A program made the translations under genes and the position numbers. DNA of 64,000 nt, from IMG/VR virus record IMGVR_UViG_3300044825_003205, positions 1 through 64,000 of that record. The stretch is one strand, 5' to 3'. The number at the start of each line of letters is the position of its first letter. Within the stretch, counting starts at the first letter, position 1. The notes under the pieces are model-generated. The model had not been told where the DNA came from. It searched no databases and was given only the letters and a program-made list of their open reading frames with translations. Source of the DNA: an uncultured virus (IMG/VR IMGVR_UViG_3300044825_003205). Its lineage: Duplodnaviria > Heunggongvirae > Uroviricota > Caudoviricetes. This document shows, one piece after another, positions 1 through 64,000 of the stretch.

Positions 1-808
1 TTCCTGATGAACCACTTGTACCTGAACTTCCTGAAGAGCCACTTGTTCCTGAAGAACCTGATGAACCACTTGTGCCAGAACTTCCTGATGTTCCTGATGA
101 ACCACTTGTACCTGAACTTCCTGATGTACCACTAGAGCCTGAAGAACCACTTGTTCCTGATGAACCACTTGTACCTGAACTTCCTGAAGAGCCACTTGTT
201 CCTGAAGAACCTGATGAACCACTTGTGCCAGAACTTCCTGATGTTCCTGATGAACCACTTGTACCTGAACTTCCTGATGTTCCTGATGAACCACTTGTAC
301 CTGAACTTCCTGAAGAACCACTTGTACCTGAAGAACCTGATGAGCCACTTGTGCCAGAACTTCCTGATGTTCCTGATGAACCACTTGTACCTGATGAGCC
401 TGAACTTCCTGATGTACCACTAGAGCCTGAAGAACCACTTGTTCCTGAAGAACCACTTGTACCTGAACTTCCTGAAGAGCCACTTGTTCCTGAAGAACCT
501 GATGAACCACTTGTGCCAGAACTTCCTGATGTTCCTGATGAACCACTTGTGCCAGAACTTCCTGATGTTCCTGAAGAACCTGATGAACCACTTGTACCTG
601 AACTTCCTGAAGAGCCACTTGTTCCTGAAGAACCACTTGTGCCAGAACTTCCTGATGTTCCTGATGAGCCACTTGTGCCAGAACTCCCTGATGTTCCTGA
701 TGAACCACTTGTTCCTGATGAACCTGATGAGCCACTTGTGCCAGAACTTCCTGACGAGCCACTTGTGCCAGAACTACCACTTGTTCCCGATGAACCATCC
801 GCACCTGA
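1..808 (-). repeat. Coding tandem repeat of 9-nt units encoding (GSS/GTS)n
   Basis: Recurring gaaccactt / gttcctgat / gaacttcct units; the reverse complement translates as GSSGTSGSSGTS. Confidence 0.95.
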
Positions 809-3800
809 ATTACTCCAAAAAGTGTTTCCTACATTATCAATTACCAAAAATTTAGTAAGTAAATTATCTTGAGTAATGTTTGTTAAAGTAAGATTACCTG
901 ATGTAGTTGCTGTGGCCGATATTGTATTTACGTTGAATAAATCATTTCCTCCTAACCCTAAGTCCCCTGTCATCTGTCTACCACCATCAACTAACAAATA
1001 TTGTTGGTGGTCATCAGCTGTGAGTCCTAATAAGTTACCGTGAATTGAAGTCGCGTTTACCCCACTGGCCTTGAAACCAATCACAGGTCTGATGTCTTCA
1101 ATCTGAACAATTCCTGTGAGTCCTTGTTGTATATAAATTGACGCAATAGAAACTACACCGTCTGTAAAGAAATCGGGTGGTAATGGTAATGGTGCATTTT
1201 CTGTTTCAACTAATGTCGCAAATTCTGTTTGTCCTAAAACTAAGAAATATTCTTCATTACTACCTTCACCAACAACATACAATGTATGTTTGGTGAAAGC
1301 TGATGCTGTCAATCCCGATAACCCTGTTTGGTTTGGATTATATTGAGAACTATTTACAAATGTAGTTGCAGATGTAACCCATCCTGAACCGTTATTCCAA
1401 TATTGGGTAAAAGTAATTGGTGTTGCTCCTGATGGAAGAAAATTATTTTCAGAGAACCAATAATTACCTGACGTTACATCTAAGGTAAATGCGGTTGACC
1501 CCGTTGTCGTAATCGAACCTGTTGCATATACAGGTCCAAGAGCTTGTCTATTGAAGCTTGATAATAAAGTTGCAGTATGTTGTGCATTATATGGTGATGC
1601 ATCTATCAATTCAACTCCTGTTGAATTTGTTACCACCCTACCCATTATTATATTATAGAATGGGTCAGGAAGTCCTGCGTTAGCTACTAATGTTCCATTA
1701 TTGGAAATATAAATGTAGTTGTCTGTATTTGCACTTAAAGTAAGTTGTCCATCAACCCAATCGTATCTTTTGATAATACTTGGGTCTAATTGGTCTGACA
1801 AGTAACCGAATCCTGCAGATGTGTTGATTGATGTTCCACTGATAATAGTAATGGTTCCACCACTCAAAAGTCCCATCGCACTTCCTTGGAAAATCAGGGT
1901 GGAAGCATCCGTATGTGTTCCATCAGCAAATGTTACGGAAAGTTTTCTTGTAATGTCGTTTTCACCATCAGTATCGTCCAAGAAGTTCCAATAAAAGTCT
2001 TGACTTGCAGTATTGATTTTTGAATGGTCAGAAACACCTTGATATCTACCTCTTGTTTGTGCATTTAATATATTAAAATCATAAGTTGTAGAACCATGAA
2101 TCATGGAACCTACAATTCTGAATGTTGGTCCGTCTCCTGTATTTGGAACATATACCGCAGTGTCCCAATCTTGAATGTCAAGTGCAGCCGCTTCTACCAC
2201 AGCACTGTCACTCATCTCTAAACACGTAGAGCCTGTTAGTGATGCACCTTCGAATGTACAGACGTACATATTCAAACTTGACCCTGAACCTGTAACTTTG
2301 TTACCTACAACGTTATCTGCTGTTGGGAATAGGTAATAGTTTTCCATGTTAACTAAACATCCTACACCGTTGCTAGCTTCTACTAGAACACCGTAACTGA
2401 AAACACCATTTATATCAACATATTCACCATAAAACTGTGTGTCTTGTGTTGAAGATTTTACCCAAATACCAATGTCAGAGTCGACTATAGTAATTTTATG
2501 ACATTGTCCGAAGTCCCCAATATCATCAGCATAAATTGCCGCATATCCTGCACCAGCACCTGAGAAACTCAAGAACGAAACTTCGTTATTTACACCAATT
2601 TTTAATATGTGTTGTGATGCCGAGTTAGGGAATAATTCGGTTGTTTGTATATTCGAACCTTGAATACTTACATATGGTTTACCTGTTAAATCTATTTGGT
2701 CTTCAAAGAATTGACCCGGACCAACACTAACTAAAAATCTATTACTTTCTGAAGAACCCGTAATCCAATCAACAGCGGCTTTAACTGAGGTAAATTCACC
2801 ACCCTTCTTAGCCACAGTGATAACTCTTGGGTCTTGACCAACAACATATATTGGAGCATTGATTGGTATTTCAGTTTTTAAGAATGTATCTGTACCTTGT
2901 AATTTACCTGTTGTATTTGGATTTTCAATTACAACATCTTTTGTGTTGTTTTCAAAGTTAAGTGCGATTGCATCAATAGACGGTGCCGAACCTGTGTTAG
3001 GTACGTAAATACCTGTCGCCCATCTTTGGAAGTTAACAGCTGTCAGTCTGAGAGAACCACCATTTTCAACCCAAAAACCTGTTCCTGATGCGGCACCTAC
3101 TGCCTTTGTTAAAAGACAACCGTTCACGATGAATGCACAACCTGGTTGGTCTGATTTTGCAAAAATTAAACCTGATGTTGTTGTAACCCCACCATTAGTA
3201 GATGTAACGTTTCTAAGTTGCATCCTACCAATACCACTTCCATCGTTTGTAACATAGAAACCTATAGTAAATGGATAACCACCATACTTTACGTTTGAAC
3301 ACTGCATGATACAGTTTCCACCACCAGTACCCACAGTTTTAGCATGAGTATAGTTTGCTCCAAATCTCACATCTTCAACATAAGAAATGGCATTCAATTG
3401 TGGTGTTGTTGATGAAGAGTAGACAACGCAGGCAACTCCTGTTCCCGTACAACCTTGAAGTTGAACGTTCGTGACCATCGATTGGTCTGCCATCAAAATC
3501 AAAGACTGATTCGGATTGTTTGCTTGAATTACCGTGCTTGTAGAACTATCACCAACGATAGTAACATAAGACTTTAATACTATTTGGTCTTCGTAATATT
3601 GACCAGCATAAACTCTTACAGTATAGGTATTTGCTGAGGTTGCCCCTGAAATACTATCAACAGCTTCTTTAACGGAAAAAAAATCTACACCGGAGCTTCC
3701 GGTCATACCAACCGTAACAACATTTTCAATGTTACCTGAAGAACCAGTACCTGCAACAATCCAATTGGTTCCATCACTTATAACTTGCACACTACCATAT

Positions 3801-4066
3801 TGTCTGAGAGTGGTTGTTATTTCTCCATCTATTGTTTGAGAACCTGAACCGTCTACAGTAATTGTACCTGTACCCGAGTTTTTAATTAAATAATTTTTTC
3901 CTGCAATATCAACCGCAGTTGGTAGGGTTATTGTAAACGTACCTGAGGTTGCGTCTACAACATAATCGTCTTCTCCAACAGTATATGTCGAAGTGACCGC
4001 AGTATATGGAACAGTAAGACTACCAAGGGATATTAGACCCCTACGAGCTATAAATTCATTTGCCAT
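1..4066 (-). CDS. Large tail fibre/tailspike, 3'-truncated by the window edge: two tandem pectin-lyase-like beta-helix modules followed by a GSSGTS repeat stalk
   Basis: Not in the ORF track. ATG at 4066 (MANEFIARRGLISLG...) read manually as open to base 1. Motifs VVTVGMTGSSGVDFFSVKEAVDSI..VRVYAGQYYE and VITVAKKGGEFTSVKAAVDWI..VSVGPGQFFE resemble pectinesterase/beta-helix N-terminal caps. GSSGTS repeats run from ~808 to the edge. Confidence 0.85.
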   Translation of the reverse strand, partial: MANEFIARRGLISLGSLTVPYTAVTSTYTVGEDDYVVDATSGTFTITLPTAVDIAGKNYLIKNSGTGTITVDGSGSQTIDGEITTTLRQYGSVQVISDGTNWIVAGTGSSGNIENVVTVGMTGSSGVDFFSVKEAVDSISGATSANTYTVRVYAGQYYEDQIVLKSYVTIVGDSSTSTVIQANNPNQSLILMADQSMVTNVQLQGCTGTGVACVVYSSSTTPQLNAISYVEDVRFGANYTHAKTVGTGGGNCIMQCSNVKYGGYPFTIGFYVTNDGSGIGRMQLRNVTSTNGGVTTTSGLIFAKSDQPGCAFIVNGCLLTKAVGAASGTGFWVENGGSLRLTAVNFQRWATGIYVPNTGSAPSIDAIALNFENNTKDVVIENPNTTGKLQGTDTFLKTEIPINAPIYVVGQDPRVITVAKKGGEFTSVKAAVDWITGSSESNRFLVSVGPGQFFEDQIDLTGKPYVSIQGSNIQTTELFPNSASQHILKIGVNNEVSFLSFSGAGAGYAAIYADDIGDFGQCHKITIVDSDIGIWVKSSTQDTQFYGEYVDINGVFSYGVLVEASNGVGCLVNMENYYLFPTADNVVGNKVTGSGSSLNMYVCTFEGASLTGSTCLEMSDSAVVEAAALDIQDWDTAVYVPNTGDGPTFRIVGSMIHGSTTYDFNILNAQTRGRYQGVSDHSKINTASQDFYWNFLDDTDGENDITRKLSVTFADGTHTDASTLIFQGSAMGLLSGGTITIISGTSINTSAGFGYLSDQLDPSIIKRYDWVDGQLTLSANTDNYIYISNNGTLVANAGLPDPFYNIIMGRVVTNSTGVELIDASPYNAQHTATLLSSFNRQALGPVYATGSITTTGSTAFTLDVTSGNYWFSENNFLPSGATPITFTQYWNNGSGWVTSATTFVNSSQYNPNQTGLSGLTASAFTKHTLYVVGEGSNEEYFLVLGQTEFATLVETENAPLPLPPDFFTDGVVSIASIYIQQGLTGIVQIEDIRPVIGFKASGVNATSIHGNLLGLTADDHQQYLLVDGGRQMTGDLGLGGNDLFNVNTISATATTSGNLTLTNITQDNLLTKFLVIDNVGNTFWSNSGADGSSGTSGSSGTSGSSGSSGTSGSSGSSGTSGSSGTSGSSGTSGSSGTSGSSGTSGSSGTSGSSGSSGTSGSSGSSGTSGSSGTSGSSGTSGSSGTSGSSGSSGTSGSSGSSGTSGSSGTSGSSGSSGTSGSSGSSGTSGSSGTSGSSGTSGSSGSSGTSGSSGSSGTSGSSGTSGSSGTSGSSGTSGSSGTSGSSGSSGTSGSSGSSGTSGSSGTSGSSGSSGTSGSSGTSGSSGTSGSSGTSGSSGSSGTSGSSGSSGTSGSSG

Positions 4067-4215
4067 TCAGAACCTCTTTTTTCCCTATCCAAAAGAAAAA
4101 TTCCTTTATCTTTATTTTAAGATAAATAGCATGGATTTCAATAATCTAAAGCTTTTATTTTAATAAATTCGAATAGTTGTTAAATTAACAAATATGTAAT
4201 TCTATTTTATCTTTC

Positions 4216-4752
4216 CTAAGCAATTTCGTAACTACCATTCCAAATAAATCTATCAGTACTAGCCCAAGTGAATGGTTGTGTCGCATTTACATCACTTGCA
4301 GTTCCATTTGTAATATTTACATATTGTAATGGCGCTTTGGTGTTAAATCCCGCTCTTGCTCCATTCAGAGTGGCATTATACCAAGCAGAACCATTATCTA
4401 ATAAAGTAGCAGTCATTAATATTCCATCAGCATCTGCAGCTGTAAATGGCATTGATACATACCATTCTCCTGAACCAAATGTTGTTGTTGTCCCCATTGC
4501 AATATTACCTCTCACAAAACAAGTTTTACCTACAAGAGCATAATTACCTGTAATTGTCCCATTGCCAATAACAGGATTTACTGATGATGCTGTCCAAATA
4601 GGTGTATATGGTGTCCAAGAAATTTGAGAACCAAGTAATATCTCTCTTGTCACTTTATAGGATTCTGTTAGTCCGCTGTTGTCAATAACAATATAAACTC
4701 CTGTAGAGTTTCCTGTAAATGTTGGTAATGCACTTATTTTTGTATTTGCCAT
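4216..4752 (-). CDS. Short tail fibre/receptor-binding-like structural protein
   Basis: N-terminal MANTKISALP motif of phage fibre proteins; beta-rich C-terminal domain (WTPYTPIWTA...GNYALVGKTCFVRG); lies in the fibre cluster. Confidence 0.6.
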   Translation of the reverse strand: MANTKISALPTFTGNSTGVYIVIDNSGLTESYKVTREILLGSQISWTPYTPIWTASSVNPVIGNGTITGNYALVGKTCFVRGNIAMGTTTTFGSGEWYVSMPFTAADADGILMTATLLDNGSAWYNATLNGARAGFNTKAPLQYVNITNGTASDVNATQPFTWASTDRFIWNGSYEIA

Positions 4753-4763
4753 TTTTTCATGTT

Positions 4764-6581
4764 TTAAAGTCTATCTATTTCGATATTATCACCATTTTCG
4801 GCAGTGGCTATCGAACTATCCTCGAATAATAATAAATATGTTTCTGAGGTTGATGGAGTAGGTGTAACTGTTGGTGTGATTGTAGTAGTATTGGAAGGCG
4901 TTTGAGTATTAGTTATAGTAACTGTTGGTGTAGGAGTTGGGGTTTGACAATTATTTCCACATGGAAAACTCGCTCTTACCCAAGTAATACAATCTGTACT
5001 TTGACCAGGTTCACAGAACAAATCATTTGTAGTTAACGAACCTTCGAGCGCACAACTAATAATTGTTTGGTTTCCTCCACCGATTGCAACTACTGAATCA
5101 TTTGAACCATTACAATTGACATAGTAAACTATTTTAGATGTTGAATAATAATTTGTTATTTCATATTGATAACAATCACAAACAGGAGAAGATGTTGGTG
5201 TTGAAGTTAGTGTCGGTGTTTCTGTCAATGTTGGTGTTTCTGTCAATGTCGGTGTTGAAGTTAGTGTAGGTGTTTCTGTAAATGTCGGTGTTGCAGTTAG
5301 TGTAGGTGTTTCTGTCAATGTTGGTGTTTCTGTTAATGTCGGAGTTGAAGTTAGTGTAGGTGTTTCTGTAAATGTCGGAGTTGAAGTTAGTGTAGGTGTC
5401 TCTGTCAATGTCGGTGTTGCAGTAGGTGTGATTGTAGTAGTGTTGGAAGGTGTTTGAGTATTAGTTATAGTAACTGTTGGTGTAGGAGTTGGTGTTACAT
5501 CCAAGAATCTTGTATAAGTATCATTATAGTTTTGTAAAATCTGAGGACCTGATAACGCAGTGTTGTAAATTTTCACAATAGCCAAATCACCATCAACCAA
5601 ATTACCCGAACTAAGAGTTTCATCCCACCTTCTCATCAACCTGACTTCACCACCTGACTGAGATGTTCCAACATAATTTAATGTACCACCTGAAGCAAAA
5701 CCATTGACATATTGTCTTATTGTCGAACCATCATAAGTACCAACTACTTGGTACCACACATTAGTTTGTGGCACAAAACCTGTTGTAGTTCTCCAAGCAC
5801 CGTTGAAATATCCAACAGCCAAATTGTAGTTATTAGGTGCATTATTTGTCCCTATACTAAAATTTAATCTATTGACTAAGTTGAATTGATTTGAAACAAT
5901 CGAAGTCACTTTTCCTGTCAAGGATGTCGCTAACTTAAACCAAACCTCAACAGTCCAATTGGAAAGGTCTCCTATATTTGGAATCGTTCCATATTCTAAA
6001 GACACATCATCAAAACTTAGAATTCCACCGTAATTTGACGAATACGTTGGTGAGTTGAATAATGTTGCATTATTATTTCCTCCCGCTAAATCAGTCCAAG
6101 TTGAACCTGTCGTTGGGTATGAAAGTAAATTTCCTGAATCTAAATAAACTAATAGACTCGAAGGTATTGTTGATGGTGTTATTGTAGGTGTGTTTGTCGG
6201 AGTAGGAGTAGGGCTGGCTCCACTAAAAGAATTCCAATAACCGTTGTTTGTCAACCAAGTACTTGCATCTGTACCATTAGTGAATGTTTGTTGACCAGAT
6301 GCAACCCAATTCGCCAATTCAGTAAAAGATTCTTCAGTTTTTGTTGTAGACCTCCAAAAACCTAAATAAGCAGGAATAAATACTGGATTTGGTTGTGTTC
6401 CTCCTGTTGTTTGATGAGCTATAACGTATCCCAAATCTTCGTCAGGTCCCATCCACCATTTGACTCCACCAATATCCAAATCATATCTTAAACTCTCTAC
6501 CCCAATTGCCAAGTTACCAACTTGTTCAGTACCACTGATTGTTGACCCAGTGTTGTACGCAAATGGTCTAGTAGTTGCCAT
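4764..6581 (-). CDS. Virion protein with a LamG/concanavalin-A-like domain, Pro/Thr linkers and a Cys-rich module
   Basis: LLVYLDSGN..SYP..GSTWTDL, WTVEVWFK, WYQVVGTYDGSTIRQYVNG, GDLAIVKIYNTALS are LamG-like. Start placed at 6581 (MATTRPF, TAATATG junction) rather than 6605. Confidence 0.8.
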   Translation of the reverse strand: MATTRPFAYNTGSTISGTEQVGNLAIGVESLRYDLDIGGVKWWMGPDEDLGYVIAHQTTGGTQPNPVFIPAYLGFWRSTTKTEESFTELANWVASGQQTFTNGTDASTWLTNNGYWNSFSGASPTPTPTNTPTITPSTIPSSLLVYLDSGNLLSYPTTGSTWTDLAGGNNNATLFNSPTYSSNYGGILSFDDVSLEYGTIPNIGDLSNWTVEVWFKLATSLTGKVTSIVSNQFNLVNRLNFSIGTNNAPNNYNLAVGYFNGAWRTTTGFVPQTNVWYQVVGTYDGSTIRQYVNGFASGGTLNYVGTSQSGGEVRLMRRWDETLSSGNLVDGDLAIVKIYNTALSGPQILQNYNDTYTRFLDVTPTPTPTVTITNTQTPSNTTTITPTATPTLTETPTLTSTPTFTETPTLTSTPTLTETPTLTETPTLTATPTFTETPTLTSTPTLTETPTLTETPTLTSTPTSSPVCDCYQYEITNYYSTSKIVYYVNCNGSNDSVVAIGGGNQTIISCALEGSLTTNDLFCEPGQSTDCITWVRASFPCGNNCQTPTPTPTVTITNTQTPSNTTTITPTVTPTPSTSETYLLLFEDSSIATAENGDNIEIDRL

Positions 6582-6582
6582 A

Positions 6583-9500
6583 TTAAAAAGTAATTTTTGT
6601 TGCAACTTTTACTAACCAAGTACCTGATGTTACAACAGCCTTTAATCTTATATTACTACTATTAACATCAACTTGGAAACTTATACCTTCGGTCGAACCG
6701 TTTAGGTCAGGAGTTGAATATTCTGTATATGTCGTTCCTGAACAATTCCAAGCTGCAAGAACAACCCCTGTTCTGATTTCATTCGAAACCCCTTGAACAA
6801 AGTAATCAAAATTTGCAGATGAACCAGAAACACATGGAATTAAAGAAATTACAGTAGTCCCACTTGTTAACGAACTTCCCGATGCAGAGTCAACAAAAAC
6901 ATTACCCAATATGGTCAATGACTTTGTCGTGGAATCGTAAGTGAATCCTGATTCCGCAATTGCCCCATCAGTAGTACCGTCAGATGTCAGTATTCTTGTT
7001 AATGCAGGATTTTGTACTGTTGAGAATCCCGTACCACTTGTCCCTGAAGAACCACTTGTTCCCGATGAACCTGATGTGCCAGAACTTCCACTTGTTCCCG
7101 ATGAACCTGATGTGCCAGAACTTCCACTTGTCCCTGAAGAACCACTTGTTCCAGAACTTCCACTTGTCCCTGAAGAACCACTTGTTCCCGATGAACCTGA
7201 TGTGCCAGAACTTCCACTTGTCCCTGAAGAACCACTTGTTCCAGAACTTCCACTTGTCCCTGAAGAACCACTTGTTCCACTAGAACCTGAAGAACCATCT
7301 TGGCCATCTTGGCCAGGTTCTCCTGATGGTGCAACTTGCCAAGAACTATATACACCTGAACCAACGGTTTCTTCAGTGATATACGTTAAAGAATTAGTCG
7401 TTGATGATACTATCTTACCTATGATATAGTTTTGATAGTCGTAAGATATTATTGCATGTTGTCCTGGAACCCAACAAGTATCACCTGTAATTGAAATTGT
7501 ATTTTGTGCACTTCCACCAGATAAACAAGCAATATTAACAGTCCATGTATCGGATGTTCCCGATATTGATGTCTCAACTTTTAGATAATAAGTGTCGTTG
7601 TCTACATTTATAGTTTGATTTCCTGTTGTAGGTGTATTGATTGAAGGTCCCCAAGGTCCTGGATAAGTAGCAAAACCAACCCAACCACTTGTCCAAACAT
7701 TTGTAAGGGTCGAATCTTGTACTGTAAACCTATTTGGAACATCAATAGCATACCACTGTAAAGATATCGAGCCCGAAAAAGATAAATAATCGAGAGTTTT
7801 GGATGGATAAGTATAGAATCCGCTTGTACCTGCCGGTGAACTTTCAGTGAAAGAATAATCAGTACAAGTATTACCTGTCACAGATATTGTTGAGTCTGAT
7901 GTTACACATATATCAGGTGAGGTTCCACTCGTTCCTGATGAACCGCTTGTACCAGAGCTACCACTCGTTCCAGAACTTCCTGATGTTCCTGAACTTCCGC
8001 TAGTTCCTGATGAACCGCTTGTACCAGAGCTACCACTTGTTCCTGAAGAACCATCTGAACCTGATGTACCAGAACTTCCTGATGTTCCTGAAGAACCGCT
8101 TGTACCAGAACTTCCTGATGTTCCTGAAGAACCATCTGAACCTGAGGTTCCTGAGCTTCCGCTAGTTCCTGATGAACCGCTTGTACCAGAGCTACCACTT
8201 GTTCCTGAAGAACCATCCGAACCTGATGTACCAGAACTTCCTGATGTTCCTGAAGAACCGCTTGTACCAGAACTTCCTGATGTTCCTGAGCTTCCACTAG
8301 TTCCTGATGAACCGCTTGTACCAGAGCTACCACTTGTTCCTGAAGAACCATCCGAACCTGATGTTCCTGAGCTTCCACTAGTTCCTGAAGAACCGCTTGT
8401 ACCAGAACTTCCTGATGTTCCTGAAGAACCGCTTGTACCAGAACTTCCTGATGTTCCTGATGAACCATCTGAACCTGAGGTTCCTGAGCTTCCGCTAGTT
8501 CCTGATGAACCGCTTGTACCAGAGCTACCACTCGTTCCAGAACTTCCTGATGTTCCTGAACTTCCGCTAGTTCCTGATGAACCGCTTGTACCAGAGCTAC
8601 CACTTGTTCCTGAAGAACCATCCGAACCTGATGTACCAGAACTTCCTGATGTTCCTGAAGAACCGCTTGTACCAGAGCTACCACTCGTTCCAGAACTTCC
8701 TGATGTTCCTGAACTTCCGCTAGTTCCTGATGAACCGCTTGTACCAGAGCTACCACTTGTTCCTGAAGAACCATCCGAACCTGATGTACCAGAACTTCCT
8801 GATGTTCCTGAAGAACCGCTTGTACCAGAGCTACCACTCGTTCCAGAACTTCCTGATGTTCCTGAGCTTCCACTAGTTCCTGATGAACCGCTTGTACCAG
8901 AACTTCCTGATGTTCCTGATGAACCATCTGAACCTGATGTACCAGAACTTCCTGATGTTCCTGAAGAACCGCTTGTACCAGAACTTCCTGATGTTCCTGA
9001 ACTTCCACTAGTTCCTGATGAACCGCTTGTACCAGAACTTCCTGATGTTCCTGAGCTTCCACTAGTTCCTGATGAACCGCTTGTACCAGAACTTCCTGAT
9101 GTTCCTGATGAACCATCTGAACCTGAGGTTCCTGAGCTCCCGCTAGTTCCTGATGAACCGCTTGTACCAGAGCTACCACTTGTTCCTGAAGAACCATCCG
9201 AACCTGATGTTCCTGAGCTTCCACTAGTTCCTGATGAACCGCTTGTACCAGAGCTACCACTCGTTCCAGAACTTCCTGATGTTCCTGAACTTCCGCTAGT
9301 TCCTGATGAACCGCTTGTACCAGAGCTACCACTTGTTCCTGAAGAACCATCCGAACCTGATGTACCAGAACTTCCTGATGTTCCTGATGAACCATCTGAA
9401 CCTGAGGTTCCTGAGCTTCCGCTAGTTCCTGATGAACCGCTTGTACCAGAGCTACCACTTGTTCCTGAAGAACCATCCGAACCTGATGTACCAGAACTTC

Positions 9501-12054
9501 CTGATGTTCCTGAGCTTCCACTAGTTCCTGATGAACCGCTTGTACCAGAGCTACCACTTGTTCCTGAAGAACCATCCGAACCTGAGGTTCCTGAACTTCC
9601 GCTAGTTCCTGATGAACCGCTTGTACCAGAACTACCTGATGTACCTGATGAACCATCTGAACCTGAGGTTCCTGAGCTTCCGCTTGTACCAGAACTTCCT
9701 GATGTTCCTGAGCTTCCGCTTGTACCAGAACTTCCTGATGTTCCTGAAGAACCATCTGAACCTGAGGTTCCTGAGCTACCACTTGTTCCTGAAGAACCAT
9801 CCGAACCTGATGTTCCTGAGCTTCCACTAGTTCCTGATGAACCGCTTGTACCAGAGCTACCACTTGTTCCTGAAGAACCATCCGAACCTGATGTACCAGA
9901 GCTACCACTTGTTCCTGAAGAACCGCTTGTACCAGAGCTACCACTTGTTCCAGAACTTCCTGATGTTCCTGAACTTCCGCTAGTTCCTGATGAACCGCTT
10001 GTACCAGAGCTACCACTTGTTCCTGAAGAACCATCTGAACCTGATGTTCCTGAGCTTCCACTTGTTCCTGAACTACCACTCGTACCACTTGACCCTGAGC
10101 TTCCTGATGTACCAGCCGAACCACTGGTTCCTGATGAACCTGATGTTCCGTCCACACCTGAAATACCTGAGGTTCCTGATGTACCAGAACTACCTGAAGA
10201 GCCACTCGTTCCTGAACTTCCTGAAGAACCACTTGTTCCTGATGAACCTGATGTACCAGAACTTCCTGATGTTCCTGAACTACCTGATGAACCACTTGTT
10301 CCTGAACTACCTGACGTACCGGAACTTCCACTTGTTCCTGATGAACCATCTGTTCCAGAACTTCCTGAAGAACCAGATGTACCACTCGAACCCGAAGTAC
10401 CCGAAGTACCTGATACACCATCAACACCACTTGTACCTGAACTTCCTGATGTACCGCTAGAACCTGAAGAACCACTCGTTCCTGAAGAACCAGATGAACC
10501 ACTTGTACCTGAACTTCCTGAAGAACCACTCGTTCCTGAAGAACCAGATGAACCACTTGTACCTGAACTTCCTGAAGAACCACTTGAACCAGATGTGCCT
10601 GAGCTGCCTGATGTACCTGAGCTACCGCTTGTTCCTGATGAACCACTTGTTCCACTTGACCCAGATGTTCCTGATGTTCCTGATACACCATCAACTCCAC
10701 TAGTACCTGAACTTCCACTGGTTCCACTTGAACCAGATGTACCTGAACTGCCACTTGTTCCTGATGAACCTGATGTACCTGAACTACCACTCGTTCCTGA
10801 TGAACCTGAGGAACCACTCGTACCAGAACTTCCTGAGGTTCCTGAACTACCACTAGTTCCTGATGACCCTGATGTTCCGCTAGAACCCGATGTACCCGAA
10901 CTTCCATCACTGCCGGATGTTCCCGAAGAACCCGACGTTCCACTAGAACCAGATGTTCCTGAGGTACCCGACACACCATCTACACCACTCGTTCCTGAGG
11001 AACCTGATGTTCCTGAGGTACCTGATACACCATCAACACCACTCGTTCCTGAAGAACCACTTGTGCCAGAACTTCCTGAAGAGCCACTTGTACCTGATGA
11101 ACCTGAAGTTCCAGATGTACCAGAACTACCTGAAGTTCCAGATGTACCAGAACTACCACTAGTTCCTGATGAACCAGAAGTACCTGAGCTTCCCGATTCT
11201 CCACTTAGTGTTACAGTTACCGAACTACCACTACTTGTGACGGTAATACCCGAACCTACAAAATCTATTGAGGTAACTCCTGAAGCAATAGGTACTCCCC
11301 CACTTGATATTGTGAGTGGGTTACTTGTTGTCAGTCCTGTAATAGAAATTGTACCACCCGTGTTATTGTATAAATCCAAAGTGGAAGTGGCACTGAAGTA
11401 TGTACCTCCAGTTATATAGATGTCTAATGGAAATATTTTCCACTTAGCATCGTTTCTATCAACACCATCAACACCTTCGATTGTATTACCTGTCCACGCG
11501 TCAATAAATGCAACACCCTCAGGTGTACTCGAATTACACTCAATTGAAGTAATAATTTCTTTTGTTCCTGGAGGGTCTGTTGGGTATGTGAATTCAGAAT
11601 AGAATTCGTATAAAGCTCCCGACGCTAATGCGTCTGTATATAATTGTGAGTAATTTTCAAATGAAAATTGATAAACCTTATTTGTTTCTGCAACATAAAC
11701 AAGCATACCAACTTTTCTTCTACCTGATGAAATTCCATCATTATTGAGATGAAGAACGTTTGGAAAACCTATCGGCTCAAAATAATCAAAATCAATTGGG
11801 ATTGTCGTATTAATATCGACAACTTCTCCTGTAGTTCCTGAAGGTATAGTAAAAAGTAAATCAGAAAGAAAATTTACCGACATGTATCCACCAATGTTGT
11901 ACACATCCCATGTAATACCGTCATTGGTTGGTGGTAACGGAACTAATGGCCCTACACCTTGGAAGGTAATAAGCCCATCGTTACCCATTTCTAGGTAGTT
12001 ATCGTCTCCCCCATAGTTAATAATCGGTAATGAATTAGTTTCGTCTATCGGCAT
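6583..12054 (-). CDS. Giant fibre protein (1823 aa) with ~1200 residues of GSSGTS Gly-X-X repeats
   Basis: ORF track; globular N- and C-termini flank two Gly-X-X tracts; upstream TATTTAT motif. Confidence 0.85.
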   Translation of the reverse strand: MPIDETNSLPIINYGGDDNYLEMGNDGLITFQGVGPLVPLPPTNDGITWDVYNIGGYMSVNFLSDLLFTIPSGTTGEVVDINTTIPIDFDYFEPIGFPNVLHLNNDGISSGRRKVGMLVYVAETNKVYQFSFENYSQLYTDALASGALYEFYSEFTYPTDPPGTKEIITSIECNSSTPEGVAFIDAWTGNTIEGVDGVDRNDAKWKIFPLDIYITGGTYFSATSTLDLYNNTGGTISITGLTTSNPLTISSGGVPIASGVTSIDFVGSGITVTSSGSSVTVTLSGESGSSGTSGSSGTSGSSGTSGTSGSSGTSGTSGSSGTSGSSGSSGTSGSSGTSGVDGVSGTSGTSGSSGTSGVDGVSGTSGTSGSSGTSGSSGTSGSDGSSGTSGSSGTSGSSGTSGSSGTSGSSGTSGSSGSSGTSGSSGTSGSSGTSGSSGTSGSSGTSGSSGTSGVDGVSGTSGTSGSSGTSGSSGTSGSSGTSGSSGTSGSSGSSGSSGTSGSSGSSGTSGSSGSSGTSGSSGSSGTSGSSGSSGTSGSSGTSGVDGVSGTSGTSGSSGTSGSSGSSGTDGSSGTSGSSGTSGSSGTSGSSGSSGTSGSSGTSGSSGTSGSSGSSGTSGSSGSSGTSGTSGISGVDGTSGSSGTSGSAGTSGSSGSSGTSGSSGTSGSSGTSGSDGSSGTSGSSGTSGSSGTSGSSGTSGSSGTSGSSGTSGSSGTSGSSGTSGSDGSSGTSGSSGTSGSSGTSGSSGTSGSDGSSGTSGSSGTSGSDGSSGTSGSSGTSGSSGTSGSSGTSGSSGTSGSDGSSGTSGSSGTSGSSGTSGSSGTSGSDGSSGTSGSSGTSGSSGTSGSSGTSGSSGTSGSDGSSGTSGSSGTSGSSGTSGSSGTSGSDGSSGTSGSSGTSGSDGSSGTSGSSGTSGSSGTSGSSGTSGSSGTSGSSGTSGSSGTSGSSGTSGSDGSSGTSGSSGTSGSSGTSGSSGTSGSDGSSGTSGSSGTSGSSGTSGSSGTSGSSGTSGSSGTSGSSGTSGSSGTSGSSGTSGSSGTSGSDGSSGTSGSSGTSGSSGTSGSSGTSGSSGTSGSSGTSGSSGTSGSSGTSGSDGSSGTSGSSGTSGSSGTSGSSGTSGSSGTSGSSGTSGSSGTSGSSGTSGSDGSSGTSGSSGTSGSSGTSGSSGTSGSSGTSGSSGTSGSSGTSGSSGTSGSDGSSGTSGSSGTSGSSGTSGSSGTSGSSGTSGSSGTSGSDGSSGTSGSSGTSGSSGTSGSSGTSGSSGTSGSSGTSGSSGTSGSDGSSGTSGSSGTSGSSGTSGSSGTSGSDGSSGTSGSSGTSGSSGTSGSSGTSGSDGSSGTSGSSGTSGSSGTSGSSGTSGSSGTSGSSGTSGSSGTSGTSPDICVTSDSTISVTGNTCTDYSFTESSPAGTSGFYTYPSKTLDYLSFSGSISLQWYAIDVPNRFTVQDSTLTNVWTSGWVGFATYPGPWGPSINTPTTGNQTINVDNDTYYLKVETSISGTSDTWTVNIACLSGGSAQNTISITGDTCWVPGQHAIISYDYQNYIIGKIVSSTTNSLTYITEETVGSGVYSSWQVAPSGEPGQDGQDGSSGSSGTSGSSGTSGSSGTSGSSGTSGSSGTSGSSGTSGSSGTSGSSGTSGSSGTSGSSGTSGSSGTSGSSGTSGSSGTSGSSGTSGTGFSTVQNPALTRILTSDGTTDGAIAESGFTYDSTTKSLTILGNVFVDSASGSSLTSGTTVISLIPCVSGSSANFDYFVQGVSNEIRTGVVLAAWNCSGTTYTEYSTPDLNGSTEGISFQVDVNSSNIRLKAVVTSGTWLVKVATKITF
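7027..7325 (-). repeat. Short coding GSSGTS tract (~100 codons)
   Basis: Tandem 9/18-nt units such as gaaccacttgttcccgatgaacctgatgtgcca. Confidence 0.9.
7918..11202 (-). repeat. Long coding GSSGTS/GSD/GVD tandem repeat (~3.3 kb, ~1095 codons)
   Basis: Gly at every third residue throughout; 9-nt units with higher-order repeated blocks. Confidence 0.95.
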
Positions 12055-12083
12055 TTCTTATAAATATTTTTATAATTTTTTTA

Positions 12084-13934
12084 CTAAAGGTTTACTCGAT
12101 TATTTCCACCTCTAAAGTAGAAGTTTTGTCCGTTTAATCTTGGTCTTAAACCATTTTGTGAATATGAAGTATAAACTCTATAGTATCCCGCAGGTATATT
12201 TGTAGAGCCGGTGTAATTAACAACCCTGTTGTAGAAGTTAAGTGTTGAAGCAATTTCTTGTTGTGTCGTAGGATTTCTACTTATTGAAATTGCGGTGTAT
12301 GCTTGTCCTGGTGTTGAGCCTGTAGGTACGAACCATGTGTACCAAGCTTGAGGACTTTGACCGCCTGTTATAGGAAGTGTATTTCCAGAAACTACTGTAG
12401 TTTGGAATCTTCCCGCAACAACAGGAACACCAAATGAATCAACACCTCTTGACAAGCTTGATATTGGTGCCGTCAATATTGCAGGTTGTGTAGTTCCCCA
12501 TCCAGAGTAACTCATATATGCGTTGAATCTATTGTTGAAGTTTTGTTGTGCAAGTACCGGACCACTCACTCCTCTGAACGCAAATGCTATGTGTACAGAA
12601 GTTGGTGACAATCCTGTTGCTGTAGTATCAGGTGTAACCCCCATAAACTTGTAAGACCACCTGTACTGTACCCCTTGGTTTCCATTTTGACCATTAGTAT
12701 ATCCTACAGGTAAACTTTGTGCTGTGGCATCACTTGCACTTGCAATGACTACCAAATCATTTTCCTGTAGTCCCGTAGGTAGTGTAATTGATGTTGTTGT
12801 TGATTGTGTTTGTCCGATATATTGTATTTGTGGTATTGTACCTGCAACAGGTCTCAAGGCAATTGTTGAAGCAACCCAAGCATCACTTCCAGTTCCACCA
12901 AATACTCCAGGATTTGTTAATCCGGCAGTTGCTTGTTGTGTGAATGCTGCCATAACAGTAGCCCCGTTTTCAATGCTACCGTATTGTGCCGCCCCTATCA
13001 AACTATATCCTGTAGGTGCAAGTACTGAAGATGCAACCACCTCGTCATCCAAGAATCCTAATGAAACAATTACATCACCATTAGTAACTGTAGTAATTGC
13101 AGGTGAGTTCGGCATACCCGCAGCCCCCGTAGAGACAGCCGGTGTATTAACATCTAATGGACTGTCACCTAATGCCCCTAATGGGTTACCTATATTGAAT
13201 CCACCCCACGTACTTCCTTGACTTAACATGTAGGAAGCCAAATCATTTCTTTGGGCCACGGTATTTACATCCATAATTAAGTAAGCGGTTGTAATTATTG
13301 CCGGTGTTAACGACGGTGTTGGAGTTTGTGTAGGAGTTTCAGTGAGTGTTGGTGTAACTGTTGTTGTGACTGTAGGTGTCTGTGTTGGTGTTTCAGTTGG
13401 AGTTTGTGTTGGTGTTGGAGTTTGTGTTTCAGTTGGGGTAATTGTTGTAGTGACCGACGGTGTCGGTGTTGGCGTTGGTGTTGCTCCTTGTGTTTGTGAA
13501 ACAGAAGGTGTTATTGTCGGTGTTGGCGTTGGTGTTGCTCCTTGTGTTTGTGAAACAGAAGGTGTTATTGTCGGTGTTGGCGTATTAGTTGCTGTTATAG
13601 ATGGAGTTGGTGTGTTAGTTGCTGTTATAGATGGAGTGATTGTTATTGTCGGAGTGATTGTTGGAGTAATTGTCGGTGTTGGTGTCGGTGTTGGAGATGC
13701 AATCTGACAAGGTAATATTTCGAATCTTTGACAGTCGTTTGCATCAATCATAATCAACATGACGGATGGCGCATTGTCAAATATTGCGGGTAAAGTAGTA
13801 AACGCTAATTCTGGTGGAACTGGACCTGAAGATATAGTGGCAAGAAAATACCTATTGTTTCCGTATATGTCTGCAACATACAGGTCAACAGGATAAGTAA
13901 CCCCAGTTATACCATCTATTCTAATCTGTGTCAT
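12084..13934 (-). CDS. Virion structural/fibre-associated protein with a Pro/Thr-rich linker
   Basis: ORF track; ~130-aa TPTPT tract; Gly/Thr-rich beta-type C-terminal half; ATGA overlap with the upstream gene. Confidence 0.7.
13461..13583. repeat. Perfect 54-bp tandem duplication (about 2.3 copies) in the PT linker
   Basis: tgtcggtgttggcgttggtgttgctccttgtgtttgtgaaacagaaggtgttat at 13461 and 13515, partial copy at 13569. Confidence 0.9.
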
Positions 13935-16057
13935 GATTCACATTTTACGTCATACTCAATCAGGACATCTATTGTTAGAATCTGATTTTGTAATGGACCG
14001 TCTACGTTTGTTTGTATTGTTATTTTATTATTTAAGGCGTCTATAGTAACACCAATAATACCTGGTATTGTCATTAATAAGGAATCTATCGCACTATACC
14101 ATTGATTATCTGACGGCGCTACAAGTAAAGAATTTGTTGTGAAGAACTGACTTGTGTATACACTCCCCAAAGGTTCAACTGTAACCTTGGCAATAAAATC
14201 TGCACTTATCAAATTACAATTTGTATTAGTCAAAGTCAGGTCGTAAAAACCTTCATTCAACATTTGTAAGAGACCACATTTAGAACCTCCTTTAGATTGG
14301 AAAGCCTCATTACCCATAACATAAACTTGGTAAGAAATAAGGTTTTGAGTACAATTTACAACCATACTTCTTCTTAAAGAACAACCAAGACTATCAACTA
14401 CAGTCACACTATAAGTTCCCGCAGTTAATCCTGTTACAGTAATCGATTGTGGATTACCAATAACATTACTAGACCAAGTGAATGTAAATGGAGGTTCACC
14501 TGAAGAAATAAATGCAGTCATAGTTCCTTGGTCTCCAGTACCACAACTTGTCGATATTAAACTATAAGTAAGTGGTTCTGAGGTATCTATAAAAATTTGT
14601 TGTGTTTGAATACATCCGTTTGCATCACTGACTGAAACCGAGTGAGAACCTGATGTTATATTTGTTAAGGTAACCGCCGATTGTATTGTGTTAGCCACTT
14701 GAACAACCCCGTCAAGTAAATAATTGTATGGTTCGGTACCTCCGGTCGATTTAACAATAGTTATTTGTCCGTTGTTTTGCCCACAAGTCGTACCGGTTGT
14801 TGATGCGGTTATTGTGAATAGATTTTCAGTTATAATTGTAACATAATCACCATAAGAACATCCTGAGAAATCTTGGACAGAAACAAAATACGTTCCACCT
14901 GACAATGAAGAAAAAGTATTAGAATTATTTGATGTTGAAACAACTGAGGTTCCACCATTTGGATTCACTAACGTATAAGTATATGGAGTTGTTCCATTGA
15001 TTACACTGATTTGTATCGACCCATCGTTGTCTGAGCAACCAGAATTATTCCCTTGAATTGAAACAGAACTAATCCCATTTGGTGTTAATAGTTCTGTTGT
15101 CTGAGTAAAAGTACAAAATCCTGCGTCGGTCACTGTTACGGAGTAAGAACCTGAGGGTAAACCTGAGACCGTAAAACTTTGTGCGTATGATATCTCGTTA
15201 TTCCCTGACGATGCAGAATAGTAATAAGGTGCAGTTCCTCCTGTTATGTTTAAAGTAACAACACCATTACTCGCAAAACAAGTTGGTTGTGTCACTATAA
15301 AATTTCCGAAACCAACTGGACTAACATCTACAATTACTCCGTTTTTGGTTACTACACATCCCGTTGCATCCGTAACTGTTACGGTATAATTACCTGAAGT
15401 CAAACCAGTAATCGAACTTGTAGTTTGATTGTTACTCCAAAGGTATGTATATGGTGCAGTTCCTGTTTGACCTGTCACATAAAGTTTACCGAGTGGAGCT
15501 CCACCACAACTAGAATTCGGAACTACGTAGAGTCCAAAATCCATAGGTGAAGATTCTTCGACAATAATGGTTTCTGAAATACCTGTACAACCTCCTATGT
15601 CTTGCACAAGTAAATAATATGTGCCTGCCGTTAGATTTTGAAATATAGCTTCGTTAGTATTTGTAACCGCTGATGTAATATAAACATCACTACCCGAATA
15701 CAAGTAAAAATTAGTTGAAGAATAGTTGGAAGTCGAACTACCCGTGATTGAACCATTGTTCAAACCACAAGTCGTATTCTGCACTGCAGTGACATTAGCA
15801 CAAACACCACTTGATACTGGTATGTTAATAAAAAATTCTAAATTTGTTGGAAGTGAACTATCGTTGACATTGACGGTATATTCACCAGCAGAAAGTCCTG
15901 TCCTTATCGAAGGGAATGAATACACCGTATCAACACCCAAATTTGGTGTTGTCCACTGAACTGTGTAAGGAGGTGTACCTCCTGACAGTCGAAGACTAAT
16001 TGCTCCTGAAGTTGAACAGGCACCTGTGGTTGATATGTTATATTGAAAACTAGCCAT
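13931..16057 (-). CDS. SprB-repeat-containing virion protein
   Basis: About seven repeats of the form C....G.I.....GGT.PY.Y.W......GL..G.Y.V.V.D..GC, characteristic of SprB repeats of Flavobacterium adhesins. Confidence 0.8.
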
Positions 16058-19031
16058 CTACACAGTTGATTTCCAAATTAATTCCAACATTTAGTGTGAG
16101 TTCTTCACCTAAGTTCATCGCTGTAAGTGTGAGGTTATATATTGTGAGGAAGTTCCCATTTATAAAATATCCAAGATTATCATTAACTAAAGTTGGTAGA
16201 TATAAATTCAAGGCATTTTTCCAGTCTGTGTTTGATGGAACGTCATCGTTACCGAAACCAACATAGAACTGTCCTTGTATTAATATTTGATTTGATAATC
16301 TCAAATCAACGAACCATGTAGATTTAACACTATCAAGAGCACAATCATTGAGTGTTAAACCTAAACTGTTTACGTAATTTGTAATACGGTTATTCAATAT
16401 AGAATCAAAGTTTGAAACTGATACATCCCCATTTAACCAAGGATATATAAAGAAATCAACATACTCAGTATTACAATTGTAACTGAATATGTTCGATACA
16501 ATTTCACAAGGTTGTGCAGGTACAGGAATGAACTGACATCCTCTTTGTCTCCTGTAAACAAATTTCTGTTTGTGAAGTACTGAGTTTTCATATTTTATAC
16601 CTGTGTTCCATATTGTCGTTGCGGGAACCATTTGTTCAACCAACTTCATCCAATATGGACCCATACCAATTACATAATCAATTAACTTTTGATATGTATA
16701 TTTGTTATTCGGTATCCCGACAGTTTGTTCGGATTCAATATATTTCCAAAATATAGATTGTAAGTTTGGATAACCACCTGTTTTACCGTCTGTTATAAAT
16801 TGTCTATTTCTTGTATTAATCATGTTCTGCCAAAAAGTTTGGTAGAACTCAAAGAAAGTTTTCTTTTTTGGTTCGGGGTCCACAAAAGTAGAATCAACTC
16901 CTCCTGGTACAGGAAAATTAACTGTTAATCCACTTTCTGGTATTGGGTAATCAAATTTTACTGACTCATCCCAAACATCATAAACCAATCCTTGGCCAGG
17001 GTTTAGAGCAATTTCAACGTTTTTAACGTTCAATACTAATTTTTCTGTGTCAGCAAAATAATATGCATTATAATCTCCTCCCGTTGATATTCTTATTTTG
17101 TTGTCGTCTTCAAGCCAAGATTTTTTGTTATCAATAACTTTTCTTAGTTTGAATCCTTCTGTCATGTATGGAAACTGCCTGTACACATCAAGGTAAAGTT
17201 GTCCGTAAGTAAAAGGTTCTAATTGAGTTTGGATGTCAAAATTCTGACCCGTATAAACCTGACCCGTTATTGTTACTTGGTCCGGACTTCTGTGCTGAGG
17301 GGTACTTTCATACCAACCAGCACCTTTTTGAAAAAACATATCTTCAGTCGGTCGTGGTGCCCTTGGAAAACCAAACTCATCTACCGGATAGTCTAATCTA
17401 TCCACCACAACATCTTGATATATATCGGTTGTCGTAAATGCAGTATATAATTGTCCTTTTATACTATATGTTTCTCCAGGTAATAAACTTGGGACCTCTT
17501 GTTGGTAAGTTCCTCCCGATATTTGAGCAAATTCTGTACGGAAAGTTTCCATATTCACTCTTTGGTCGGCAAGGTATATGTTTTCGTTGAATTCTATCAA
17601 CGCGTCTGGCGCACCAATTAGTCTCAATAAAAACTCTATTGACCTCCTAGTTCCCTTTGATTTGAAAAGGTATGCAGAATTCAAAATTAAATTTCTATAA
17701 AATTGATAATTCAACTCAGTAGGTGTGTATGGTCTCGATAGACCTTCATACTCATTTAACGCACCTCCACCGAAAACACTTTGTAAAAAGTTTTCGGTAG
17801 TTATCGGTGAAAAGTTCGAAGACCATCCCAAAGTTTGTGATAAGTTATACAATAACTGTGATGGTATATCGTCTTGCGGTAAGTAGTTAACGGAATTCAT
17901 GTATGCCAACGCATCAATAAATTGTTTTACTTGGTCAAAAGACCTTCCATATATTTGAAATATTTTCTCTACTTTCTGTCCTAAAGTGTCGAAGTCTTTT
18001 AAAGAGCCTGACACTAAAAAACGAGAAATCAAATTCGTTTTAAACTCATCTAAATTAACCGCAATCGCATCTAGTTGTGATAAGTAGTTGTCAAAACTTG
18101 ATGACCTAATATCTAAATTCCAAACACCATCTTTAGGCCATGTCACGATTTGTTCTGCGATATAAAATTGACCTGAAGCGTCTTGTTGGGGAACTTTGAA
18201 CATTGCGGTATATTCAGGAGTTATAAGTCTGTTCAACAAAAATTTTTCAACTTCATCAAAATCTTCTTCAAAAACTTTGTCTACAGTCACAGTATTCGGT
18301 CTTATTTCGAAATCCTCATACCACGTAGTTGCCGTGAATCCAAATGGTGCTCCTGAAACATACATTCCTATATAACCACTCGATAATGAAGTCGACGGTT
18401 GAAAAGAAACTAAATTATATTCCTCTTCATTTAAAGAAATACAATAACTCAGATAAGTGTTATTTAGATTTCTATAAATCGAAGTTTCAAGTTCTCTTAC
18501 TTGTAAATTTGTTGTGGCACTAACACTAAAATCAATATCGAAAGGATTATGTATTCTGTCAACGTTAATCTCAAGGTAAGTCTCATTTTCTACAGGGTCA
18601 TAATCTATATTTACCGCAGTTGCCCCTGTAGTGAAATCTATTTGTGTATATAAAATATCCAACGCTGCTGGAAAGAAATTAATAATTTTTGATGCGGATA
18701 CTGCAAATCTTTTTGATAAAGAACCATACATGGTAAAGTTCAAAACTTCGGATACATCATAGTTAGGCACAACCCTGAATTGTGTCTGTTGTATGATTCT
18801 ACTATCAAATAATGTGTTGACATCAATATCACTCAAAGAAATTGGTGAAGAAAAAGCACCAATATTGAAAGTTCTATTAACTTTTTCAACTACTGATGTT
18901 GTGAATTCAAAGTTACCTTGGGTCAATCCTCCTCCTGTTACCGTCTGTAAACCAACGATATCATCCGAGAATGTTCCTGCACCATTACCAGGTCTCGGGG
19001 GATAAAAATATTTGTCTCTGATAACCGCCAT
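16050..19031 (-). CDS. Baseplate wedge protein (P2 gpI / T4 gp7-like region)
   Basis: LLYNLSQTLGW...YRNLILNSAYLFKSKGTRRSIEFLLRLIG resembles the gpI-like KGT motif; baseplate context. Confidence 0.65.
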   Translation of the reverse strand: MAVIRDKYFYPPRPGNGAGTFSDDIVGLQTVTGGGLTQGNFEFTTSVVEKVNRTFNIGAFSSPISLSDIDVNTLFDSRIIQQTQFRVVPNYDVSEVLNFTMYGSLSKRFAVSASKIINFFPAALDILYTQIDFTTGATAVNIDYDPVENETYLEINVDRIHNPFDIDFSVSATTNLQVRELETSIYRNLNNTYLSYCISLNEEEYNLVSFQPSTSLSSGYIGMYVSGAPFGFTATTWYEDFEIRPNTVTVDKVFEEDFDEVEKFLLNRLITPEYTAMFKVPQQDASGQFYIAEQIVTWPKDGVWNLDIRSSSFDNYLSQLDAIAVNLDEFKTNLISRFLVSGSLKDFDTLGQKVEKIFQIYGRSFDQVKQFIDALAYMNSVNYLPQDDIPSQLLYNLSQTLGWSSNFSPITTENFLQSVFGGGALNEYEGLSRPYTPTELNYQFYRNLILNSAYLFKSKGTRRSIEFLLRLIGAPDALIEFNENIYLADQRVNMETFRTEFAQISGGTYQQEVPSLLPGETYSIKGQLYTAFTTTDIYQDVVVDRLDYPVDEFGFPRAPRPTEDMFFQKGAGWYESTPQHRSPDQVTITGQVYTGQNFDIQTQLEPFTYGQLYLDVYRQFPYMTEGFKLRKVIDNKKSWLEDDNKIRISTGGDYNAYYFADTEKLVLNVKNVEIALNPGQGLVYDVWDESVKFDYPIPESGLTVNFPVPGGVDSTFVDPEPKKKTFFEFYQTFWQNMINTRNRQFITDGKTGGYPNLQSIFWKYIESEQTVGIPNNKYTYQKLIDYVIGMGPYWMKLVEQMVPATTIWNTGIKYENSVLHKQKFVYRRQRGCQFIPVPAQPCEIVSNIFSYNCNTEYVDFFIYPWLNGDVSVSNFDSILNNRITNYVNSLGLTLNDCALDSVKSTWFVDLRLSNQILIQGQFYVGFGNDDVPSNTDWKNALNLYLPTLVNDNLGYFINGNFLTIYNLTLTAMNLGEELTLNVGINLEINCVDG

Positions 19032-19939
19032 TAACTTGTGATGGTGTTAAAGTTCTTACTAAAATCAATATTATTACCTCTACTTTGTCTAACCTCATAA
19101 AGAAGAGCATTAAATTGGTCTCTAATTTCATAAAGGTTGTATTGTCTGTAGATGTTATTTTGAGAGTCGTAGATTGTGTAGATACCATCATCGATAGATT
19201 TGGTCTGATTACCGTAAAGAGCAATTGCAAGAGAAGATATATCGTATTCAACCATTTCAATCTCCAATGTTACAGGATTAAAAAACGTGTTTGTTATAAT
19301 AATTTCTTGGTCTGGTTGTCCAATAAATGGAGTTGCGTTAGGTTTGTTAGTGGGTGAGGATGAAGGTGAAACAGTTAAAAATAAAAGATTAGACTGACCA
19401 TCGACATATCTATACCTTATCGCTTTTTGTGTTGTGTTAACTTGATTTGTTACTACAGGTTCACAGTAAAATGATGATGTAACTATTCTAAAGAAGTTTG
19501 GTATTTTTGAACCGTCATTATTTAGATATTCAATTCTGAATCCTACAAGCCCTTGTGGTACGAATTTATTTAAAGACGCTGGTGGGACATTTGATAAATC
19601 AATAACGAGTCCTTTAACATTAGGTAATGCACTTAATACACCGCAATCCGTAATTACTGTTCTTATTTGAGCTGGTCTCAAATAGAGTGTGTATATACCG
19701 AGTTGAGTAAACTCATTTGCTGGTAATGTTAAATTGTATAATCCACCCAAAACTTCAACTCCATCATTTCCTCCTGTTGCATCATTGTTGAAGTAAGGTC
19801 TCAAAACTGTTGGAGCGTCCAAGGTTTTTAAAACGAAATTATCTGTAACATCTCTTGAGGGTGTGTAGTTCATTATTATCTGAACATCTTCAGGTGAAAC
19901 GTCACTTGGCCTTAGTGTTCCGTATGTACCGATTGCCAT
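19031..19939 (-). CDS. Putative virion structural protein
   Basis: ORF track; TAATG coupling to the next gene; upstream TATTTAT motif. Confidence 0.55.
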   Translation of the reverse strand: MAIGTYGTLRPSDVSPEDVQIIMNYTPSRDVTDNFVLKTLDAPTVLRPYFNNDATGGNDGVEVLGGLYNLTLPANEFTQLGIYTLYLRPAQIRTVITDCGVLSALPNVKGLVIDLSNVPPASLNKFVPQGLVGFRIEYLNNDGSKIPNFFRIVTSSFYCEPVVTNQVNTTQKAIRYRYVDGQSNLLFLTVSPSSSPTNKPNATPFIGQPDQEIIITNTFFNPVTLEIEMVEYDISSLAIALYGNQTKSIDDGIYTIYDSQNNIYRQYNLYEIRDQFNALLYEVRQSRGNNIDFSKNFNTITS

Positions 19940-19966
19940 ATCTAAAAATTATATTTAATAAATAGT

Positions 19967-21085
19967 TTATGTCTCAAAACCCTCTGCGGTTTCTCCACCA
20001 TCTTTTTCAACTATATTGAAGAATCCGTATCCATAATTTTCCAAAGCACCTAAACTACTCACTTCTCCCAACCTTTGGATTCTTTCATACCCACTGTTTT
20101 TACCTCGTTCAACAAAAACATCTGTTTGAATTTGTCCTTGGTCGATAATTTTCATCAATGATTCATCTTTTGTAATAGGTCTTGCTTCTATATTATCTTG
20201 AGTAAATCCTGACGAACTTGTAAAAAATAAAGTGAGTCCATTTGAATAGTCGTAATAATCAACGTTTTGTATAGTGTATGCAGTGTAAACAGGGTTAATA
20301 TTTGTAATAGTACCGTATATTTCCCCATTCTTGATGATTGGTAAACCAACCCTTTGTTGTGGTGTGAATTTACCATATGGTTCTAGTTCTGTTAATCGTG
20401 AGGTTGTTTGTGAAGAAACAACAAATGGTATTGATGTGTATCCACTACTTACCTGAGCTTGCACAGTATTGACCGCATCACCACTAAAAATATAATCATA
20501 GCTAATTGGTGTTGCTGACCAAGACCCGATATTCGAAGTGAAGAACGCTCTACCCTTAGGATTATATATAATAGCATTTTTGAATGGTGTTATAATTGTC
20601 TTGAATACTTCTACGATACCCCAAGGATTAACTTGTCTTAAAGATATCTGATATTTTTTGTTTGCAATTGGATAGTTATGAGACGTAAAATTAGGTGTAT
20701 AACCTGTTACAGTTTCTATTGGACTACCGTCACCCCAATTGATAGAGTAAGATGAAAGGTCAATAAATTTTTGATATTCACTTGAAGTGTTATAAACTTG
20801 ATATGTATATGGTGAAGTCGTGGTTGAAGAAAAAATAAAATTTGTCACTACATCTTTTTGAGAAATCTCTCCATCAAATGGGCTATAATATCCGATATCT
20901 ACCGTACTTTGATTAAGTAAGATAGGTACAGTCAACCCTGTAAGAGTAGACGTTCCGTTAGGTCCCGATGAAATAACCTGTGACATTCCTGAATAAACAC
21001 CAAAGGTTTCTCCACTATATGTAACTTGGCTAATGTCTCCAAGTATTGTTTCAGGTGAAATTATTATTCTATAAGAATCACTCAT
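19967..21085 (-). CDS. Putative structural protein with a PKD-like motif
   Basis: YSINWGDGS...TSHNY PKD signature; baseplate cluster. Confidence 0.55.
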   Translation of the reverse strand: MSDSYRIIISPETILGDISQVTYSGETFGVYSGMSQVISSGPNGTSTLTGLTVPILLNQSTVDIGYYSPFDGEISQKDVVTNFIFSSTTTSPYTYQVYNTSSEYQKFIDLSSYSINWGDGSPIETVTGYTPNFTSHNYPIANKKYQISLRQVNPWGIVEVFKTIITPFKNAIIYNPKGRAFFTSNIGSWSATPISYDYIFSGDAVNTVQAQVSSGYTSIPFVVSSQTTSRLTELEPYGKFTPQQRVGLPIIKNGEIYGTITNINPVYTAYTIQNVDYYDYSNGLTLFFTSSSGFTQDNIEARPITKDESLMKIIDQGQIQTDVFVERGKNSGYERIQRLGEVSSLGALENYGYGFFNIVEKDGGETAEGFET

Positions 21086-21891
21086 GATAAAGGTGGGTTT
21101 AGATATTCATACCATCTTATTGGTGTTGTAGTACCAACTCTTTCATTTGTTTTAATATCATATATACGATAAACTTTATCTATATAATCTAAAACTACTC
21201 TGTAGTAAAAGAAGGTAGTATAATCAAAATCATAAAGATTACTCCCTAAGGTTGTGTTTGTAAAAATAGATTGTGGTTGATTAGAAAGTTTAGTGAAAGA
21301 ACCTGTTTCCGCATTGTAAAACTTTGCAGTCATGTAGAATGTGTTGATTGGTATAAATTTTAAACTTTTAAGCCAATACAGAAAAAAACCTTCTTTGTCT
21401 CCAATGTAGTCCAAAATGAACTTTGGTTTTTTAATCGTAACAGTATCCCTTGCCATTCCCGAGACCATCTCACCACCTTGAGTGGTAGGGATAATTACTG
21501 TGAAGTAATTTTTTTGTCTTTTGTCATCCACAGTATCATAAAAATCCAATTTAAAAAATGACTTAGTGAAACTATTAGAATAATAAAAAACATCTTGTAC
21601 CGTGAATCCTTCTCTTAAATAACTATTTTTCCAATTTGTTTGGTCCTCTAGTGAACCTCCTGAGTAAAAATAAAATTCATAATCAATGAAAGTATTCTCG
21701 CTGTTGTCATGTTTATCATGTGGAAACCTTTCGACCTCAAAATCATAACCTTTCCCTAAAACTTGCTCCACCGCTTTAGTTTCATATTGGTCTATAGCAT
21801 CATCAATTCCCTCTAGGTCCCAAGTGAGTTCTATCGGAATATTTATCTGCTTATTCAGACCATTTATTTGTTTTATAATAAAATTATTCAC
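21082..21891 (-). CDS. Hypothetical protein in the baseplate region
   Basis: ORF track; overlaps both neighbours. Confidence 0.55.
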   Translation of the reverse strand: MNNFIIKQINGLNKQINIPIELTWDLEGIDDAIDQYETKAVEQVLGKGYDFEVERFPHDKHDNSENTFIDYEFYFYSGGSLEDQTNWKNSYLREGFTVQDVFYYSNSFTKSFFKLDFYDTVDDKRQKNYFTVIIPTTQGGEMVSGMARDTVTIKKPKFILDYIGDKEGFFLYWLKSLKFIPINTFYMTAKFYNAETGSFTKLSNQPQSIFTNTTLGSNLYDFDYTTFFYYRVVLDYIDKVYRIYDIKTNERVGTTTPIRWYEYLNPPLS

Positions 21892-23602
21892 ACTTATCTA
21901 TTATTGGGTCAAATGGTACATTCAATCCGAATAAACCATCATTTATATTATATCCTTCATTATCAGGAATTAATTTGAAAACAAAATCCTTAAACGGGTA
22001 TTGTGCATTGTTCATAAATGGATAATCCACTCCTCTACCTTCAGAATCTATGAATCCATATTGATACAAGTCTCTCCATCTGAACTCTTGGTCTGCGTTT
22101 GAATAATATGCGTAATTTGGAATCTCCTCCACTTCGTTCACAGAACCTGTTTCCACATAATCAGAAAAGGTTCTTAAGGTAATTGGGTTATGTGGTTTGT
22201 AATAATACCCAGGTGAGTTGGTTGTCTGACCTTCAGTAGTCTTAAAGATACTCTGATTATATTTAATTTTTTGATAATAATTTGAGTAGACTCTTTCGAC
22301 TTGTAAGTAATCGTTCCATTCACACAAATCACCATCTATAATATCACCAACTTTGAGTGAGTTGTTGTAATAGAAGGTTCTTGTTACCCCATCAGTATTT
22401 TGATATGAAGAAGTTGTAATATTTGTTTTGGACAATGTATTATTATCATCCCACCAAGAATTATTTGTATTCGTTATATTAAAACCCCAACCTTGTTTCA
22501 ATCCTGAACCGAAGAAGGGTTTGTTGAAATAACCTGAATACCCTTTATTTATAATTGTCAAATATAATTCAGTCACGGGTCTCAATTGATTGTCCAATAG
22601 TCCCCCTATGTTAATGTCTATTTTACCTGTAAAAGTATATGAACTTGAACTAGTCTTTTGAGATATCCTTGTAATTTTATTAGGAGTGATTGAACTTAAT
22701 TCTAATTTGAAATCGTCTTTGAACGGATTTTTTTCAAATCCCGATTTTGTTAGAATAATTCCATTAGTATCCAAAATAACTTTTTGTTGTCTTACATAAT
22801 ACTTTGACCTAGTTTCGTTAGGTATTGATGCATTTGCCACTCTTCTAAACGTGCCAATCATACCATCGAAAAACGTATTCCCCGTATAACCTATATTATA
22901 AATGTTAAATACGTGAGATTCACTATCAAATTTTTCGTTCCCTAATGAAAAAACATCAAAAAGAGCTTGGGTTCTATATAAATAAGGTTGTCCGTTTACA
23001 AGTAGTTCCACTGATTCTCCAGCCGCCAGTCCATGAGGACAAATACATTCGAAAGAAATTAATCCTGCACCATTTTCTGAAGTTCTCCTTATTTTGAATG
23101 GTATCCCATCAGATACAATCCAATCGAAAAAACTACCATTTAAACTCGCAGTTATTCTTTTGTCTGAAACATTCTGTGATGGATAAGTTATATAATAATC
23201 CCAATTATACGAATATGCACTAACCGCCTTATAATTGATATGTGTGTTATTGATATCGTCTCTATAGAAGTCAAATTCATAATACTGAGGATAACCATAC
23301 CAAACATTACTGAATATCGATACTTGCGGATTAACATAATACAACTCATTTCTGAACTTTATATATTCTGTAGTTCCAGTAAGAACATTATCATAAACGT
23401 ATGTCATTTTAAATGTGGGTCTAAAGACCGTACAACTTTGACGTTCTTGGTCATAGACTTCTGCTAAACTTACATTTGTAGTCCTATCGAACTCGACCAT
23501 AGATTGAGCTTGTTGTTCGAGTGATAACTGAACCTGTTGGTCTATCAGTGGTGCAGACTCGTAAGACAATCCGCTCGGTATAATTCGATATCTATTCATC
23601 AA
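21884..23602 (-). CDS. Hypothetical structural protein in the baseplate region
   Basis: ORF track, 572 aa; coupled to neighbours. Confidence 0.55.
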   Translation of the reverse strand: MMNRYRIIPSGLSYESAPLIDQQVQLSLEQQAQSMVEFDRTTNVSLAEVYDQERQSCTVFRPTFKMTYVYDNVLTGTTEYIKFRNELYYVNPQVSIFSNVWYGYPQYYEFDFYRDDINNTHINYKAVSAYSYNWDYYITYPSQNVSDKRITASLNGSFFDWIVSDGIPFKIRRTSENGAGLISFECICPHGLAAGESVELLVNGQPYLYRTQALFDVFSLGNEKFDSESHVFNIYNIGYTGNTFFDGMIGTFRRVANASIPNETRSKYYVRQQKVILDTNGIILTKSGFEKNPFKDDFKLELSSITPNKITRISQKTSSSSYTFTGKIDINIGGLLDNQLRPVTELYLTIINKGYSGYFNKPFFGSGLKQGWGFNITNTNNSWWDDNNTLSKTNITTSSYQNTDGVTRTFYYNNSLKVGDIIDGDLCEWNDYLQVERVYSNYYQKIKYNQSIFKTTEGQTTNSPGYYYKPHNPITLRTFSDYVETGSVNEVEEIPNYAYYSNADQEFRWRDLYQYGFIDSEGRGVDYPFMNNAQYPFKDFVFKLIPDNEGYNINDGLFGLNVPFDPIIDKCE

Positions 23603-26600
23603 TAGAGTATTTTGTTTTAAACTTATCTAATGCAGTTGCACCCACCGTAGTTCCAAAGTAAAAATGAAAAGGAGCACCCACAATAAATCTATTACTATAA
23701 GCAGGACCCTCAGGTTTATAATCTTGACTAAACTGACTTATAGTATCTCCATTAACATTGAAAATGTATCCTCTCTCACTTATATCATTTTGTAAACCTC
23801 TGGCTAAAAAGTAATGTTCAGGATTTGTTCTATCTAAAGACTGATATTGGTATTGTACTAAATCTCCTCTTGATGTCGCCCAATTATTATCCTCGTCTCC
23901 AAATATTTGAGTATCATTCCTCAATCCCCATCTATAGAATGGAACTAATTGTGATTTAATTCCGTAAGTGTATGGTGTAGACGTATAACTTGGTGTAGGT
24001 CTAAAATTAATTCTACCTGGTGTAATGAAATCTTTGAATTGTAAGTTCTCTGTTGTTGAAGAATAGAATATTCCAATTGTAGGTCTACTCGGAGTTCCGT
24101 AATACCCTAAGGGACTTTCCTGTCCTCCTTCAGCACTATAATATTCTGGTGAAAACTTAATTAAACCTTCCTCAGAATTCATAGAAAGTAACTGAACCAA
24201 ATCTCCGTCAACTCTTCGGTTTCTCTCAACGGTCCTGTTTCTTGTAAACAATTCATTTATGGATGAATTACCTAATAATCTTGATAAAAAACTACTGTTT
24301 ATAATTCTAGAAATTACAAAAAAGTTTACAATATCTGAGGTGTCTGAATAACTTGATGGGTTCAGTTCCCCCATTACATAGGCATCTGTTGATGGTTCGA
24401 AAGTTATTTCGCCATAGAATGAATCTTTATATCCCAAATCAACAACAGTTGTAGGAAATAAAAGATTTGTTTGGTTTACCATAGTTGGTTCATCGATAGG
24501 TTTCGGTTTTCCTACAAATTTTTCTCCATTATAAGGACTACTTCTATAGTAGAAATTATTACTTACCTTTTCATAATACACTACGTCCGCACAATATTTT
24601 ACATCACTAACTCTATTTTGTTTATTATAAAAAGTGTCAACTTGAATTGGGAAAGCGTATAACGCTCCATTAACCCAGTTATTTGTAAACGTTTGTGAAA
24701 GGACTCCTCTACACAATGCATAGAAGAATCTGAATCTATAACCCCACTCCGAGAATAGTCTTATATCTTGACCAACACCAAATAATGGTCGTGTAAAAAA
24801 TACATAACAACCTCTTTCAACATTATCATTTTGAAGACAATTTGAAGATATACCAAAATTATTACTGTAACCTGTATAACAACTAAGTTGCACCATATTA
24901 TCACATTCAAAACTACTCAGAACATTTACATCAGGCAAACCCTCTACATCTGGTGGTACTTCTTGAAAACCAGTACTATAGGCAGGAACTATAGCACCCT
25001 CCCCTTCATCAGGAACCTCGTAGAAGGCAAATGCTCTATTCTGTTGCAATAAAAATGCCGTACTATTTGTACCTGCACCATCTAATTGGTCTGAAGAGGG
25101 CAATCTATCAGTCCTCATTACATTTTTCGTTCTGTCTGAGAATTGAAAAGGTGGTATAGCCGGAAAATAATATGTCACATACGAATAATATCGACTAAAC
25201 GAATCTCTCCCGATACCATTACTAGTGTAGGAAGCATTAGCATTTATATCTTCAGCCGAATCATATTTTGTTGGTGTTTGTGTAAATGAGTATTGATAAC
25301 TAGTTGAAGGGCTAACTCCTAAAGCCCCATAGTAATTTTGATTACTAACAAATGCACCACCGTCAGAATATGCAAAACCATAATAATAAACCGTATTAGA
25401 AGTAAATGCGGAATATTGTGAGCCAGGCGTGAAGAAATAAGAATTATAAAACATGTCGTTTTGTGTGAACGACTGTAAACTTGAATTTGGTGAGTTCAGT
25501 TTCTGTATAGGTATATTTAATTTGGTAGATGCGGTAACAACATATTTCGGGTCATCGATTGTAGAACCGAATAGAACACCCAAATTATAGCGATTCGTGT
25601 ACCTTGGTGAATAAGGGTCTACCCCTCTTTGTAAGATTACTACGTATTGGTTATCAAAATCCTCATATAGTTCTCTTAATTTTATTGGCTGTCTTGCAAA
25701 TGACGCTGTTTGGAATGTTCTCCACCCCAATCCCCCTTTGATTTCGGGAAATATAGTTATTGTAGAATCTAAAACTTTTGGTAACGTTTGGTATTGAGGT
25801 ATTTGTGTCTGTCCTGTTAGTTTGAAATATTCACTCACAGTAATTGCCGTAATAACCTGAAAATATTCCCTGTCACTTGGATAGGAATAGTTGTCTATCG
25901 TTGACCCTATTGGTAAATTATAACTGGTTGTTATCTCTTGTAGTTGATTTGAAGGATTAACATATCGTACGTTTATTGTGCTTGGTCCTACGATAGTGTT
26001 ACCAGTTATACCAAAATCGCCAGTAACTCCTGTAAAATTGAAGTTGGGGTCTAAAGAGGTTTGTGGATTTACTGTTGTAAGAACTGTACCTGCTTCATAT
26101 GGATTCGTTGCTAAAACTGTTACAGTATTATCTAAATGAAATGTCGACGTGTTGTTTGAATGGTCGACAGCAAAGCTTACTTTAACCCTATTGAGGTTTG
26201 AAAAATACGACACTCTACTATTGAAAATATTTATTCTTTCTCCAAAGGGTAAATCAAGACTATATGCCCTAAATTTATCATCCTCACCCTCTTGAACGTT
26301 AGATTTAAGTATTTTGTAAACTGTTGGGTCGGTACCATCAATATTACCTCCAGTCGCTTGTGAGTATATACTGGCAATTGCCGTTGCATTTGTTGAGTCG
26401 CTGCCAGCACCAATTAATTTATTAAACCAAATCTCATAATATCTATCCGGGTCGGAGAGAGGTGATAATTGCCCTCCTGAAGATATTACAACACCTAGTC
26501 CATCCGTGGTTGCTGGCCTACACTCACAAGCATCACAGTTTGGGTATGTTACCATAGGTAATCTTATTGGTAGGCCCCCTTTTTTTGGTTTTCGGAAAGT

Positions 26601-28238
26601 TAATATCCTAATACCATTTATTATCTGATATATCAACCCTACGGTAAAATGCGCCACCAATAATAAAGCCAAACCAATAAATTGGAGATTTTGAAAAATT
26701 AAAGAAAATATAAAGTATAAAAAATCAAAATTTTTGAATCCCTCATTTACAGGGAACTTATTTACAGTACTAGAACAACTGTCGTCATCAATTTCTTTTA
26801 TACCAATGAATCTACCTCTAGCCCCTTGCTTATATTGGTCTATTAAACTTGCAACGGTATAAACTCTGTTGAAATTAAACTCATAAAAAGTATCTTCACA
26901 ATTGACTATCGAATCTATTTTACTATTCGATTCTGTTGTTGATAATCCTTCAGTATAACCAGACCAATCTAAACCGAAATAATAAGAACTACGTTGTTGT
27001 CTATATGTTGAACTGTTTATTGGGTCATCGGAAGGGTCATTATTTGGATTTGAACCTATCCATCCATACTCCCTTATGTTAGGAACCAAATAATAAGGTC
27101 TTCTTACTTGTGCTGTAAGTTCTCTTGATTGTTGCCATTTTATTTTAAATCTATACTTGGCCTTTGTTGGAACCCCGACATTTGGGTCGAACGATATAAC
27201 TCTTTCACCGAACTCATTAGTTGTGATGTAATCCAAATTCATAGGTAACTCAGTTAACCATGTTCCATCTTCATCGATAACATTTCCCGATTGTTCTAAC
27301 TGATATTGCTCTAATATTGGATTTCCGTTTGTATCTTGTCTAATTGTTTGTCTGATTGCTAAAATTTGTCCTGGACCTGAAACCAAGTCACATAGATTAC
27401 CCATATTATCTCTAGGCTTACAATTTTTTCTCAACCTAAACTTATCTGGACTAGAAAACATAGAACCCATAAAGACCGACGTGGGCTGAATATCTATATT
27501 TGCATCGTCTCTCAAATCAAAGTCAACTCTGTTTACTGCAATTTGACAAATTTCAGGTTCTCCCCATAAAGGTGATATTTCAGCTATCTTTGTTAATCTA
27601 ACGATTTGAGGTAAAGAATTCAAATCGGTCGAAGTCCTGAACTCGTTTCCACTAACTTGATTTTCTGTTGCCCTTCCAATTCTTATTAAATCTTGTGGTG
27701 TAAGTGAGAATTCACCCATGTCGGACAAATCAACATCCATAACAAGTCTTTGGAATCCTAAAGGAACTCCAAATATCATATAGTCTCCACTCTCATTAGT
27801 CTTTACTGTAAATCTGAAATATTTTTCGTATATCTTCGAAGCAACCGAGTTTGTTAGAACATCTCTCGAACTTGGAAAGGTTCCTGTTGCAGCATGTTTA
27901 CTATATGATTTTTCATATGGAAGAAGATTATATCTATACCCATCTTCATTTTTTTCATCAATTGTTCTGTAGGGATAAATTGTATTAATTGTGTTGTCTA
28001 ATAAATCTTCTTCCTCCACTGGTATAAAAACAGAAACCTTTGCGTTGGGTATACCTAAACCGTTGTTTGCTGTCACTCTTCCTACGACAACACCATAATC
28101 AGCACACGAACGTGTATAAACATCCGCTTGTTGTATCTTAAGTGAAAGTATTTCTAAAAATTCGAAATCTTGGTTAAGTTCAACATTGATGGATTTATTT
28201 ATCCCAAGCTCAGTTCGTATACGATAGCTTTGACCCAT
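23592..28238 (-). CDS. Large tail/baseplate protein with a carboxypeptidase-regulatory-like N-terminal domain and an internal hydrophobic segment
   Basis: GVVVGRVTANNGLGIPNAKVSVF..TNESGDYMIFGVPLG motif; hydrophobic stretch FLYFIFSLIF...LLLVAHFTVGLIY. Confidence 0.6.
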   Translation of the reverse strand: MGQSYRIRTELGINKSINVELNQDFEFLEILSLKIQQADVYTRSCADYGVVVGRVTANNGLGIPNAKVSVFIPVEEEDLLDNTINTIYPYRTIDEKNEDGYRYNLLPYEKSYSKHAATGTFPSSRDVLTNSVASKIYEKYFRFTVKTNESGDYMIFGVPLGFQRLVMDVDLSDMGEFSLTPQDLIRIGRATENQVSGNEFRTSTDLNSLPQIVRLTKIAEISPLWGEPEICQIAVNRVDFDLRDDANIDIQPTSVFMGSMFSSPDKFRLRKNCKPRDNMGNLCDLVSGPGQILAIRQTIRQDTNGNPILEQYQLEQSGNVIDEDGTWLTELPMNLDYITTNEFGERVISFDPNVGVPTKAKYRFKIKWQQSRELTAQVRRPYYLVPNIREYGWIGSNPNNDPSDDPINSSTYRQQRSSYYFGLDWSGYTEGLSTTESNSKIDSIVNCEDTFYEFNFNRVYTVASLIDQYKQGARGRFIGIKEIDDDSCSSTVNKFPVNEGFKNFDFLYFIFSLIFQNLQFIGLALLLVAHFTVGLIYQIINGIRILTFRKPKKGGLPIRLPMVTYPNCDACECRPATTDGLGVVISSGGQLSPLSDPDRYYEIWFNKLIGAGSDSTNATAIASIYSQATGGNIDGTDPTVYKILKSNVQEGEDDKFRAYSLDLPFGERINIFNSRVSYFSNLNRVKVSFAVDHSNNTSTFHLDNTVTVLATNPYEAGTVLTTVNPQTSLDPNFNFTGVTGDFGITGNTIVGPSTINVRYVNPSNQLQEITTSYNLPIGSTIDNYSYPSDREYFQVITAITVSEYFKLTGQTQIPQYQTLPKVLDSTITIFPEIKGGLGWRTFQTASFARQPIKLRELYEDFDNQYVVILQRGVDPYSPRYTNRYNLGVLFGSTIDDPKYVVTASTKLNIPIQKLNSPNSSLQSFTQNDMFYNSYFFTPGSQYSAFTSNTVYYYGFAYSDGGAFVSNQNYYGALGVSPSTSYQYSFTQTPTKYDSAEDINANASYTSNGIGRDSFSRYYSYVTYYFPAIPPFQFSDRTKNVMRTDRLPSSDQLDGAGTNSTAFLLQQNRAFAFYEVPDEGEGAIVPAYSTGFQEVPPDVEGLPDVNVLSSFECDNMVQLSCYTGYSNNFGISSNCLQNDNVERGCYVFFTRPLFGVGQDIRLFSEWGYRFRFFYALCRGVLSQTFTNNWVNGALYAFPIQVDTFYNKQNRVSDVKYCADVVYYEKVSNNFYYRSSPYNGEKFVGKPKPIDEPTMVNQTNLLFPTTVVDLGYKDSFYGEITFEPSTDAYVMGELNPSSYSDTSDIVNFFVISRIINSSFLSRLLGNSSINELFTRNRTVERNRRVDGDLVQLLSMNSEEGLIKFSPEYYSAEGGQESPLGYYGTPSRPTIGIFYSSTTENLQFKDFITPGRINFRPTPSYTSTPYTYGIKSQLVPFYRWGLRNDTQIFGDEDNNWATSRGDLVQYQYQSLDRTNPEHYFLARGLQNDISERGYIFNVNGDTISQFSQDYKPEGPAYSNRFIVGAPFHFYFGTTVGATALDKFKTKYSIDE

Positions 28239-28325
28239 TAGACCTTTAATCTATAAATAGTTTAGGGCAAATTTTTAAAAACTTACCAACTTAAATCTAA
28301 ATGGGATAGAAAATAAATAAACCTA

Positions 28326-30164
28326 TTAAGAGAAGGTTGAAGACTGGAAGTTCTTGACACTAACTTTGATATCTCTAGTCGGATATCTAACTTGATATAC
28401 TTGGCTTGGTTCTGCAAACAACGTGTCGTCTACGGGTTGTATTTTTCTTGTTTCAGCATTCTCATAAGCCATAGAAGTTTCTGCAGATGAATATTGTCCA
28501 CCAACAAGATTATAAGTGTCTAATCCTGTAACAGTAATTACACCTTCTTGATTTTGTATTATACTTTTGAGTTCTGAAAGATAGACATTTTGACCTAATT
28601 CTCTAATCTGTGGATTGAGGTATGCCGAAACTTTATTTACAACGTCAGTTATAATTTGACCTGAGTTTTGTGTTGCCTCTAAAACAACTGAAACTTCAAT
28701 ACCCAAATCAATAACTTGTGCAGTTGTTATAGAAATATAATCATTCATCATTCTGTAATTAGAAAGATAGTCGGCAATATTTTGTCTCAATGTATTAGAA
28801 ACAATATTTGTCAATTTACCTGAACTATCATATGATAAAATTTGAACTATAATTTTATTGTTATTCTCTGTTATTGAAACCTTAGCTGGCGAGCCGAACT
28901 CAGGTGGCATATTCCTAATTATTGCTTCATAGTCTTGTACTGTGACAGCTCTTTTTTGTGCAGCAAAATTGAATGATACATAATTTCTAACCTCTTCAAC
29001 ATTTGGTGCATTTGCACCTCCAATTGCCGCAGTAATATTAACACACCTTAATGAATTGATGACTGAAGAGTTTGTAATTTCTGAAGGTCCGTTAACGTAA
29101 AAATTTACTGTCCCTACTTGATTAATTACATTTGTACCCAAGTTAGTTGCAAGTCCACCACCAATTCTATATTGAACAAACAATGTTGAATTCGGTGTTA
29201 GTGTTGAACCTAATGCAAAATTATTGAAATAATTATTTATTGTTAACGGAATTCCTAAATTAGTGAAAGCGTTCAATTGTTCTTGTGCGGAAGTACTTCC
29301 TCCTCCAAATGTCATTTTTTTAAATCCTTCAGGTGTAAATTCAGAAATAAATCTATTACTGGTCTGAATGTATCTTCCAACTTTAATTCCAGGTTGGTCT
29401 GAAACTTTGGTTGGGTCTTCAATGAAGACTCTGTCCTCCGCTAAAGCATCAACCTCGTACCATTTATTTTCCAAACCTAAAAACTCAGCAGCTGTCGGTA
29501 CATTTGTAAAATCAGTGCCATTTTTCAATAACACACTTGTTATTCCTAAAACATTTTTTTCAGGTAGGAATAACTCAAAAAAAGGTCTAACATCATTAGC
29601 AGATATAACACGTTTGAAAACTTTAGTTATACCATTAACAACTAACTCTCTCTTTGTTATTGTATAATTTATTAATATCCCGTTAGAATTAAAATTTGGT
29701 ATTTTTAATCTATTTGGAAAACCTTGTGCATTGTAAGGAGAGGCAAAGTTAACATCATAAACATTTTCAAATACAATCCCCGCACCCGAAACTTGTGAAC
29801 CTCTTACTAAAGTCCCTAAATACCTTTCGTCTTCTTTGTCCCCAAAAACGGGTACAGTAATAGAAAAATCAACCAAAGAAACACTCGGTTTCAAGTTTGG
29901 TATTTTTAATCCATATGTTCTAGCTATATTATATATAGAAGACCTTTGTTGAGCATATTGGAGAACTGTTTCTTGAATACTTCTATCAATATGATAATGT
30001 AGGTTGTCAGCAACTGCCGCATTTAAATCTAAGAATACTGAGAATACAGATGCATCATTGAAATCTTGTATTAAGTCAGGGTAATATTGTTTGACGTAAT
30101 TAACTAACTCAGCACGAATACCTTGGTAATCTCTGACTGTATATGAAATTTTGTTATTGGCCAT
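28326..30164 (-). CDS. Baseplate wedge subunit (T4 gp6 / baseplate J-like)
   Basis: RDYQGIRAELVNYVKQYYP..DFND; QETVLQYAQQRSSIYNIAR; AQKRAVTVQDYE; AIGGA motif. Confidence 0.88.
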   Translation of the reverse strand: MANNKISYTVRDYQGIRAELVNYVKQYYPDLIQDFNDASVFSVFLDLNAAVADNLHYHIDRSIQETVLQYAQQRSSIYNIARTYGLKIPNLKPSVSLVDFSITVPVFGDKEDERYLGTLVRGSQVSGAGIVFENVYDVNFASPYNAQGFPNRLKIPNFNSNGILINYTITKRELVVNGITKVFKRVISANDVRPFFELFLPEKNVLGITSVLLKNGTDFTNVPTAAEFLGLENKWYEVDALAEDRVFIEDPTKVSDQPGIKVGRYIQTSNRFISEFTPEGFKKMTFGGGSTSAQEQLNAFTNLGIPLTINNYFNNFALGSTLTPNSTLFVQYRIGGGLATNLGTNVINQVGTVNFYVNGPSEITNSSVINSLRCVNITAAIGGANAPNVEEVRNYVSFNFAAQKRAVTVQDYEAIIRNMPPEFGSPAKVSITENNNKIIVQILSYDSSGKLTNIVSNTLRQNIADYLSNYRMMNDYISITTAQVIDLGIEVSVVLEATQNSGQIITDVVNKVSAYLNPQIRELGQNVYLSELKSIIQNQEGVITVTGLDTYNLVGGQYSSAETSMAYENAETRKIQPVDDTLFAEPSQVYQVRYPTRDIKVSVKNFQSSTFS

Positions 30165-30169
30165 CTTAA

Positions 30170-30637
30170 TTAAATATTGATTATTACAAAATCACTCTGA
30201 GAAAATACCGAATTACCTATTGAGTAATCTATTCTTACTTTTGCAGTATATTCGTATGTCCCTTTACCGGGAACCCTGTATATATCCCAAAGTCGATTGC
30301 CCTCTGTTCCGGTGTAATCCCCATCTACTTGGTCTTCAGCGGTGATTGGTTCTATTGAAACATTATTCAAAATTAGGTTGGGTAAAAATTCTTGCACCGA
30401 GTCCCTGATATCTGATTCAATCGCACTAAATGTCAAACCGTCAAAAGGTTCAAAAATATATTCATATAATCTTGTCCCGAAAGTTGGTAAGAAATACCTT
30501 GACCCTTTCCTAGTTAAAAGTAAATGAATTAAGTCAGACCTTATTTCCTGTTGTTCAAATTCTGTTAAAGCTAAATAATCACCTCTTCTTGAATCTTGGA
30601 ACGGAAAATAAAGACCATATGTAGTACCATCTGCCAT
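30170..30637 (-). CDS. Baseplate wedge subunit / sheath initiator (T4 gp25-like)
   Basis: IRSDLIHLLLTRKGSRYFLPTFGTRLYEYIFEP matches the gp25/GPW motif. Confidence 0.9.
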   Translation of the reverse strand: MADGTTYGLYFPFQDSRRGDYLALTEFEQQEIRSDLIHLLLTRKGSRYFLPTFGTRLYEYIFEPFDGLTFSAIESDIRDSVQEFLPNLILNNVSIEPITAEDQVDGDYTGTEGNRLWDIYRVPGKGTYEYTAKVRIDYSIGNSVFSQSDFVIINI

Positions 30638-30657
30638 ATTACATAAATATACAACGA

Positions 30658-30855
30658 TTATTTTTCAACTAAAGTTGTATTTCCTTTTACACCCTTTGGT
30701 TCGTATGGACAATGTCTACATCCACCATGAGAACCACAACAAGTTCCTCTCTTGATATGATACTCTTCGGTGAAGACTACTCTGTTATTTTCGATGTAAT
30801 AATCAGAAGGGAGAATCTCATTTGGATTCTCCCTTTCTTTTTTTGTATTTTCCAT
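30658..30855 (-). CDS. Small Cys-rich protein (DUF5522-like)
   Basis: DYYIE..VVFTEEYHIKRGTCCG...CRHCPY motif. Confidence 0.75.
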   Translation of the reverse strand: MENTKKERENPNEILPSDYYIENNRVVFTEEYHIKRGTCCGSHGGCRHCPYEPKGVKGNTTLVEK

Positions 30856-30861
30856 AGGTTA

Positions 30862-32718
30862 TTATACTAAAACACAAGCACCACCTGCACAAGCTAACTC
30901 ACCACTCAAATCTGTTTCATCTTCCATTTCAACAATCTTAGACAAATCAACCTCATGTAAAGTTTGCATCAACTCTTCATATCTTTCTTTTGTACAATCT
31001 TCGAAAGGTGCTTGAATATATGTTCCTCCGTCATATGGTAACACTGATAATCCATTATAATGGTCTCTGTTTTCCCACATCCATTCACCTACCGCAGGCC
31101 ATTCATGTTCTCTAATTGATACTGTTGCTGAAACATTATGTGAATTACTACCACTTCTATGTCCAGGCTTAATCCAATCAACATGAACTTTTTTCACTCT
31201 ATCTAAAAGTTGAATTGGTGATTCATTTCTTAAAATTGAACCTTCAGGAGCTTTTTGTGGAATACCGATAACCGCAGTGTCGTGTGGTCTAAAATATTCA
31301 TCTTCAACTAACTCAGGATGATTTTCCTTTAAGTAAGTATAAATCGCCTCATTCTTACCAACTCTTACTCTTCTGATATAATAGTCGTTGTGCCAAGCGT
31401 GGATTCCTGATGAAGTACCTAAAGTAAGTGAAGTTGTACCTGCTGGTTTTACTGTAGTTGTTCTTGCTGCAGGATTAATACCAAGAAGTTCTGCAACTCT
31501 TTTATTCTCTTCCTTAACAATTTTAGAAGCAGACTTCATATCCAACTTTAACACAGCACCTGAACCAATACCTGTCATAGATACTCCAATCAAAGCATCC
31601 TTCTCGGTTGTTCTTTGCCATATTGGTCTTAAATAATGGAAGTTTGTGTATCCTGCTTGAAGTGTTCCACAGAAAGCCGCAGCTCTTACTCTGTCCTCAA
31701 AGTCTTCTTGTGATACAACGTTAGATACATTTACTTCTGTAAGATTACAGAATTGGAACGGTCTAAGTGCAATTTCACAACAAGGATTAGTTCCCCAATC
31801 TTTATCGTTAGTTAAGTAAATACCGGGTTCACCAGCTCCGCTAGCTTCAATTCTCTTCCAAAGGTCCATGAAGTAGTCTTTTGTTATTTTGTGTCGGAGC
31901 AACACAGCTGAGTTATTTGCTCTACCTCTTTGTGGATTTGTTTCCCACCAAGCACCTGACTTACAACCAATCATTTCATCATCAGTTGCTGAGAAAAGTG
32001 AAATCAAAGCAGCTCTTCTAATACCACCTGCCAACACTGCGTCTGCAATATGACATACCATATCATGAACTTCGATAGCTTTTAATTTCTCACCATTATC
32101 TTTTGAATCTAAAATACCTTCAAGTTTAATAAGACATTCCTTGAGTGGTTGTGGGCCAGGAGCCTTTCCACCTGATGTTACCAATCTTGCACCTTTAGGT
32201 CTGATATCGCTAAAGTCAAATTCAATATGAGAACCACCGTAGAAATATGATTTTACTAAAATTTTGACTGCATCTGCCCATCCTTCGATTGAGTCAGCAA
32301 CTAACCATCTCCTTTTTCTTTCTTTGTTTGGTTTAAGTATTTCAGGTAACGTTTCAACATGATGTTTTTGAACAGAATATCCTACACCCGTACCTCCTAA
32401 CAACAAGAACATAATTTCAGAAAAGACTCTCCAATCATCAATTGGTGCAAACGCACAATTGTATATTCTGTTTGGTGAAATTTCAATTGGTTTACCCGCA
32501 AACTGCATTGACCTCATTGATGGAAGAACTTGTTTCTTGAAAACATACATGTAGTTCTCTCTTATTTCTTTTTCTAAATTTGGAAACTGCTTGATATGCA
32601 TCTCCATGTTTCTTGTGACTAGTTCTTGCCACGTCTCTCTTCTGTTCAATTCAGGAATATATTTCGCGTATTTCATATACACGGTTATATCACTGAGAAT
32701 CCTGTTTGAAATGTCCAT
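30862..32718 (-). CDS. nrdJ: Class II (adenosylcobalamin-dependent) ribonucleotide reductase, monomeric RTPR type
   Basis: YNCAF, GGTGVG, NPCCEI active site, TTVKPAGT, C-terminal ACAGGAC redox pair; no beta subunit gene nearby. Confidence 0.9.
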   Translation of the reverse strand: MDISNRILSDITVYMKYAKYIPELNRRETWQELVTRNMEMHIKQFPNLEKEIRENYMYVFKKQVLPSMRSMQFAGKPIEISPNRIYNCAFAPIDDWRVFSEIMFLLLGGTGVGYSVQKHHVETLPEILKPNKERKRRWLVADSIEGWADAVKILVKSYFYGGSHIEFDFSDIRPKGARLVTSGGKAPGPQPLKECLIKLEGILDSKDNGEKLKAIEVHDMVCHIADAVLAGGIRRAALISLFSATDDEMIGCKSGAWWETNPQRGRANNSAVLLRHKITKDYFMDLWKRIEASGAGEPGIYLTNDKDWGTNPCCEIALRPFQFCNLTEVNVSNVVSQEDFEDRVRAAAFCGTLQAGYTNFHYLRPIWQRTTEKDALIGVSMTGIGSGAVLKLDMKSASKIVKEENKRVAELLGINPAARTTTVKPAGTTSLTLGTSSGIHAWHNDYYIRRVRVGKNEAIYTYLKENHPELVEDEYFRPHDTAVIGIPQKAPEGSILRNESPIQLLDRVKKVHVDWIKPGHRSGSNSHNVSATVSIREHEWPAVGEWMWENRDHYNGLSVLPYDGGTYIQAPFEDCTKERYEELMQTLHEVDLSKIVEMEDETDLSGELACAGGACVLV

Positions 32719-32777
32719 TTTTTAAATTTTTTTTGTTTTTGTTTTTATAAAAAATCGGTGATTTTAGTTATAAATAT

Positions 32778-32800
32778 AGGGTCGTGCAATATACGACCCT
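32778..32800. terminator. Hairpin between dnaB and nrdJ (possible terminator)
   Basis: agggtcgt-gcaatat-acgaccct inverted repeat. Confidence 0.5.
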
Positions 32801-32846
32801 TATTTTGATTAAAAAAAAGTAAGTTTTTTTCTAAAAAAGTAGATAT

Positions 32847-34229
32847 TTAGTTTGAAGTGTTTTTTGATTGTTCTTTTTGTTTTCTCTTATCAAGCAACTC
32901 TCTAACCCTATCTCTTTTCTTTTCTTCTTGTTGTTCTTCGAATCCTAAGAAAGTTACAGATGACTCAGTATCAATCTCTAATAATTCATTATTAAATTTA
33001 CAATTTTCAAATACAACTCCGTCTTTACCCAATCTTGATTTGGTAATCGCTATCGTTGCTAAATTCATTTCTTTTTGTTGTAGAGTTTTAGCGATAGAAA
33101 TAATTACGTGACCTACTTGAGCCTTTTTGATTGACCCACCCATTTGGTCGGTAGTTACAACCTCAGATGAAATCGAAGACCTGTTACCTTGTGTTGCAGT
33201 CCACCCTACTAAACTTAGTTCGTGACACATTGCCTCAAACTGCCTCATTACCGAACCTTCACTTTTCCATTCATCTTTGTTTGGATTTTCAGGGAGAACA
33301 CAATCAATATAATCTAACATAATCAAATCGATTTTGATTCCATCTGCAATCATCTTCCTAACCTGATTCTTAATTTGTAACATCGTCATAGTATCTGATG
33401 GTAACTTTCTAAGAACAAGTCTGTTCTGCATTGTTTCTTTTATTTCATGGATTTTATCCATTACTTTATCCTTATGTAAAACTAAGTTATCTGGTTCTAT
33501 ACCCGTCCAAAGTGTGAAATGTTTCCTTTGGATAATTTTGGGATTGTCTTCAAAAAATACTTGAAGTACGTTGTATCCATGATTGAATGCAGTATTTGCA
33601 ATCTTGGTTAGAATTGTTGTTTTACCAACACCTGTTGGAGCCAGTATGACACCAATCTCACCTTTAGCTAGTCCACCTTTCAGAAGTCGGTCGATACCTG
33701 GAATTCCCATCGGTATCGGATGTCTGAAGTCTTCATCAAGTACAGTTTCTAAATCGGAGAATACATCAGACATACCATCTGTTGTCTGTCCAACTTGAAG
33801 AGCATCTCTTACCAAAGTTTCTACTTTATCATAAGATTCGAAATCACCTTCGTTAATGATTTTTTGTGCCTTTTCCATGGCTTTCTGTAACTCTTGTTGT
33901 TTACAGAACTTTAACCCTTTTTCTTGAACAAAAGTAACTCCCTCAAAAGGTGCCGATTTTATTTGTTTTAGTGTATCCAAAACAATTTTAGCAACTAACT
34001 CTTGTTGAATTTCTGATTTAACAATTTGTTCTATTGTCTCAAAGGCAGGTGTGGACTCGTATTTTGCGTAATACTCTTTAATCATCTGTACGATGATTTT
34101 GAAGTATTTGTTATCGAAGTAAGAACTTTCTAAAACATCCATAATGGTGGATGAGAATGTCTTATCAAGGATAATCTGATTGATAAGTTGTAACTGAAAT
34201 GTATTACCGAGGTAATCGAAATTTTTCAT
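32847..34229 (-). CDS. dnaB: Replicative DNA helicase (DnaB / T4 gp41-like)
   Basis: GGLAKGEIGVILAPTGVGKT Walker A; IMLDYID Walker B; WTATQGNR; KSRLG. Confidence 0.92.
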   Translation of the reverse strand: MKNFDYLGNTFQLQLINQIILDKTFSSTIMDVLESSYFDNKYFKIIVQMIKEYYAKYESTPAFETIEQIVKSEIQQELVAKIVLDTLKQIKSAPFEGVTFVQEKGLKFCKQQELQKAMEKAQKIINEGDFESYDKVETLVRDALQVGQTTDGMSDVFSDLETVLDEDFRHPIPMGIPGIDRLLKGGLAKGEIGVILAPTGVGKTTILTKIANTAFNHGYNVLQVFFEDNPKIIQRKHFTLWTGIEPDNLVLHKDKVMDKIHEIKETMQNRLVLRKLPSDTMTMLQIKNQVRKMIADGIKIDLIMLDYIDCVLPENPNKDEWKSEGSVMRQFEAMCHELSLVGWTATQGNRSSISSEVVTTDQMGGSIKKAQVGHVIISIAKTLQQKEMNLATIAITKSRLGKDGVVFENCKFNNELLEIDTESSVTFLGFEEQQEEKKRDRVRELLDKRKQKEQSKNTSN

Positions 34230-34261
34230 AGTAGAACTGAGCCCCTCTATTAATTAAATAC

Positions 34262-34717
34262 TTACTTTGCTAAGTCGTATTCTAGATATTTGAAAGATAA
34301 TTTGGTTTCTGAAAAAATGTCAGTTAGAGTTTTCAAAATTTCTTTCAAGTATGGTCTAACATCCACGGTATAACGAACTTTTGGTGGGAACATTTTTCCG
34401 TCAAAAATTCTATGACAAATTGTCTGGTCATTGAATTTTACATAAAGGTTAAAATACTCAGGTCCGTCAGTGAAAGATGTTTCCATAACAGATGGGTCAT
34501 GCATGATTGACTCTTTGTTATCCATCATGTAAATAACTGTCTTCATTTTTAAGTCATACTTCAGTGTATCCGCAGTTCTTTTCATAAAGTCATACAACTC
34601 TAATGAATTTTTTGCCTTCGGATTAAATCCTTTGACGTTAAAGAATCTTTGGACAACGATGTTGTCATTCAAGGTTAGTAGGAATTCTAATTTAGTAATT
34701 TCCTGTTCTCTGTTCAT
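34262..34717 (-). CDS. Hypothetical protein in the replication block
   Basis: ORF track, 151 aa; A-rich start context. Confidence 0.6.
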   Translation of the reverse strand: MNREQEITKLEFLLTLNDNIVVQRFFNVKGFNPKAKNSLELYDFMKRTADTLKYDLKMKTVIYMMDNKESIMHDPSVMETSFTDGPEYFNLYVKFNDQTICHRIFDGKMFPPKVRYTVDVRPYLKEILKTLTDIFSETKLSFKYLEYDLAK

Positions 34718-34735
34718 TTTTTGTTTTTTTGGTTA

Positions 34736-35734
34736 TTAAATTTTTCGTTTTTCTTTTCTAATCAATTTCATGAATGGTTTAACAAAGTTGACCCAAGCCT
34801 CATCATTTTTTGGTAGAAACTTAAATAGACCGTCAGAGACCATCATTTTCATCAAGTTTTTATATCCCCTGTTTTCGGGGTCGAAAACATCATTATAAAT
34901 CTGTTCGACAATTTGTTTTCCTTCATCGGAAATTAATGGTTGTTGTAGGTCAACAAGTTTTTGGTTAGTAATAAAGTATTCTTCTCCAAGTATACCTCTT
35001 TTTGTTGTTCCCGTCAATAGGTTACTAATCAATTTAACCTTGGACTTTTGCTCGATTTCTCGTGCATTGTTGATTATTTCATCAATAGTGCATGGTTTAT
35101 CAAGCATCTGAGGAAAAAATTTCAACATACTTTTTTCACCGAAAAGTTTTATTCCGTCTATGTTGTCTGATTTGTCGCCAGTTAATACTTTATAAACCAT
35201 AACATTTTGATGTGGTATGTCTATCGAACCCATTTTTATTTTATCACCGTACTTGTAATATCTTTTTTGAACTGGCGAATATATAGTAACTTTATTAGAT
35301 ATTAATTGCGTTAGGTCTTTATCTGCTGAAAATATAATAACTTGTTCTTCCTTACATATTTGTGTGTAGTACGCAATTAAATCGTCTGCCTCATTACCAA
35401 ACATTTCAACTTGTCTAACGAAAACTTCTTCAAGATATTCTTTTACTCTTTGTTTTTGTTGTAGATAGGATTCATACTTAAAATCCATCATAGATTGTTT
35501 ACGGTTCGCCTTGTATTCAGAGTATAGTAGCTTCCTCGCACTTGAATTAGATTCGGCATCCCAAAAGACAACAACCTTATCATGGTTATGTTCTTCCAAA
35601 AATTTTCTTAGGGTGTTTATAAAATGAAAGATTCCACCAACATGTTCAGACTCATTGAATAAATCTTTAACACCGTGGAATCCTATTTTGAATAAATTAT
35701 CACCATCTACCAAAAGGGTTTTAGTCATAATCAT
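34736..35734 (-). CDS. 5'-3' exonuclease / flap endonuclease (PolI N-terminal domain, T4 RNase H-like)
   Basis: LLVDGDN, YKANR, EADDLIA, SADKDLTQL, GDKSDNIDGI motifs. Confidence 0.92.
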   Translation of the reverse strand: MIMTKTLLVDGDNLFKIGFHGVKDLFNESEHVGGIFHFINTLRKFLEEHNHDKVVVFWDAESNSSARKLLYSEYKANRKQSMMDFKYESYLQQKQRVKEYLEEVFVRQVEMFGNEADDLIAYYTQICKEEQVIIFSADKDLTQLISNKVTIYSPVQKRYYKYGDKIKMGSIDIPHQNVMVYKVLTGDKSDNIDGIKLFGEKSMLKFFPQMLDKPCTIDEIINNAREIEQKSKVKLISNLLTGTTKRGILGEEYFITNQKLVDLQQPLISDEGKQIVEQIYNDVFDPENRGYKNLMKMMVSDGLFKFLPKNDEAWVNFVKPFMKLIRKEKRKI

Positions 35735-35743
35735 TCTATATTG

Positions 35744-36748
35744 TTAACTATCTTCTTTTTCTTCTTTCAAGTCAAAATCACCTTCACTTCCAATAATATC
35801 TTTCCAATAGTCGGCATATTCTTTTTTGTATGACTCAATGGAGGCTTTCTCTTCTGTAGAATCCTTACCCGCTAAAAATCCATGTGGTGTTACAATAATT
35901 TTGCCGTCGTCGAAACCTAATCCATTTATGTGGTTTTTCATTACCGATACTTTGGACCTAATTGCAAATTTGACACTCCTCTTATCTTTAGTCGCAGTAA
36001 TTTTAGTTGTACCAGCACCTTTTTGGTTTCCAAATAAAAATACTAATGATGAGTTTAACCAAACTGATTCACCACCTTTAGCTTTAATTTTTGGTTGACC
36101 GAAAGGATTATCGGGAAGTTCAACCCAAGGTTGATTAATAATGATGAGGGTATTTTCATATTCAGTGTCTGCCTTTCTTGAACCTGAAATTCTTTGGTTG
36201 ATACCCATTCCAATTTTATCAGAAAGGACAGAAGCATTGTGTTGTTTTCCTCCCTTACCTTCATAAGTCATTTTACATGGAACCGAACCAACTGAATCCC
36301 AAATGAAACATAAACTATAGTTTAGTTCCCCTTTTTCTTGAGCATCCAACAACTGATTTATGTAATCAGTAATTTGTTCTATATAACTAAAATTGTTATT
36401 GAAAAGGAAGAATCCATCCCAATCCATTTCACCTGTTTCCTTATCAGGAACTTCTTCACAATCGAAACCCATCAGTCTCGCATGGTCAAAACTCCATTTT
36501 TGTTCTGTGATTATGAAGACAGGAAGTATCCCTTTTTTTTGAGCATCGACCGCAGATTTGACTGCCGCAGTAGTTTTCCCTGTGTCCGAGTGTCCTAAAA
36601 ACATATTGATGTGTCCAATAGCAGGACCAGGTATACCAACAGCATCCAAGAAATCTTGACCTAAGTCTAAAAATCTTTGTGGTTTATATTTTGCTGAAGT
36701 TGAAAACTTTTTCTTAAGACTGCTAAATTCAGTTTTTTTAATTGCCAT
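35744..36748 (-). CDS. uvsX: RecA/UvsX-like recombinase
   Basis: GHSDTGKT Walker A, FIWDSVG Walker B, IIINQ, KGG, KNH motifs. Confidence 0.85.
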   Translation of the reverse strand: MAIKKTEFSSLKKKFSTSAKYKPQRFLDLGQDFLDAVGIPGPAIGHINMFLGHSDTGKTTAAVKSAVDAQKKGILPVFIITEQKWSFDHARLMGFDCEEVPDKETGEMDWDGFFLFNNNFSYIEQITDYINQLLDAQEKGELNYSLCFIWDSVGSVPCKMTYEGKGGKQHNASVLSDKIGMGINQRISGSRKADTEYENTLIIINQPWVELPDNPFGQPKIKAKGGESVWLNSSLVFLFGNQKGAGTTKITATKDKRSVKFAIRSKVSVMKNHINGLGFDDGKIIVTPHGFLAGKDSTEEKASIESYKKEYADYWKDIIGSEGDFDLKEEKEDS

Positions 36749-36760
36749 AAATTGTAGTTG

Positions 36761-36807
36761 AAAAAAAGGACTTAGATACTCGATTGATTCCGGTACCTAA
36801 GTCCTTT
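36761..36807 (-). terminator. Rho-independent terminator-like hairpin downstream of the SSB gene
   Basis: aaaggacttag...ctaagtccttt stem followed by a T7 run on the minus strand. Confidence 0.6.
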
Positions 36808-36816
36808 GTATTTTAA

Positions 36817-37659
36817 TTAGAATGGTAAGTCACCATCAACATCCGCATCCGCTTGTGGGTCCACATAGCTTTTCTTACTTCCTCCCATTGATGTCTCAGA
36901 GTCCGTAGAATCACCGTAAACGTATCCACCTCTCTCACTATCCCATCTTGGAGTTTCACCTCTTGCAATAGCCTCTAAATACTCTACAGGTTTTTTGCTA
37001 TAAACATCTAACCAAGTCAACTCATCATCAACCCATACTTTACCTTGTTTTTTGTCTTCATGAACAGGTGATGGGTCATCGTACATAATTGTTGATACAG
37101 TGGTATACTCTTTCCCTTTTGGGGTTTTAGACTTAGTCAATTCGATAATGAGGTCACGACCTTTTTCAGGGTCAGTGATATCACCCTTGTTTCTCCAAAT
37201 AGGAATAATCTTATCCAAGATACCGTCGTTTTTATAGTTGTGTTTGAACCTCCAAAACTTTGGTCCTTCTTCCTCCTTATCTCTATCAATAACTTTTACA
37301 ATATAAAACTTACGTGACTTGTATTGTTTAGCTAATTCTTTGTCAGATTCTTTACCCGTTGAGATAAGTTCTTCGTAGACTTCATTCAAAGGTGAACGTT
37401 CGTTGTCGTTTTTTCCTGGGTCGTAGAACTTTTGCCATTTACCACCTACTTGGATTTCGTGATACCAAGCCTCAACAAATGGTGAAGAACCATCTTTGGT
37501 TGGCAAGATTCGGATTCTTCTTTGACCTGAATTTTCTTTATCTCCTAAAATAAGAGCAAAGTATTTTTTCATTCTTTCCTCTTGAGACATGTTAGATTGG
37601 GCCCCGCCCGATTGTTTTGATTTTTCGTACTGTGCCAATACGGCGTCTAATGTATTCAT
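36817..37659 (-). CDS. Single-stranded DNA-binding protein (T4 gp32-like)
   Basis: RIRILP..GSSPF, DITDPEKGRDL and acidic C-terminus ending DGDLPF. Confidence 0.85.
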   Translation of the reverse strand: MNTLDAVLAQYEKSKQSGGAQSNMSQEERMKKYFALILGDKENSGQRRIRILPTKDGSSPFVEAWYHEIQVGGKWQKFYDPGKNDNERSPLNEVYEELISTGKESDKELAKQYKSRKFYIVKVIDRDKEEEGPKFWRFKHNYKNDGILDKIIPIWRNKGDITDPEKGRDLIIELTKSKTPKGKEYTTVSTIMYDDPSPVHEDKKQGKVWVDDELTWLDVYSKKPVEYLEAIARGETPRWDSERGGYVYGDSTDSETSMGGSKKSYVDPQADADVDGDLPF

Positions 37660-37677
37660 ATTTTAAAATTTATAATG

Positions 37678-37709
37678 CAAATATAATTACTATTTTAATA
37701 TCAGTCAAA
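37678..37709 (-). promoter_or_regulatory. Bacteroidota primary-sigma promoter (TTTG-N20-TATATTTG) upstream of the SSB gene
   Basis: Minus strand reads TTTG actgatattaaaatagtaat TATATTTG, an exact match to the TTTG-N19-21-TAnnTTTG consensus, 18 nt upstream of ATG 37659. Confidence 0.75.
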
Positions 37710-37710
37710 T

Positions 37711-37735
37711 AAAAAAGGTCACCTCAGTGACCTTT
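37711..37735 (-). terminator. Rho-independent terminator ending the upstream tail transcript
   Basis: aaaggtcac-ctca-gtgaccttt stem followed by a T tract on the minus strand. Confidence 0.7.
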
Positions 37736-37740
37736 CTAAA

Positions 37741-38376
37741 TTAATATTCGTTTTCCGATTGTGGTGAGAAGCTGTCTTTAACTTCCTTATCTACAATGTC
37801 GGTGACTTGGTCTGAAGTTAAAACATAATCTTTTTTTCCTGTTTTTTCCATTTCTTCTTTTTTATCTTCAAAAAAGTCAGAAAGTTTCTGAGTGAAAGGA
37901 TATGAATCGTATGTTCTTAATTCCAACTTTTCTTGTGGAGTTTTTTCCCTATACTTCTCTATTTTACTTTCGAGAGAATTTAATTTACTCACGATAGAAT
38001 CCATTTCAGAAAGTTTCTTTTCTAAATTTTCTATTTGACTGAATAAGTTATTGAAATAATCTTCTTGTTTTTTCTCTATTGTCTCTTGTGACTTAACTAA
38101 GTCCGTAACATCCAATTCCTCAGTACCTCCACCTGATTCTTCAGACTCACCCTTGTCATCGATTTTTTCAACTTCAGGGTCTGCTTCAACATCTATTGGT
38201 GTTGGTGGTACATCAGGTTGTGGTGTTTCACCTGCGGGAGGAGCGACTTCCTCACCGGGAGCTGGTGGCGGTGGCGGTACAGCACCTGCGGTCTCAGGAG
38301 CAACTTGTTCATTTACATAATTATTTATGAAATGATACCTTTCTATTTCACTTAATATTTTCTTATCGATTCCCAT
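37741..38376 (-). CDS. Hypothetical acidic, Pro-rich, coiled-coil protein
   Basis: ORF track; PPPPPAP linker, acidic tract, heptad-like segment. Confidence 0.65.
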   Translation of the reverse strand: MGIDKKILSEIERYHFINNYVNEQVAPETAGAVPPPPPAPGEEVAPPAGETPQPDVPPTPIDVEADPEVEKIDDKGESEESGGGTEELDVTDLVKSQETIEKKQEDYFNNLFSQIENLEKKLSEMDSIVSKLNSLESKIEKYREKTPQEKLELRTYDSYPFTQKLSDFFEDKKEEMEKTGKKDYVLTSDQVTDIVDKEVKDSFSPQSENEY

Positions 38377-38378
38377 TT

Positions 38379-38603
38379 TTATCCGTTTAATAATTGTTTA
38401 ATACCTTTTGCGGTTTCTACCTTAACTTTTCTATTGGTGTAAACTTGGTGTCCTGCTCTCTCAATCAATCCATCTTTTTCTCTTACGATGTAGCAATCAC
38501 CAGTATCTAAATCACAAACTTCTTTGGTTCCATTACCCATATCTTCTTCACTAAACCTAACTTGTTTACCCAAATAATTGTTCAAAACGTTATTTAAATT
38601 CAT
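38379..38603 (-). CDS. Small hypothetical protein
   Basis: ORF track, 74 aa; upstream TATTTAT motif. Confidence 0.6.
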   Translation of the reverse strand: MNLNNVLNNYLGKQVRFSEEDMGNGTKEVCDLDTGDCYIVREKDGLIERAGHQVYTNRKVKVETAKGIKQLLNG

Positions 38604-38667
38604 AAAATTTGTTTCCTATAAATATATGTGAAATAACAAATATTAAAAAATCTTCGTACTTGAACTG

Positions 38668-41600
38668 TTATCTTGTAGTGGTGGCACTAGAATTATTAAC
38701 GAACACATAAGTATCTGTGCTTTCCACGGTGCCACCGCTAGTTATAATTTTAATTTTGCCTGACACCTTTGTGATTGGTGTAAAAGTAATACCGGTCGCG
38801 TTAATCGACTGAATTGTGACTTTATTTTCATTCAGAAATACTTGAGTGTTACCGAGTAGATTTGTTCCTGACAAACTAATTGGTTGTATAACTCCCGAAG
38901 TTGTTTGACTCTTTGGGTCAAATTTAGTAATCGTTGGTGGTAAACATTTTGGTTTACCTGAAGTACTTGTACCCTGATTGTTTGTAGGATTATTTTGTCT
39001 TTCCGGGTCATTCGTTCCGACTGTCCCGTCTATTAGTTTTCTAACGTCAATTTGTTGTATACCTAATGAAGTGTTCGTTGCTAGTTGATTGAAAGAATTT
39101 AAACCTGCTTCCAATCTTGCACCGTTTTGTTTGATGTTGTCATTAGTCCTTCTTCCCGAATAGAAAAACGGTTCACTCACTGAACTTTTAGTGTTCGGAT
39201 AGTAACAATTATAGAATAACCATAAACCTTCCTTTTCGATTAAGTTTCTTCTTTGTCTTAGTCTTTCATATAAAAATTCGACAAACTTATCGGTTGTGTT
39301 GAAAACCGCCCAAGGGGAATCTCTTAATTTATTTTTCACACACATATATGTTTTTTCAAAGTAATCATTATATGTAGGAGAAAAATTTTCACTTAGATTT
39401 ATTGCCGCACTATAATTGTTTCCATAACCCATGAACTTATTTTCTTTAAATGTTGAGACATAACAAATAGAATAGATAATTGCCTTCATACTTATGTCCG
39501 TAACATTTTTCTTGATAAGAACATCATTTATCGAAGTTATCATCTGTTCTGGTGTTATATTTGTTGCAACAAATTTTGTACTAACGAATTGGTTATTCAG
39601 ATATACCAAATCTACGTTATTAACACAAGAGTTTTCAGGACTTGGTGATTGTTTCGCATCTGAAACTTTTTTATCCGCCTTTCCTTGGTCTGTAGTTGGT
39701 GGTACCGATGGTTTTTCCGAACTATTTTTTATGAGTGCTTCTACCTTCGTCAGTAAGTTTTGATTTATACTTTGTAGGTATTTGTCAATTTGAGGATAAT
39801 CAAATACAGCCTGTCTTATTCCATTGAATTGTGTTTGGAACGAACCTGGTGTTATAGTGTGAGTAACCTCTTGAATCATATAAGGTCCATTGAACATAGG
39901 AACATGTCTAAGATTAAAATACATTGTAGGTTGAATCATAGCATTACCCACAGCTACAACTGTACAAGGGTAACTTCTTTGGTTATATAAATTATATAAT
40001 CCTACGTTCTGTGTTGCGTTACCAAGTCCGCTTGCAAGTGTTGACATGTTGTATACCTGTGATATAGCTTCAGCAGTTGCTTTACCTGAATCTTGTCCTA
40101 CCTGAAACGAATAAAAAATATTTTGATTTCTTACTCCGATATCAACGTTAAACCCAACACATTTATTAGATAATCCCCAATCTGTTTTTCCCTGTTGATT
40201 TTCAACTAATGGATTGTCTGAAGCCCTCCTCAAATCAAACGCATCTGTTTTGAATCTATAATAGTTGTTGTCGGGTAATTCCAAATAATTAGATGGTTTA
40301 CCTGTAAAGAAACAAACCATTTTCGGACCTGAATCTCTATAGTCAACACTTAAGAAAGTTCCCCATAAGTTGTTAGCAAAATTTAAAGTACCTTCAGGTT
40401 TCCTATTCGAAATACCATCAACATCTTGAACGTTATAAAAATTAACATATGCCGGTAGATTCATGATTGAAAAATTATTGTCAATCAATATACCAGCTAA
40501 AAGTGTGTAAACACTCATAATTTCGTTCATAGAACTTGTTGATAACATACTCTTGAGTCTGAAGACATCAATCAGTAAATCGTCTCCTATGTTTCTTGAA
40601 GCCCTATCTAAGAAAAGAATGTCTTCAAATATTGTTTTACTTTCATAATCTCCTCCTGCAATCCATTTGTCATTTAGTGCTTTGAATGTTTCATATATTG
40701 TGACCTTGGATTGTTGTCCGTCAACAACTGATTGTTTTGTTGTTTCTTGAACCTGACTTTGTCCACTCAAATTTTGTCTCAAGTTGTTCATTACACTGTT
40801 TATGAATAAATCCTGCAGACTTTGACATTGGTCAATATATTGCTGAAGTCTGACTCTAAATCCTGCGACGGTGATGGATTGTAGTTTTTGAGTTGCATAC
40901 ATTTTTATAATAGGTGCAAGTATCTGAATATTCGGAACAGAAAATTTAATATTATTGTCTATGAAAAAATCTGTGATGTAAGACCCTTGGTCTTTGTACC
41001 TCAAAGCCTCAATTGTCGAAAAACCAACTTGTAGTTCCAACTCTAACCATTCTTTTGGGTATTGTTGTTTGGATAGTCCAAGAGTTATTCCTCCTGTTGT
41101 AGGCAGTGAACCTTTCACATAGGGTTCGAAGTTTATTGGGTCAACAAGTTGTGGTGTTGTGTTATGTGAGAGGAACGATGCAAAAATTCTCCTATTATAT
41201 TCAGAGGGATTACCGTATTTGAATACAATATCATATTCCATGAAAGTAGTAAGTTGGTTATTTACAACATCGAACTGTTCTCCAATTGTCTTCGTGAAAA
41301 AGGTTTCTTGTGGTATATTTGATGTATTAGGTTTGACCAACATCATATTTTTAAAAAGTAGTTGAAAGTTTCTAAAAACGTCATTCGCCTCTGAGGCAAA
41401 ATTGTTGTAGGATGCAATACTAGTATCTGTAATATCTGAAATAGGTTTACTGAAGTTCAGGAACTCTTCTTCAAACCTATCTAGAATATTTTTTTCAAAA
41501 ACACCGAACACATCATCGATTTTCATATAGTTCTCCAATTCAGAAAATCTAAATGGGACCATGTCGATTGCATTTGGTTGGTATGTGTTTAAGTATTCAT

Positions 41601-44600
41601 CGTATTTAGGTTGTTTTATCTTCGAAGTATCAAAATACCCAAAGTTCGATGCAGACCAAAATAATCTAGCTGAGCCATTGAATACCGCTTTGTTTCCTAC
41701 GAAGGTATAACCATTCGCTATTCCCTCGGGAGTTACCAAAGCTTCATTCGCCTCATTTATGTTTGCACCGAAAGACGGTACAACATACAACCTTTGTATG
41801 TCACCAATTATCGGTGGTTGACACTCTTGTGTTTTTGCACTGAACTCGACATTTGCTGGAAGCAATACGCTCCAAGGATAAACGTTAAAAGTCGTGTCGT
41901 TAAGACCTCCTACGTTTTCTATATTTCCTCCTGGCAAATTAACAATCTGCAGCCCTCTATTCACGAGACTTTGTAATTCTTCGTTTGTATAATCCTTGAA
42001 TAAGTCGTATCCATTGTAAAAAACGTTGAAGTCGTTTAAAACTTTGGGATAAAACCCTGGTTGTATTTTATATGTTGTGTTATTGTTTGCTTGGAGTTGG
42101 ATGTCTATTATCTGTGATTTATCCTTATTACCACTTGTATTAGTAAAAGTATATTTTTTCCCTACATTTTTGGTGATTGGGTCGTAAGCCGAAACATAAT
42201 CGAAATCTTTCCAAGCCTCCGAAATAATATCTACACCTGTCTGTTTGTAAGTTTTATACCTATGCCAAATAGAACCAAACTTGAGAATCCACGCATATGG
42301 TAATTTGTGAATCGCACCAAATTTCTTCATTACCGCAAACATATAATTCATATCGTCTATCTGAGATATTTGAGTAATTGTTTCCGATAAAGCATTGTTA
42401 GTCACAGAGGTAGATAGAGATTTCAGTTTTTCTCTCAAGGAAATCAAAGGTAATGAATTCAAGAAAAGATATGCCGCAACTTTATATGGTGTCTTATTAC
42501 CCCTTCTCCAATTATCAACACCTTGTAAAATTGAGTTTACAAAGAAGGGAGTGTTCAACATAGATGTTGTTGTTACAACAGGTAATCCTCTACCCCAATA
42601 AAAAACCGCAGGTGAGTCAGTAAATGTTTTACCCACTGTCATTGGCAGTGTAGTCGGGATTGCTAAATTATAAAAGTTACTTAACTCGAAGTTGTTTTGG
42701 ACAAGATTCGATTGGTTTTCCGGTGTTTGGAAGGCAAAGTTTGTAACAGGTCTATTAGTGTCGAAGTTCTTTAAATCAGTGAAATTCGATATTACATTTT
42801 GCTCTTTGTAAATTCTTAAACTTTCCGTTGTCTGATACCTTTTTGGAAAAATATTTGTGTTGTTTCCTACCAAGTTTGTTTCACACCATTTATCATCGGT
42901 AAATGGATATGTATCTATGATTGATAATACATTTGGTGTAGTATCAATAATCTTTTCTAGCTGAACCGAATACTTGGCTAAATTATTTTGTAACGTTGGT
43001 CCTATATCATTTAGTTCTCTAATTTCAAAAGAGTTTCTAAGATATCCGTTGATATATGGGGTTACAAAAAAATCTCTAATATATTGTTGATATAACCTAC
43101 CAGTACCTTGATTGGAAAAACTATATAAAGTATTTTGGTAATTTTGAGCAGTTATTTGATAATTTTTCAGTTTGTATGTTAAATAAGGTGAGCTTGTGCC
43201 CAAGCTTGTTTTGATGTTTTCACTTTCGTAGTTTGTTACTAATAGGTTCAACTCATCTTTTGATGTTCCTTGTACTCTACCTAAACCCGTATAAAAAGAT
43301 GTCAAATATTGTCTTTCCCAAATTTCATAAAAAAATTTAATCTCATCCTTATTTCTATACGCAATATTATTTTGAGGAAATTCTAATGAGTTTATATTCA
43401 ACAAGTTTGTTTGCGAAGAATTTTCTAATGGTGGAGGTGCAATTGGTGATTGAAATTTTTGAGTTAGACCTTTCAGGTATTCTTCAACAAATTCCACTTC
43501 AGGCCAAACGTCGTATCTATTACCTTTGGTAACATCAACAACAGAAGGGTCCGCTAAATATTTCAACTGAAACTTACCCTTTTTGTCTTCATTCGTTTCG
43601 ACAAAAAATTGTGGCCATGGGTATATTGGAATGTTCGAACTGTTCAAAGTTGAATTGGGTGAAGACCCTTCCACATTTTGTTTTGCGTCAGAACTTACTG
43701 CCGCAGACTCGTTGTTTAAAATTGCACTTCTTCTGACTGGGTCGTTCCTCAAACTCCAAGATTTTGTATGAACTTCGTCCATTAGTCTAATGAAACCTTC
43801 TGTGGAAGCCATAATGATTGCTGAAATATTTCTTACAGTCGGTCTGAATCCTAAACCTATCTTATCATCCTCTAATTTTTTCGCAAGTGTTGCAGTAATC
43901 TCAGATTCATAATCACTTAATTTTTTATTCGCTTGAGCTTCCATTGACCTTATATTATCTATAAAGGTTTGTAAGTTGAAAGTATTGTCGGATAAGAGTT
44001 GGGTTTTTCCTGAGTTTTGCTCTTTGACAAACTTAGGTAAAAGTGAAGGGATTATAAGGCTTAAAGCATCTTTATACTCCTTGGAGGTTTCATTCTCGAA
44101 GAAAACTCCTCTTTCCTTTAAAGTTTCTAAACCATCAATTTCCGCCAAATTAAGTTTTGGTTCTGTGAAAATATCTTTAGTGATTGGGTTATTTATGACA
44201 GACTTAGAACTAACAACACCCAACGTTCCATTTTCCGCCAAAGCTTTATTATATTCTTTGATGTATTTTGTTAAATCACCAATAGCATCTGTTTTTGCTT
44301 GAGGTGAAAGGCCTTGTTTATAGGTAAATCTTTTCTGACCATCTTTCAGGACTATAGGATTTGGGTTCAAATATGTGTTGAACCATGAATCATTAGATTG
44401 ATATATTTTTTCATAGTATTTTGTGAGAGTTGATTTATAACTTCTACAATCTGTTAGTGGTTGAACATCAGCTTGAGTATATTGGGACATGATGTTTTTC
44501 TCGAATGTGTCTATTTTCTGAATTAGCTGATAGAATGTAATTTCGGGAAAGTCAGGCTCTATTAATCCTTTCGCCTTGTATTCACTGTATACTTGTGATA

Positions 44601-45543
44601 TCTTTTCATACCCCCTCTCACTTACCACCGAAGTAACAATATTTTGTTGGTTATTCGTTGGTGCGGAAGCACCCTTTCCGTTTACCGATTCTTGTTTGAC
44701 TTGACCAACAGTTGGGTTTGGGTTTACTGTTAAATCATATCTTTTGGAGTACATGTGTGGTGTTGCCAACAAATGACCCACTAAAATTTCGTTCAGAATA
44801 TTAAATTTATATCCTTTGAATTCCAAACTCACTTGGTAGTTACCACTGAACGAGTTAAACCTTGCATTAAATTTTTCTAAATTAAGTTGATATCTGATTG
44901 CCTGTCCATAGTAACCCTTAAGGGTTAAATAGAAAGGTGGATAAGGTAAATTGAAAAATGCCGCATAAGGTGAATTATCACCCAATTGAAATAATGCTCG
45001 TCCTTGTACGTCTTCAAGTTCTATGGTAACACTTGGTATGAAGCTAAGTCCAACCCTAACATTTATACTTGTTATACCCAAAAGTCCATTATCTACTGCA
45101 CCGTCAACTCCATTAGTAACAACACCAGCTTTATAAGATGCTGTTTTTTCTCTTGGGTTACCTTGTATTGTTTCTGTTGGTTGATTCACCCCCATACCAT
45201 TCAAACCTGTTTTTGGCGACTTACCTGTCGTATTCAAACCTGTCAATTCGTCGTAGTATGAAGTTGAAAAATAATCTTTTTCGTTAGGTGCCAAAAAATT
45301 TATCTTGGCAATTGAAACTGTGGTTGCTGCGTTTTGAGGACTTCCACCTACAGCTAATTTTGTTCTTGGTAGTACTTCCGCCTCCAAATTACAAAACATT
45401 ACAAGATTCTCGTGGTCAACAAGTCTTTCCTGTATGTTACCATTCGCATCAATAGTTTTGTTGGGGTCAACTACAATGATGTTGTTGTAATCGAACTCAA
45501 CCAAAATACCACCCGCGTTATCTGGAAGTAAGTTACCTACCAT
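38668..45543 (-). CDS. Giant baseplate hub/tail-tip protein (2291 aa) with a C-terminal IPT/TIG domain
   Basis: Hub-like motifs LGITSINV..PSVTIELEDVQG and GNAMIQPTMYF..GPYMIQEVTHTITPGSFQTQF; C-terminal PTITKFDP..ISLSGTNL IPT/TIG; follows the LysM/gpX-like gene. Confidence 0.65.
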   Translation of the reverse strand: MVGNLLPDNAGGILVEFDYNNIIVVDPNKTIDANGNIQERLVDHENLVMFCNLEAEVLPRTKLAVGGSPQNAATTVSIAKINFLAPNEKDYFSTSYYDELTGLNTTGKSPKTGLNGMGVNQPTETIQGNPREKTASYKAGVVTNGVDGAVDNGLLGITSINVRVGLSFIPSVTIELEDVQGRALFQLGDNSPYAAFFNLPYPPFYLTLKGYYGQAIRYQLNLEKFNARFNSFSGNYQVSLEFKGYKFNILNEILVGHLLATPHMYSKRYDLTVNPNPTVGQVKQESVNGKGASAPTNNQQNIVTSVVSERGYEKISQVYSEYKAKGLIEPDFPEITFYQLIQKIDTFEKNIMSQYTQADVQPLTDCRSYKSTLTKYYEKIYQSNDSWFNTYLNPNPIVLKDGQKRFTYKQGLSPQAKTDAIGDLTKYIKEYNKALAENGTLGVVSSKSVINNPITKDIFTEPKLNLAEIDGLETLKERGVFFENETSKEYKDALSLIIPSLLPKFVKEQNSGKTQLLSDNTFNLQTFIDNIRSMEAQANKKLSDYESEITATLAKKLEDDKIGLGFRPTVRNISAIIMASTEGFIRLMDEVHTKSWSLRNDPVRRSAILNNESAAVSSDAKQNVEGSSPNSTLNSSNIPIYPWPQFFVETNEDKKGKFQLKYLADPSVVDVTKGNRYDVWPEVEFVEEYLKGLTQKFQSPIAPPPLENSSQTNLLNINSLEFPQNNIAYRNKDEIKFFYEIWERQYLTSFYTGLGRVQGTSKDELNLLVTNYESENIKTSLGTSSPYLTYKLKNYQITAQNYQNTLYSFSNQGTGRLYQQYIRDFFVTPYINGYLRNSFEIRELNDIGPTLQNNLAKYSVQLEKIIDTTPNVLSIIDTYPFTDDKWCETNLVGNNTNIFPKRYQTTESLRIYKEQNVISNFTDLKNFDTNRPVTNFAFQTPENQSNLVQNNFELSNFYNLAIPTTLPMTVGKTFTDSPAVFYWGRGLPVVTTTSMLNTPFFVNSILQGVDNWRRGNKTPYKVAAYLFLNSLPLISLREKLKSLSTSVTNNALSETITQISQIDDMNYMFAVMKKFGAIHKLPYAWILKFGSIWHRYKTYKQTGVDIISEAWKDFDYVSAYDPITKNVGKKYTFTNTSGNKDKSQIIDIQLQANNNTTYKIQPGFYPKVLNDFNVFYNGYDLFKDYTNEELQSLVNRGLQIVNLPGGNIENVGGLNDTTFNVYPWSVLLPANVEFSAKTQECQPPIIGDIQRLYVVPSFGANINEANEALVTPEGIANGYTFVGNKAVFNGSARLFWSASNFGYFDTSKIKQPKYDEYLNTYQPNAIDMVPFRFSELENYMKIDDVFGVFEKNILDRFEEEFLNFSKPISDITDTSIASYNNFASEANDVFRNFQLLFKNMMLVKPNTSNIPQETFFTKTIGEQFDVVNNQLTTFMEYDIVFKYGNPSEYNRRIFASFLSHNTTPQLVDPINFEPYVKGSLPTTGGITLGLSKQQYPKEWLELELQVGFSTIEALRYKDQGSYITDFFIDNNIKFSVPNIQILAPIIKMYATQKLQSITVAGFRVRLQQYIDQCQSLQDLFINSVMNNLRQNLSGQSQVQETTKQSVVDGQQSKVTIYETFKALNDKWIAGGDYESKTIFEDILFLDRASRNIGDDLLIDVFRLKSMLSTSSMNEIMSVYTLLAGILIDNNFSIMNLPAYVNFYNVQDVDGISNRKPEGTLNFANNLWGTFLSVDYRDSGPKMVCFFTGKPSNYLELPDNNYYRFKTDAFDLRRASDNPLVENQQGKTDWGLSNKCVGFNVDIGVRNQNIFYSFQVGQDSGKATAEAISQVYNMSTLASGLGNATQNVGLYNLYNQRSYPCTVVAVGNAMIQPTMYFNLRHVPMFNGPYMIQEVTHTITPGSFQTQFNGIRQAVFDYPQIDKYLQSINQNLLTKVEALIKNSSEKPSVPPTTDQGKADKKVSDAKQSPSPENSCVNNVDLVYLNNQFVSTKFVATNITPEQMITSINDVLIKKNVTDISMKAIIYSICYVSTFKENKFMGYGNNYSAAINLSENFSPTYNDYFEKTYMCVKNKLRDSPWAVFNTTDKFVEFLYERLRQRRNLIEKEGLWLFYNCYYPNTKSSVSEPFFYSGRRTNDNIKQNGARLEAGLNSFNQLATNTSLGIQQIDVRKLIDGTVGTNDPERQNNPTNNQGTSTSGKPKCLPPTITKFDPKSQTTSGVIQPISLSGTNLLGNTQVFLNENKVTIQSINATGITFTPITKVSGKIKIITSGGTVESTDTYVFVNNSSATTTR

Positions 45544-45856
45544 AATAATAAAAATAATTTTCTAATGCACCTTTATAGTCTTGTAATGATGGTAGAAGAG
45601 GAAAAGGAATTGTCAATATTGCACCGTCAGGTATATAATTTTCCAAACCTCCATACTGTGGATTTGCTTGTAAAATAAGCCAACCAAAAAAGGGACTACC
45701 ATAAAAATCTTGAGAAACCTTATCAAGTCTGCTTCTACCGACCTTATAAATAAAAGTCTTGTCTGATGGTTTATTTGGTAGATAAACAAATGGCACAACG
45801 GTCTGTTGTCCGTTGATTAGAAAATCCGTGTATCTGTTATAATATGCGAATGGCAT
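45533..45856 (-). CDS. LysM-like baseplate protein (P2 gpX / T4 gp53-like)
   Basis: SRLDKVSQDFYGSPFFGWLILQANP...IPDGAILTIP. Confidence 0.8.
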   Translation of the reverse strand: MPFAYYNRYTDFLINGQQTVVPFVYLPNKPSDKTFIYKVGRSRLDKVSQDFYGSPFFGWLILQANPQYGGLENYIPDGAILTIPFPLLPSLQDYKGALENYFYYYGR

Positions 45857-48800
45857 TAGTTAAATTTTGTTTTTGTTATTACGATTGGTCCTTGACTATC
45901 GTTGAAGGTTTGATTATTAGTGTTTGTCGCTGGTAGTATAAGTGAATTAATAAGTGTTTTTCTATTTGACATCAAAATATCTTCTGTCGTATTTCCTGGT
46001 TCGTTAGTGAAAGTCATATCTCTAACTTGTGTTTTATCAACTTCCACAAAATTTATAAAGTTTTGTAGTTGGTTTGTTTCCATATAATTTAAAAATTCTA
46101 ACGCTGCCTTATTTTGTTTTTCGAAGGCAGGTTTTGCCTTTCCTAACCAATAAGCATCAAATTCTTTTTGCAAATCTTTATCAACGTCTTCCAAAAGTTT
46201 TGCATTACTCAAAATATTACCAATCATTTCATTTTTGAATGTCTCATATTTTTTACTATCAGTGACATCTGTACTCAGTATTGTATATTCTCTCCTAAAA
46301 CTTTGACTATTAAATTCGGAACCTGTTCCAATTGCCCTGAATGTATCATTTTCTGAAGCTGAATTCTCTCCAGTTTCAGGAAGAATTACCAAATTGTTAT
46401 ATGGTTTACCCTCGAAAGTGAAAGTATATTTATTATTTAGTTTTGCAAGATATTGATTCAGACTTGTTTTAATTTTCACACCATCCGTTGTGAGACCATT
46501 TAGTGTTGTACTTCCTGATGTATAATAAACAACTGGGTCTTTACCATTTGGTTGATACCCGTCTGAACCGGTTTGAGTTGGTGTTCCATAGGTAATAATA
46601 TTATATCTCGCAATAAGGTTATTGTAACTTGTTTGTTGGTTTGTTAATCCCTGTATTACTGTGAATACTGAATTTGTAAACGTATTTTTTTTCCTATTTA
46701 AAGTGTCTTTATAATTATTTTTTAAAGTTCGTAATACTTTTTTCGAAAAGTTTTTTACGTCCATATATTTCAAGAAATCATCTTGGTCTGATTCAATATC
46801 AGCCAAATATTTTTGGAAAATAGTATCGACTCTTTTCTGAATCACGGAAGGTTTTCCGTATAGGAAAGTATCAACACCGGAACCTATTATTATTTCTCCT
46901 TTAGTATAATTTCTACCTAAAGTCGCTTGTTGTCTAATTGACTCGTTGTATTGTGCTAAAATTTCTTTGTTCTTGTTCATGATGTCTCTGAAATAATTCT
47001 GAGTACCTTCAACAAAATCAGACATGAATTTTGTGTATGAGGTAACTCCGCTTACTCCGTTTGGAGTGGAAACACTTTGAACAATATTACCAATAGTCGT
47101 TGAATTACTTTGACCAGGGTTATTTTGAACTTGGTTCTGTGTTGGTGGTGCTTGTTGTCCGTAGAGTGAAGCGAACTCAGCATCAAGACTTGCCAAACTT
47201 TCTGTATCAGTTGCTTCAGCTCTGTCGTCATAAACCTCGGTGTTAGCATAGTAATTAAACGTGAGTGCATTCTGTATTTTATCTACCGCATCTTTGATTC
47301 CACTTCCACCGACAAACTTGAAACCTAATGTAACATTTGCAATCATTGGTTGAACTCCGATACCTTCTGGATTTAAATCCAAACTTTCATACTGTAATTG
47401 CAATGACTCAGGTATAATTTTAGTATTATAAAAATCTCCCACTCTTAAGACTAGTACAGGTGGTGTACCAAAAGCAGTATTCACCGCATTACTATAATCT
47501 AAAACCTGTTTTCCATTTACTGATTTTATTGTCGGTATCGTGTCACCAGGTCTCATGCATTGATTCAAGAATGTTAGTCTCGAATTCAATCCTTCGGGTG
47601 TTGTTGAGTGGAAACCGGGGTGAAAGAACTTTAATTTGTCTTTCAAATTATCATAAACCATGGGAGTGTCTTCTTTGATACTTTCGAAATAATCACATTC
47701 TGTGAGTAAAAGTCTTAAAACTCTTTTGGACAAATTATCGGCAAGCCTTGTTCTTTGGACCTCAACAGTTTCTGTTGTAGTTTGTTGTGTTATTTGTTGT
47801 ACCGACTGTGTAGTTGTCGTAACCTGTGGCTGAGTGTTTGTAGGTTGTGTGTCAGTTATTCCCTGTTGTATCGGTGTTATTTTCACATTAGAAATCAAAA
47901 CTCTTCTACAAGCCATAGCGTTGACTGTATATATTTTTTTTGTTGCCGCCTGACTATCTTTAGTGTCTTCTTTACAGTTGTATTTTACAGATTCCTTATT
48001 AATCATTTTGGTGGTGACCTCACCTTCTTCCCCTAATGCGACTGAGTCGTTGAAAGTTATTCCACCTTTAATTAATTCCCCTAAAGGTTTCTTACCAGTA
48101 ACAGATGGATAACCTAAAATAAATTTCTTGACTGATTCATTTCTTCTTTCAGAAAGACTTTTATTGTATGCCACACTTGCCGGTGCTGAAGCTGTTCCTG
48201 ATAAGGTAAAATTAATAGATTCAATTTGTGCAGCGTTTTCATAAATTTTATCTAATTGCTTCGAAATTTCACTATAATTATTTTTTATTACTTCAGTGAA
48301 AAATGTTTCAACAACACTTGGGTTCGATGTGTATGGTGTGGTTTGATTTGGTGCTTCTTTTACATACGTAGGTTCCTGCTTTTCATAATCATTATAGTAA
48401 TTTTTAAAACTAGTTACATTCCCTTTTGGAATATCATTATCGAAATAGAATCCTTGACCTCTCAATGCTTCTTCGATAGGAGCAACTGAAAGAGATGGAT
48501 TTGCCACTTTTTGATTATTGATATCTGAACTTGTATTTACCCCTGTCTGAACGTCTCTCTTAATCCAATCTACCTGTTCTTTTGTAAGTTGTTTCGAATC
48601 TAATTCAGTTTGTATGACATATAAATCGTTCGGATTTGCCAAAGGATATCTTTTAGCCAGCTCATACAAATCGTATTTCACACAACCAGCAAAGAAAGAT
48701 TCTAATAAACTATTAATTTTATCTCTGTTTGTTTCATTATTTAAAACTTTGTTAACGACTAAATTCAAAACTGATGGATGGTCAACAACTATTTTCCATG

Positions 48801-50844
48801 AAAGACTACCTCCCCTACTTGTGTTACTATAAGTGTATATTGGTTCAGGTCTTCCGATGAAACTCGAATCTTTCCATGAAGCATTTGTACTTTCACTGAA
48901 AGTTAGTCCATATGGTGGAAACCACATGATTCTACCTCCGTTAGGTCCTCTTTCACACACCGGTAAGTCAGAATAAGTAAATCCGGGTTTGGAAGAACTT
49001 CTCCATGCTAAATTTTCCAAAGAGAACATATATTTCTTTACATGACCATCTGTGTCAGGATTTCCGACTAAATTTGTCGAATCAGCAGTACCATCTTTCC
49101 TGTTTGGGTAAATGTTTAAATTGTATGTACTATCTAAAACAGAATATGAAATCTTTCTGTTTTGTGTGGTTATACCTTCTGTTTTTTGTAAGTTACTAAA
49201 ATTTAGATATGGTATATCTTTAGCAAACACTCTACAATATTCCACTCCTCTCTCCTGTCCAATTGCACCTGTATATTTTATAACTCTTGAACCTTTAGTT
49301 AATTCTTTATATCCATCATTGAATACTTTACTAACTTGGTCTATAGCATTCCCAACGTGTTGTAGTCTTCTCCCTCCAGCTGGTTGACTATCAATGAGCT
49401 TCTGTGTGTCATCTAAGATTGAACCTTCCCTAAATTGAAGGTTATTCGATTCTGTATTTACATAAGATGATGGTCTGAAATTTTCATCAATATCTAAAAT
49501 CTCTCCTCCAATACCAACTTTTTTACCAGCATTTGCCCTATACTTAGGTGATACCCAAGTGAATCCTCCTTCAATACCACCACCATTGCTATAGGTTGGT
49601 CCATTTGCACCTAACTTAACTTCTCTCGAAGGTCCTTCGTATAATTGGGCGAGTTCTTGGGGTCCGTATACAGGTGATTGTACTTCTCTTGCAAAGTTGT
49701 CAACGGGTAAATCACCGCCCGGTGAGAAAACTCTTGATGGTTCCGATGTTATAGAACCAATATAGTAATTACTATTATTTGTGTTTGTTCCAACTATGAC
49801 ACCACCAAGTCTATCGAAAATAGACCTGTTGTATCCAGGTTTAAATCTGTTATAATCTAAGTTACCAAATAACCTGGATTTCTGACCACCACCTGTATTT
49901 TCTAAAAAAATTTGAGAACCTGTTTTAGTTCCACCTAATAATCTATTAAAAAACTTTCCTGTAGTACTTCTTCTAAAAGCGTTACCTAGTTGTTGTATTG
50001 TTGTTGGTTGTCCAATTTGTATTGAAGGGTCAAAGTAAGACCCGGGTATTGGCGAAAGTGGAATGATTGAACCGGCCAATCTTAATGCGAAATCTGTTGC
50101 AGCTAAAATTGGACCGGCCGGAACTGTAATTTGATAGTTAGGCTCAATCACAGGTATTCTACCTGTCAATAAACTAAGAACATCTGTTCCACTTCTAACA
50201 TTGAAAATGTTAATCCTTCCTGTTGTCCTTTGTATTATTTCCCTACCAATCCTTGTCTCAAACTCTTTTCTTAGGATTGTAGCTCCGAGTCTAGCAATGT
50301 ATGAGTCAGAACTTAGTAGTCCGTTACTACCCAGAGGGTCTGGAGACAAAAGTATGGATACTGGATTGTATGATGATGGGTTAAAAGTTGAGGGATATGG
50401 TTGTCCATTAGTTGCTCGGTTGTTATTTAGTTGAACTGTCTCGAGTGTTGCAATATATTCTCCCGCATCTGTAACGTCATTTGGGAATGAGTAAGCGTTG
50501 ACACTTTTCCATCTTTTAGCCTCTATTGGTGCTTGGTCTAAGATATTAGCATCTTGATAACCATATTCTCCCTCGTTTGATTTCGTACCGTTGAGAGAAC
50601 CTGGGTCGGGAACTTGTTTGTACCCTCCCTCTGCTCCGTATTGATTGTTTTTATAAAGTTGTTGAGCGAACCTCGGTTCGTCTATGAGAACATCAGGTGA
50701 GTCTATTACCGCAGAGTCTGATAGGGTTGTATCGTAGTCTATTGGTGGCGTAATTCTACTTGGTGACTTTGGATAAGGCACAAGGTTCTTTACGATAATT
50801 TTTTTTCTGAATGACTCAGAGTTTACGAGTAATGGACTTGCCAT
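45856..50844 (-). CDS. Tail tube initiator-like protein (1662 aa) with an inserted OmpA-like domain
   Basis: FPPYGLTFSES..W....FIGRPEPIYTY and PPVLVLRVGDFY..PMIANVTLGFK halves flank FYFDND...GTASA...YNKSLSERRNESVK...ACRRV. Confidence 0.65.
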   Translation of the reverse strand: MASPLLVNSESFRKKIIVKNLVPYPKSPSRITPPIDYDTTLSDSAVIDSPDVLIDEPRFAQQLYKNNQYGAEGGYKQVPDPGSLNGTKSNEGEYGYQDANILDQAPIEAKRWKSVNAYSFPNDVTDAGEYIATLETVQLNNNRATNGQPYPSTFNPSSYNPVSILLSPDPLGSNGLLSSDSYIARLGATILRKEFETRIGREIIQRTTGRINIFNVRSGTDVLSLLTGRIPVIEPNYQITVPAGPILAATDFALRLAGSIIPLSPIPGSYFDPSIQIGQPTTIQQLGNAFRRSTTGKFFNRLLGGTKTGSQIFLENTGGGQKSRLFGNLDYNRFKPGYNRSIFDRLGGVIVGTNTNNSNYYIGSITSEPSRVFSPGGDLPVDNFAREVQSPVYGPQELAQLYEGPSREVKLGANGPTYSNGGGIEGGFTWVSPKYRANAGKKVGIGGEILDIDENFRPSSYVNTESNNLQFREGSILDDTQKLIDSQPAGGRRLQHVGNAIDQVSKVFNDGYKELTKGSRVIKYTGAIGQERGVEYCRVFAKDIPYLNFSNLQKTEGITTQNRKISYSVLDSTYNLNIYPNRKDGTADSTNLVGNPDTDGHVKKYMFSLENLAWRSSSKPGFTYSDLPVCERGPNGGRIMWFPPYGLTFSESTNASWKDSSFIGRPEPIYTYSNTSRGGSLSWKIVVDHPSVLNLVVNKVLNNETNRDKINSLLESFFAGCVKYDLYELAKRYPLANPNDLYVIQTELDSKQLTKEQVDWIKRDVQTGVNTSSDINNQKVANPSLSVAPIEEALRGQGFYFDNDIPKGNVTSFKNYYNDYEKQEPTYVKEAPNQTTPYTSNPSVVETFFTEVIKNNYSEISKQLDKIYENAAQIESINFTLSGTASAPASVAYNKSLSERRNESVKKFILGYPSVTGKKPLGELIKGGITFNDSVALGEEGEVTTKMINKESVKYNCKEDTKDSQAATKKIYTVNAMACRRVLISNVKITPIQQGITDTQPTNTQPQVTTTTQSVQQITQQTTTETVEVQRTRLADNLSKRVLRLLLTECDYFESIKEDTPMVYDNLKDKLKFFHPGFHSTTPEGLNSRLTFLNQCMRPGDTIPTIKSVNGKQVLDYSNAVNTAFGTPPVLVLRVGDFYNTKIIPESLQLQYESLDLNPEGIGVQPMIANVTLGFKFVGGSGIKDAVDKIQNALTFNYYANTEVYDDRAEATDTESLASLDAEFASLYGQQAPPTQNQVQNNPGQSNSTTIGNIVQSVSTPNGVSGVTSYTKFMSDFVEGTQNYFRDIMNKNKEILAQYNESIRQQATLGRNYTKGEIIIGSGVDTFLYGKPSVIQKRVDTIFQKYLADIESDQDDFLKYMDVKNFSKKVLRTLKNNYKDTLNRKKNTFTNSVFTVIQGLTNQQTSYNNLIARYNIITYGTPTQTGSDGYQPNGKDPVVYYTSGSTTLNGLTTDGVKIKTSLNQYLAKLNNKYTFTFEGKPYNNLVILPETGENSASENDTFRAIGTGSEFNSQSFRREYTILSTDVTDSKKYETFKNEMIGNILSNAKLLEDVDKDLQKEFDAYWLGKAKPAFEKQNKAALEFLNYMETNQLQNFINFVEVDKTQVRDMTFTNEPGNTTEDILMSNRKTLINSLILPATNTNNQTFNDSQGPIVITKTKFN

Positions 50845-50884
50845 TTATTTCTTTTATAATAAATAGATTCTTTGAAACTTTTTA

Positions 50885-52828
50885 TTAGGCGGTGGTGTTC
50901 TTCATAGAACCGAAATTCATTGTTTTCATTTTTTCTACAACATTTGTTGTAAATGTTTCCTTAAGTCTTTCACTATTGACTAAATTGTCCTCTATTTTTG
51001 CATAATCCATTCCACTGTCCCCTTTGATATTTAATTCAAAAATTGCCGGTTTAGAAGCATCGAAACTTACAACAACCTGTTTATCACTGTCAACCATTGT
51101 TGTTTTTATCTCTCTTACAATTTCAGTTACTGTGGTGTTTCCCATGTTGTTTGCTACTGGTGTTGCAATTCTTCCTACCTTTGAATCTAAGTTATCTATT
51201 TTTGTATTAATGCTTGAGGTTGTTGTTTTTATCTCACCCATAATTTCACCCGAAGTATTCGGATTGGCGTTCGCCATTTTATCTATAGTTTTTACAGACC
51301 CTTTTTTTAATTGACTTTCGTCGTATTCTTTCTGAACGAACTTTTGAACCGCTCTACCAATCTCGGTATTGTTATTTGCATTTTCCTGTAAAAACTTCTC
51401 TATTCCCGTTCTTAGTTCCTCATCTCCCTTACCTTGAAGTTTTTGTAGTTCTTTGATTGCGTTTTCCACTTCTTTCATACCACCCTCACTCAAACCATCT
51501 CCTTTACCCACCGCACTCACAAAGTTTCTTATTAGGTCCATAGATTTTTCGGCACCATCTCTGAACATTTTCAAATCAACACTACTCGCCAATGCGTTTG
51601 AGCCGGCAGCTAACACTCCACGAGCACCTTCAGCTCCTTCTCTAACTGTTGGTGTAGAAACTATCCCAAGAACCACTTTGTCTTTGATTGACTTAACGTC
51701 ACTTTTTACTAAAGTAAAAGCATCCAATTGAGCTCTCTGTAAGTCTTCAACTGTCTTTGGACCTTTTTTTTGTTCTTCTATTAGTTTGTCTATCTGTTGT
51801 TGTGAAAGTTTTTCTAATTGTAAAGTATCATCGCCAACTTTGATTTCATATTTACCACCATCCCCCATCTTAGCAATATTTGCCAAATATTTCTTATCCT
51901 CTTCATTTTCGAATTGTATGTCAGGTCTAATCTGTGAGAGTTTTTTATCTAATTCCGCAGCATTCAAAGACATTTTTGAGAGTTCTTGACTACTTAAACC
52001 AGTCTGTTTTTGTAATTCTCTCATCATCAACATACCCTGAGGATTAATTTTAAACTGTCCTGCTTTTTCATCGAAGTAAGCAAATTGTTTGGACATATTC
52101 ACAATACTATTTTGTAAACCCTCTGGGTCATTCAACGATTTGTTCATCAATTGGAAGGGGTCTGTCAAATCTCCTGCTGAAACACCTAATCTTTGGAAAG
52201 CCGATGCTAATTCTATAGCTCCTTCTGGGTCTAATGCTCTCTCAGCTAAATCCATAGTAACTCTCATGTCGGTTTTTAACATGGCCGCCTGTGCCGCCAT
52301 TTTTGTAAGTCCTACAACACCATCCTGAAAATTAAACCTGTTCATAGCCGACATATCGTTAAGAACATTGCGCATTATCAACCTTGTGTTTCCTCCAACA
52401 CTTTGTATGTATTGAATTGATTCTTCTATTTTTCCACCCACTTGAGTAAACTCTACCCCTACCTCTGAAAAACTTTCTACAATAGTTTGAACTTCTTCCC
52501 CCAAAACTTGACTACTTGCAAATAATTTGGATACTTGTTCTTCTCCAGCAACAACATTTCTTCTTGTTGCTTTACCAACGGCTTCGATAGTTTCGACAGC
52601 GTCTTTAAGGTTACCACCCAATCTATCAACTGCAGGAGTGGCATCAGTAACCGCCCCCATGAGTTCTTGCATTCTCTGTCTACCAATTCCGAATTGTTTA
52701 ATCAACTCTTCAGCACCACCAACCATGTTAGCAAAACCTGCTGCAATATCATCACTACCAATTTTTGCCTCATCATATAATTTTCTGAGTGCTTCGGTAA
52801 GACTTTTGACTTTATCCTCTTCGTTCAT
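50885..52828 (-). CDS. Tape measure protein
   Basis: Helical Ala/Glu/Lys/Met-rich 647-aa protein directly after the chaperone and tube genes. Confidence 0.75.
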   Translation of the reverse strand: MNEEDKVKSLTEALRKLYDEAKIGSDDIAAGFANMVGGAEELIKQFGIGRQRMQELMGAVTDATPAVDRLGGNLKDAVETIEAVGKATRRNVVAGEEQVSKLFASSQVLGEEVQTIVESFSEVGVEFTQVGGKIEESIQYIQSVGGNTRLIMRNVLNDMSAMNRFNFQDGVVGLTKMAAQAAMLKTDMRVTMDLAERALDPEGAIELASAFQRLGVSAGDLTDPFQLMNKSLNDPEGLQNSIVNMSKQFAYFDEKAGQFKINPQGMLMMRELQKQTGLSSQELSKMSLNAAELDKKLSQIRPDIQFENEEDKKYLANIAKMGDGGKYEIKVGDDTLQLEKLSQQQIDKLIEEQKKGPKTVEDLQRAQLDAFTLVKSDVKSIKDKVVLGIVSTPTVREGAEGARGVLAAGSNALASSVDLKMFRDGAEKSMDLIRNFVSAVGKGDGLSEGGMKEVENAIKELQKLQGKGDEELRTGIEKFLQENANNNTEIGRAVQKFVQKEYDESQLKKGSVKTIDKMANANPNTSGEIMGEIKTTTSSINTKIDNLDSKVGRIATPVANNMGNTTVTEIVREIKTTMVDSDKQVVVSFDASKPAIFELNIKGDSGMDYAKIEDNLVNSERLKETFTTNVVEKMKTMNFGSMKNTTA

Positions 52829-52854
52829 GTATAATTGGTTTCTATATAAATAGA

Positions 52855-52879
52855 AGAAGGGTTATAATTTAACCCTTCT
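52855..52879. terminator. Hairpin overlapping the stop codon of the chaperone extension ORF
   Basis: agaagggtta-taatt-taacccttct perfect 10-bp stem. Confidence 0.5.
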
Positions 52880-53048
52880 GATTTTCTTGAATCCATTTAT
52901 CAAGTAGATATTTCCTTACAAAAATTGGCATTTTCTCGAAATCAGTCCAACTAACTTTCAACAACGTTGATAAGTAATAGAATTCGTCGAGTTGACCTTT
53001 CCTATAATCAGAAGAAAGGGCGAAAGAAATCAACCCCAAAACCAACAT
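52869..53048 (-). CDS. Tail assembly chaperone C-terminal extension (gpT-like), probably reached by frameshift; independent ATG possible at 53048
   Basis: Not in the ORF track. +1 frame reads ...FALSSDYRKGQLDEFYYLSTLLKVSWTDFEKMPIFVRKYLLDKWIQENQKG*; overlaps the chaperone 3' end and fills the gap to the tape measure gene. Confidence 0.7.
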   Translation of the reverse strand: MLVLGLISFALSSDYRKGQLDEFYYLSTLLKVSWTDFEKMPIFVRKYLLDKWIQENQKG

Positions 53049-53751
53049 TAACTGTAAGTTTTTCTCCTGATGGGGTTGTTACTATTTTAGACATATCGAG
53101 TTTTGGTTCGTTGTCATTCATAAACTTCTTAATGTATTTGGAATCTGCAATTGGTAATTGTTCTACAAACTTAGCAATTTCTCCCTTATCTTGTGTTCCG
53201 TTGACCTCAACTATTTGTCGTTGTAACTTTAATGTTACATAAGGAGCAACTCTTCCTTGGGGATAGGAGTCTATAGTTTTACTTATTTCTCTAATTTCAC
53301 CATATGTTAATGGTTTTAACTTGATAGTTGAACCAGTTTTGGGTAGAGTAGTTATAAAGTACCCATCAGATGTTGGTTCCTGACCTTTTAAAATTGACAT
53401 TTGGTCCAAAGTCACGTTAACTTGAAATTGTTTCCCTGTCTTGGGGTCAGTAGTTGTAATCATCATGTCGGGACCAAAAGCGGTATTCCTCAAAAAGATT
53501 AATACAGATTCAACATCACCTTCCAACATGTCTTCAACTTTTAAATCAGGTTCGTAAATTTTGTTCCTGAGAAGATTGATTGCAAGATTATCACCCCCTG
53601 CCATGATAATATTTTCATCATAAGCGGTTAGATATCCAACTTTAATTGACTTTTTCTTGTTCTTATAAAAAATCCCCTCTGATGGTAGAGGTACTACGTC
53701 GTGTGGTAAAGAAATGTTCTCTTGACCATACATTCTTGATTGTTCATCCAT
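53008..53751 (-). CDS. Tail assembly chaperone / T4 gp26-like hub assembly protein
   Basis: VPLPSEGIFY, YLTAYDENI, GDVESVLIFLRNTAFG, ends DFFRPFF; lies between tube and tape measure genes. Confidence 0.75.
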   Translation of the reverse strand: MDEQSRMYGQENISLPHDVVPLPSEGIFYKNKKKSIKVGYLTAYDENIIMAGGDNLAINLLRNKIYEPDLKVEDMLEGDVESVLIFLRNTAFGPDMMITTTDPKTGKQFQVNVTLDQMSILKGQEPTSDGYFITTLPKTGSTIKLKPLTYGEIREISKTIDSYPQGRVAPYVTLKLQRQIVEVNGTQDKGEIAKFVEQLPIADSKYIKKFMNDNEPKLDMSKIVTTPSGEKLTVNVGFGVDFFRPFF

Positions 53752-53762
53752 AATATAAAAAA

Positions 53763-53794
53763 TTAACCCTGAAGTTTATGTTCTTCAGGGTTAA
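53763..53794. terminator. Hairpin downstream of the tail tube gene
   Basis: ttaaccctgaag-N8-cttcagggttaa perfect 12-bp stem. Confidence 0.6.
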
Positions 53795-53826
53795 ATATAA
53801 AAAAAGTATTTATTTTATAAATAATA

Positions 53827-54315
53827 TTAGTAAACCAATACACAACGGTCCATTCTCATAGAAGCAGTAATTGTTGCTAAACCATCTTGGTTGTATGCCA
53901 ATGTATTAAAATTCACATCAGTCAAGAAAGTTCCATAAAGAATCCACTTCTCAACTACAACACCTGTTGGGTCCAACATCTCGAGGTCAATATCTTTTTT
54001 GTAACCCGCAGCATAACCCATACGACCTGTTACAGACTCAGCGTGTAAACGAACCCACTCCATGAGAGCTTGCGCTGCTGAAGGACCAATCGGGTCTCTA
54101 AATGTCACGTTAAGTGCTTGCCAGTTGAATCTACCGGCTACATATGTAGATGTATTTAAAAAAGGTATTTCTGTTGCAGCGATTTGAATATGTGGTCTAG
54201 CCGTACTCTCTACAAACCATTCGTTGATACCCAAACTTGAAGGAAACCTTAGGATGAATCGATTCTGACGTTTCGGTTCGTAAGGTATCGGCATTTTCAT
54301 TAATAAATCAGCCAT
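53827..54315 (-). CDS. Tail tube protein (T4 gp19-like)
   Basis: EPKRQNRF, YVAGRFNWQ, DPIGPSAAQALMEW, GYKKD, LDPTGVVVEKW. Confidence 0.9.
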   Translation of the reverse strand: MADLLMKMPIPYEPKRQNRFILRFPSSLGINEWFVESTARPHIQIAATEIPFLNTSTYVAGRFNWQALNVTFRDPIGPSAAQALMEWVRLHAESVTGRMGYAAGYKKDIDLEMLDPTGVVVEKWILYGTFLTDVNFNTLAYNQDGLATITASMRMDRCVLVY

Positions 54316-54409
54316 GTTATTATAAATTTAAATTTTTTTTGTTTATATGTTATAAATATACTCACAGGTAAAATTTTTCTATTTACTTCCTGTTTTAAAA
54401 AAAATATAC

Positions 54410-55237
54410 TTATTTAACTTCCTTTTTAGTTCCAGATGCAGTAGAAAATGTCTTTACCTCTTTACCTGGTTTATTTTCGAAATGTTTCTTCATTACTTCT
54501 ACATTCTTAGGGTCATCATCAGAAAAACCTATAAATGTTTTAGCTGGTACAAATTTATTTCCTATGTCACTTTTTATATAAGCTTTCTTATTCAATACAG
54601 CCGCCATTCCTTTAATATAAGATACAAAATCATCCATAGCCATTACTTTTAATTCTTCAGGACTAGCAGCCCCTTTCTCTTCACCGAAACTGACAGGATG
54701 ATACTTATTTAATTCTAAATAGGATTTTATTAATTCAGAATCACTCATGTCGTCTTCATCAACAAAGGTTCTATATTTTCTTAAATTTTTTAGTAACATA
54801 TCTTTGTCGATTCCGTTGAAACCACTTACGATGTAATTATAAACCGCTTTCTTTAATGTCTCAGGTTTGTGTCCCCTTGCAGTAATAATTGCAAAAATCG
54901 AACCGTTATTAATTGCTTCTTTGAAATCGTCGAAAGCAGGACCCGGTTCTGCTCTCATAGCGTCTATCAAAAATTGTTTGTCACCTTCTACTCTAAAGTT
55001 TCTGAAAGGTTCTTTTCCGTAGCCAGTGATGGTTTTACCTTTGTATTCGAAATTATTTTTACCTATTTCATGTCTATATTCCGCAAAGTCTTTTGTGGAC
55101 ATTCCCACTTCTTCACCATCATCAGTTGATAGAATAATTTCTGTAGGCATGTGAACTATGTTGTCGTCCCAATCGAAAGCATAATACTTCATGTTAGGAA
55201 CAAGTCTCTCACTGAAATTCTCTATTAAATAAATCAT
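54410..55237 (-). CDS. HAD-superfamily phosphatase-like protein
   Basis: YAFDWDDNI (motif I), IITARGH (motif II), GFSDDD..N (motif IV). Confidence 0.7.
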   Translation of the reverse strand: MIYLIENFSERLVPNMKYYAFDWDDNIVHMPTEIILSTDDGEEVGMSTKDFAEYRHEIGKNNFEYKGKTITGYGKEPFRNFRVEGDKQFLIDAMRAEPGPAFDDFKEAINNGSIFAIITARGHKPETLKKAVYNYIVSGFNGIDKDMLLKNLRKYRTFVDEDDMSDSELIKSYLELNKYHPVSFGEEKGAASPEELKVMAMDDFVSYIKGMAAVLNKKAYIKSDIGNKFVPAKTFIGFSDDDPKNVEVMKKHFENKPGKEVKTFSTASGTKKEVK

Positions 55238-55273
55238 TCTAATAAATAGCTTTATATTTTATTTCTATAAATA

Positions 55274-55302
55274 TAAAACCCCCACTTGAAGTGTGGGGGT
55301 TT
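55274..55302 (-). terminator. Rho-independent terminator after the tail sheath gene
   Basis: aaacccccac-ttgaagt-gtgggggttt GC-rich stem with A/T flanks. Confidence 0.75.
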
Positions 55303-55323
55303 ATTTTTAATTGTTAAAATTTA

Positions 55324-58300
55324 TTAGATATTCTCGAACGAAGCACCTGTAGGTGTGATAAAGAATTCTATATCAATGAATTCAAGTGCTTTTGTTGGTT
55401 TTAGATAAATTTTACCTGTAAGTGTATTTCTATCCAAATCCTCAGGTGTAGACAATACTGTTACACGGAAATCATAAAGACCTCTGTCTCTTCTGATACC
55501 ATCAAGAATTGGGTTTACACTGTCAAGGAACTGTTGTCTCACAATTTGGTCGTTTTGTTCGAACAATAACCTTACCGCTACTGCTGAAATCAACTTACGA
55601 GCTTGTAAAAGTAATCTTCTAACATTCAATCTGTTGAGTGCAGAATCCGCAACTTGTAAAGTTTTGTTACCCCAAATTACAGTACCAACGTCAGAGAAAG
55701 TTGCAATTGGGTTTATTCTACCTTGATACAACGTATCTCTATCTTCTTGTGTTAGTTTCAATCTAGCTTTAACTGAATTTACAAGACCTCTCGTATAACC
55801 CGCTGATGCGAACCAAGGGAATGCAATATTATCAGTTAGTGCTAAGTTTCTACAAACCTCACCTGTTGGAGGAAGATACAATTGTGTATTGTTTACAGTA
55901 TCTCTAACCAAAATCCAAGGATAGTATGTTGCTGTATAATTTGAATCAATTGCTGAATTATCCAAGTTATCAACAGCTTCTTGTGGATAGATTATCAAGT
56001 CAGTATTGTTAGAATCTGTAGTATACATCGGATAATCTGGTGTTGTTGCTATGTATACAGAATCCGCTCTTGAGAATTGAATCATGTTGATAGCCGCTTC
56101 CACAAGCTTGGGATTGTTTACATAATCAATACTCGAAGTTGCAAATACATTGATATTAGTTGATTCAGGGTTTTGGAATGATAAGATACCGAGTAAGTAA
56201 GCATAATAATCGGTATTTGCAAAATCTTGTGAATTTTTATCGACAATTATCCTCTTAAACATACCTTCACCCGAAGCTGTTGGGTATCTTGTTGATGGAG
56301 CAGCTCCTGCTAAGTAACCCGAAGCACCCAATCTAAATCTATCTTCATTCGTTCTATACTCTCTGTAGATATCCCAACCATCGAATCCACCAGCAAAACA
56401 TACTGTGAATTTCCTTGAGTAGATATAATAGTACGGGTTTTCTTGACTTTCAATTTCTGCTCTGAATTCAGCATCTCCACAATCAAATGCAGTTTCACCA
56501 CTTGTTACATATTCAGAACCAATGGTCACAACAGTAGCACCTGAGTCCATATGGAAACCTTTAGTAAGGTAGTTCCAAGGTTCAGAGTCTGTTGCTACAC
56601 CCCAAGTTGCTGCTGAAGGATTTCTTTTACCTTTATATTGTAAGAAAGATAAATCAGTCCCTATTCTTGTTGAAAAACCTAAGTAAGTTCTTCTAACATT
56701 ATCACCGGCAGATTCATCTATTGAAGCACCCGCTGCGGAGATACCGAATGGAGGATTATAAATTACTTCACCAGGGAAATTGTATTGTGTTTTGTAGATT
56801 GGGACAGGAGAAGGGTTTGCAATTGTATCATAAACTCTTTGGTCGTAACCATAGAATCCACAAGGTAATGCATCTATTGGAGCTTCGTTAGAAAGTTCAA
56901 CCATTATGTTTGTTGATACTAATGGATATTCACCATCGAAAGAACCTATCTTTTTACCAATGAAGCTGTTAGAAGCTGGGTCCATTGTACAGTTAGTGAA
57001 TTTTTCAATCACTACCGGATTTTGGTCAGTATCAAAGAAGTCTCTCACCAATACATCAAAAGATAGATTTGAGAAAGAAATGTTCGCAATAGAAACCTTT
57101 ATTTGTGTGTTTGCATCAGAACCATCTGAAATAGAATGGAATCTAAATAACTTATAAACTTTATTACCTCTAAGTTCGGAAACTAAGAATGGGGTAAGAG
57201 GAGTTTGATATTTTTCTAAATTCCATGCAATAGAATCAGAATTATAAGAAACTGCGGCAGGGAGAGCAACCATATTACAATCCAAACCTCTGATGTAACC
57301 TTTATCATATAGTTCATTAAGTTCCACAGGATAGATTTCTTCAACAAAGATAGGAACTTCATTTCTATTTTTATCAAAGTTAGAAACACCCAAAACTTTA
57401 GTTAGGTACCTACTATCACTTATGGAGAATGAAGATTGGAAACTGAAGTTGTCGCCATCTGCTGTTACACCTGATAACAAGAAAGTTCCGAAAGGATTTT
57501 CACTAACTCCTGAGTAAGAACCTGTACAATCCATGATTAAATCTGTTGTACCTGTAACCTGATACTGAGGACCATGTAGTGTTGTAGAATAACTACTTAT
57601 TCCTCTAGAACGTAAAGTTGCTAATACTAGATTATTGTATTCAGAATATGCTGTACCTGAGTAAGAATATACGTTACCTGAAATAGTACCAGTAAAGTTT
57701 CCACCACCGCTATTCGTTAAAGAACTAACCACATAATTAAAAGAAAAACCTGAGTATTGATTACCTGAATAGTTTGAAAAATTCGAATAGTACCAAGGGT
57801 AGTTATCTCCATCGCTCAAAACATTTGATGAAAAATTCAAAGAATTTACACCAAATACGTTTGTGATTGCTGAGTAAGATGCCGAAAGAGCAGTGTAGTC
57901 AGCTCCGATAATCGAACCATAAACTATTGCAGTTGAGGCAGAAGAAGATGGTGTGTCCAATATTTGACCCAAATAAACTTGAAAATCATTATTAAAAGTT
58001 GAAGTCGAACCATCAGATAATCTATACTGAGAATTTAACAAAGCATTTACAGTAGCAGGTAGTGAGCCTGTTAAAGTAATTGTATTACCCGTTGAGTTAC
58101 CCGAGAAGTTACAAGTCCAAGGAGTACCTGAACCCTCAGACAAACCAATTGTTGAAGTATTAACGTTTGCCTTCGCCAATATAGTCCATGAAGGTCCTGC
58201 ATCATAACCTGAAAGACCTAAAATTCTTGTTACGAAAAGTTGGTTAGATTGTTGTAGATATGATTTAGCAATATATGCTGCTTCATATTTTGGGATTTGT

Positions 58301-58518
58301 GTACCCTGAAATTTTGTAGGTTCTGTCCCTCCAAAAAAAGATTGAAATTCATCGTAGTTTGTTATGAAAATAGGTTCGAAAGCGGGACCTCTAAGAGTCT
58401 CACCAACCAAACCCAACGTCGTAACACCTACACTCTGCGCCACAAAAGACAAGTCAGTTTCTGAGGTATAAACACCTGGAGAAACGAACACTTTCTGATT
58501 TACTTGAGCTGTTGCCAT
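55324..58518 (-). CDS. Tail sheath protein (T4 gp18-like), 1064 aa
   Basis: SPGVYTSETDLS, GETLRGPAFEP, PWFASAGYTRG, RINPI..WGNKTLQ..SALNRLNVRRLL, KPTKALEFI. Confidence 0.95.
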   Translation of the reverse strand: MATAQVNQKVFVSPGVYTSETDLSFVAQSVGVTTLGLVGETLRGPAFEPIFITNYDEFQSFFGGTEPTKFQGTQIPKYEAAYIAKSYLQQSNQLFVTRILGLSGYDAGPSWTILAKANVNTSTIGLSEGSGTPWTCNFSGNSTGNTITLTGSLPATVNALLNSQYRLSDGSTSTFNNDFQVYLGQILDTPSSSASTAIVYGSIIGADYTALSASYSAITNVFGVNSLNFSSNVLSDGDNYPWYYSNFSNYSGNQYSGFSFNYVVSSLTNSGGGNFTGTISGNVYSYSGTAYSEYNNLVLATLRSRGISSYSTTLHGPQYQVTGTTDLIMDCTGSYSGVSENPFGTFLLSGVTADGDNFSFQSSFSISDSRYLTKVLGVSNFDKNRNEVPIFVEEIYPVELNELYDKGYIRGLDCNMVALPAAVSYNSDSIAWNLEKYQTPLTPFLVSELRGNKVYKLFRFHSISDGSDANTQIKVSIANISFSNLSFDVLVRDFFDTDQNPVVIEKFTNCTMDPASNSFIGKKIGSFDGEYPLVSTNIMVELSNEAPIDALPCGFYGYDQRVYDTIANPSPVPIYKTQYNFPGEVIYNPPFGISAAGASIDESAGDNVRRTYLGFSTRIGTDLSFLQYKGKRNPSAATWGVATDSEPWNYLTKGFHMDSGATVVTIGSEYVTSGETAFDCGDAEFRAEIESQENPYYYIYSRKFTVCFAGGFDGWDIYREYRTNEDRFRLGASGYLAGAAPSTRYPTASGEGMFKRIIVDKNSQDFANTDYYAYLLGILSFQNPESTNINVFATSSIDYVNNPKLVEAAINMIQFSRADSVYIATTPDYPMYTTDSNNTDLIIYPQEAVDNLDNSAIDSNYTATYYPWILVRDTVNNTQLYLPPTGEVCRNLALTDNIAFPWFASAGYTRGLVNSVKARLKLTQEDRDTLYQGRINPIATFSDVGTVIWGNKTLQVADSALNRLNVRRLLLQARKLISAVAVRLLFEQNDQIVRQQFLDSVNPILDGIRRDRGLYDFRVTVLSTPEDLDRNTLTGKIYLKPTKALEFIDIEFFITPTGASFENI

Positions 58519-58552
58519 TATTTACGGTTTCTATTTAGATTTATTTTTATTC

Positions 58553-58603
58553 ATAAATATTCAAGTAAGAATGAAAAAACTTTACTTTTTCAAATCTATT
58601 TAT
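58553..58603. promoter_or_regulatory. Back-to-back TATTTAT motifs for the sheath gene (minus, 58553-58559) and the RHH gene (plus, 58597-58603)
   Basis: Same 7-mer as in about 15 other intergenic gaps, oriented with the downstream gene. Confidence 0.6.
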
Positions 58604-58607
58604 AAAC

Positions 58608-58627
58608 AGGAAGAAACTATTCTACCT
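58608..58627. promoter_or_regulatory. Imperfect palindrome, candidate RHH operator
   Basis: AGGAAGAA-acta-TTCTACCT (7 of 8 pairs) between the TATTTAT motif and the RHH start codon. Confidence 0.4.
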
Positions 58628-58638
58628 TTTTTATCTTT

Positions 58639-58806
58639 ATGGGAGGATTATACGATAACGAAATAAAAAACATTAAAATATCAAAAGAAGTACACGATAT
58701 TCTAAAAAAGTATTGTGACAAAAAAGGAATTAAAATATACAAATTCTTAGAGACCTTGATATTAGAAAAGTGTAAAGAGAAAAAAGATATATACGGAGAG
58801 GATTAA
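58639..58806 (+). CDS. Small ribbon-helix-helix-like DNA-binding protein (55 aa)
   Basis: Not in the ORF track. MGGLYDNEIKNIKISKEVHDILKKYCDKKGIKIYKFLETLILEKCKEKKDIYGED shows a strand-helix-Gly-helix pattern of CopG/Arc-like proteins. Confidence 0.7.
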   Translation: MGGLYDNEIKNIKISKEVHDILKKYCDKKGIKIYKFLETLILEKCKEKKDIYGED

Positions 58807-59846
58807 ACCAATCTGTTAGCTATTTGCATAATTGAATTTCGTGAGTTGTCGTCTTTAGTGACTTCCACTCTCAAAATATCATTTGTATCTAAAAATATTT
58901 CCGAAACATCAGAACCGAAATATTGGTTGTTGATAAAAATATCATAAGATGAAATGTTTGTAGTGTTAGTAATTGTGACATTAACACGATTATCAATTAT
59001 TTCACTAAGAACTGTGGTGCCTGATACAAATAAAAATTCATTAACAAATGTACTGGTGTTAGGTGGTTCAGATTTTCTTTTCCTTCCAATTGAAGGTCCA
59101 TCCGAAACTTCCATCATGGTAAGCACTCTCGAAATTGCTGGCTTAACTTCAAACTCATCTTCGTCAATCAAATACCCTAACATTGTGAAGTCATAGTTTT
59201 GAACATAATATTTTCTTTTATCTAAGTCACTCACACTTTCATCGCTTACATTATTCATTATGATAGGAACATATTGACCTTTGATAAAAGTATATGCTTG
59301 ACGAGAAGAAAATTTTTGTAATACAATTTTGTTAAACTCATTGAGTTCTCTCATTCTATTACAAACAATCCTAACATTGAAAGTCATATCTACTGGAACA
59401 GGTTGTGGTATTTTATATATGTCCATACCTTCCTGATTTCCATTCCATGTTGGTACCGATGCATAATAGAATTCTTTTCTATTTGGAATTGTATATTGTA
59501 GAGAAGGGTTTGTTCCATATTTCACATCTGGATTCCTCACAACCGTTATGAACGGGGGTTTTACATTAAAGTCTTGGTCAACAAAATTCCAAGTCTCTGT
59601 GAACTGAGTCCAATTCTGAGTCGTAATTATTATATCGATTAGAGGAACTAATTTACCCGCAGTTACTAAACGTAAATCTTCTTTAACAAAATCTAACATA
59701 CCTCTATCTAAATCTGAGTGTAGAACTGATTTAGGTAAGTAAGTACCATCCTTGTTTATATATTCAAGAAGTTGTTGCCTTCTCGCATACAAGGTTTTTT
59801 TTGGTTCTAAAGGTAAAGATTTTATGACTTTTTTCGGATAACCCAT
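58803..59846 (-). CDS. Tail completion/terminator protein (gp15-like)
   Basis: PPFITVVRNP, IPQPVPVDMTFNVRI; between neck and sheath genes. Start placed at 59846 (MGYPKK). Confidence 0.6.
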   Translation of the reverse strand: MGYPKKVIKSLPLEPKKTLYARRQQLLEYINKDGTYLPKSVLHSDLDRGMLDFVKEDLRLVTAGKLVPLIDIIITTQNWTQFTETWNFVDQDFNVKPPFITVVRNPDVKYGTNPSLQYTIPNRKEFYYASVPTWNGNQEGMDIYKIPQPVPVDMTFNVRIVCNRMRELNEFNKIVLQKFSSRQAYTFIKGQYVPIIMNNVSDESVSDLDKRKYYVQNYDFTMLGYLIDEDEFEVKPAISRVLTMMEVSDGPSIGRKRKSEPPNTSTFVNEFLFVSGTTVLSEIIDNRVNVTITNTTNISSYDIFINNQYFGSDVSEIFLDTNDILRVEVTKDDNSRNSIMQIANRLV

Positions 59847-59847
59847 A

Positions 59848-60375
59848 TTATAATTTATCACCAAATTTATTGAAAAAGAATTTAGGGATATCCGAGTGAC
59901 CCAAAGAAACCGAATATATGTCCTCCACCCCCGAATCTTTCAATTTATTTATTGCATATTTCAAAGAGGACGACCCCCATTGTCTTCCCTTTTGATAAAC
60001 TACCACCACATCTGAATTTTGAGGAATTTTTACTGATGTATACGAACCTTCTATTGAAGGGTCTATCAGTCCAACAAAGTTATAACCTTGTCCTATGGCC
60101 GGATAAGCTCTGAGACCACCCTTAGAAAACCCCGAAACAGAACTTATTTTTATCCCTTCAATTCTCCTTTTAACCTCATCAATTGTATATTGCCAAGGAA
60201 TAAAACAAAAAGGTTTGTTTCTTAATAAAGATTTAGGTACTTGTTCCATCATCCAATTAGGTGTTGCGTAATAAAGCCCTCCAAAAACCAAAGCCCCTGG
60301 TTCCGACTTGAAGTCATCTGGAACTGTTACAATTATTTCGCCAACCTTTTTAATTCTATAACCTAACTGTGACAT
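59848..60375 (-). CDS. Minimal alpha/beta-hydrolase-fold protein
   Basis: GFSKGG nucleophile elbow, GLIDP and C-terminal LGH. Confidence 0.55.
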   Translation of the reverse strand: MSQLGYRIKKVGEIIVTVPDDFKSEPGALVFGGLYYATPNWMMEQVPKSLLRNKPFCFIPWQYTIDEVKRRIEGIKISSVSGFSKGGLRAYPAIGQGYNFVGLIDPSIEGSYTSVKIPQNSDVVVVYQKGRQWGSSSLKYAINKLKDSGVEDIYSVSLGHSDIPKFFFNKFGDKL

Positions 60376-60380
60376 AACTT

Positions 60381-60896
60381 TTATATTCCTTTGAATTCAT
60401 TTTCATTTACAGGGGTTGCAGTAATCGTCCTGTAGAATGGTTTATAACCACCATAAGTATGTTTATTATCTGAAACTACCCTACCATCATCTGCAACTAC
60501 ATAATATCTCACTTTTCTTTCTGTTTCATAATAAGCAAAGTAGTCACCGAAAGCGATATCCACTTGTAGAGATTCCAAGTAGTTTTGATAAATAGAAAAT
60601 CTCATATTACCAGGTTCTTCCAACTCAACTTTACTTTGACCTATTTTCTGATTTGTAGGTTGAACAATTTGAACATAACCCTTGAGTTCAATAGGAGGTA
60701 AAAACTGAATTCCATCCTCAGGTGCTTCCCCATAAACATCATCCGTTTTGGTTTTGTATCTATCAATCCTATATAAAACTACAGTAAAATTCATGTCACC
60801 CTCTAGCCACTCTTGACCCATTTCAATGTCTAAGGCATAATCCTCAGCGCCGAAAAACTTACCAAGTCTTGTTATAGGGACTAATTTTTGTTCCAT
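60381..60896 (-). CDS. Neck/head-closure protein (gp14-like)
   Basis: VVLYRID..KTKTDDVYGEA..FLPPIEL...DIAFGDY; neck-region context. Confidence 0.6.
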   Translation of the reverse strand: MEQKLVPITRLGKFFGAEDYALDIEMGQEWLEGDMNFTVVLYRIDRYKTKTDDVYGEAPEDGIQFLPPIELKGYVQIVQPTNQKIGQSKVELEEPGNMRFSIYQNYLESLQVDIAFGDYFAYYETERKVRYYVVADDGRVVSDNKHTYGGYKPFYRTITATPVNENEFKGI

Positions 60897-60901
60897 AGTT
60901 A

Positions 60902-60933
60902 TTTGATAAATACTTAATTCTTGTTTATATTTT
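60902..60933 (+). promoter_or_regulatory. Near-consensus Bacteroidota promoter for the SET-SNF2 pair
   Basis: TTTG-N20-TATATTTT, one mismatch to TAnnTTTG, 12 nt before ATG 60946. Confidence 0.45.
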
Positions 60934-60945
60934 ATACAAAAATTA

Positions 60946-61344
60946 ATGAGAATATTTCCCCCTACGAAAATTTTTCTAGCGAAAAGCCCTATTCATGGGT
61001 ATGGAATATTTGCAAACTCTTTTATAAAAAAAGACGAAATAATCGAAGAGTGTCCTATTTTAGATTTGAAAGTTCCGAAAGGTGAAAGATGTGATATACT
61101 ATCTGACTATAGATTTAATTGGCCTTACGGAACTTCTGATTGGGAAAAACAAGTAGTCGCTTGGGGATGGGGTTCATTGTATAATCATTCAGAAACCCCA
61201 AACGCATCTTGGAGGTCAAATCATGAGAGAAATACTTTCGAGTTTTATGCTCTAACTGAAATAAATCCATTTGAAGAAATACTCATATTTTACGGAGGAA
61301 CTGACTATTGGTTGGATGGGAGAACACACGTTAATGTTATATGA
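60946..61344 (+). CDS. SET-domain protein-lysine methyltransferase
   Basis: SPIHGYGIFA...IKKDEIIEECP...GWGSLYNHSETPNA...FYALTEINPFEEILIFYG. Confidence 0.9.
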   Translation: MRIFPPTKIFLAKSPIHGYGIFANSFIKKDEIIEECPILDLKVPKGERCDILSDYRFNWPYGTSDWEKQVVAWGWGSLYNHSETPNASWRSNHERNTFEFYALTEINPFEEILIFYGGTDYWLDGRTHVNVI

Positions 61345-63095
61345 TGAATGAGGATACTTTAGAAAACAGAGCACTTGCAATACTTTCAGAATATGAAGGT
61401 TCAAATAATTTTATTTTAGAACTAAAAAGGAAATCTGAGATAAATAGAAGATTTTATCCTACAAGAAGTCAATCTGATTACATAATCAACAATCATACAA
61501 AACAACCAAAGGTTGCAAAAAAGTGGGTTGTATTAGATTCTTATTTTGCTTTAAAATTTGCAAACGATTGGAATTTAATAAGAATACCTGATAAGTTTTG
61601 GATTGAAAAACTTTTAACTGAAACAGAAAAAGCGTTTCATGTGTGGGGTAAAATTGAAGAAGACGGTGAACTTCGTGATTATTGGTTACCTAAAGCATCA
61701 ATAATAAAAGACAATACTGTCAAAGACGTTGTTATTGATTACAAAAAATATAAAAAACGTCCTCCAATGGAACACCAAAAGGAGGCAATACAAAAACTCG
61801 CAGAAAATAAAAGATTTATATTGGCGGATGACATGGGATTGGGTAAGACAACCTCAACCATAATCGCGGCATTAGAAACCGGTGCAAAGAAAATTTTAAT
61901 AATTTGTCCCGCAACTTTGAAAATAAATTGGAAGAGAGAAATTGAAAACTATTCTAAAAAAAGTGTCTTTATTGCGGAAGGTAAAAACTTTGAAACAAAT
62001 CACGATTTTGTAATCATCAACTACGATATAATTAAAAACTTTCACGACCCAAAGAAAAAAGGGGAATCTAAGATATTAGAAGGAAAGTTTGATTTGGTAA
62101 TAGTTGACGAAGCACATTATATCAAAAATGCTCAAGCTCAAAGAACAAAGTTAATAAATGACATTGTAAAAGATATCGAAAGGGTTTGGTTATTAACAGG
62201 AACTCCGATGACATCAAGACCTATAGATTACTTCAACTTATTGAGTTTGGTTGACTCACCTGTTGCAAAAAATTGGATGGCTTATGTTATAAGATATTGT
62301 GCGGGATATCAATTCAAAGTTGGCCCGAGAAAAGTGTGGAACGTCATGGGAGCGTCAAACTTAGAAGAATTAAGAGATAGAACAACAAACACAATATTAA
62401 GAAGACTCAAAGAAGACGTGCTCGATTTACCTGAAAAAATAATAACACCAATCTATTTGAGATTGAAATCTAAAGAATATGAAAACTTGATGGGTGAGTA
62501 TTACGAATGGTATAGAAGTAAGCCCGATGAATCCAATTCTCTCACCGTTCAGTTCACAAAACTTACAAAAGTAAGACAAGTTATAGCCAATGAAAAAACT
62601 TTACAAACTATAGAATTGGCCGAGAACATAATTGAACAAGGAAAAAAAGTAATCATTTTTTGTAATTTCACAGAATCCTTAGATTCAATAGTTCAACACT
62701 TCGGAAAGTCTGCGGTGAAGGTTAACGGTTCTATGTCCAAAGCTGAAAGACAAAATAGTGTAGACAGATTTCAAGAAGATGAGAAAGTCAAAGTGTTTGT
62801 AGGCAACATCAAAGCGGCTGGTGTTGGTATAACTTTGACAGCAGCTGAAGCCGTTATTATGAATGATTTATCTTTCTTACCTTCCGACCACTCTCAGGCA
62901 GAAGATAGAGCTTATCGTATTGGACAAAAGAACAATGTTCTTGTTTATTACCCTCTTTTCGAAAATACAATAGAAGGTTTGATTTACGATATTTTGATGG
63001 CAAAAAAACAAGTTATTGCCACGGTCATGGGTGATAATGTTAACAGTGCAGACTTCGTTGAAGAAATTATGAACAGAATCAACAAAGAGGCATAA
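61341..63095 (+). CDS. SNF2-family helicase/translocase (SMARCAL1/HARP-like)
   Basis: LADDMGLGKT, IVDEAHYIKN, LTGTP, LRRLKEDVLDLP, GVGITLT, QAEDRAYRIGQ. Confidence 0.92.
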   Translation: MMNEDTLENRALAILSEYEGSNNFILELKRKSEINRRFYPTRSQSDYIINNHTKQPKVAKKWVVLDSYFALKFANDWNLIRIPDKFWIEKLLTETEKAFHVWGKIEEDGELRDYWLPKASIIKDNTVKDVVIDYKKYKKRPPMEHQKEAIQKLAENKRFILADDMGLGKTTSTIIAALETGAKKILIICPATLKINWKREIENYSKKSVFIAEGKNFETNHDFVIINYDIIKNFHDPKKKGESKILEGKFDLVIVDEAHYIKNAQAQRTKLINDIVKDIERVWLLTGTPMTSRPIDYFNLLSLVDSPVAKNWMAYVIRYCAGYQFKVGPRKVWNVMGASNLEELRDRTTNTILRRLKEDVLDLPEKIITPIYLRLKSKEYENLMGEYYEWYRSKPDESNSLTVQFTKLTKVRQVIANEKTLQTIELAENIIEQGKKVIIFCNFTESLDSIVQHFGKSAVKVNGSMSKAERQNSVDRFQEDEKVKVFVGNIKAAGVGITLTAAEAVIMNDLSFLPSDHSQAEDRAYRIGQKNNVLVYYPLFENTIEGLIYDILMAKKQVIATVMGDNVNSADFVEEIMNRINKEA

Positions 63096-63127
63096 TAACA
63101 ATATTATCTATATAGATATTTATTGTT

Positions 63128-64000
63128 ATGTCAGTAATTGCAGAACCAGAAAGAAGTAAACTTTATACAAGAATCAAACATCTTTTAGGTGCACCGATAA
63201 GAAGTGTAGAAGTAGAAGATGAAATGATGGATTCATTGCTTGAATTAGCAATTGGAGATTACGAACAATATATATTGGATTGGTTAATTGAATCACAATG
63301 GGTTAACCTTGTTAATTTAGATATGAACAACCAATCAGTTGCCAACGCATTAATTACAAGAACTATGAACTTTGAACAACAGTTTCAATATTCATATTCG
63401 AAAATTGTTGGTCTTCAGACTAATGGTCCGTGGGTTCTGAAAAAAGACTATTTTACTTTAAGTGCAAATACACAAACTTATGAAATACCTGCAGGTCGTG
63501 AAGTGAATGAATTACTATGGTATAGTAATCAACCGTGGGGTCTTTTTGGATTAGCCGGTATGGGATTGGGTTTTGGATATGATGGTGCTGGTTTGGGTGC
63601 AAACCAATCGGGATATGCACAGTTTGGATACCAAGGTTCTTATTTTATGATGTCAGGATTCGACTACTTAGTTAGGGCTCAAGAAGCAAATATCTTGAAT
63701 AGAATTTTAGGTGGTAGTTTAACATACAGAATTACTGCATTACCTGATGGAAAAAAATTAGTTCATTTGATGAATACACCTAATGGTAGATTCAATTGGA
63801 CAAGTTATAGTCAATACGTTGGAAAAAATGTATGGTATTGGTACTACGATACTACAGGTAAAGATAGAAACGATTGTTTGAAGGCTAACCCCGATATTAT
63901 CAAATTACCTTCAGATGTACCTATTGGAGCTTTGGAGTGGGGAGACTTGAACGACCCTGCAAGACAATGGGTCCGTAGATGGTTCACAGCATATGTAAAA
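63128..64000 (+). CDS. Neck protein (T4 gp13-like), 3'-truncated by the window edge
   Basis: Not in the ORF track. MSVIAEPERSKLYTRIKHLLGAPIRSVEVEDEMM... is open to the end; LGAP..VE motif of gp13; TATTTAT at 63117-63123. Confidence 0.8.
   Translation, partial: MSVIAEPERSKLYTRIKHLLGAPIRSVEVEDEMMDSLLELAIGDYEQYILDWLIESQWVNLVNLDMNNQSVANALITRTMNFEQQFQYSYSKIVGLQTNGPWVLKKDYFTLSANTQTYEIPAGREVNELLWYSNQPWGLFGLAGMGLGFGYDGAGLGANQSGYAQFGYQGSYFMMSGFDYLVRAQEANILNRILGGSLTYRITALPDGKKLVHLMNTPNGRFNWTSYSQYVGKNVWYWYYDTTGKDRNDCLKANPDIIKLPSDVPIGALEWGDLNDPARQWVRRWFTAYVK

Follow-up and report, generated by a model that had tools for sequence, protein, structure and literature searches.

Genomic setting of the SET and helicase genes

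We analysed a stretch of 64,000 nucleotides (hereafter the window) from the virus record IMGVR_UViG_3300044825_003205. The record is a 134,630 bp fragment, with an estimated completeness of 41%, from an uncultured phage of the T4 superfamily whose genome is roughly 320 kb, and the clade comprises very large freshwater phages. T4-type genes for capsid, portal, protease, terminase, sheath, tube and baseplate were found in the record together with replication-type genes for a UvsX-like protein, SSB, a DnaB-like helicase and a DNA polymerase, and an earlier reading of the window from its letters alone (the sequence-only reading) was thus right to call the two genes described below phage-encoded. 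The phage also has a large cluster of glycosyltransferase and epimerase genes.

The two genes lie on the plus strand. The first (60946..61344, ATG start) encodes a minimal SET-domain methyltransferase of 132 aa, and the second (61341..63095, ATG start) encodes a Snf2-family ATPase/helicase of 584 aa. The SET stop codon (TGA, 61342–61344) overlaps the helicase start codon (ATG, 61341–61343) in an ATGA at 61341..61344, as had been read before. In the relatives, the distance from the SET stop to the helicase start was −4 to +12 nt wherever both genes were present, and spacing values of −37 and −26 arose where the first in-frame TTG or ATG was taken as the start. Such overlapping or abutting stop and start codons suggest that SET and the helicase are a translationally coupled pair.

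To the left of SET is a divergently transcribed gene of 171 aa (60381..60896, minus strand), which matched no Pfam, PHROGs or NCBIfam family and was 71–100% identical in all related loci examined (the best 80 of 215 matches), and marks the left edge of the SET slot throughout these loci. To the right of the helicase, a head–tail adaptor (neck) gene starts on the plus strand (63128..64000) and continues to 64249 past the window; its full 373-aa product belongs to phrog_211 (head–tail adaptor Ad2, E=2.8e-12), and the gene is 74–100% identical across the relatives. The proposal that the pair sits among neck genes was partly right: the adaptor gene follows directly on the downstream side, and on the upstream side, between the tail sheath gene (55324–58518, assigned by Pfam and PHROGs searches) and SET there are three genes with no family match at all in Pfam, PHROGs or NCBIfam.

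The SET protein is a vSET-like member of the SET family

An HMM search, which had been proposed as a check of the sequence-only reading, placed both proteins above the Pfam cut-offs, with 55.9 bits (cut-off 22.4, E=6.3e-15) for SET against PF00856, and 102.7 bits (cut-off 24.9) for the helicase against SNF2-rel_dom. SET residues 18–117 matched profile positions 1–105 of 105, and the translation contains HGYG (17–20), YNHS (79–82) and EEILIFYGG (110–118). The hallmarks of the SET family are a SAM-binding GxG, an NHS motif and a C-terminal catalytic tyrosine. With a full-length profile match, all three of these motifs and the SET β-fold, the protein belongs to this family, and the description of a complete stand-alone SET domain carrying GYG, YNHS and EEI..FYG motifs was accurate. 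PHROGs and NCBIfam gave no family-level annotation for it. An AF2 model was confident (pLDDT 87, pTM 0.81), and a Foldseek search of the PDB with this model returned 378 chains at E≤0.001, of which the first 50 listed were all SET proteins, with 4rz0, vSET (3kma) and Set7 (5h6z) at the top.

By sequence and fold together, the nearest solved relatives are vSET, Schizosaccharomyces pombe Set7 and Plasmodium falciparum PFL0690c. The protein vSET (A612L of Paramecium bursaria chlorella virus 1; 1n3j and 3kma) is likewise viral and minimal, being about 120–130 aa long with no pre- or post-SET region. Among PDB sequences its entry 1n3j matched best (E=8.6e-13, residues 8–124), and the fold match had a TM score of 0.71 on the query and 0.88 on the target at 28% identity. 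Both proteins have the GxG and NHS motifs, an E-E-I-x-I-x-Y-G motif and a C-terminal D-Y-W segment, and Tyr116 of the phage protein was aligned with Tyr105 of vSET. However, vSET comes from a virus with a eukaryotic host, and its target is Lys27 of histone H3 (according to the PDB title), whereas the host of the phage has no nucleosomes; and unlike vSET, the phage gene is an optional cassette occurring in two paralogous types (see below), the window carrying type I of the clade. Set7 (5h6z; E=1.7e-11) and PFL0690c (4rz0; E=1e-9) are also small stand-alone SET proteins, with 31–35% identity to the phage protein and top Foldseek ranks. These known (Set7) and putative (PFL0690c) histone methyltransferases are eukaryotic and nuclear, and have no helicase-operon context.

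Analysis of 47 aligned sequences, with identities to the window SET down to 25%, revealed that Gly20, Asn80, His81, Glu111 and Tyr116 are invariant. The dN/dS ratio was 0.04–0.18 in 17 out of 17 pairs, indicating purifying selection, and each of the 71 SET copies found in 80 loci (the best 80 of 215 matches) lay in an open frame of at least 60 aa. Since the GxG, NHS and catalytic tyrosine residues are invariant and dN/dS is this low, SET is very probably an active methyltransferase. It is most likely SAM-dependent and lysine-specific.

The Snf2-family helicase is conserved across the related loci

The helicase was described as an intact SNF2 ATPase, and this agrees with our finding that both lobes scored above threshold (69.5 bits for Helicase_C, in addition to SNF2-rel_dom) and that the translation contains GLGKT, DEAH and QAEDRAYRIGQ as motifs I, II and VI. 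It falls into phrog_62 (E=1.8e-117). The best PDB sequence match was 1z63, a Snf2/Rad54-family helicase of Sulfolobus (E=1.8e-34, residues 160–563), and the phage helicase was 26–33% identical to the 30 best-ranked helicases of cultured phages. Compared with these and with 1z63, the phage helicase has an N-terminal region of its own of about 140 aa, which gave no Pfam match and no usable Atlas match. The model of the full-length helicase was poor (pLDDT 67, pTM 0.39).

Across the 80 related loci (the best 80 of 215) the helicase was 72–100% identical. Its dN/dS was 0.01–0.05. Helicase_C (PF00271) had a single match in each of G000, G002 and G003, the only one in the two complete relatives searched. 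No other SF2 helicase turned up in complete relatives, which makes a role in replication or recombination, as part of core DNA metabolism, the more likely one. UvsW has a role in T4, and the helicase, being the sole SF2 helicase, may fill that role in these phages. Assignment to the named bacterial Snf2 subfamilies ZorD, DpdE, DrmD or RapA was rejected, as the helicase scored at best 69–139 bits against NCBIfam equivalog cut-offs of 500–1500, and the PADLOC matches were generic matches to the helicase core.

A promoter-like element precedes the SET slot

Upstream of SET lies a σ70-like element, TTGATA-17 nt-TATATT (60903..60931, plus strand), which agrees with the consensus at 10 of 12 positions and ends 15 nt before the SET ATG. 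In a loose promoter scan the region was not enriched (11 sites, compared with 13.4±3.7 in shuffled sequences). The strict pattern TTGA[CTA]A-N16–18-TATA[AT]T had just two occurrences in the 134,630 bp with both strands counted, one of them being the SET site. Of the 80 related loci, 76 had a slightly looser −35/−10 pattern no more than 1 kb upstream of the helicase, and all 80 had TTGATAAATA (both counts for the best 80 of 215 matches). Where SET is missing, the promoter-like element is directly 5′ of the helicase. The near-consensus, host-type promoter that the sequence-only reading gave to the pair is thus present as a conserved pattern; that it acts as a promoter is suggested by the consensus match and the conservation.

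The record also contains a different gene-start motif. The pattern [ACT]TATTTAT[ATC] occurred 54 times, 23 of these within 60 nt upstream of a gene start on the same strand, mostly of structural genes. A copy reading GTATTTATC on the minus strand (60905..60913) is 12 nt upstream of the 171-aa gene; starting with G, it was missed by the strict pattern and was read directly. This TATTTAT copy overlaps the −35-like hexamer of the promoter element, and because the −35 part shares bases with a conserved minus-strand motif, its conservation may not be its own. A further copy, ATATTTATT (63116..63124, plus strand), is 4 nt before the adaptor ATG at 63128, which suggests that the adaptor gene has its own signal if the motif has such a role. 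SET has no TATTTAT motif 5′ on its own strand and has the σ70-like element instead. The Bacteroidota-type motif TAnnTTTG, relevant to the inference of the host, was not enriched upstream of genes (8 of 220 sites, compared with 7 of 192 in the control).

SET is an accessory cassette in front of the helicase gene

To survey synteny, a check that had also been suggested for the sequence-only reading, we took the best 80 of 215 matches, representing 52 distinct helicase variants. SET was linked to the helicase in 69 of the 80 loci, or 43 of the 52 variants, so the linkage held in this part, but the gene was absent from nine variants and from a complete relative. The slot was occupied by type I in 21 variants, by type II in 20, by both in tandem in two and by neither in nine, with 13 changes of state on the helicase tree; the absences alone require at least four independent changes. 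The complete relative (G002, 317 kb, rated 100% complete) lacks SET genome-wide, and in another locus (L036) the slot is taken by an unrelated minus-strand ORF. Turnover in the slot is real within one group of loci (L080, L083, L089 and L099). An apparent allele replacement between L056 and L057 was rejected, as L056 carries an extra, second SET gene. The median pairwise identity was 47% for SET compared with 85% for the helicase.

Outside the clade, a SNF2-like gene was found within 5–8 kb in none of 25 SET-bearing viral loci. SET there was mostly surrounded by nucleotide-metabolism and auxiliary genes (PhoH, RNR, dUTPase and oxygenases). In one virus (LR756511) a distant SET gene adjoins, convergently, another SF2 helicase (phrog_16). 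A scan of bacterial genomes with a single SET protein gave only two MAG loci at 45–46% identity: one with a cellular context (L102; ABC transporter, class I methyltransferase and RibD_C) and one in which the SET match has an in-frame stop codon (L103).

The sequence-only reading had likened the pair to the writer and remodeller of eukaryotic chromatin, and this part was not supported: the helicase occurs without SET in nine of the 52 variants and in G002, none of the outside loci has the pair, and SET and SNF2 do not co-occur across lineages as an obligate module should. It had also named a sporadic insertion beside a core helicase, absent or unlinked in most relatives, as the outcome that would speak against it. 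In spirit this is what we found, although most of the relatives do carry SET. As SET is variably present and of variable type, the promoter-like element fronts the helicase when SET is missing, and no pairing was found in the 25 loci outside the clade, we conclude that SET is an accessory cassette: it fills the slot nearest the promoter in the helicase operon, is optional and swappable, and has no fixed partnership with the helicase.

Nevertheless, the fixed adjacency of the two genes, at the same spot in 43 of the 52 variants, would be expected from a functional link as well, and we consider whether SET and Snf2 form a two-part machine, in which the translocase moves on DNA or displaces proteins while SET methylates these proteins or the translocase itself, the outcome being a remodelled host nucleoid or phage replication complex. 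Wherever both genes are present they abut, the position of SET is constant and the conserved promoter-like element is common to them, all of which would fit such a machine, as would the helicase neighbour in LR756511; that helicase, however, is no Snf2 homologue (BLASTP E=0.019). Studies cited in one paper (PMC10117894) reportedly show SET proteins of an archaeon, acting on MC1-α, and of Chlamydia to methylate DNA-associated proteins, a precedent for such enzymes modifying DNA-bound proteins other than histones where nucleosomes are absent; an HU/IHF homologue (PF00216) was found in none of four clade records. On the other side, besides the SET-less helicases and the lack of pairing elsewhere, two SET paralogue types stand before helicases that are far more alike. 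The only helicase column that tracks SET presence is position 581 (Asn compared with His, Tyr or Ser), which is not a lysine, and no SET–SNF2 fusion was found among longer relatives, a weak test in which the two fusions present were both with Methyltransf_24. Thus a two-part machine seems unlikely.

Predicted activity and targets of the SET protein

Our preferred explanation, which we regard as on balance probable, is that the cassette in the helicase operon encodes a functional, SAM-dependent methyltransferase of the vSET kind, whose specificity is most likely for lysine. One transcript would be driven by TTGATA-17-TATATT, unlike the TATTTAT motif found 5′ of structural genes, and use of the host σ70-type polymerase would place expression early or in the middle of infection. 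SET would be translated first, and with the helicase start abutting or overlapping the SET stop the two products would be made together. The GxG, NHS and Tyr116 motifs of SET would bind SAM, and the enzyme would methylate a non-histone protein, candidates being a DNA-associated protein of the host or the phage, or another host factor. The helicase would act independently of SET as a core translocase in replication, recombination or repair.

The two SET types (paralogous) diverge in the SET-I insert and the C-terminal tail, with type-specific conserved residues at 54–60, 86–92 and 116–127. In solved SET enzymes these parts form the substrate groove. As the groove-forming parts differ between the types, the targets of type I and type II probably differ too. 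A more speculative extension, to which we give little weight at present, takes the slot as a host-interaction locus, where two early SET paralogues with different grooves, under a host-type promoter, would methylate lysine residues of bacterial DNA-associated or defence proteins. The Snf2 translocase might encounter these very proteins on DNA.

It could instead be that SET is made late or packaged and methylates virion or assembly proteins. The gene does lie between sheath-side genes and the head–tail adaptor gene, and vSET is packaged in chlorovirus virions. However, SET has the σ70-like element rather than a same-strand TATTTAT motif, is co-oriented and coupled with a gene of DNA metabolism, and is followed by an adaptor gene with a TATTTAT copy of its own, and outside the clade it is found mostly near nucleotide-metabolism and auxiliary genes. 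Taken together, these observations make a virion or assembly role rather improbable.

Nor is every SET enzyme a lysine methyltransferase. According to a second paper (PMC12542666), BurB of Burkholderia thailandensis is a SET-domain methionine S-methyltransferase, so that the SET fold is not restricted to lysine. BurB is a bacterial SET enzyme that uses SAM; it acts, however, in a DMSP pathway, and the phage gene has no such context. We therefore considered whether the substrate may be a free amino acid, an amine-bearing sugar (the phage has its glycosyltransferase and epimerase cluster) or a modified DNA base. The SET neighbours in other viruses could point to such non-protein chemistry, as they include sulfotransferases with APS kinase (L115 and L128), the class I methyltransferase Methyltransf_24 (L130), with which SET fusions also exist, and 2OG-Fe(II) oxygenases (L016, L122 and L124). 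Within the clade, however, no small-molecule enzyme adjoins SET, and the Methyltransf_24 and 2OG-Fe(II) oxygenase genes lie away from it with no convincing tracking among three complete genomes, two of them near-identical. The solved structures nearest to it in sequence and fold are vSET and Set7, both histone lysine methyltransferases, and PFL0690c, a putative enzyme of this kind; the eight PDB sequence matches with E≤1 included no BurB chain, and the tyrosine aligned with vSET Tyr105 is invariant, so that we regard a non-protein substrate as improbable.

Finally, an inactive or decaying SET, persisting as a remnant or binding module through linkage alone, is very unlikely, for although the gene has been lost repeatedly and lacks a family-level annotation, its catalytic and SAM motifs are all invariant in the 47 sequences, dN/dS is low, the frames of all 71 copies are open and the fold model is confident.

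Implications for the phage clade

A full-text literature search yielded no work on the function of a protein lysine methyltransferase encoded by a phage, and phage SET genes have so far been annotations only, as with ORF62 of Stenotrophomonas phage Ps15 (PMC9025141) and the BFVD entries labelled ‘uncultured Caudovirales phage’. The adjacency of SET and SNF2 in these phages probably reflects an insertion site for accessory genes and not a chromatin-like machine, which corrects an analogy that lacked support. The clade offers natural variants with type I, type II, both in tandem or no SET on a nearly identical genomic background, and thus a ready comparison for the job of a SET enzyme in a histone-free cell. 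If the host-interaction reading is true, protein methylation would be a route of host takeover for these phages, and the way SET types are gained, lost and doubled among near-identical phages would mirror differences between their hosts.

SET domain protein and its selection

ORF listing and direct reading placed the 132-aa SET ORF at 60946-61344 (+) and the 584-aa helicase ORF at 61341-63095 (+), with ATGA at 61341-61344 containing both the SET stop and the helicase start. The SET protein matched PF00856 with 55.9 bits (cut-off 22.4), spanning profile positions 1-105 of 105, and its translation contained HGYG (residues 17-20), YNHS (79-82) and EEILIFYGG (110-118). The helicase scored 102.7 bits for SNF2-rel_dom and 69.5 bits for Helicase_C. 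The HMM searches and translations thus confirmed the sequence-only reading of a complete SET domain, with the named motifs, overlapping an intact SNF2 gene.

The closest solved structures by sequence were chlorovirus vSET (1n3j, E 8.6e-13), S. pombe Set7 (5h6z) and P. falciparum PFL0690c (4rz0). An AlphaFold2 model built from a 47-sequence alignment (pLDDT 87, pTM 0.81) was searched with Foldseek, and the same three proteins ranked first, followed by the SET domains of MLL, EZH2 and NSD; for vSET the TM score was 0.71 on the query and 0.88 on the target. The top match among the BFVD viral structures was a 'SET domain containing protein [uncultured Caudovirales phage]' with 40% identity. The 47 aligned relatives, some no more than 25% identical to the window protein, all kept G20, N80, H81, E111 and Y116, and Y116 aligned with Y105 of vSET, the catalytic tyrosine of that enzyme. 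The dN/dS of SET was 0.04-0.18 in all 17 orthologous pairs, and that of the helicase 0.01-0.05 in 16 pairs with one pair saturated. The invariant motif residues and the low dN/dS are strong evidence that the gene is neither dead nor decaying; SET is a real and probably active enzyme.

The phage and its relatives

The window covers the first 64 kb of a 134,630-bp virus record, which CheckV rated as 41% complete. A PHROGs scan of 94 ORFs of the whole record detected a T4-type structural core (major head protein, phrog_138; portal, prohead protease, large terminase, sheath, tube, baseplate wedge and hub), DNA-metabolism genes (UvsX-like recombinase, SSB, DnaB-like helicase, DNA polymerase and ribonucleotide reductase), and genes for glycosyltransferase, epimerase and PhoH. 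The presence of the structural and DNA-metabolism core on the same record bears out that SET is phage-encoded. Its placement among neck genes was roughly right: a head-tail adaptor gene (63128-64249; phrog_211, E 2.8e-12) directly follows the helicase, and the tail sheath gene (55324-58518) is on the opposite strand. None of the three genes separating sheath and SET matched a family in Pfam, PHROGs or NCBIfam. The 175-aa gene at 59848-60375 (-), which adjoins the slot between the divergent 171-aa gene (60381-60896, -) and the helicase, is also variable, with 87-100% identity in the closest relatives of the window and 37-44% in loci L076 and L096, and was undetected in the remaining loci compared. 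Elsewhere, a 1823-aa collagen-like tail-fibre protein is encoded at 6583-12054 (-), where GC rises to 0.49 compared with about 0.34 elsewhere and other frames hold long open ORFs, e.g. 7902-10979.

None of 50,697 phage records matched 60300-63500 by megablast. The top cultured match of the capsid protein was Flavobacterium phage vB_FspM_immuto (43.7% identity over 40% of the query), and the helicase was 26-33% identical to its best-ranked 30 matches, mostly from cultured phages; by these comparisons, no cultured phage is close to this one. A helicase scan of viral contigs gave 215 relatives, the best 80 of which were 72-100% identical. Three records among these 80 were rated 100% complete (317-321 kb), one with terminal repeats, and run labels suggest a lake or freshwater origin.

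The Snf2-family helicase

The helicase was placed in phrog_62 ('DNA helicase', E 1.8e-117), its translation contained GLGKT, DEAH and QAEDRAYRIGQ, and its top PDB sequence match was the Sulfolobus Snf2/Rad54-family helicase 1z63 (E 1.8e-34). On these matches it is a genuine Snf2-family ATPase. Assignment as ZorD, DpdE, DrmD or RapA was rejected, as scores were far under the curated cut-offs. It was the only Helicase_C protein found in two complete relatives and the record of the window. In T4, fork or branch remodelling is the job of UvsW, and given T4-type recombination and replication genes without another SF2 helicase, the simplest role for the phage helicase would be the same. Position 581, not a lysine, was the one column of the helicase alignment that tracked whether SET is present. 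The N-terminal 140 aa had no Pfam match and no usable ESM Atlas match, and the full-length fold model was poor. Most relatives have an additional gene, encoding about 510 aa, between helicase and adaptor (e.g. L063:6033-7571 and L027:5801-7333), which the window lacks (63096-63127); in the encoded protein an Fe/Mn superoxide dismutase (Sod_Fe_N plus Sod_Fe_C) makes up the N-terminal half and is fused to a C-terminal region of about 280 aa that had no Pfam or PHROG match.

SET presence and exchange within the clade

A SET-based search returned 16 loci, 14 of them from this phage lineage, and the order 171-aa gene, SET, helicase was kept in these 14 wherever the DNA reached far enough (in L015 it stops inside SET, with the helicase outside the visible range). 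By tblastn, SET was immediately upstream of the helicase in 69 of the best 80 of the 215 relatives and absent in L036, L044, L049, L052, L054, L055, L059, L062, L086, L087 and L089; a clade SET profile gave the same split, with a single SET in 67, two in tandem in L056 and L099, and none in 11. Wherever both genes were present, the distance from SET stop to helicase start was -4 to +12 nt, apart from values of -37 and -26 that arose from automated choice of the earliest in-frame start codon. L079 (helicase running off the locus) and L088 were left out of the variant count; in L088 (4001-5742) the helicase frame is interrupted, giving a 114-aa and a 426-aa ORF. After identical helicases from the best 80 were collapsed, 52 distinct variants remained, the window included; SET was present in 43 and missing from nine. 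On the maximum-likelihood helicase tree SET presence needs five gains or losses, at least four being forced by well-supported branches, and SET occurs to either side of the midpoint root. In family searches of whole records, the complete genome G002 (317 kb) lacked SET throughout, and the complete relatives G001 and G003 each had one at the same place.

The SET tree resolved two paralogous groups (SH-aLRT 87 each), type I, which contains the window SET, and type II, which takes in a short form ending ...INYxNG. Over the 52 helicase variants the slot held type I in 21, type II in 20, both in two and none in nine, and these states need 13 changes on the helicase tree, where the minimum is three. 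Even among helicases as close as 95-96% identity, which form one tight group, L080 and L083 carry type II alone, L099 carries type II plus type I, and L089 is empty; in L036 the slot is filled by an unrelated 146-aa ORF (3600-4040, -). In both tandem loci type II comes first, then type I. Allele replacement between L056 and L057 was ruled out, since L057 has a single SET that matches the first SET of L056 at 94% identity, and the second SET of L056 is extra. Over 903 pairs the median identity was 47% for SET versus 85% for the helicase (Spearman 0.12), a gap largely explained by the paralogy of the two types. The SAM and catalytic motifs are common to both, and residues conserved in a type-specific manner were found at 54-60 (type I: YRFNWP.G), at 86-92 and in the C-terminal tail (type I: YW.DGR). 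In solved SET enzymes the substrate groove is built from the regions that vary between the types, and we infer that type I and type II differ in target.

Promoter-like element and the TATTTAT motif

The near-consensus promoter proposed for the pair is present as a putative TTGATA-17-TATATT element at 60903-60931, in the 49 nt that separate the divergent 171-aa gene from SET. A loose promoter scan of this AT-rich region showed no enrichment (11 sites versus 13.4 expected); a stricter pattern occurred twice in the whole record, counting both strands, one occurrence being this element. Among the best 80 of the 215 related loci, TTGATAAATA was found in all and the two-hexamer pattern upstream of the helicase in 76. 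In SET-less loci the element directly precedes the helicase, indicating that the signal belongs to the helicase operon and that SET was inserted behind it. On the opposite strand, part of the element reads TATTTATCAA, a copy of [ACT]TATTTAT[ATC]; the -35-like part overlaps this motif, so its conservation may serve the neighbouring gene instead. The 134.6-kb record has 54 copies of [ACT]TATTTAT[ATC] on both strands, e.g. 28244-28252 (-), 52837-52845 (-) and 63116-63124 (+), and 23 of them precede a gene start on the same strand by no more than 60 nt, mostly starts of structural genes and including that of the adaptor gene (63128). The motif may be the late-gene signal of this clade, and the T4 late promoter, TATAAATA, has TATTTATA as its reverse complement. 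No copy precedes SET on its own strand, which is the sole, and indirect, hint that SET is not a late gene.

SET genes outside the clade

With SET as the tblastn query (E <= 1e-3), three of 50,697 phage records matched, each a huge uncultured phage, and further outside loci came from two viral-contig scans using distant SETs. We compared 25 outside loci, about 17 lineages by our own grouping of near-identical loci. The clade SET profile detected SET in 24, and the helicase profile found no SNF2-like gene in any of the 25 within 5 kb (8 kb for L106 and L107). Outside neighbours comprised 2OG-Fe(II) oxygenases (L016, L122, L124), PhoH (L106, L122, L140, L142), sulfotransferase plus APS kinase (L115, L128), Methyltransf_24 (L130), RNR and dUTPase (L147), RecA-like and DnaB-like genes (L017) and SmpB (L129), and tandem SETs also occurred in L016, L140/L141 and L145. 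In LR756511 a 173-aa SET is convergent to a phrog_16 helicase, which is no Snf2 homologue. As a weak test, the longer SET homologues included no SET-SNF2 fusion and only two SET-Methyltransf_24 fusions. These metagenome proteins, P0121 (312 aa) and P0122 (325 aa), have SET domains 58% and 45% identical to that of the window and a C-terminal class I Methyltransf_24 domain. The ESM Atlas groups the window protein with SET clusters of about 90% viral (Uroviricota) membership and with one cluster from Bacteroidota, and a gammaproteobacterial MAG encodes a SET of 45% identity amid cellular genes.

SET adjoins 2OG-Fe(II) oxygenase genes in three further viral lineages (L016:5094-6393, tandem; L122:4467-5980, flanked on both sides; L124:3763-7109), with a Hint/intein-domain protein, GNAT, PhoH or tryptophan-halogenase-like gene nearby, and this arrangement could be a recurrent protein-modification gene set. 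Three 2OG-Fe(II) oxygenase matches were found in each of the SET-bearing G001 (C1:158311-158502) and G003 (C1:162023-162214) and two in the SET-less G002, a difference that is no evidence of linkage as effectively two genomes are compared. At L145:4911-10342, one of the 25 outside loci, two tandem SETs lie beside a DruA-like-domain protein and a giant-virus (NCLDV-type) major capsid gene, which shows that this contig is not a phage.

SET as a probable exchangeable cassette

Phage SET genes had been annotated before, as in PMC9025141, and phage SET names also occur among BFVD entries; full-text literature searches found no functional study of a phage SET enzyme. The proposal that SET and SNF2 form one module, possibly like a chromatin writer and remodeller, is partly supported: the two genes adjoin and overlap, but the nine variants and G002 without SET, and the 0/25 outside loci with an SNF2-like gene, count against it. 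Our best reading is that SET would be an active vSET-like methyltransferase, encoded by an optional, exchangeable cassette heading the helicase operon, and that it would be co-expressed with the helicase yet functionally independent of it. Of the possible targets, a host or phage protein, which may be DNA-associated, seems to us more likely than virion proteins or small molecules.
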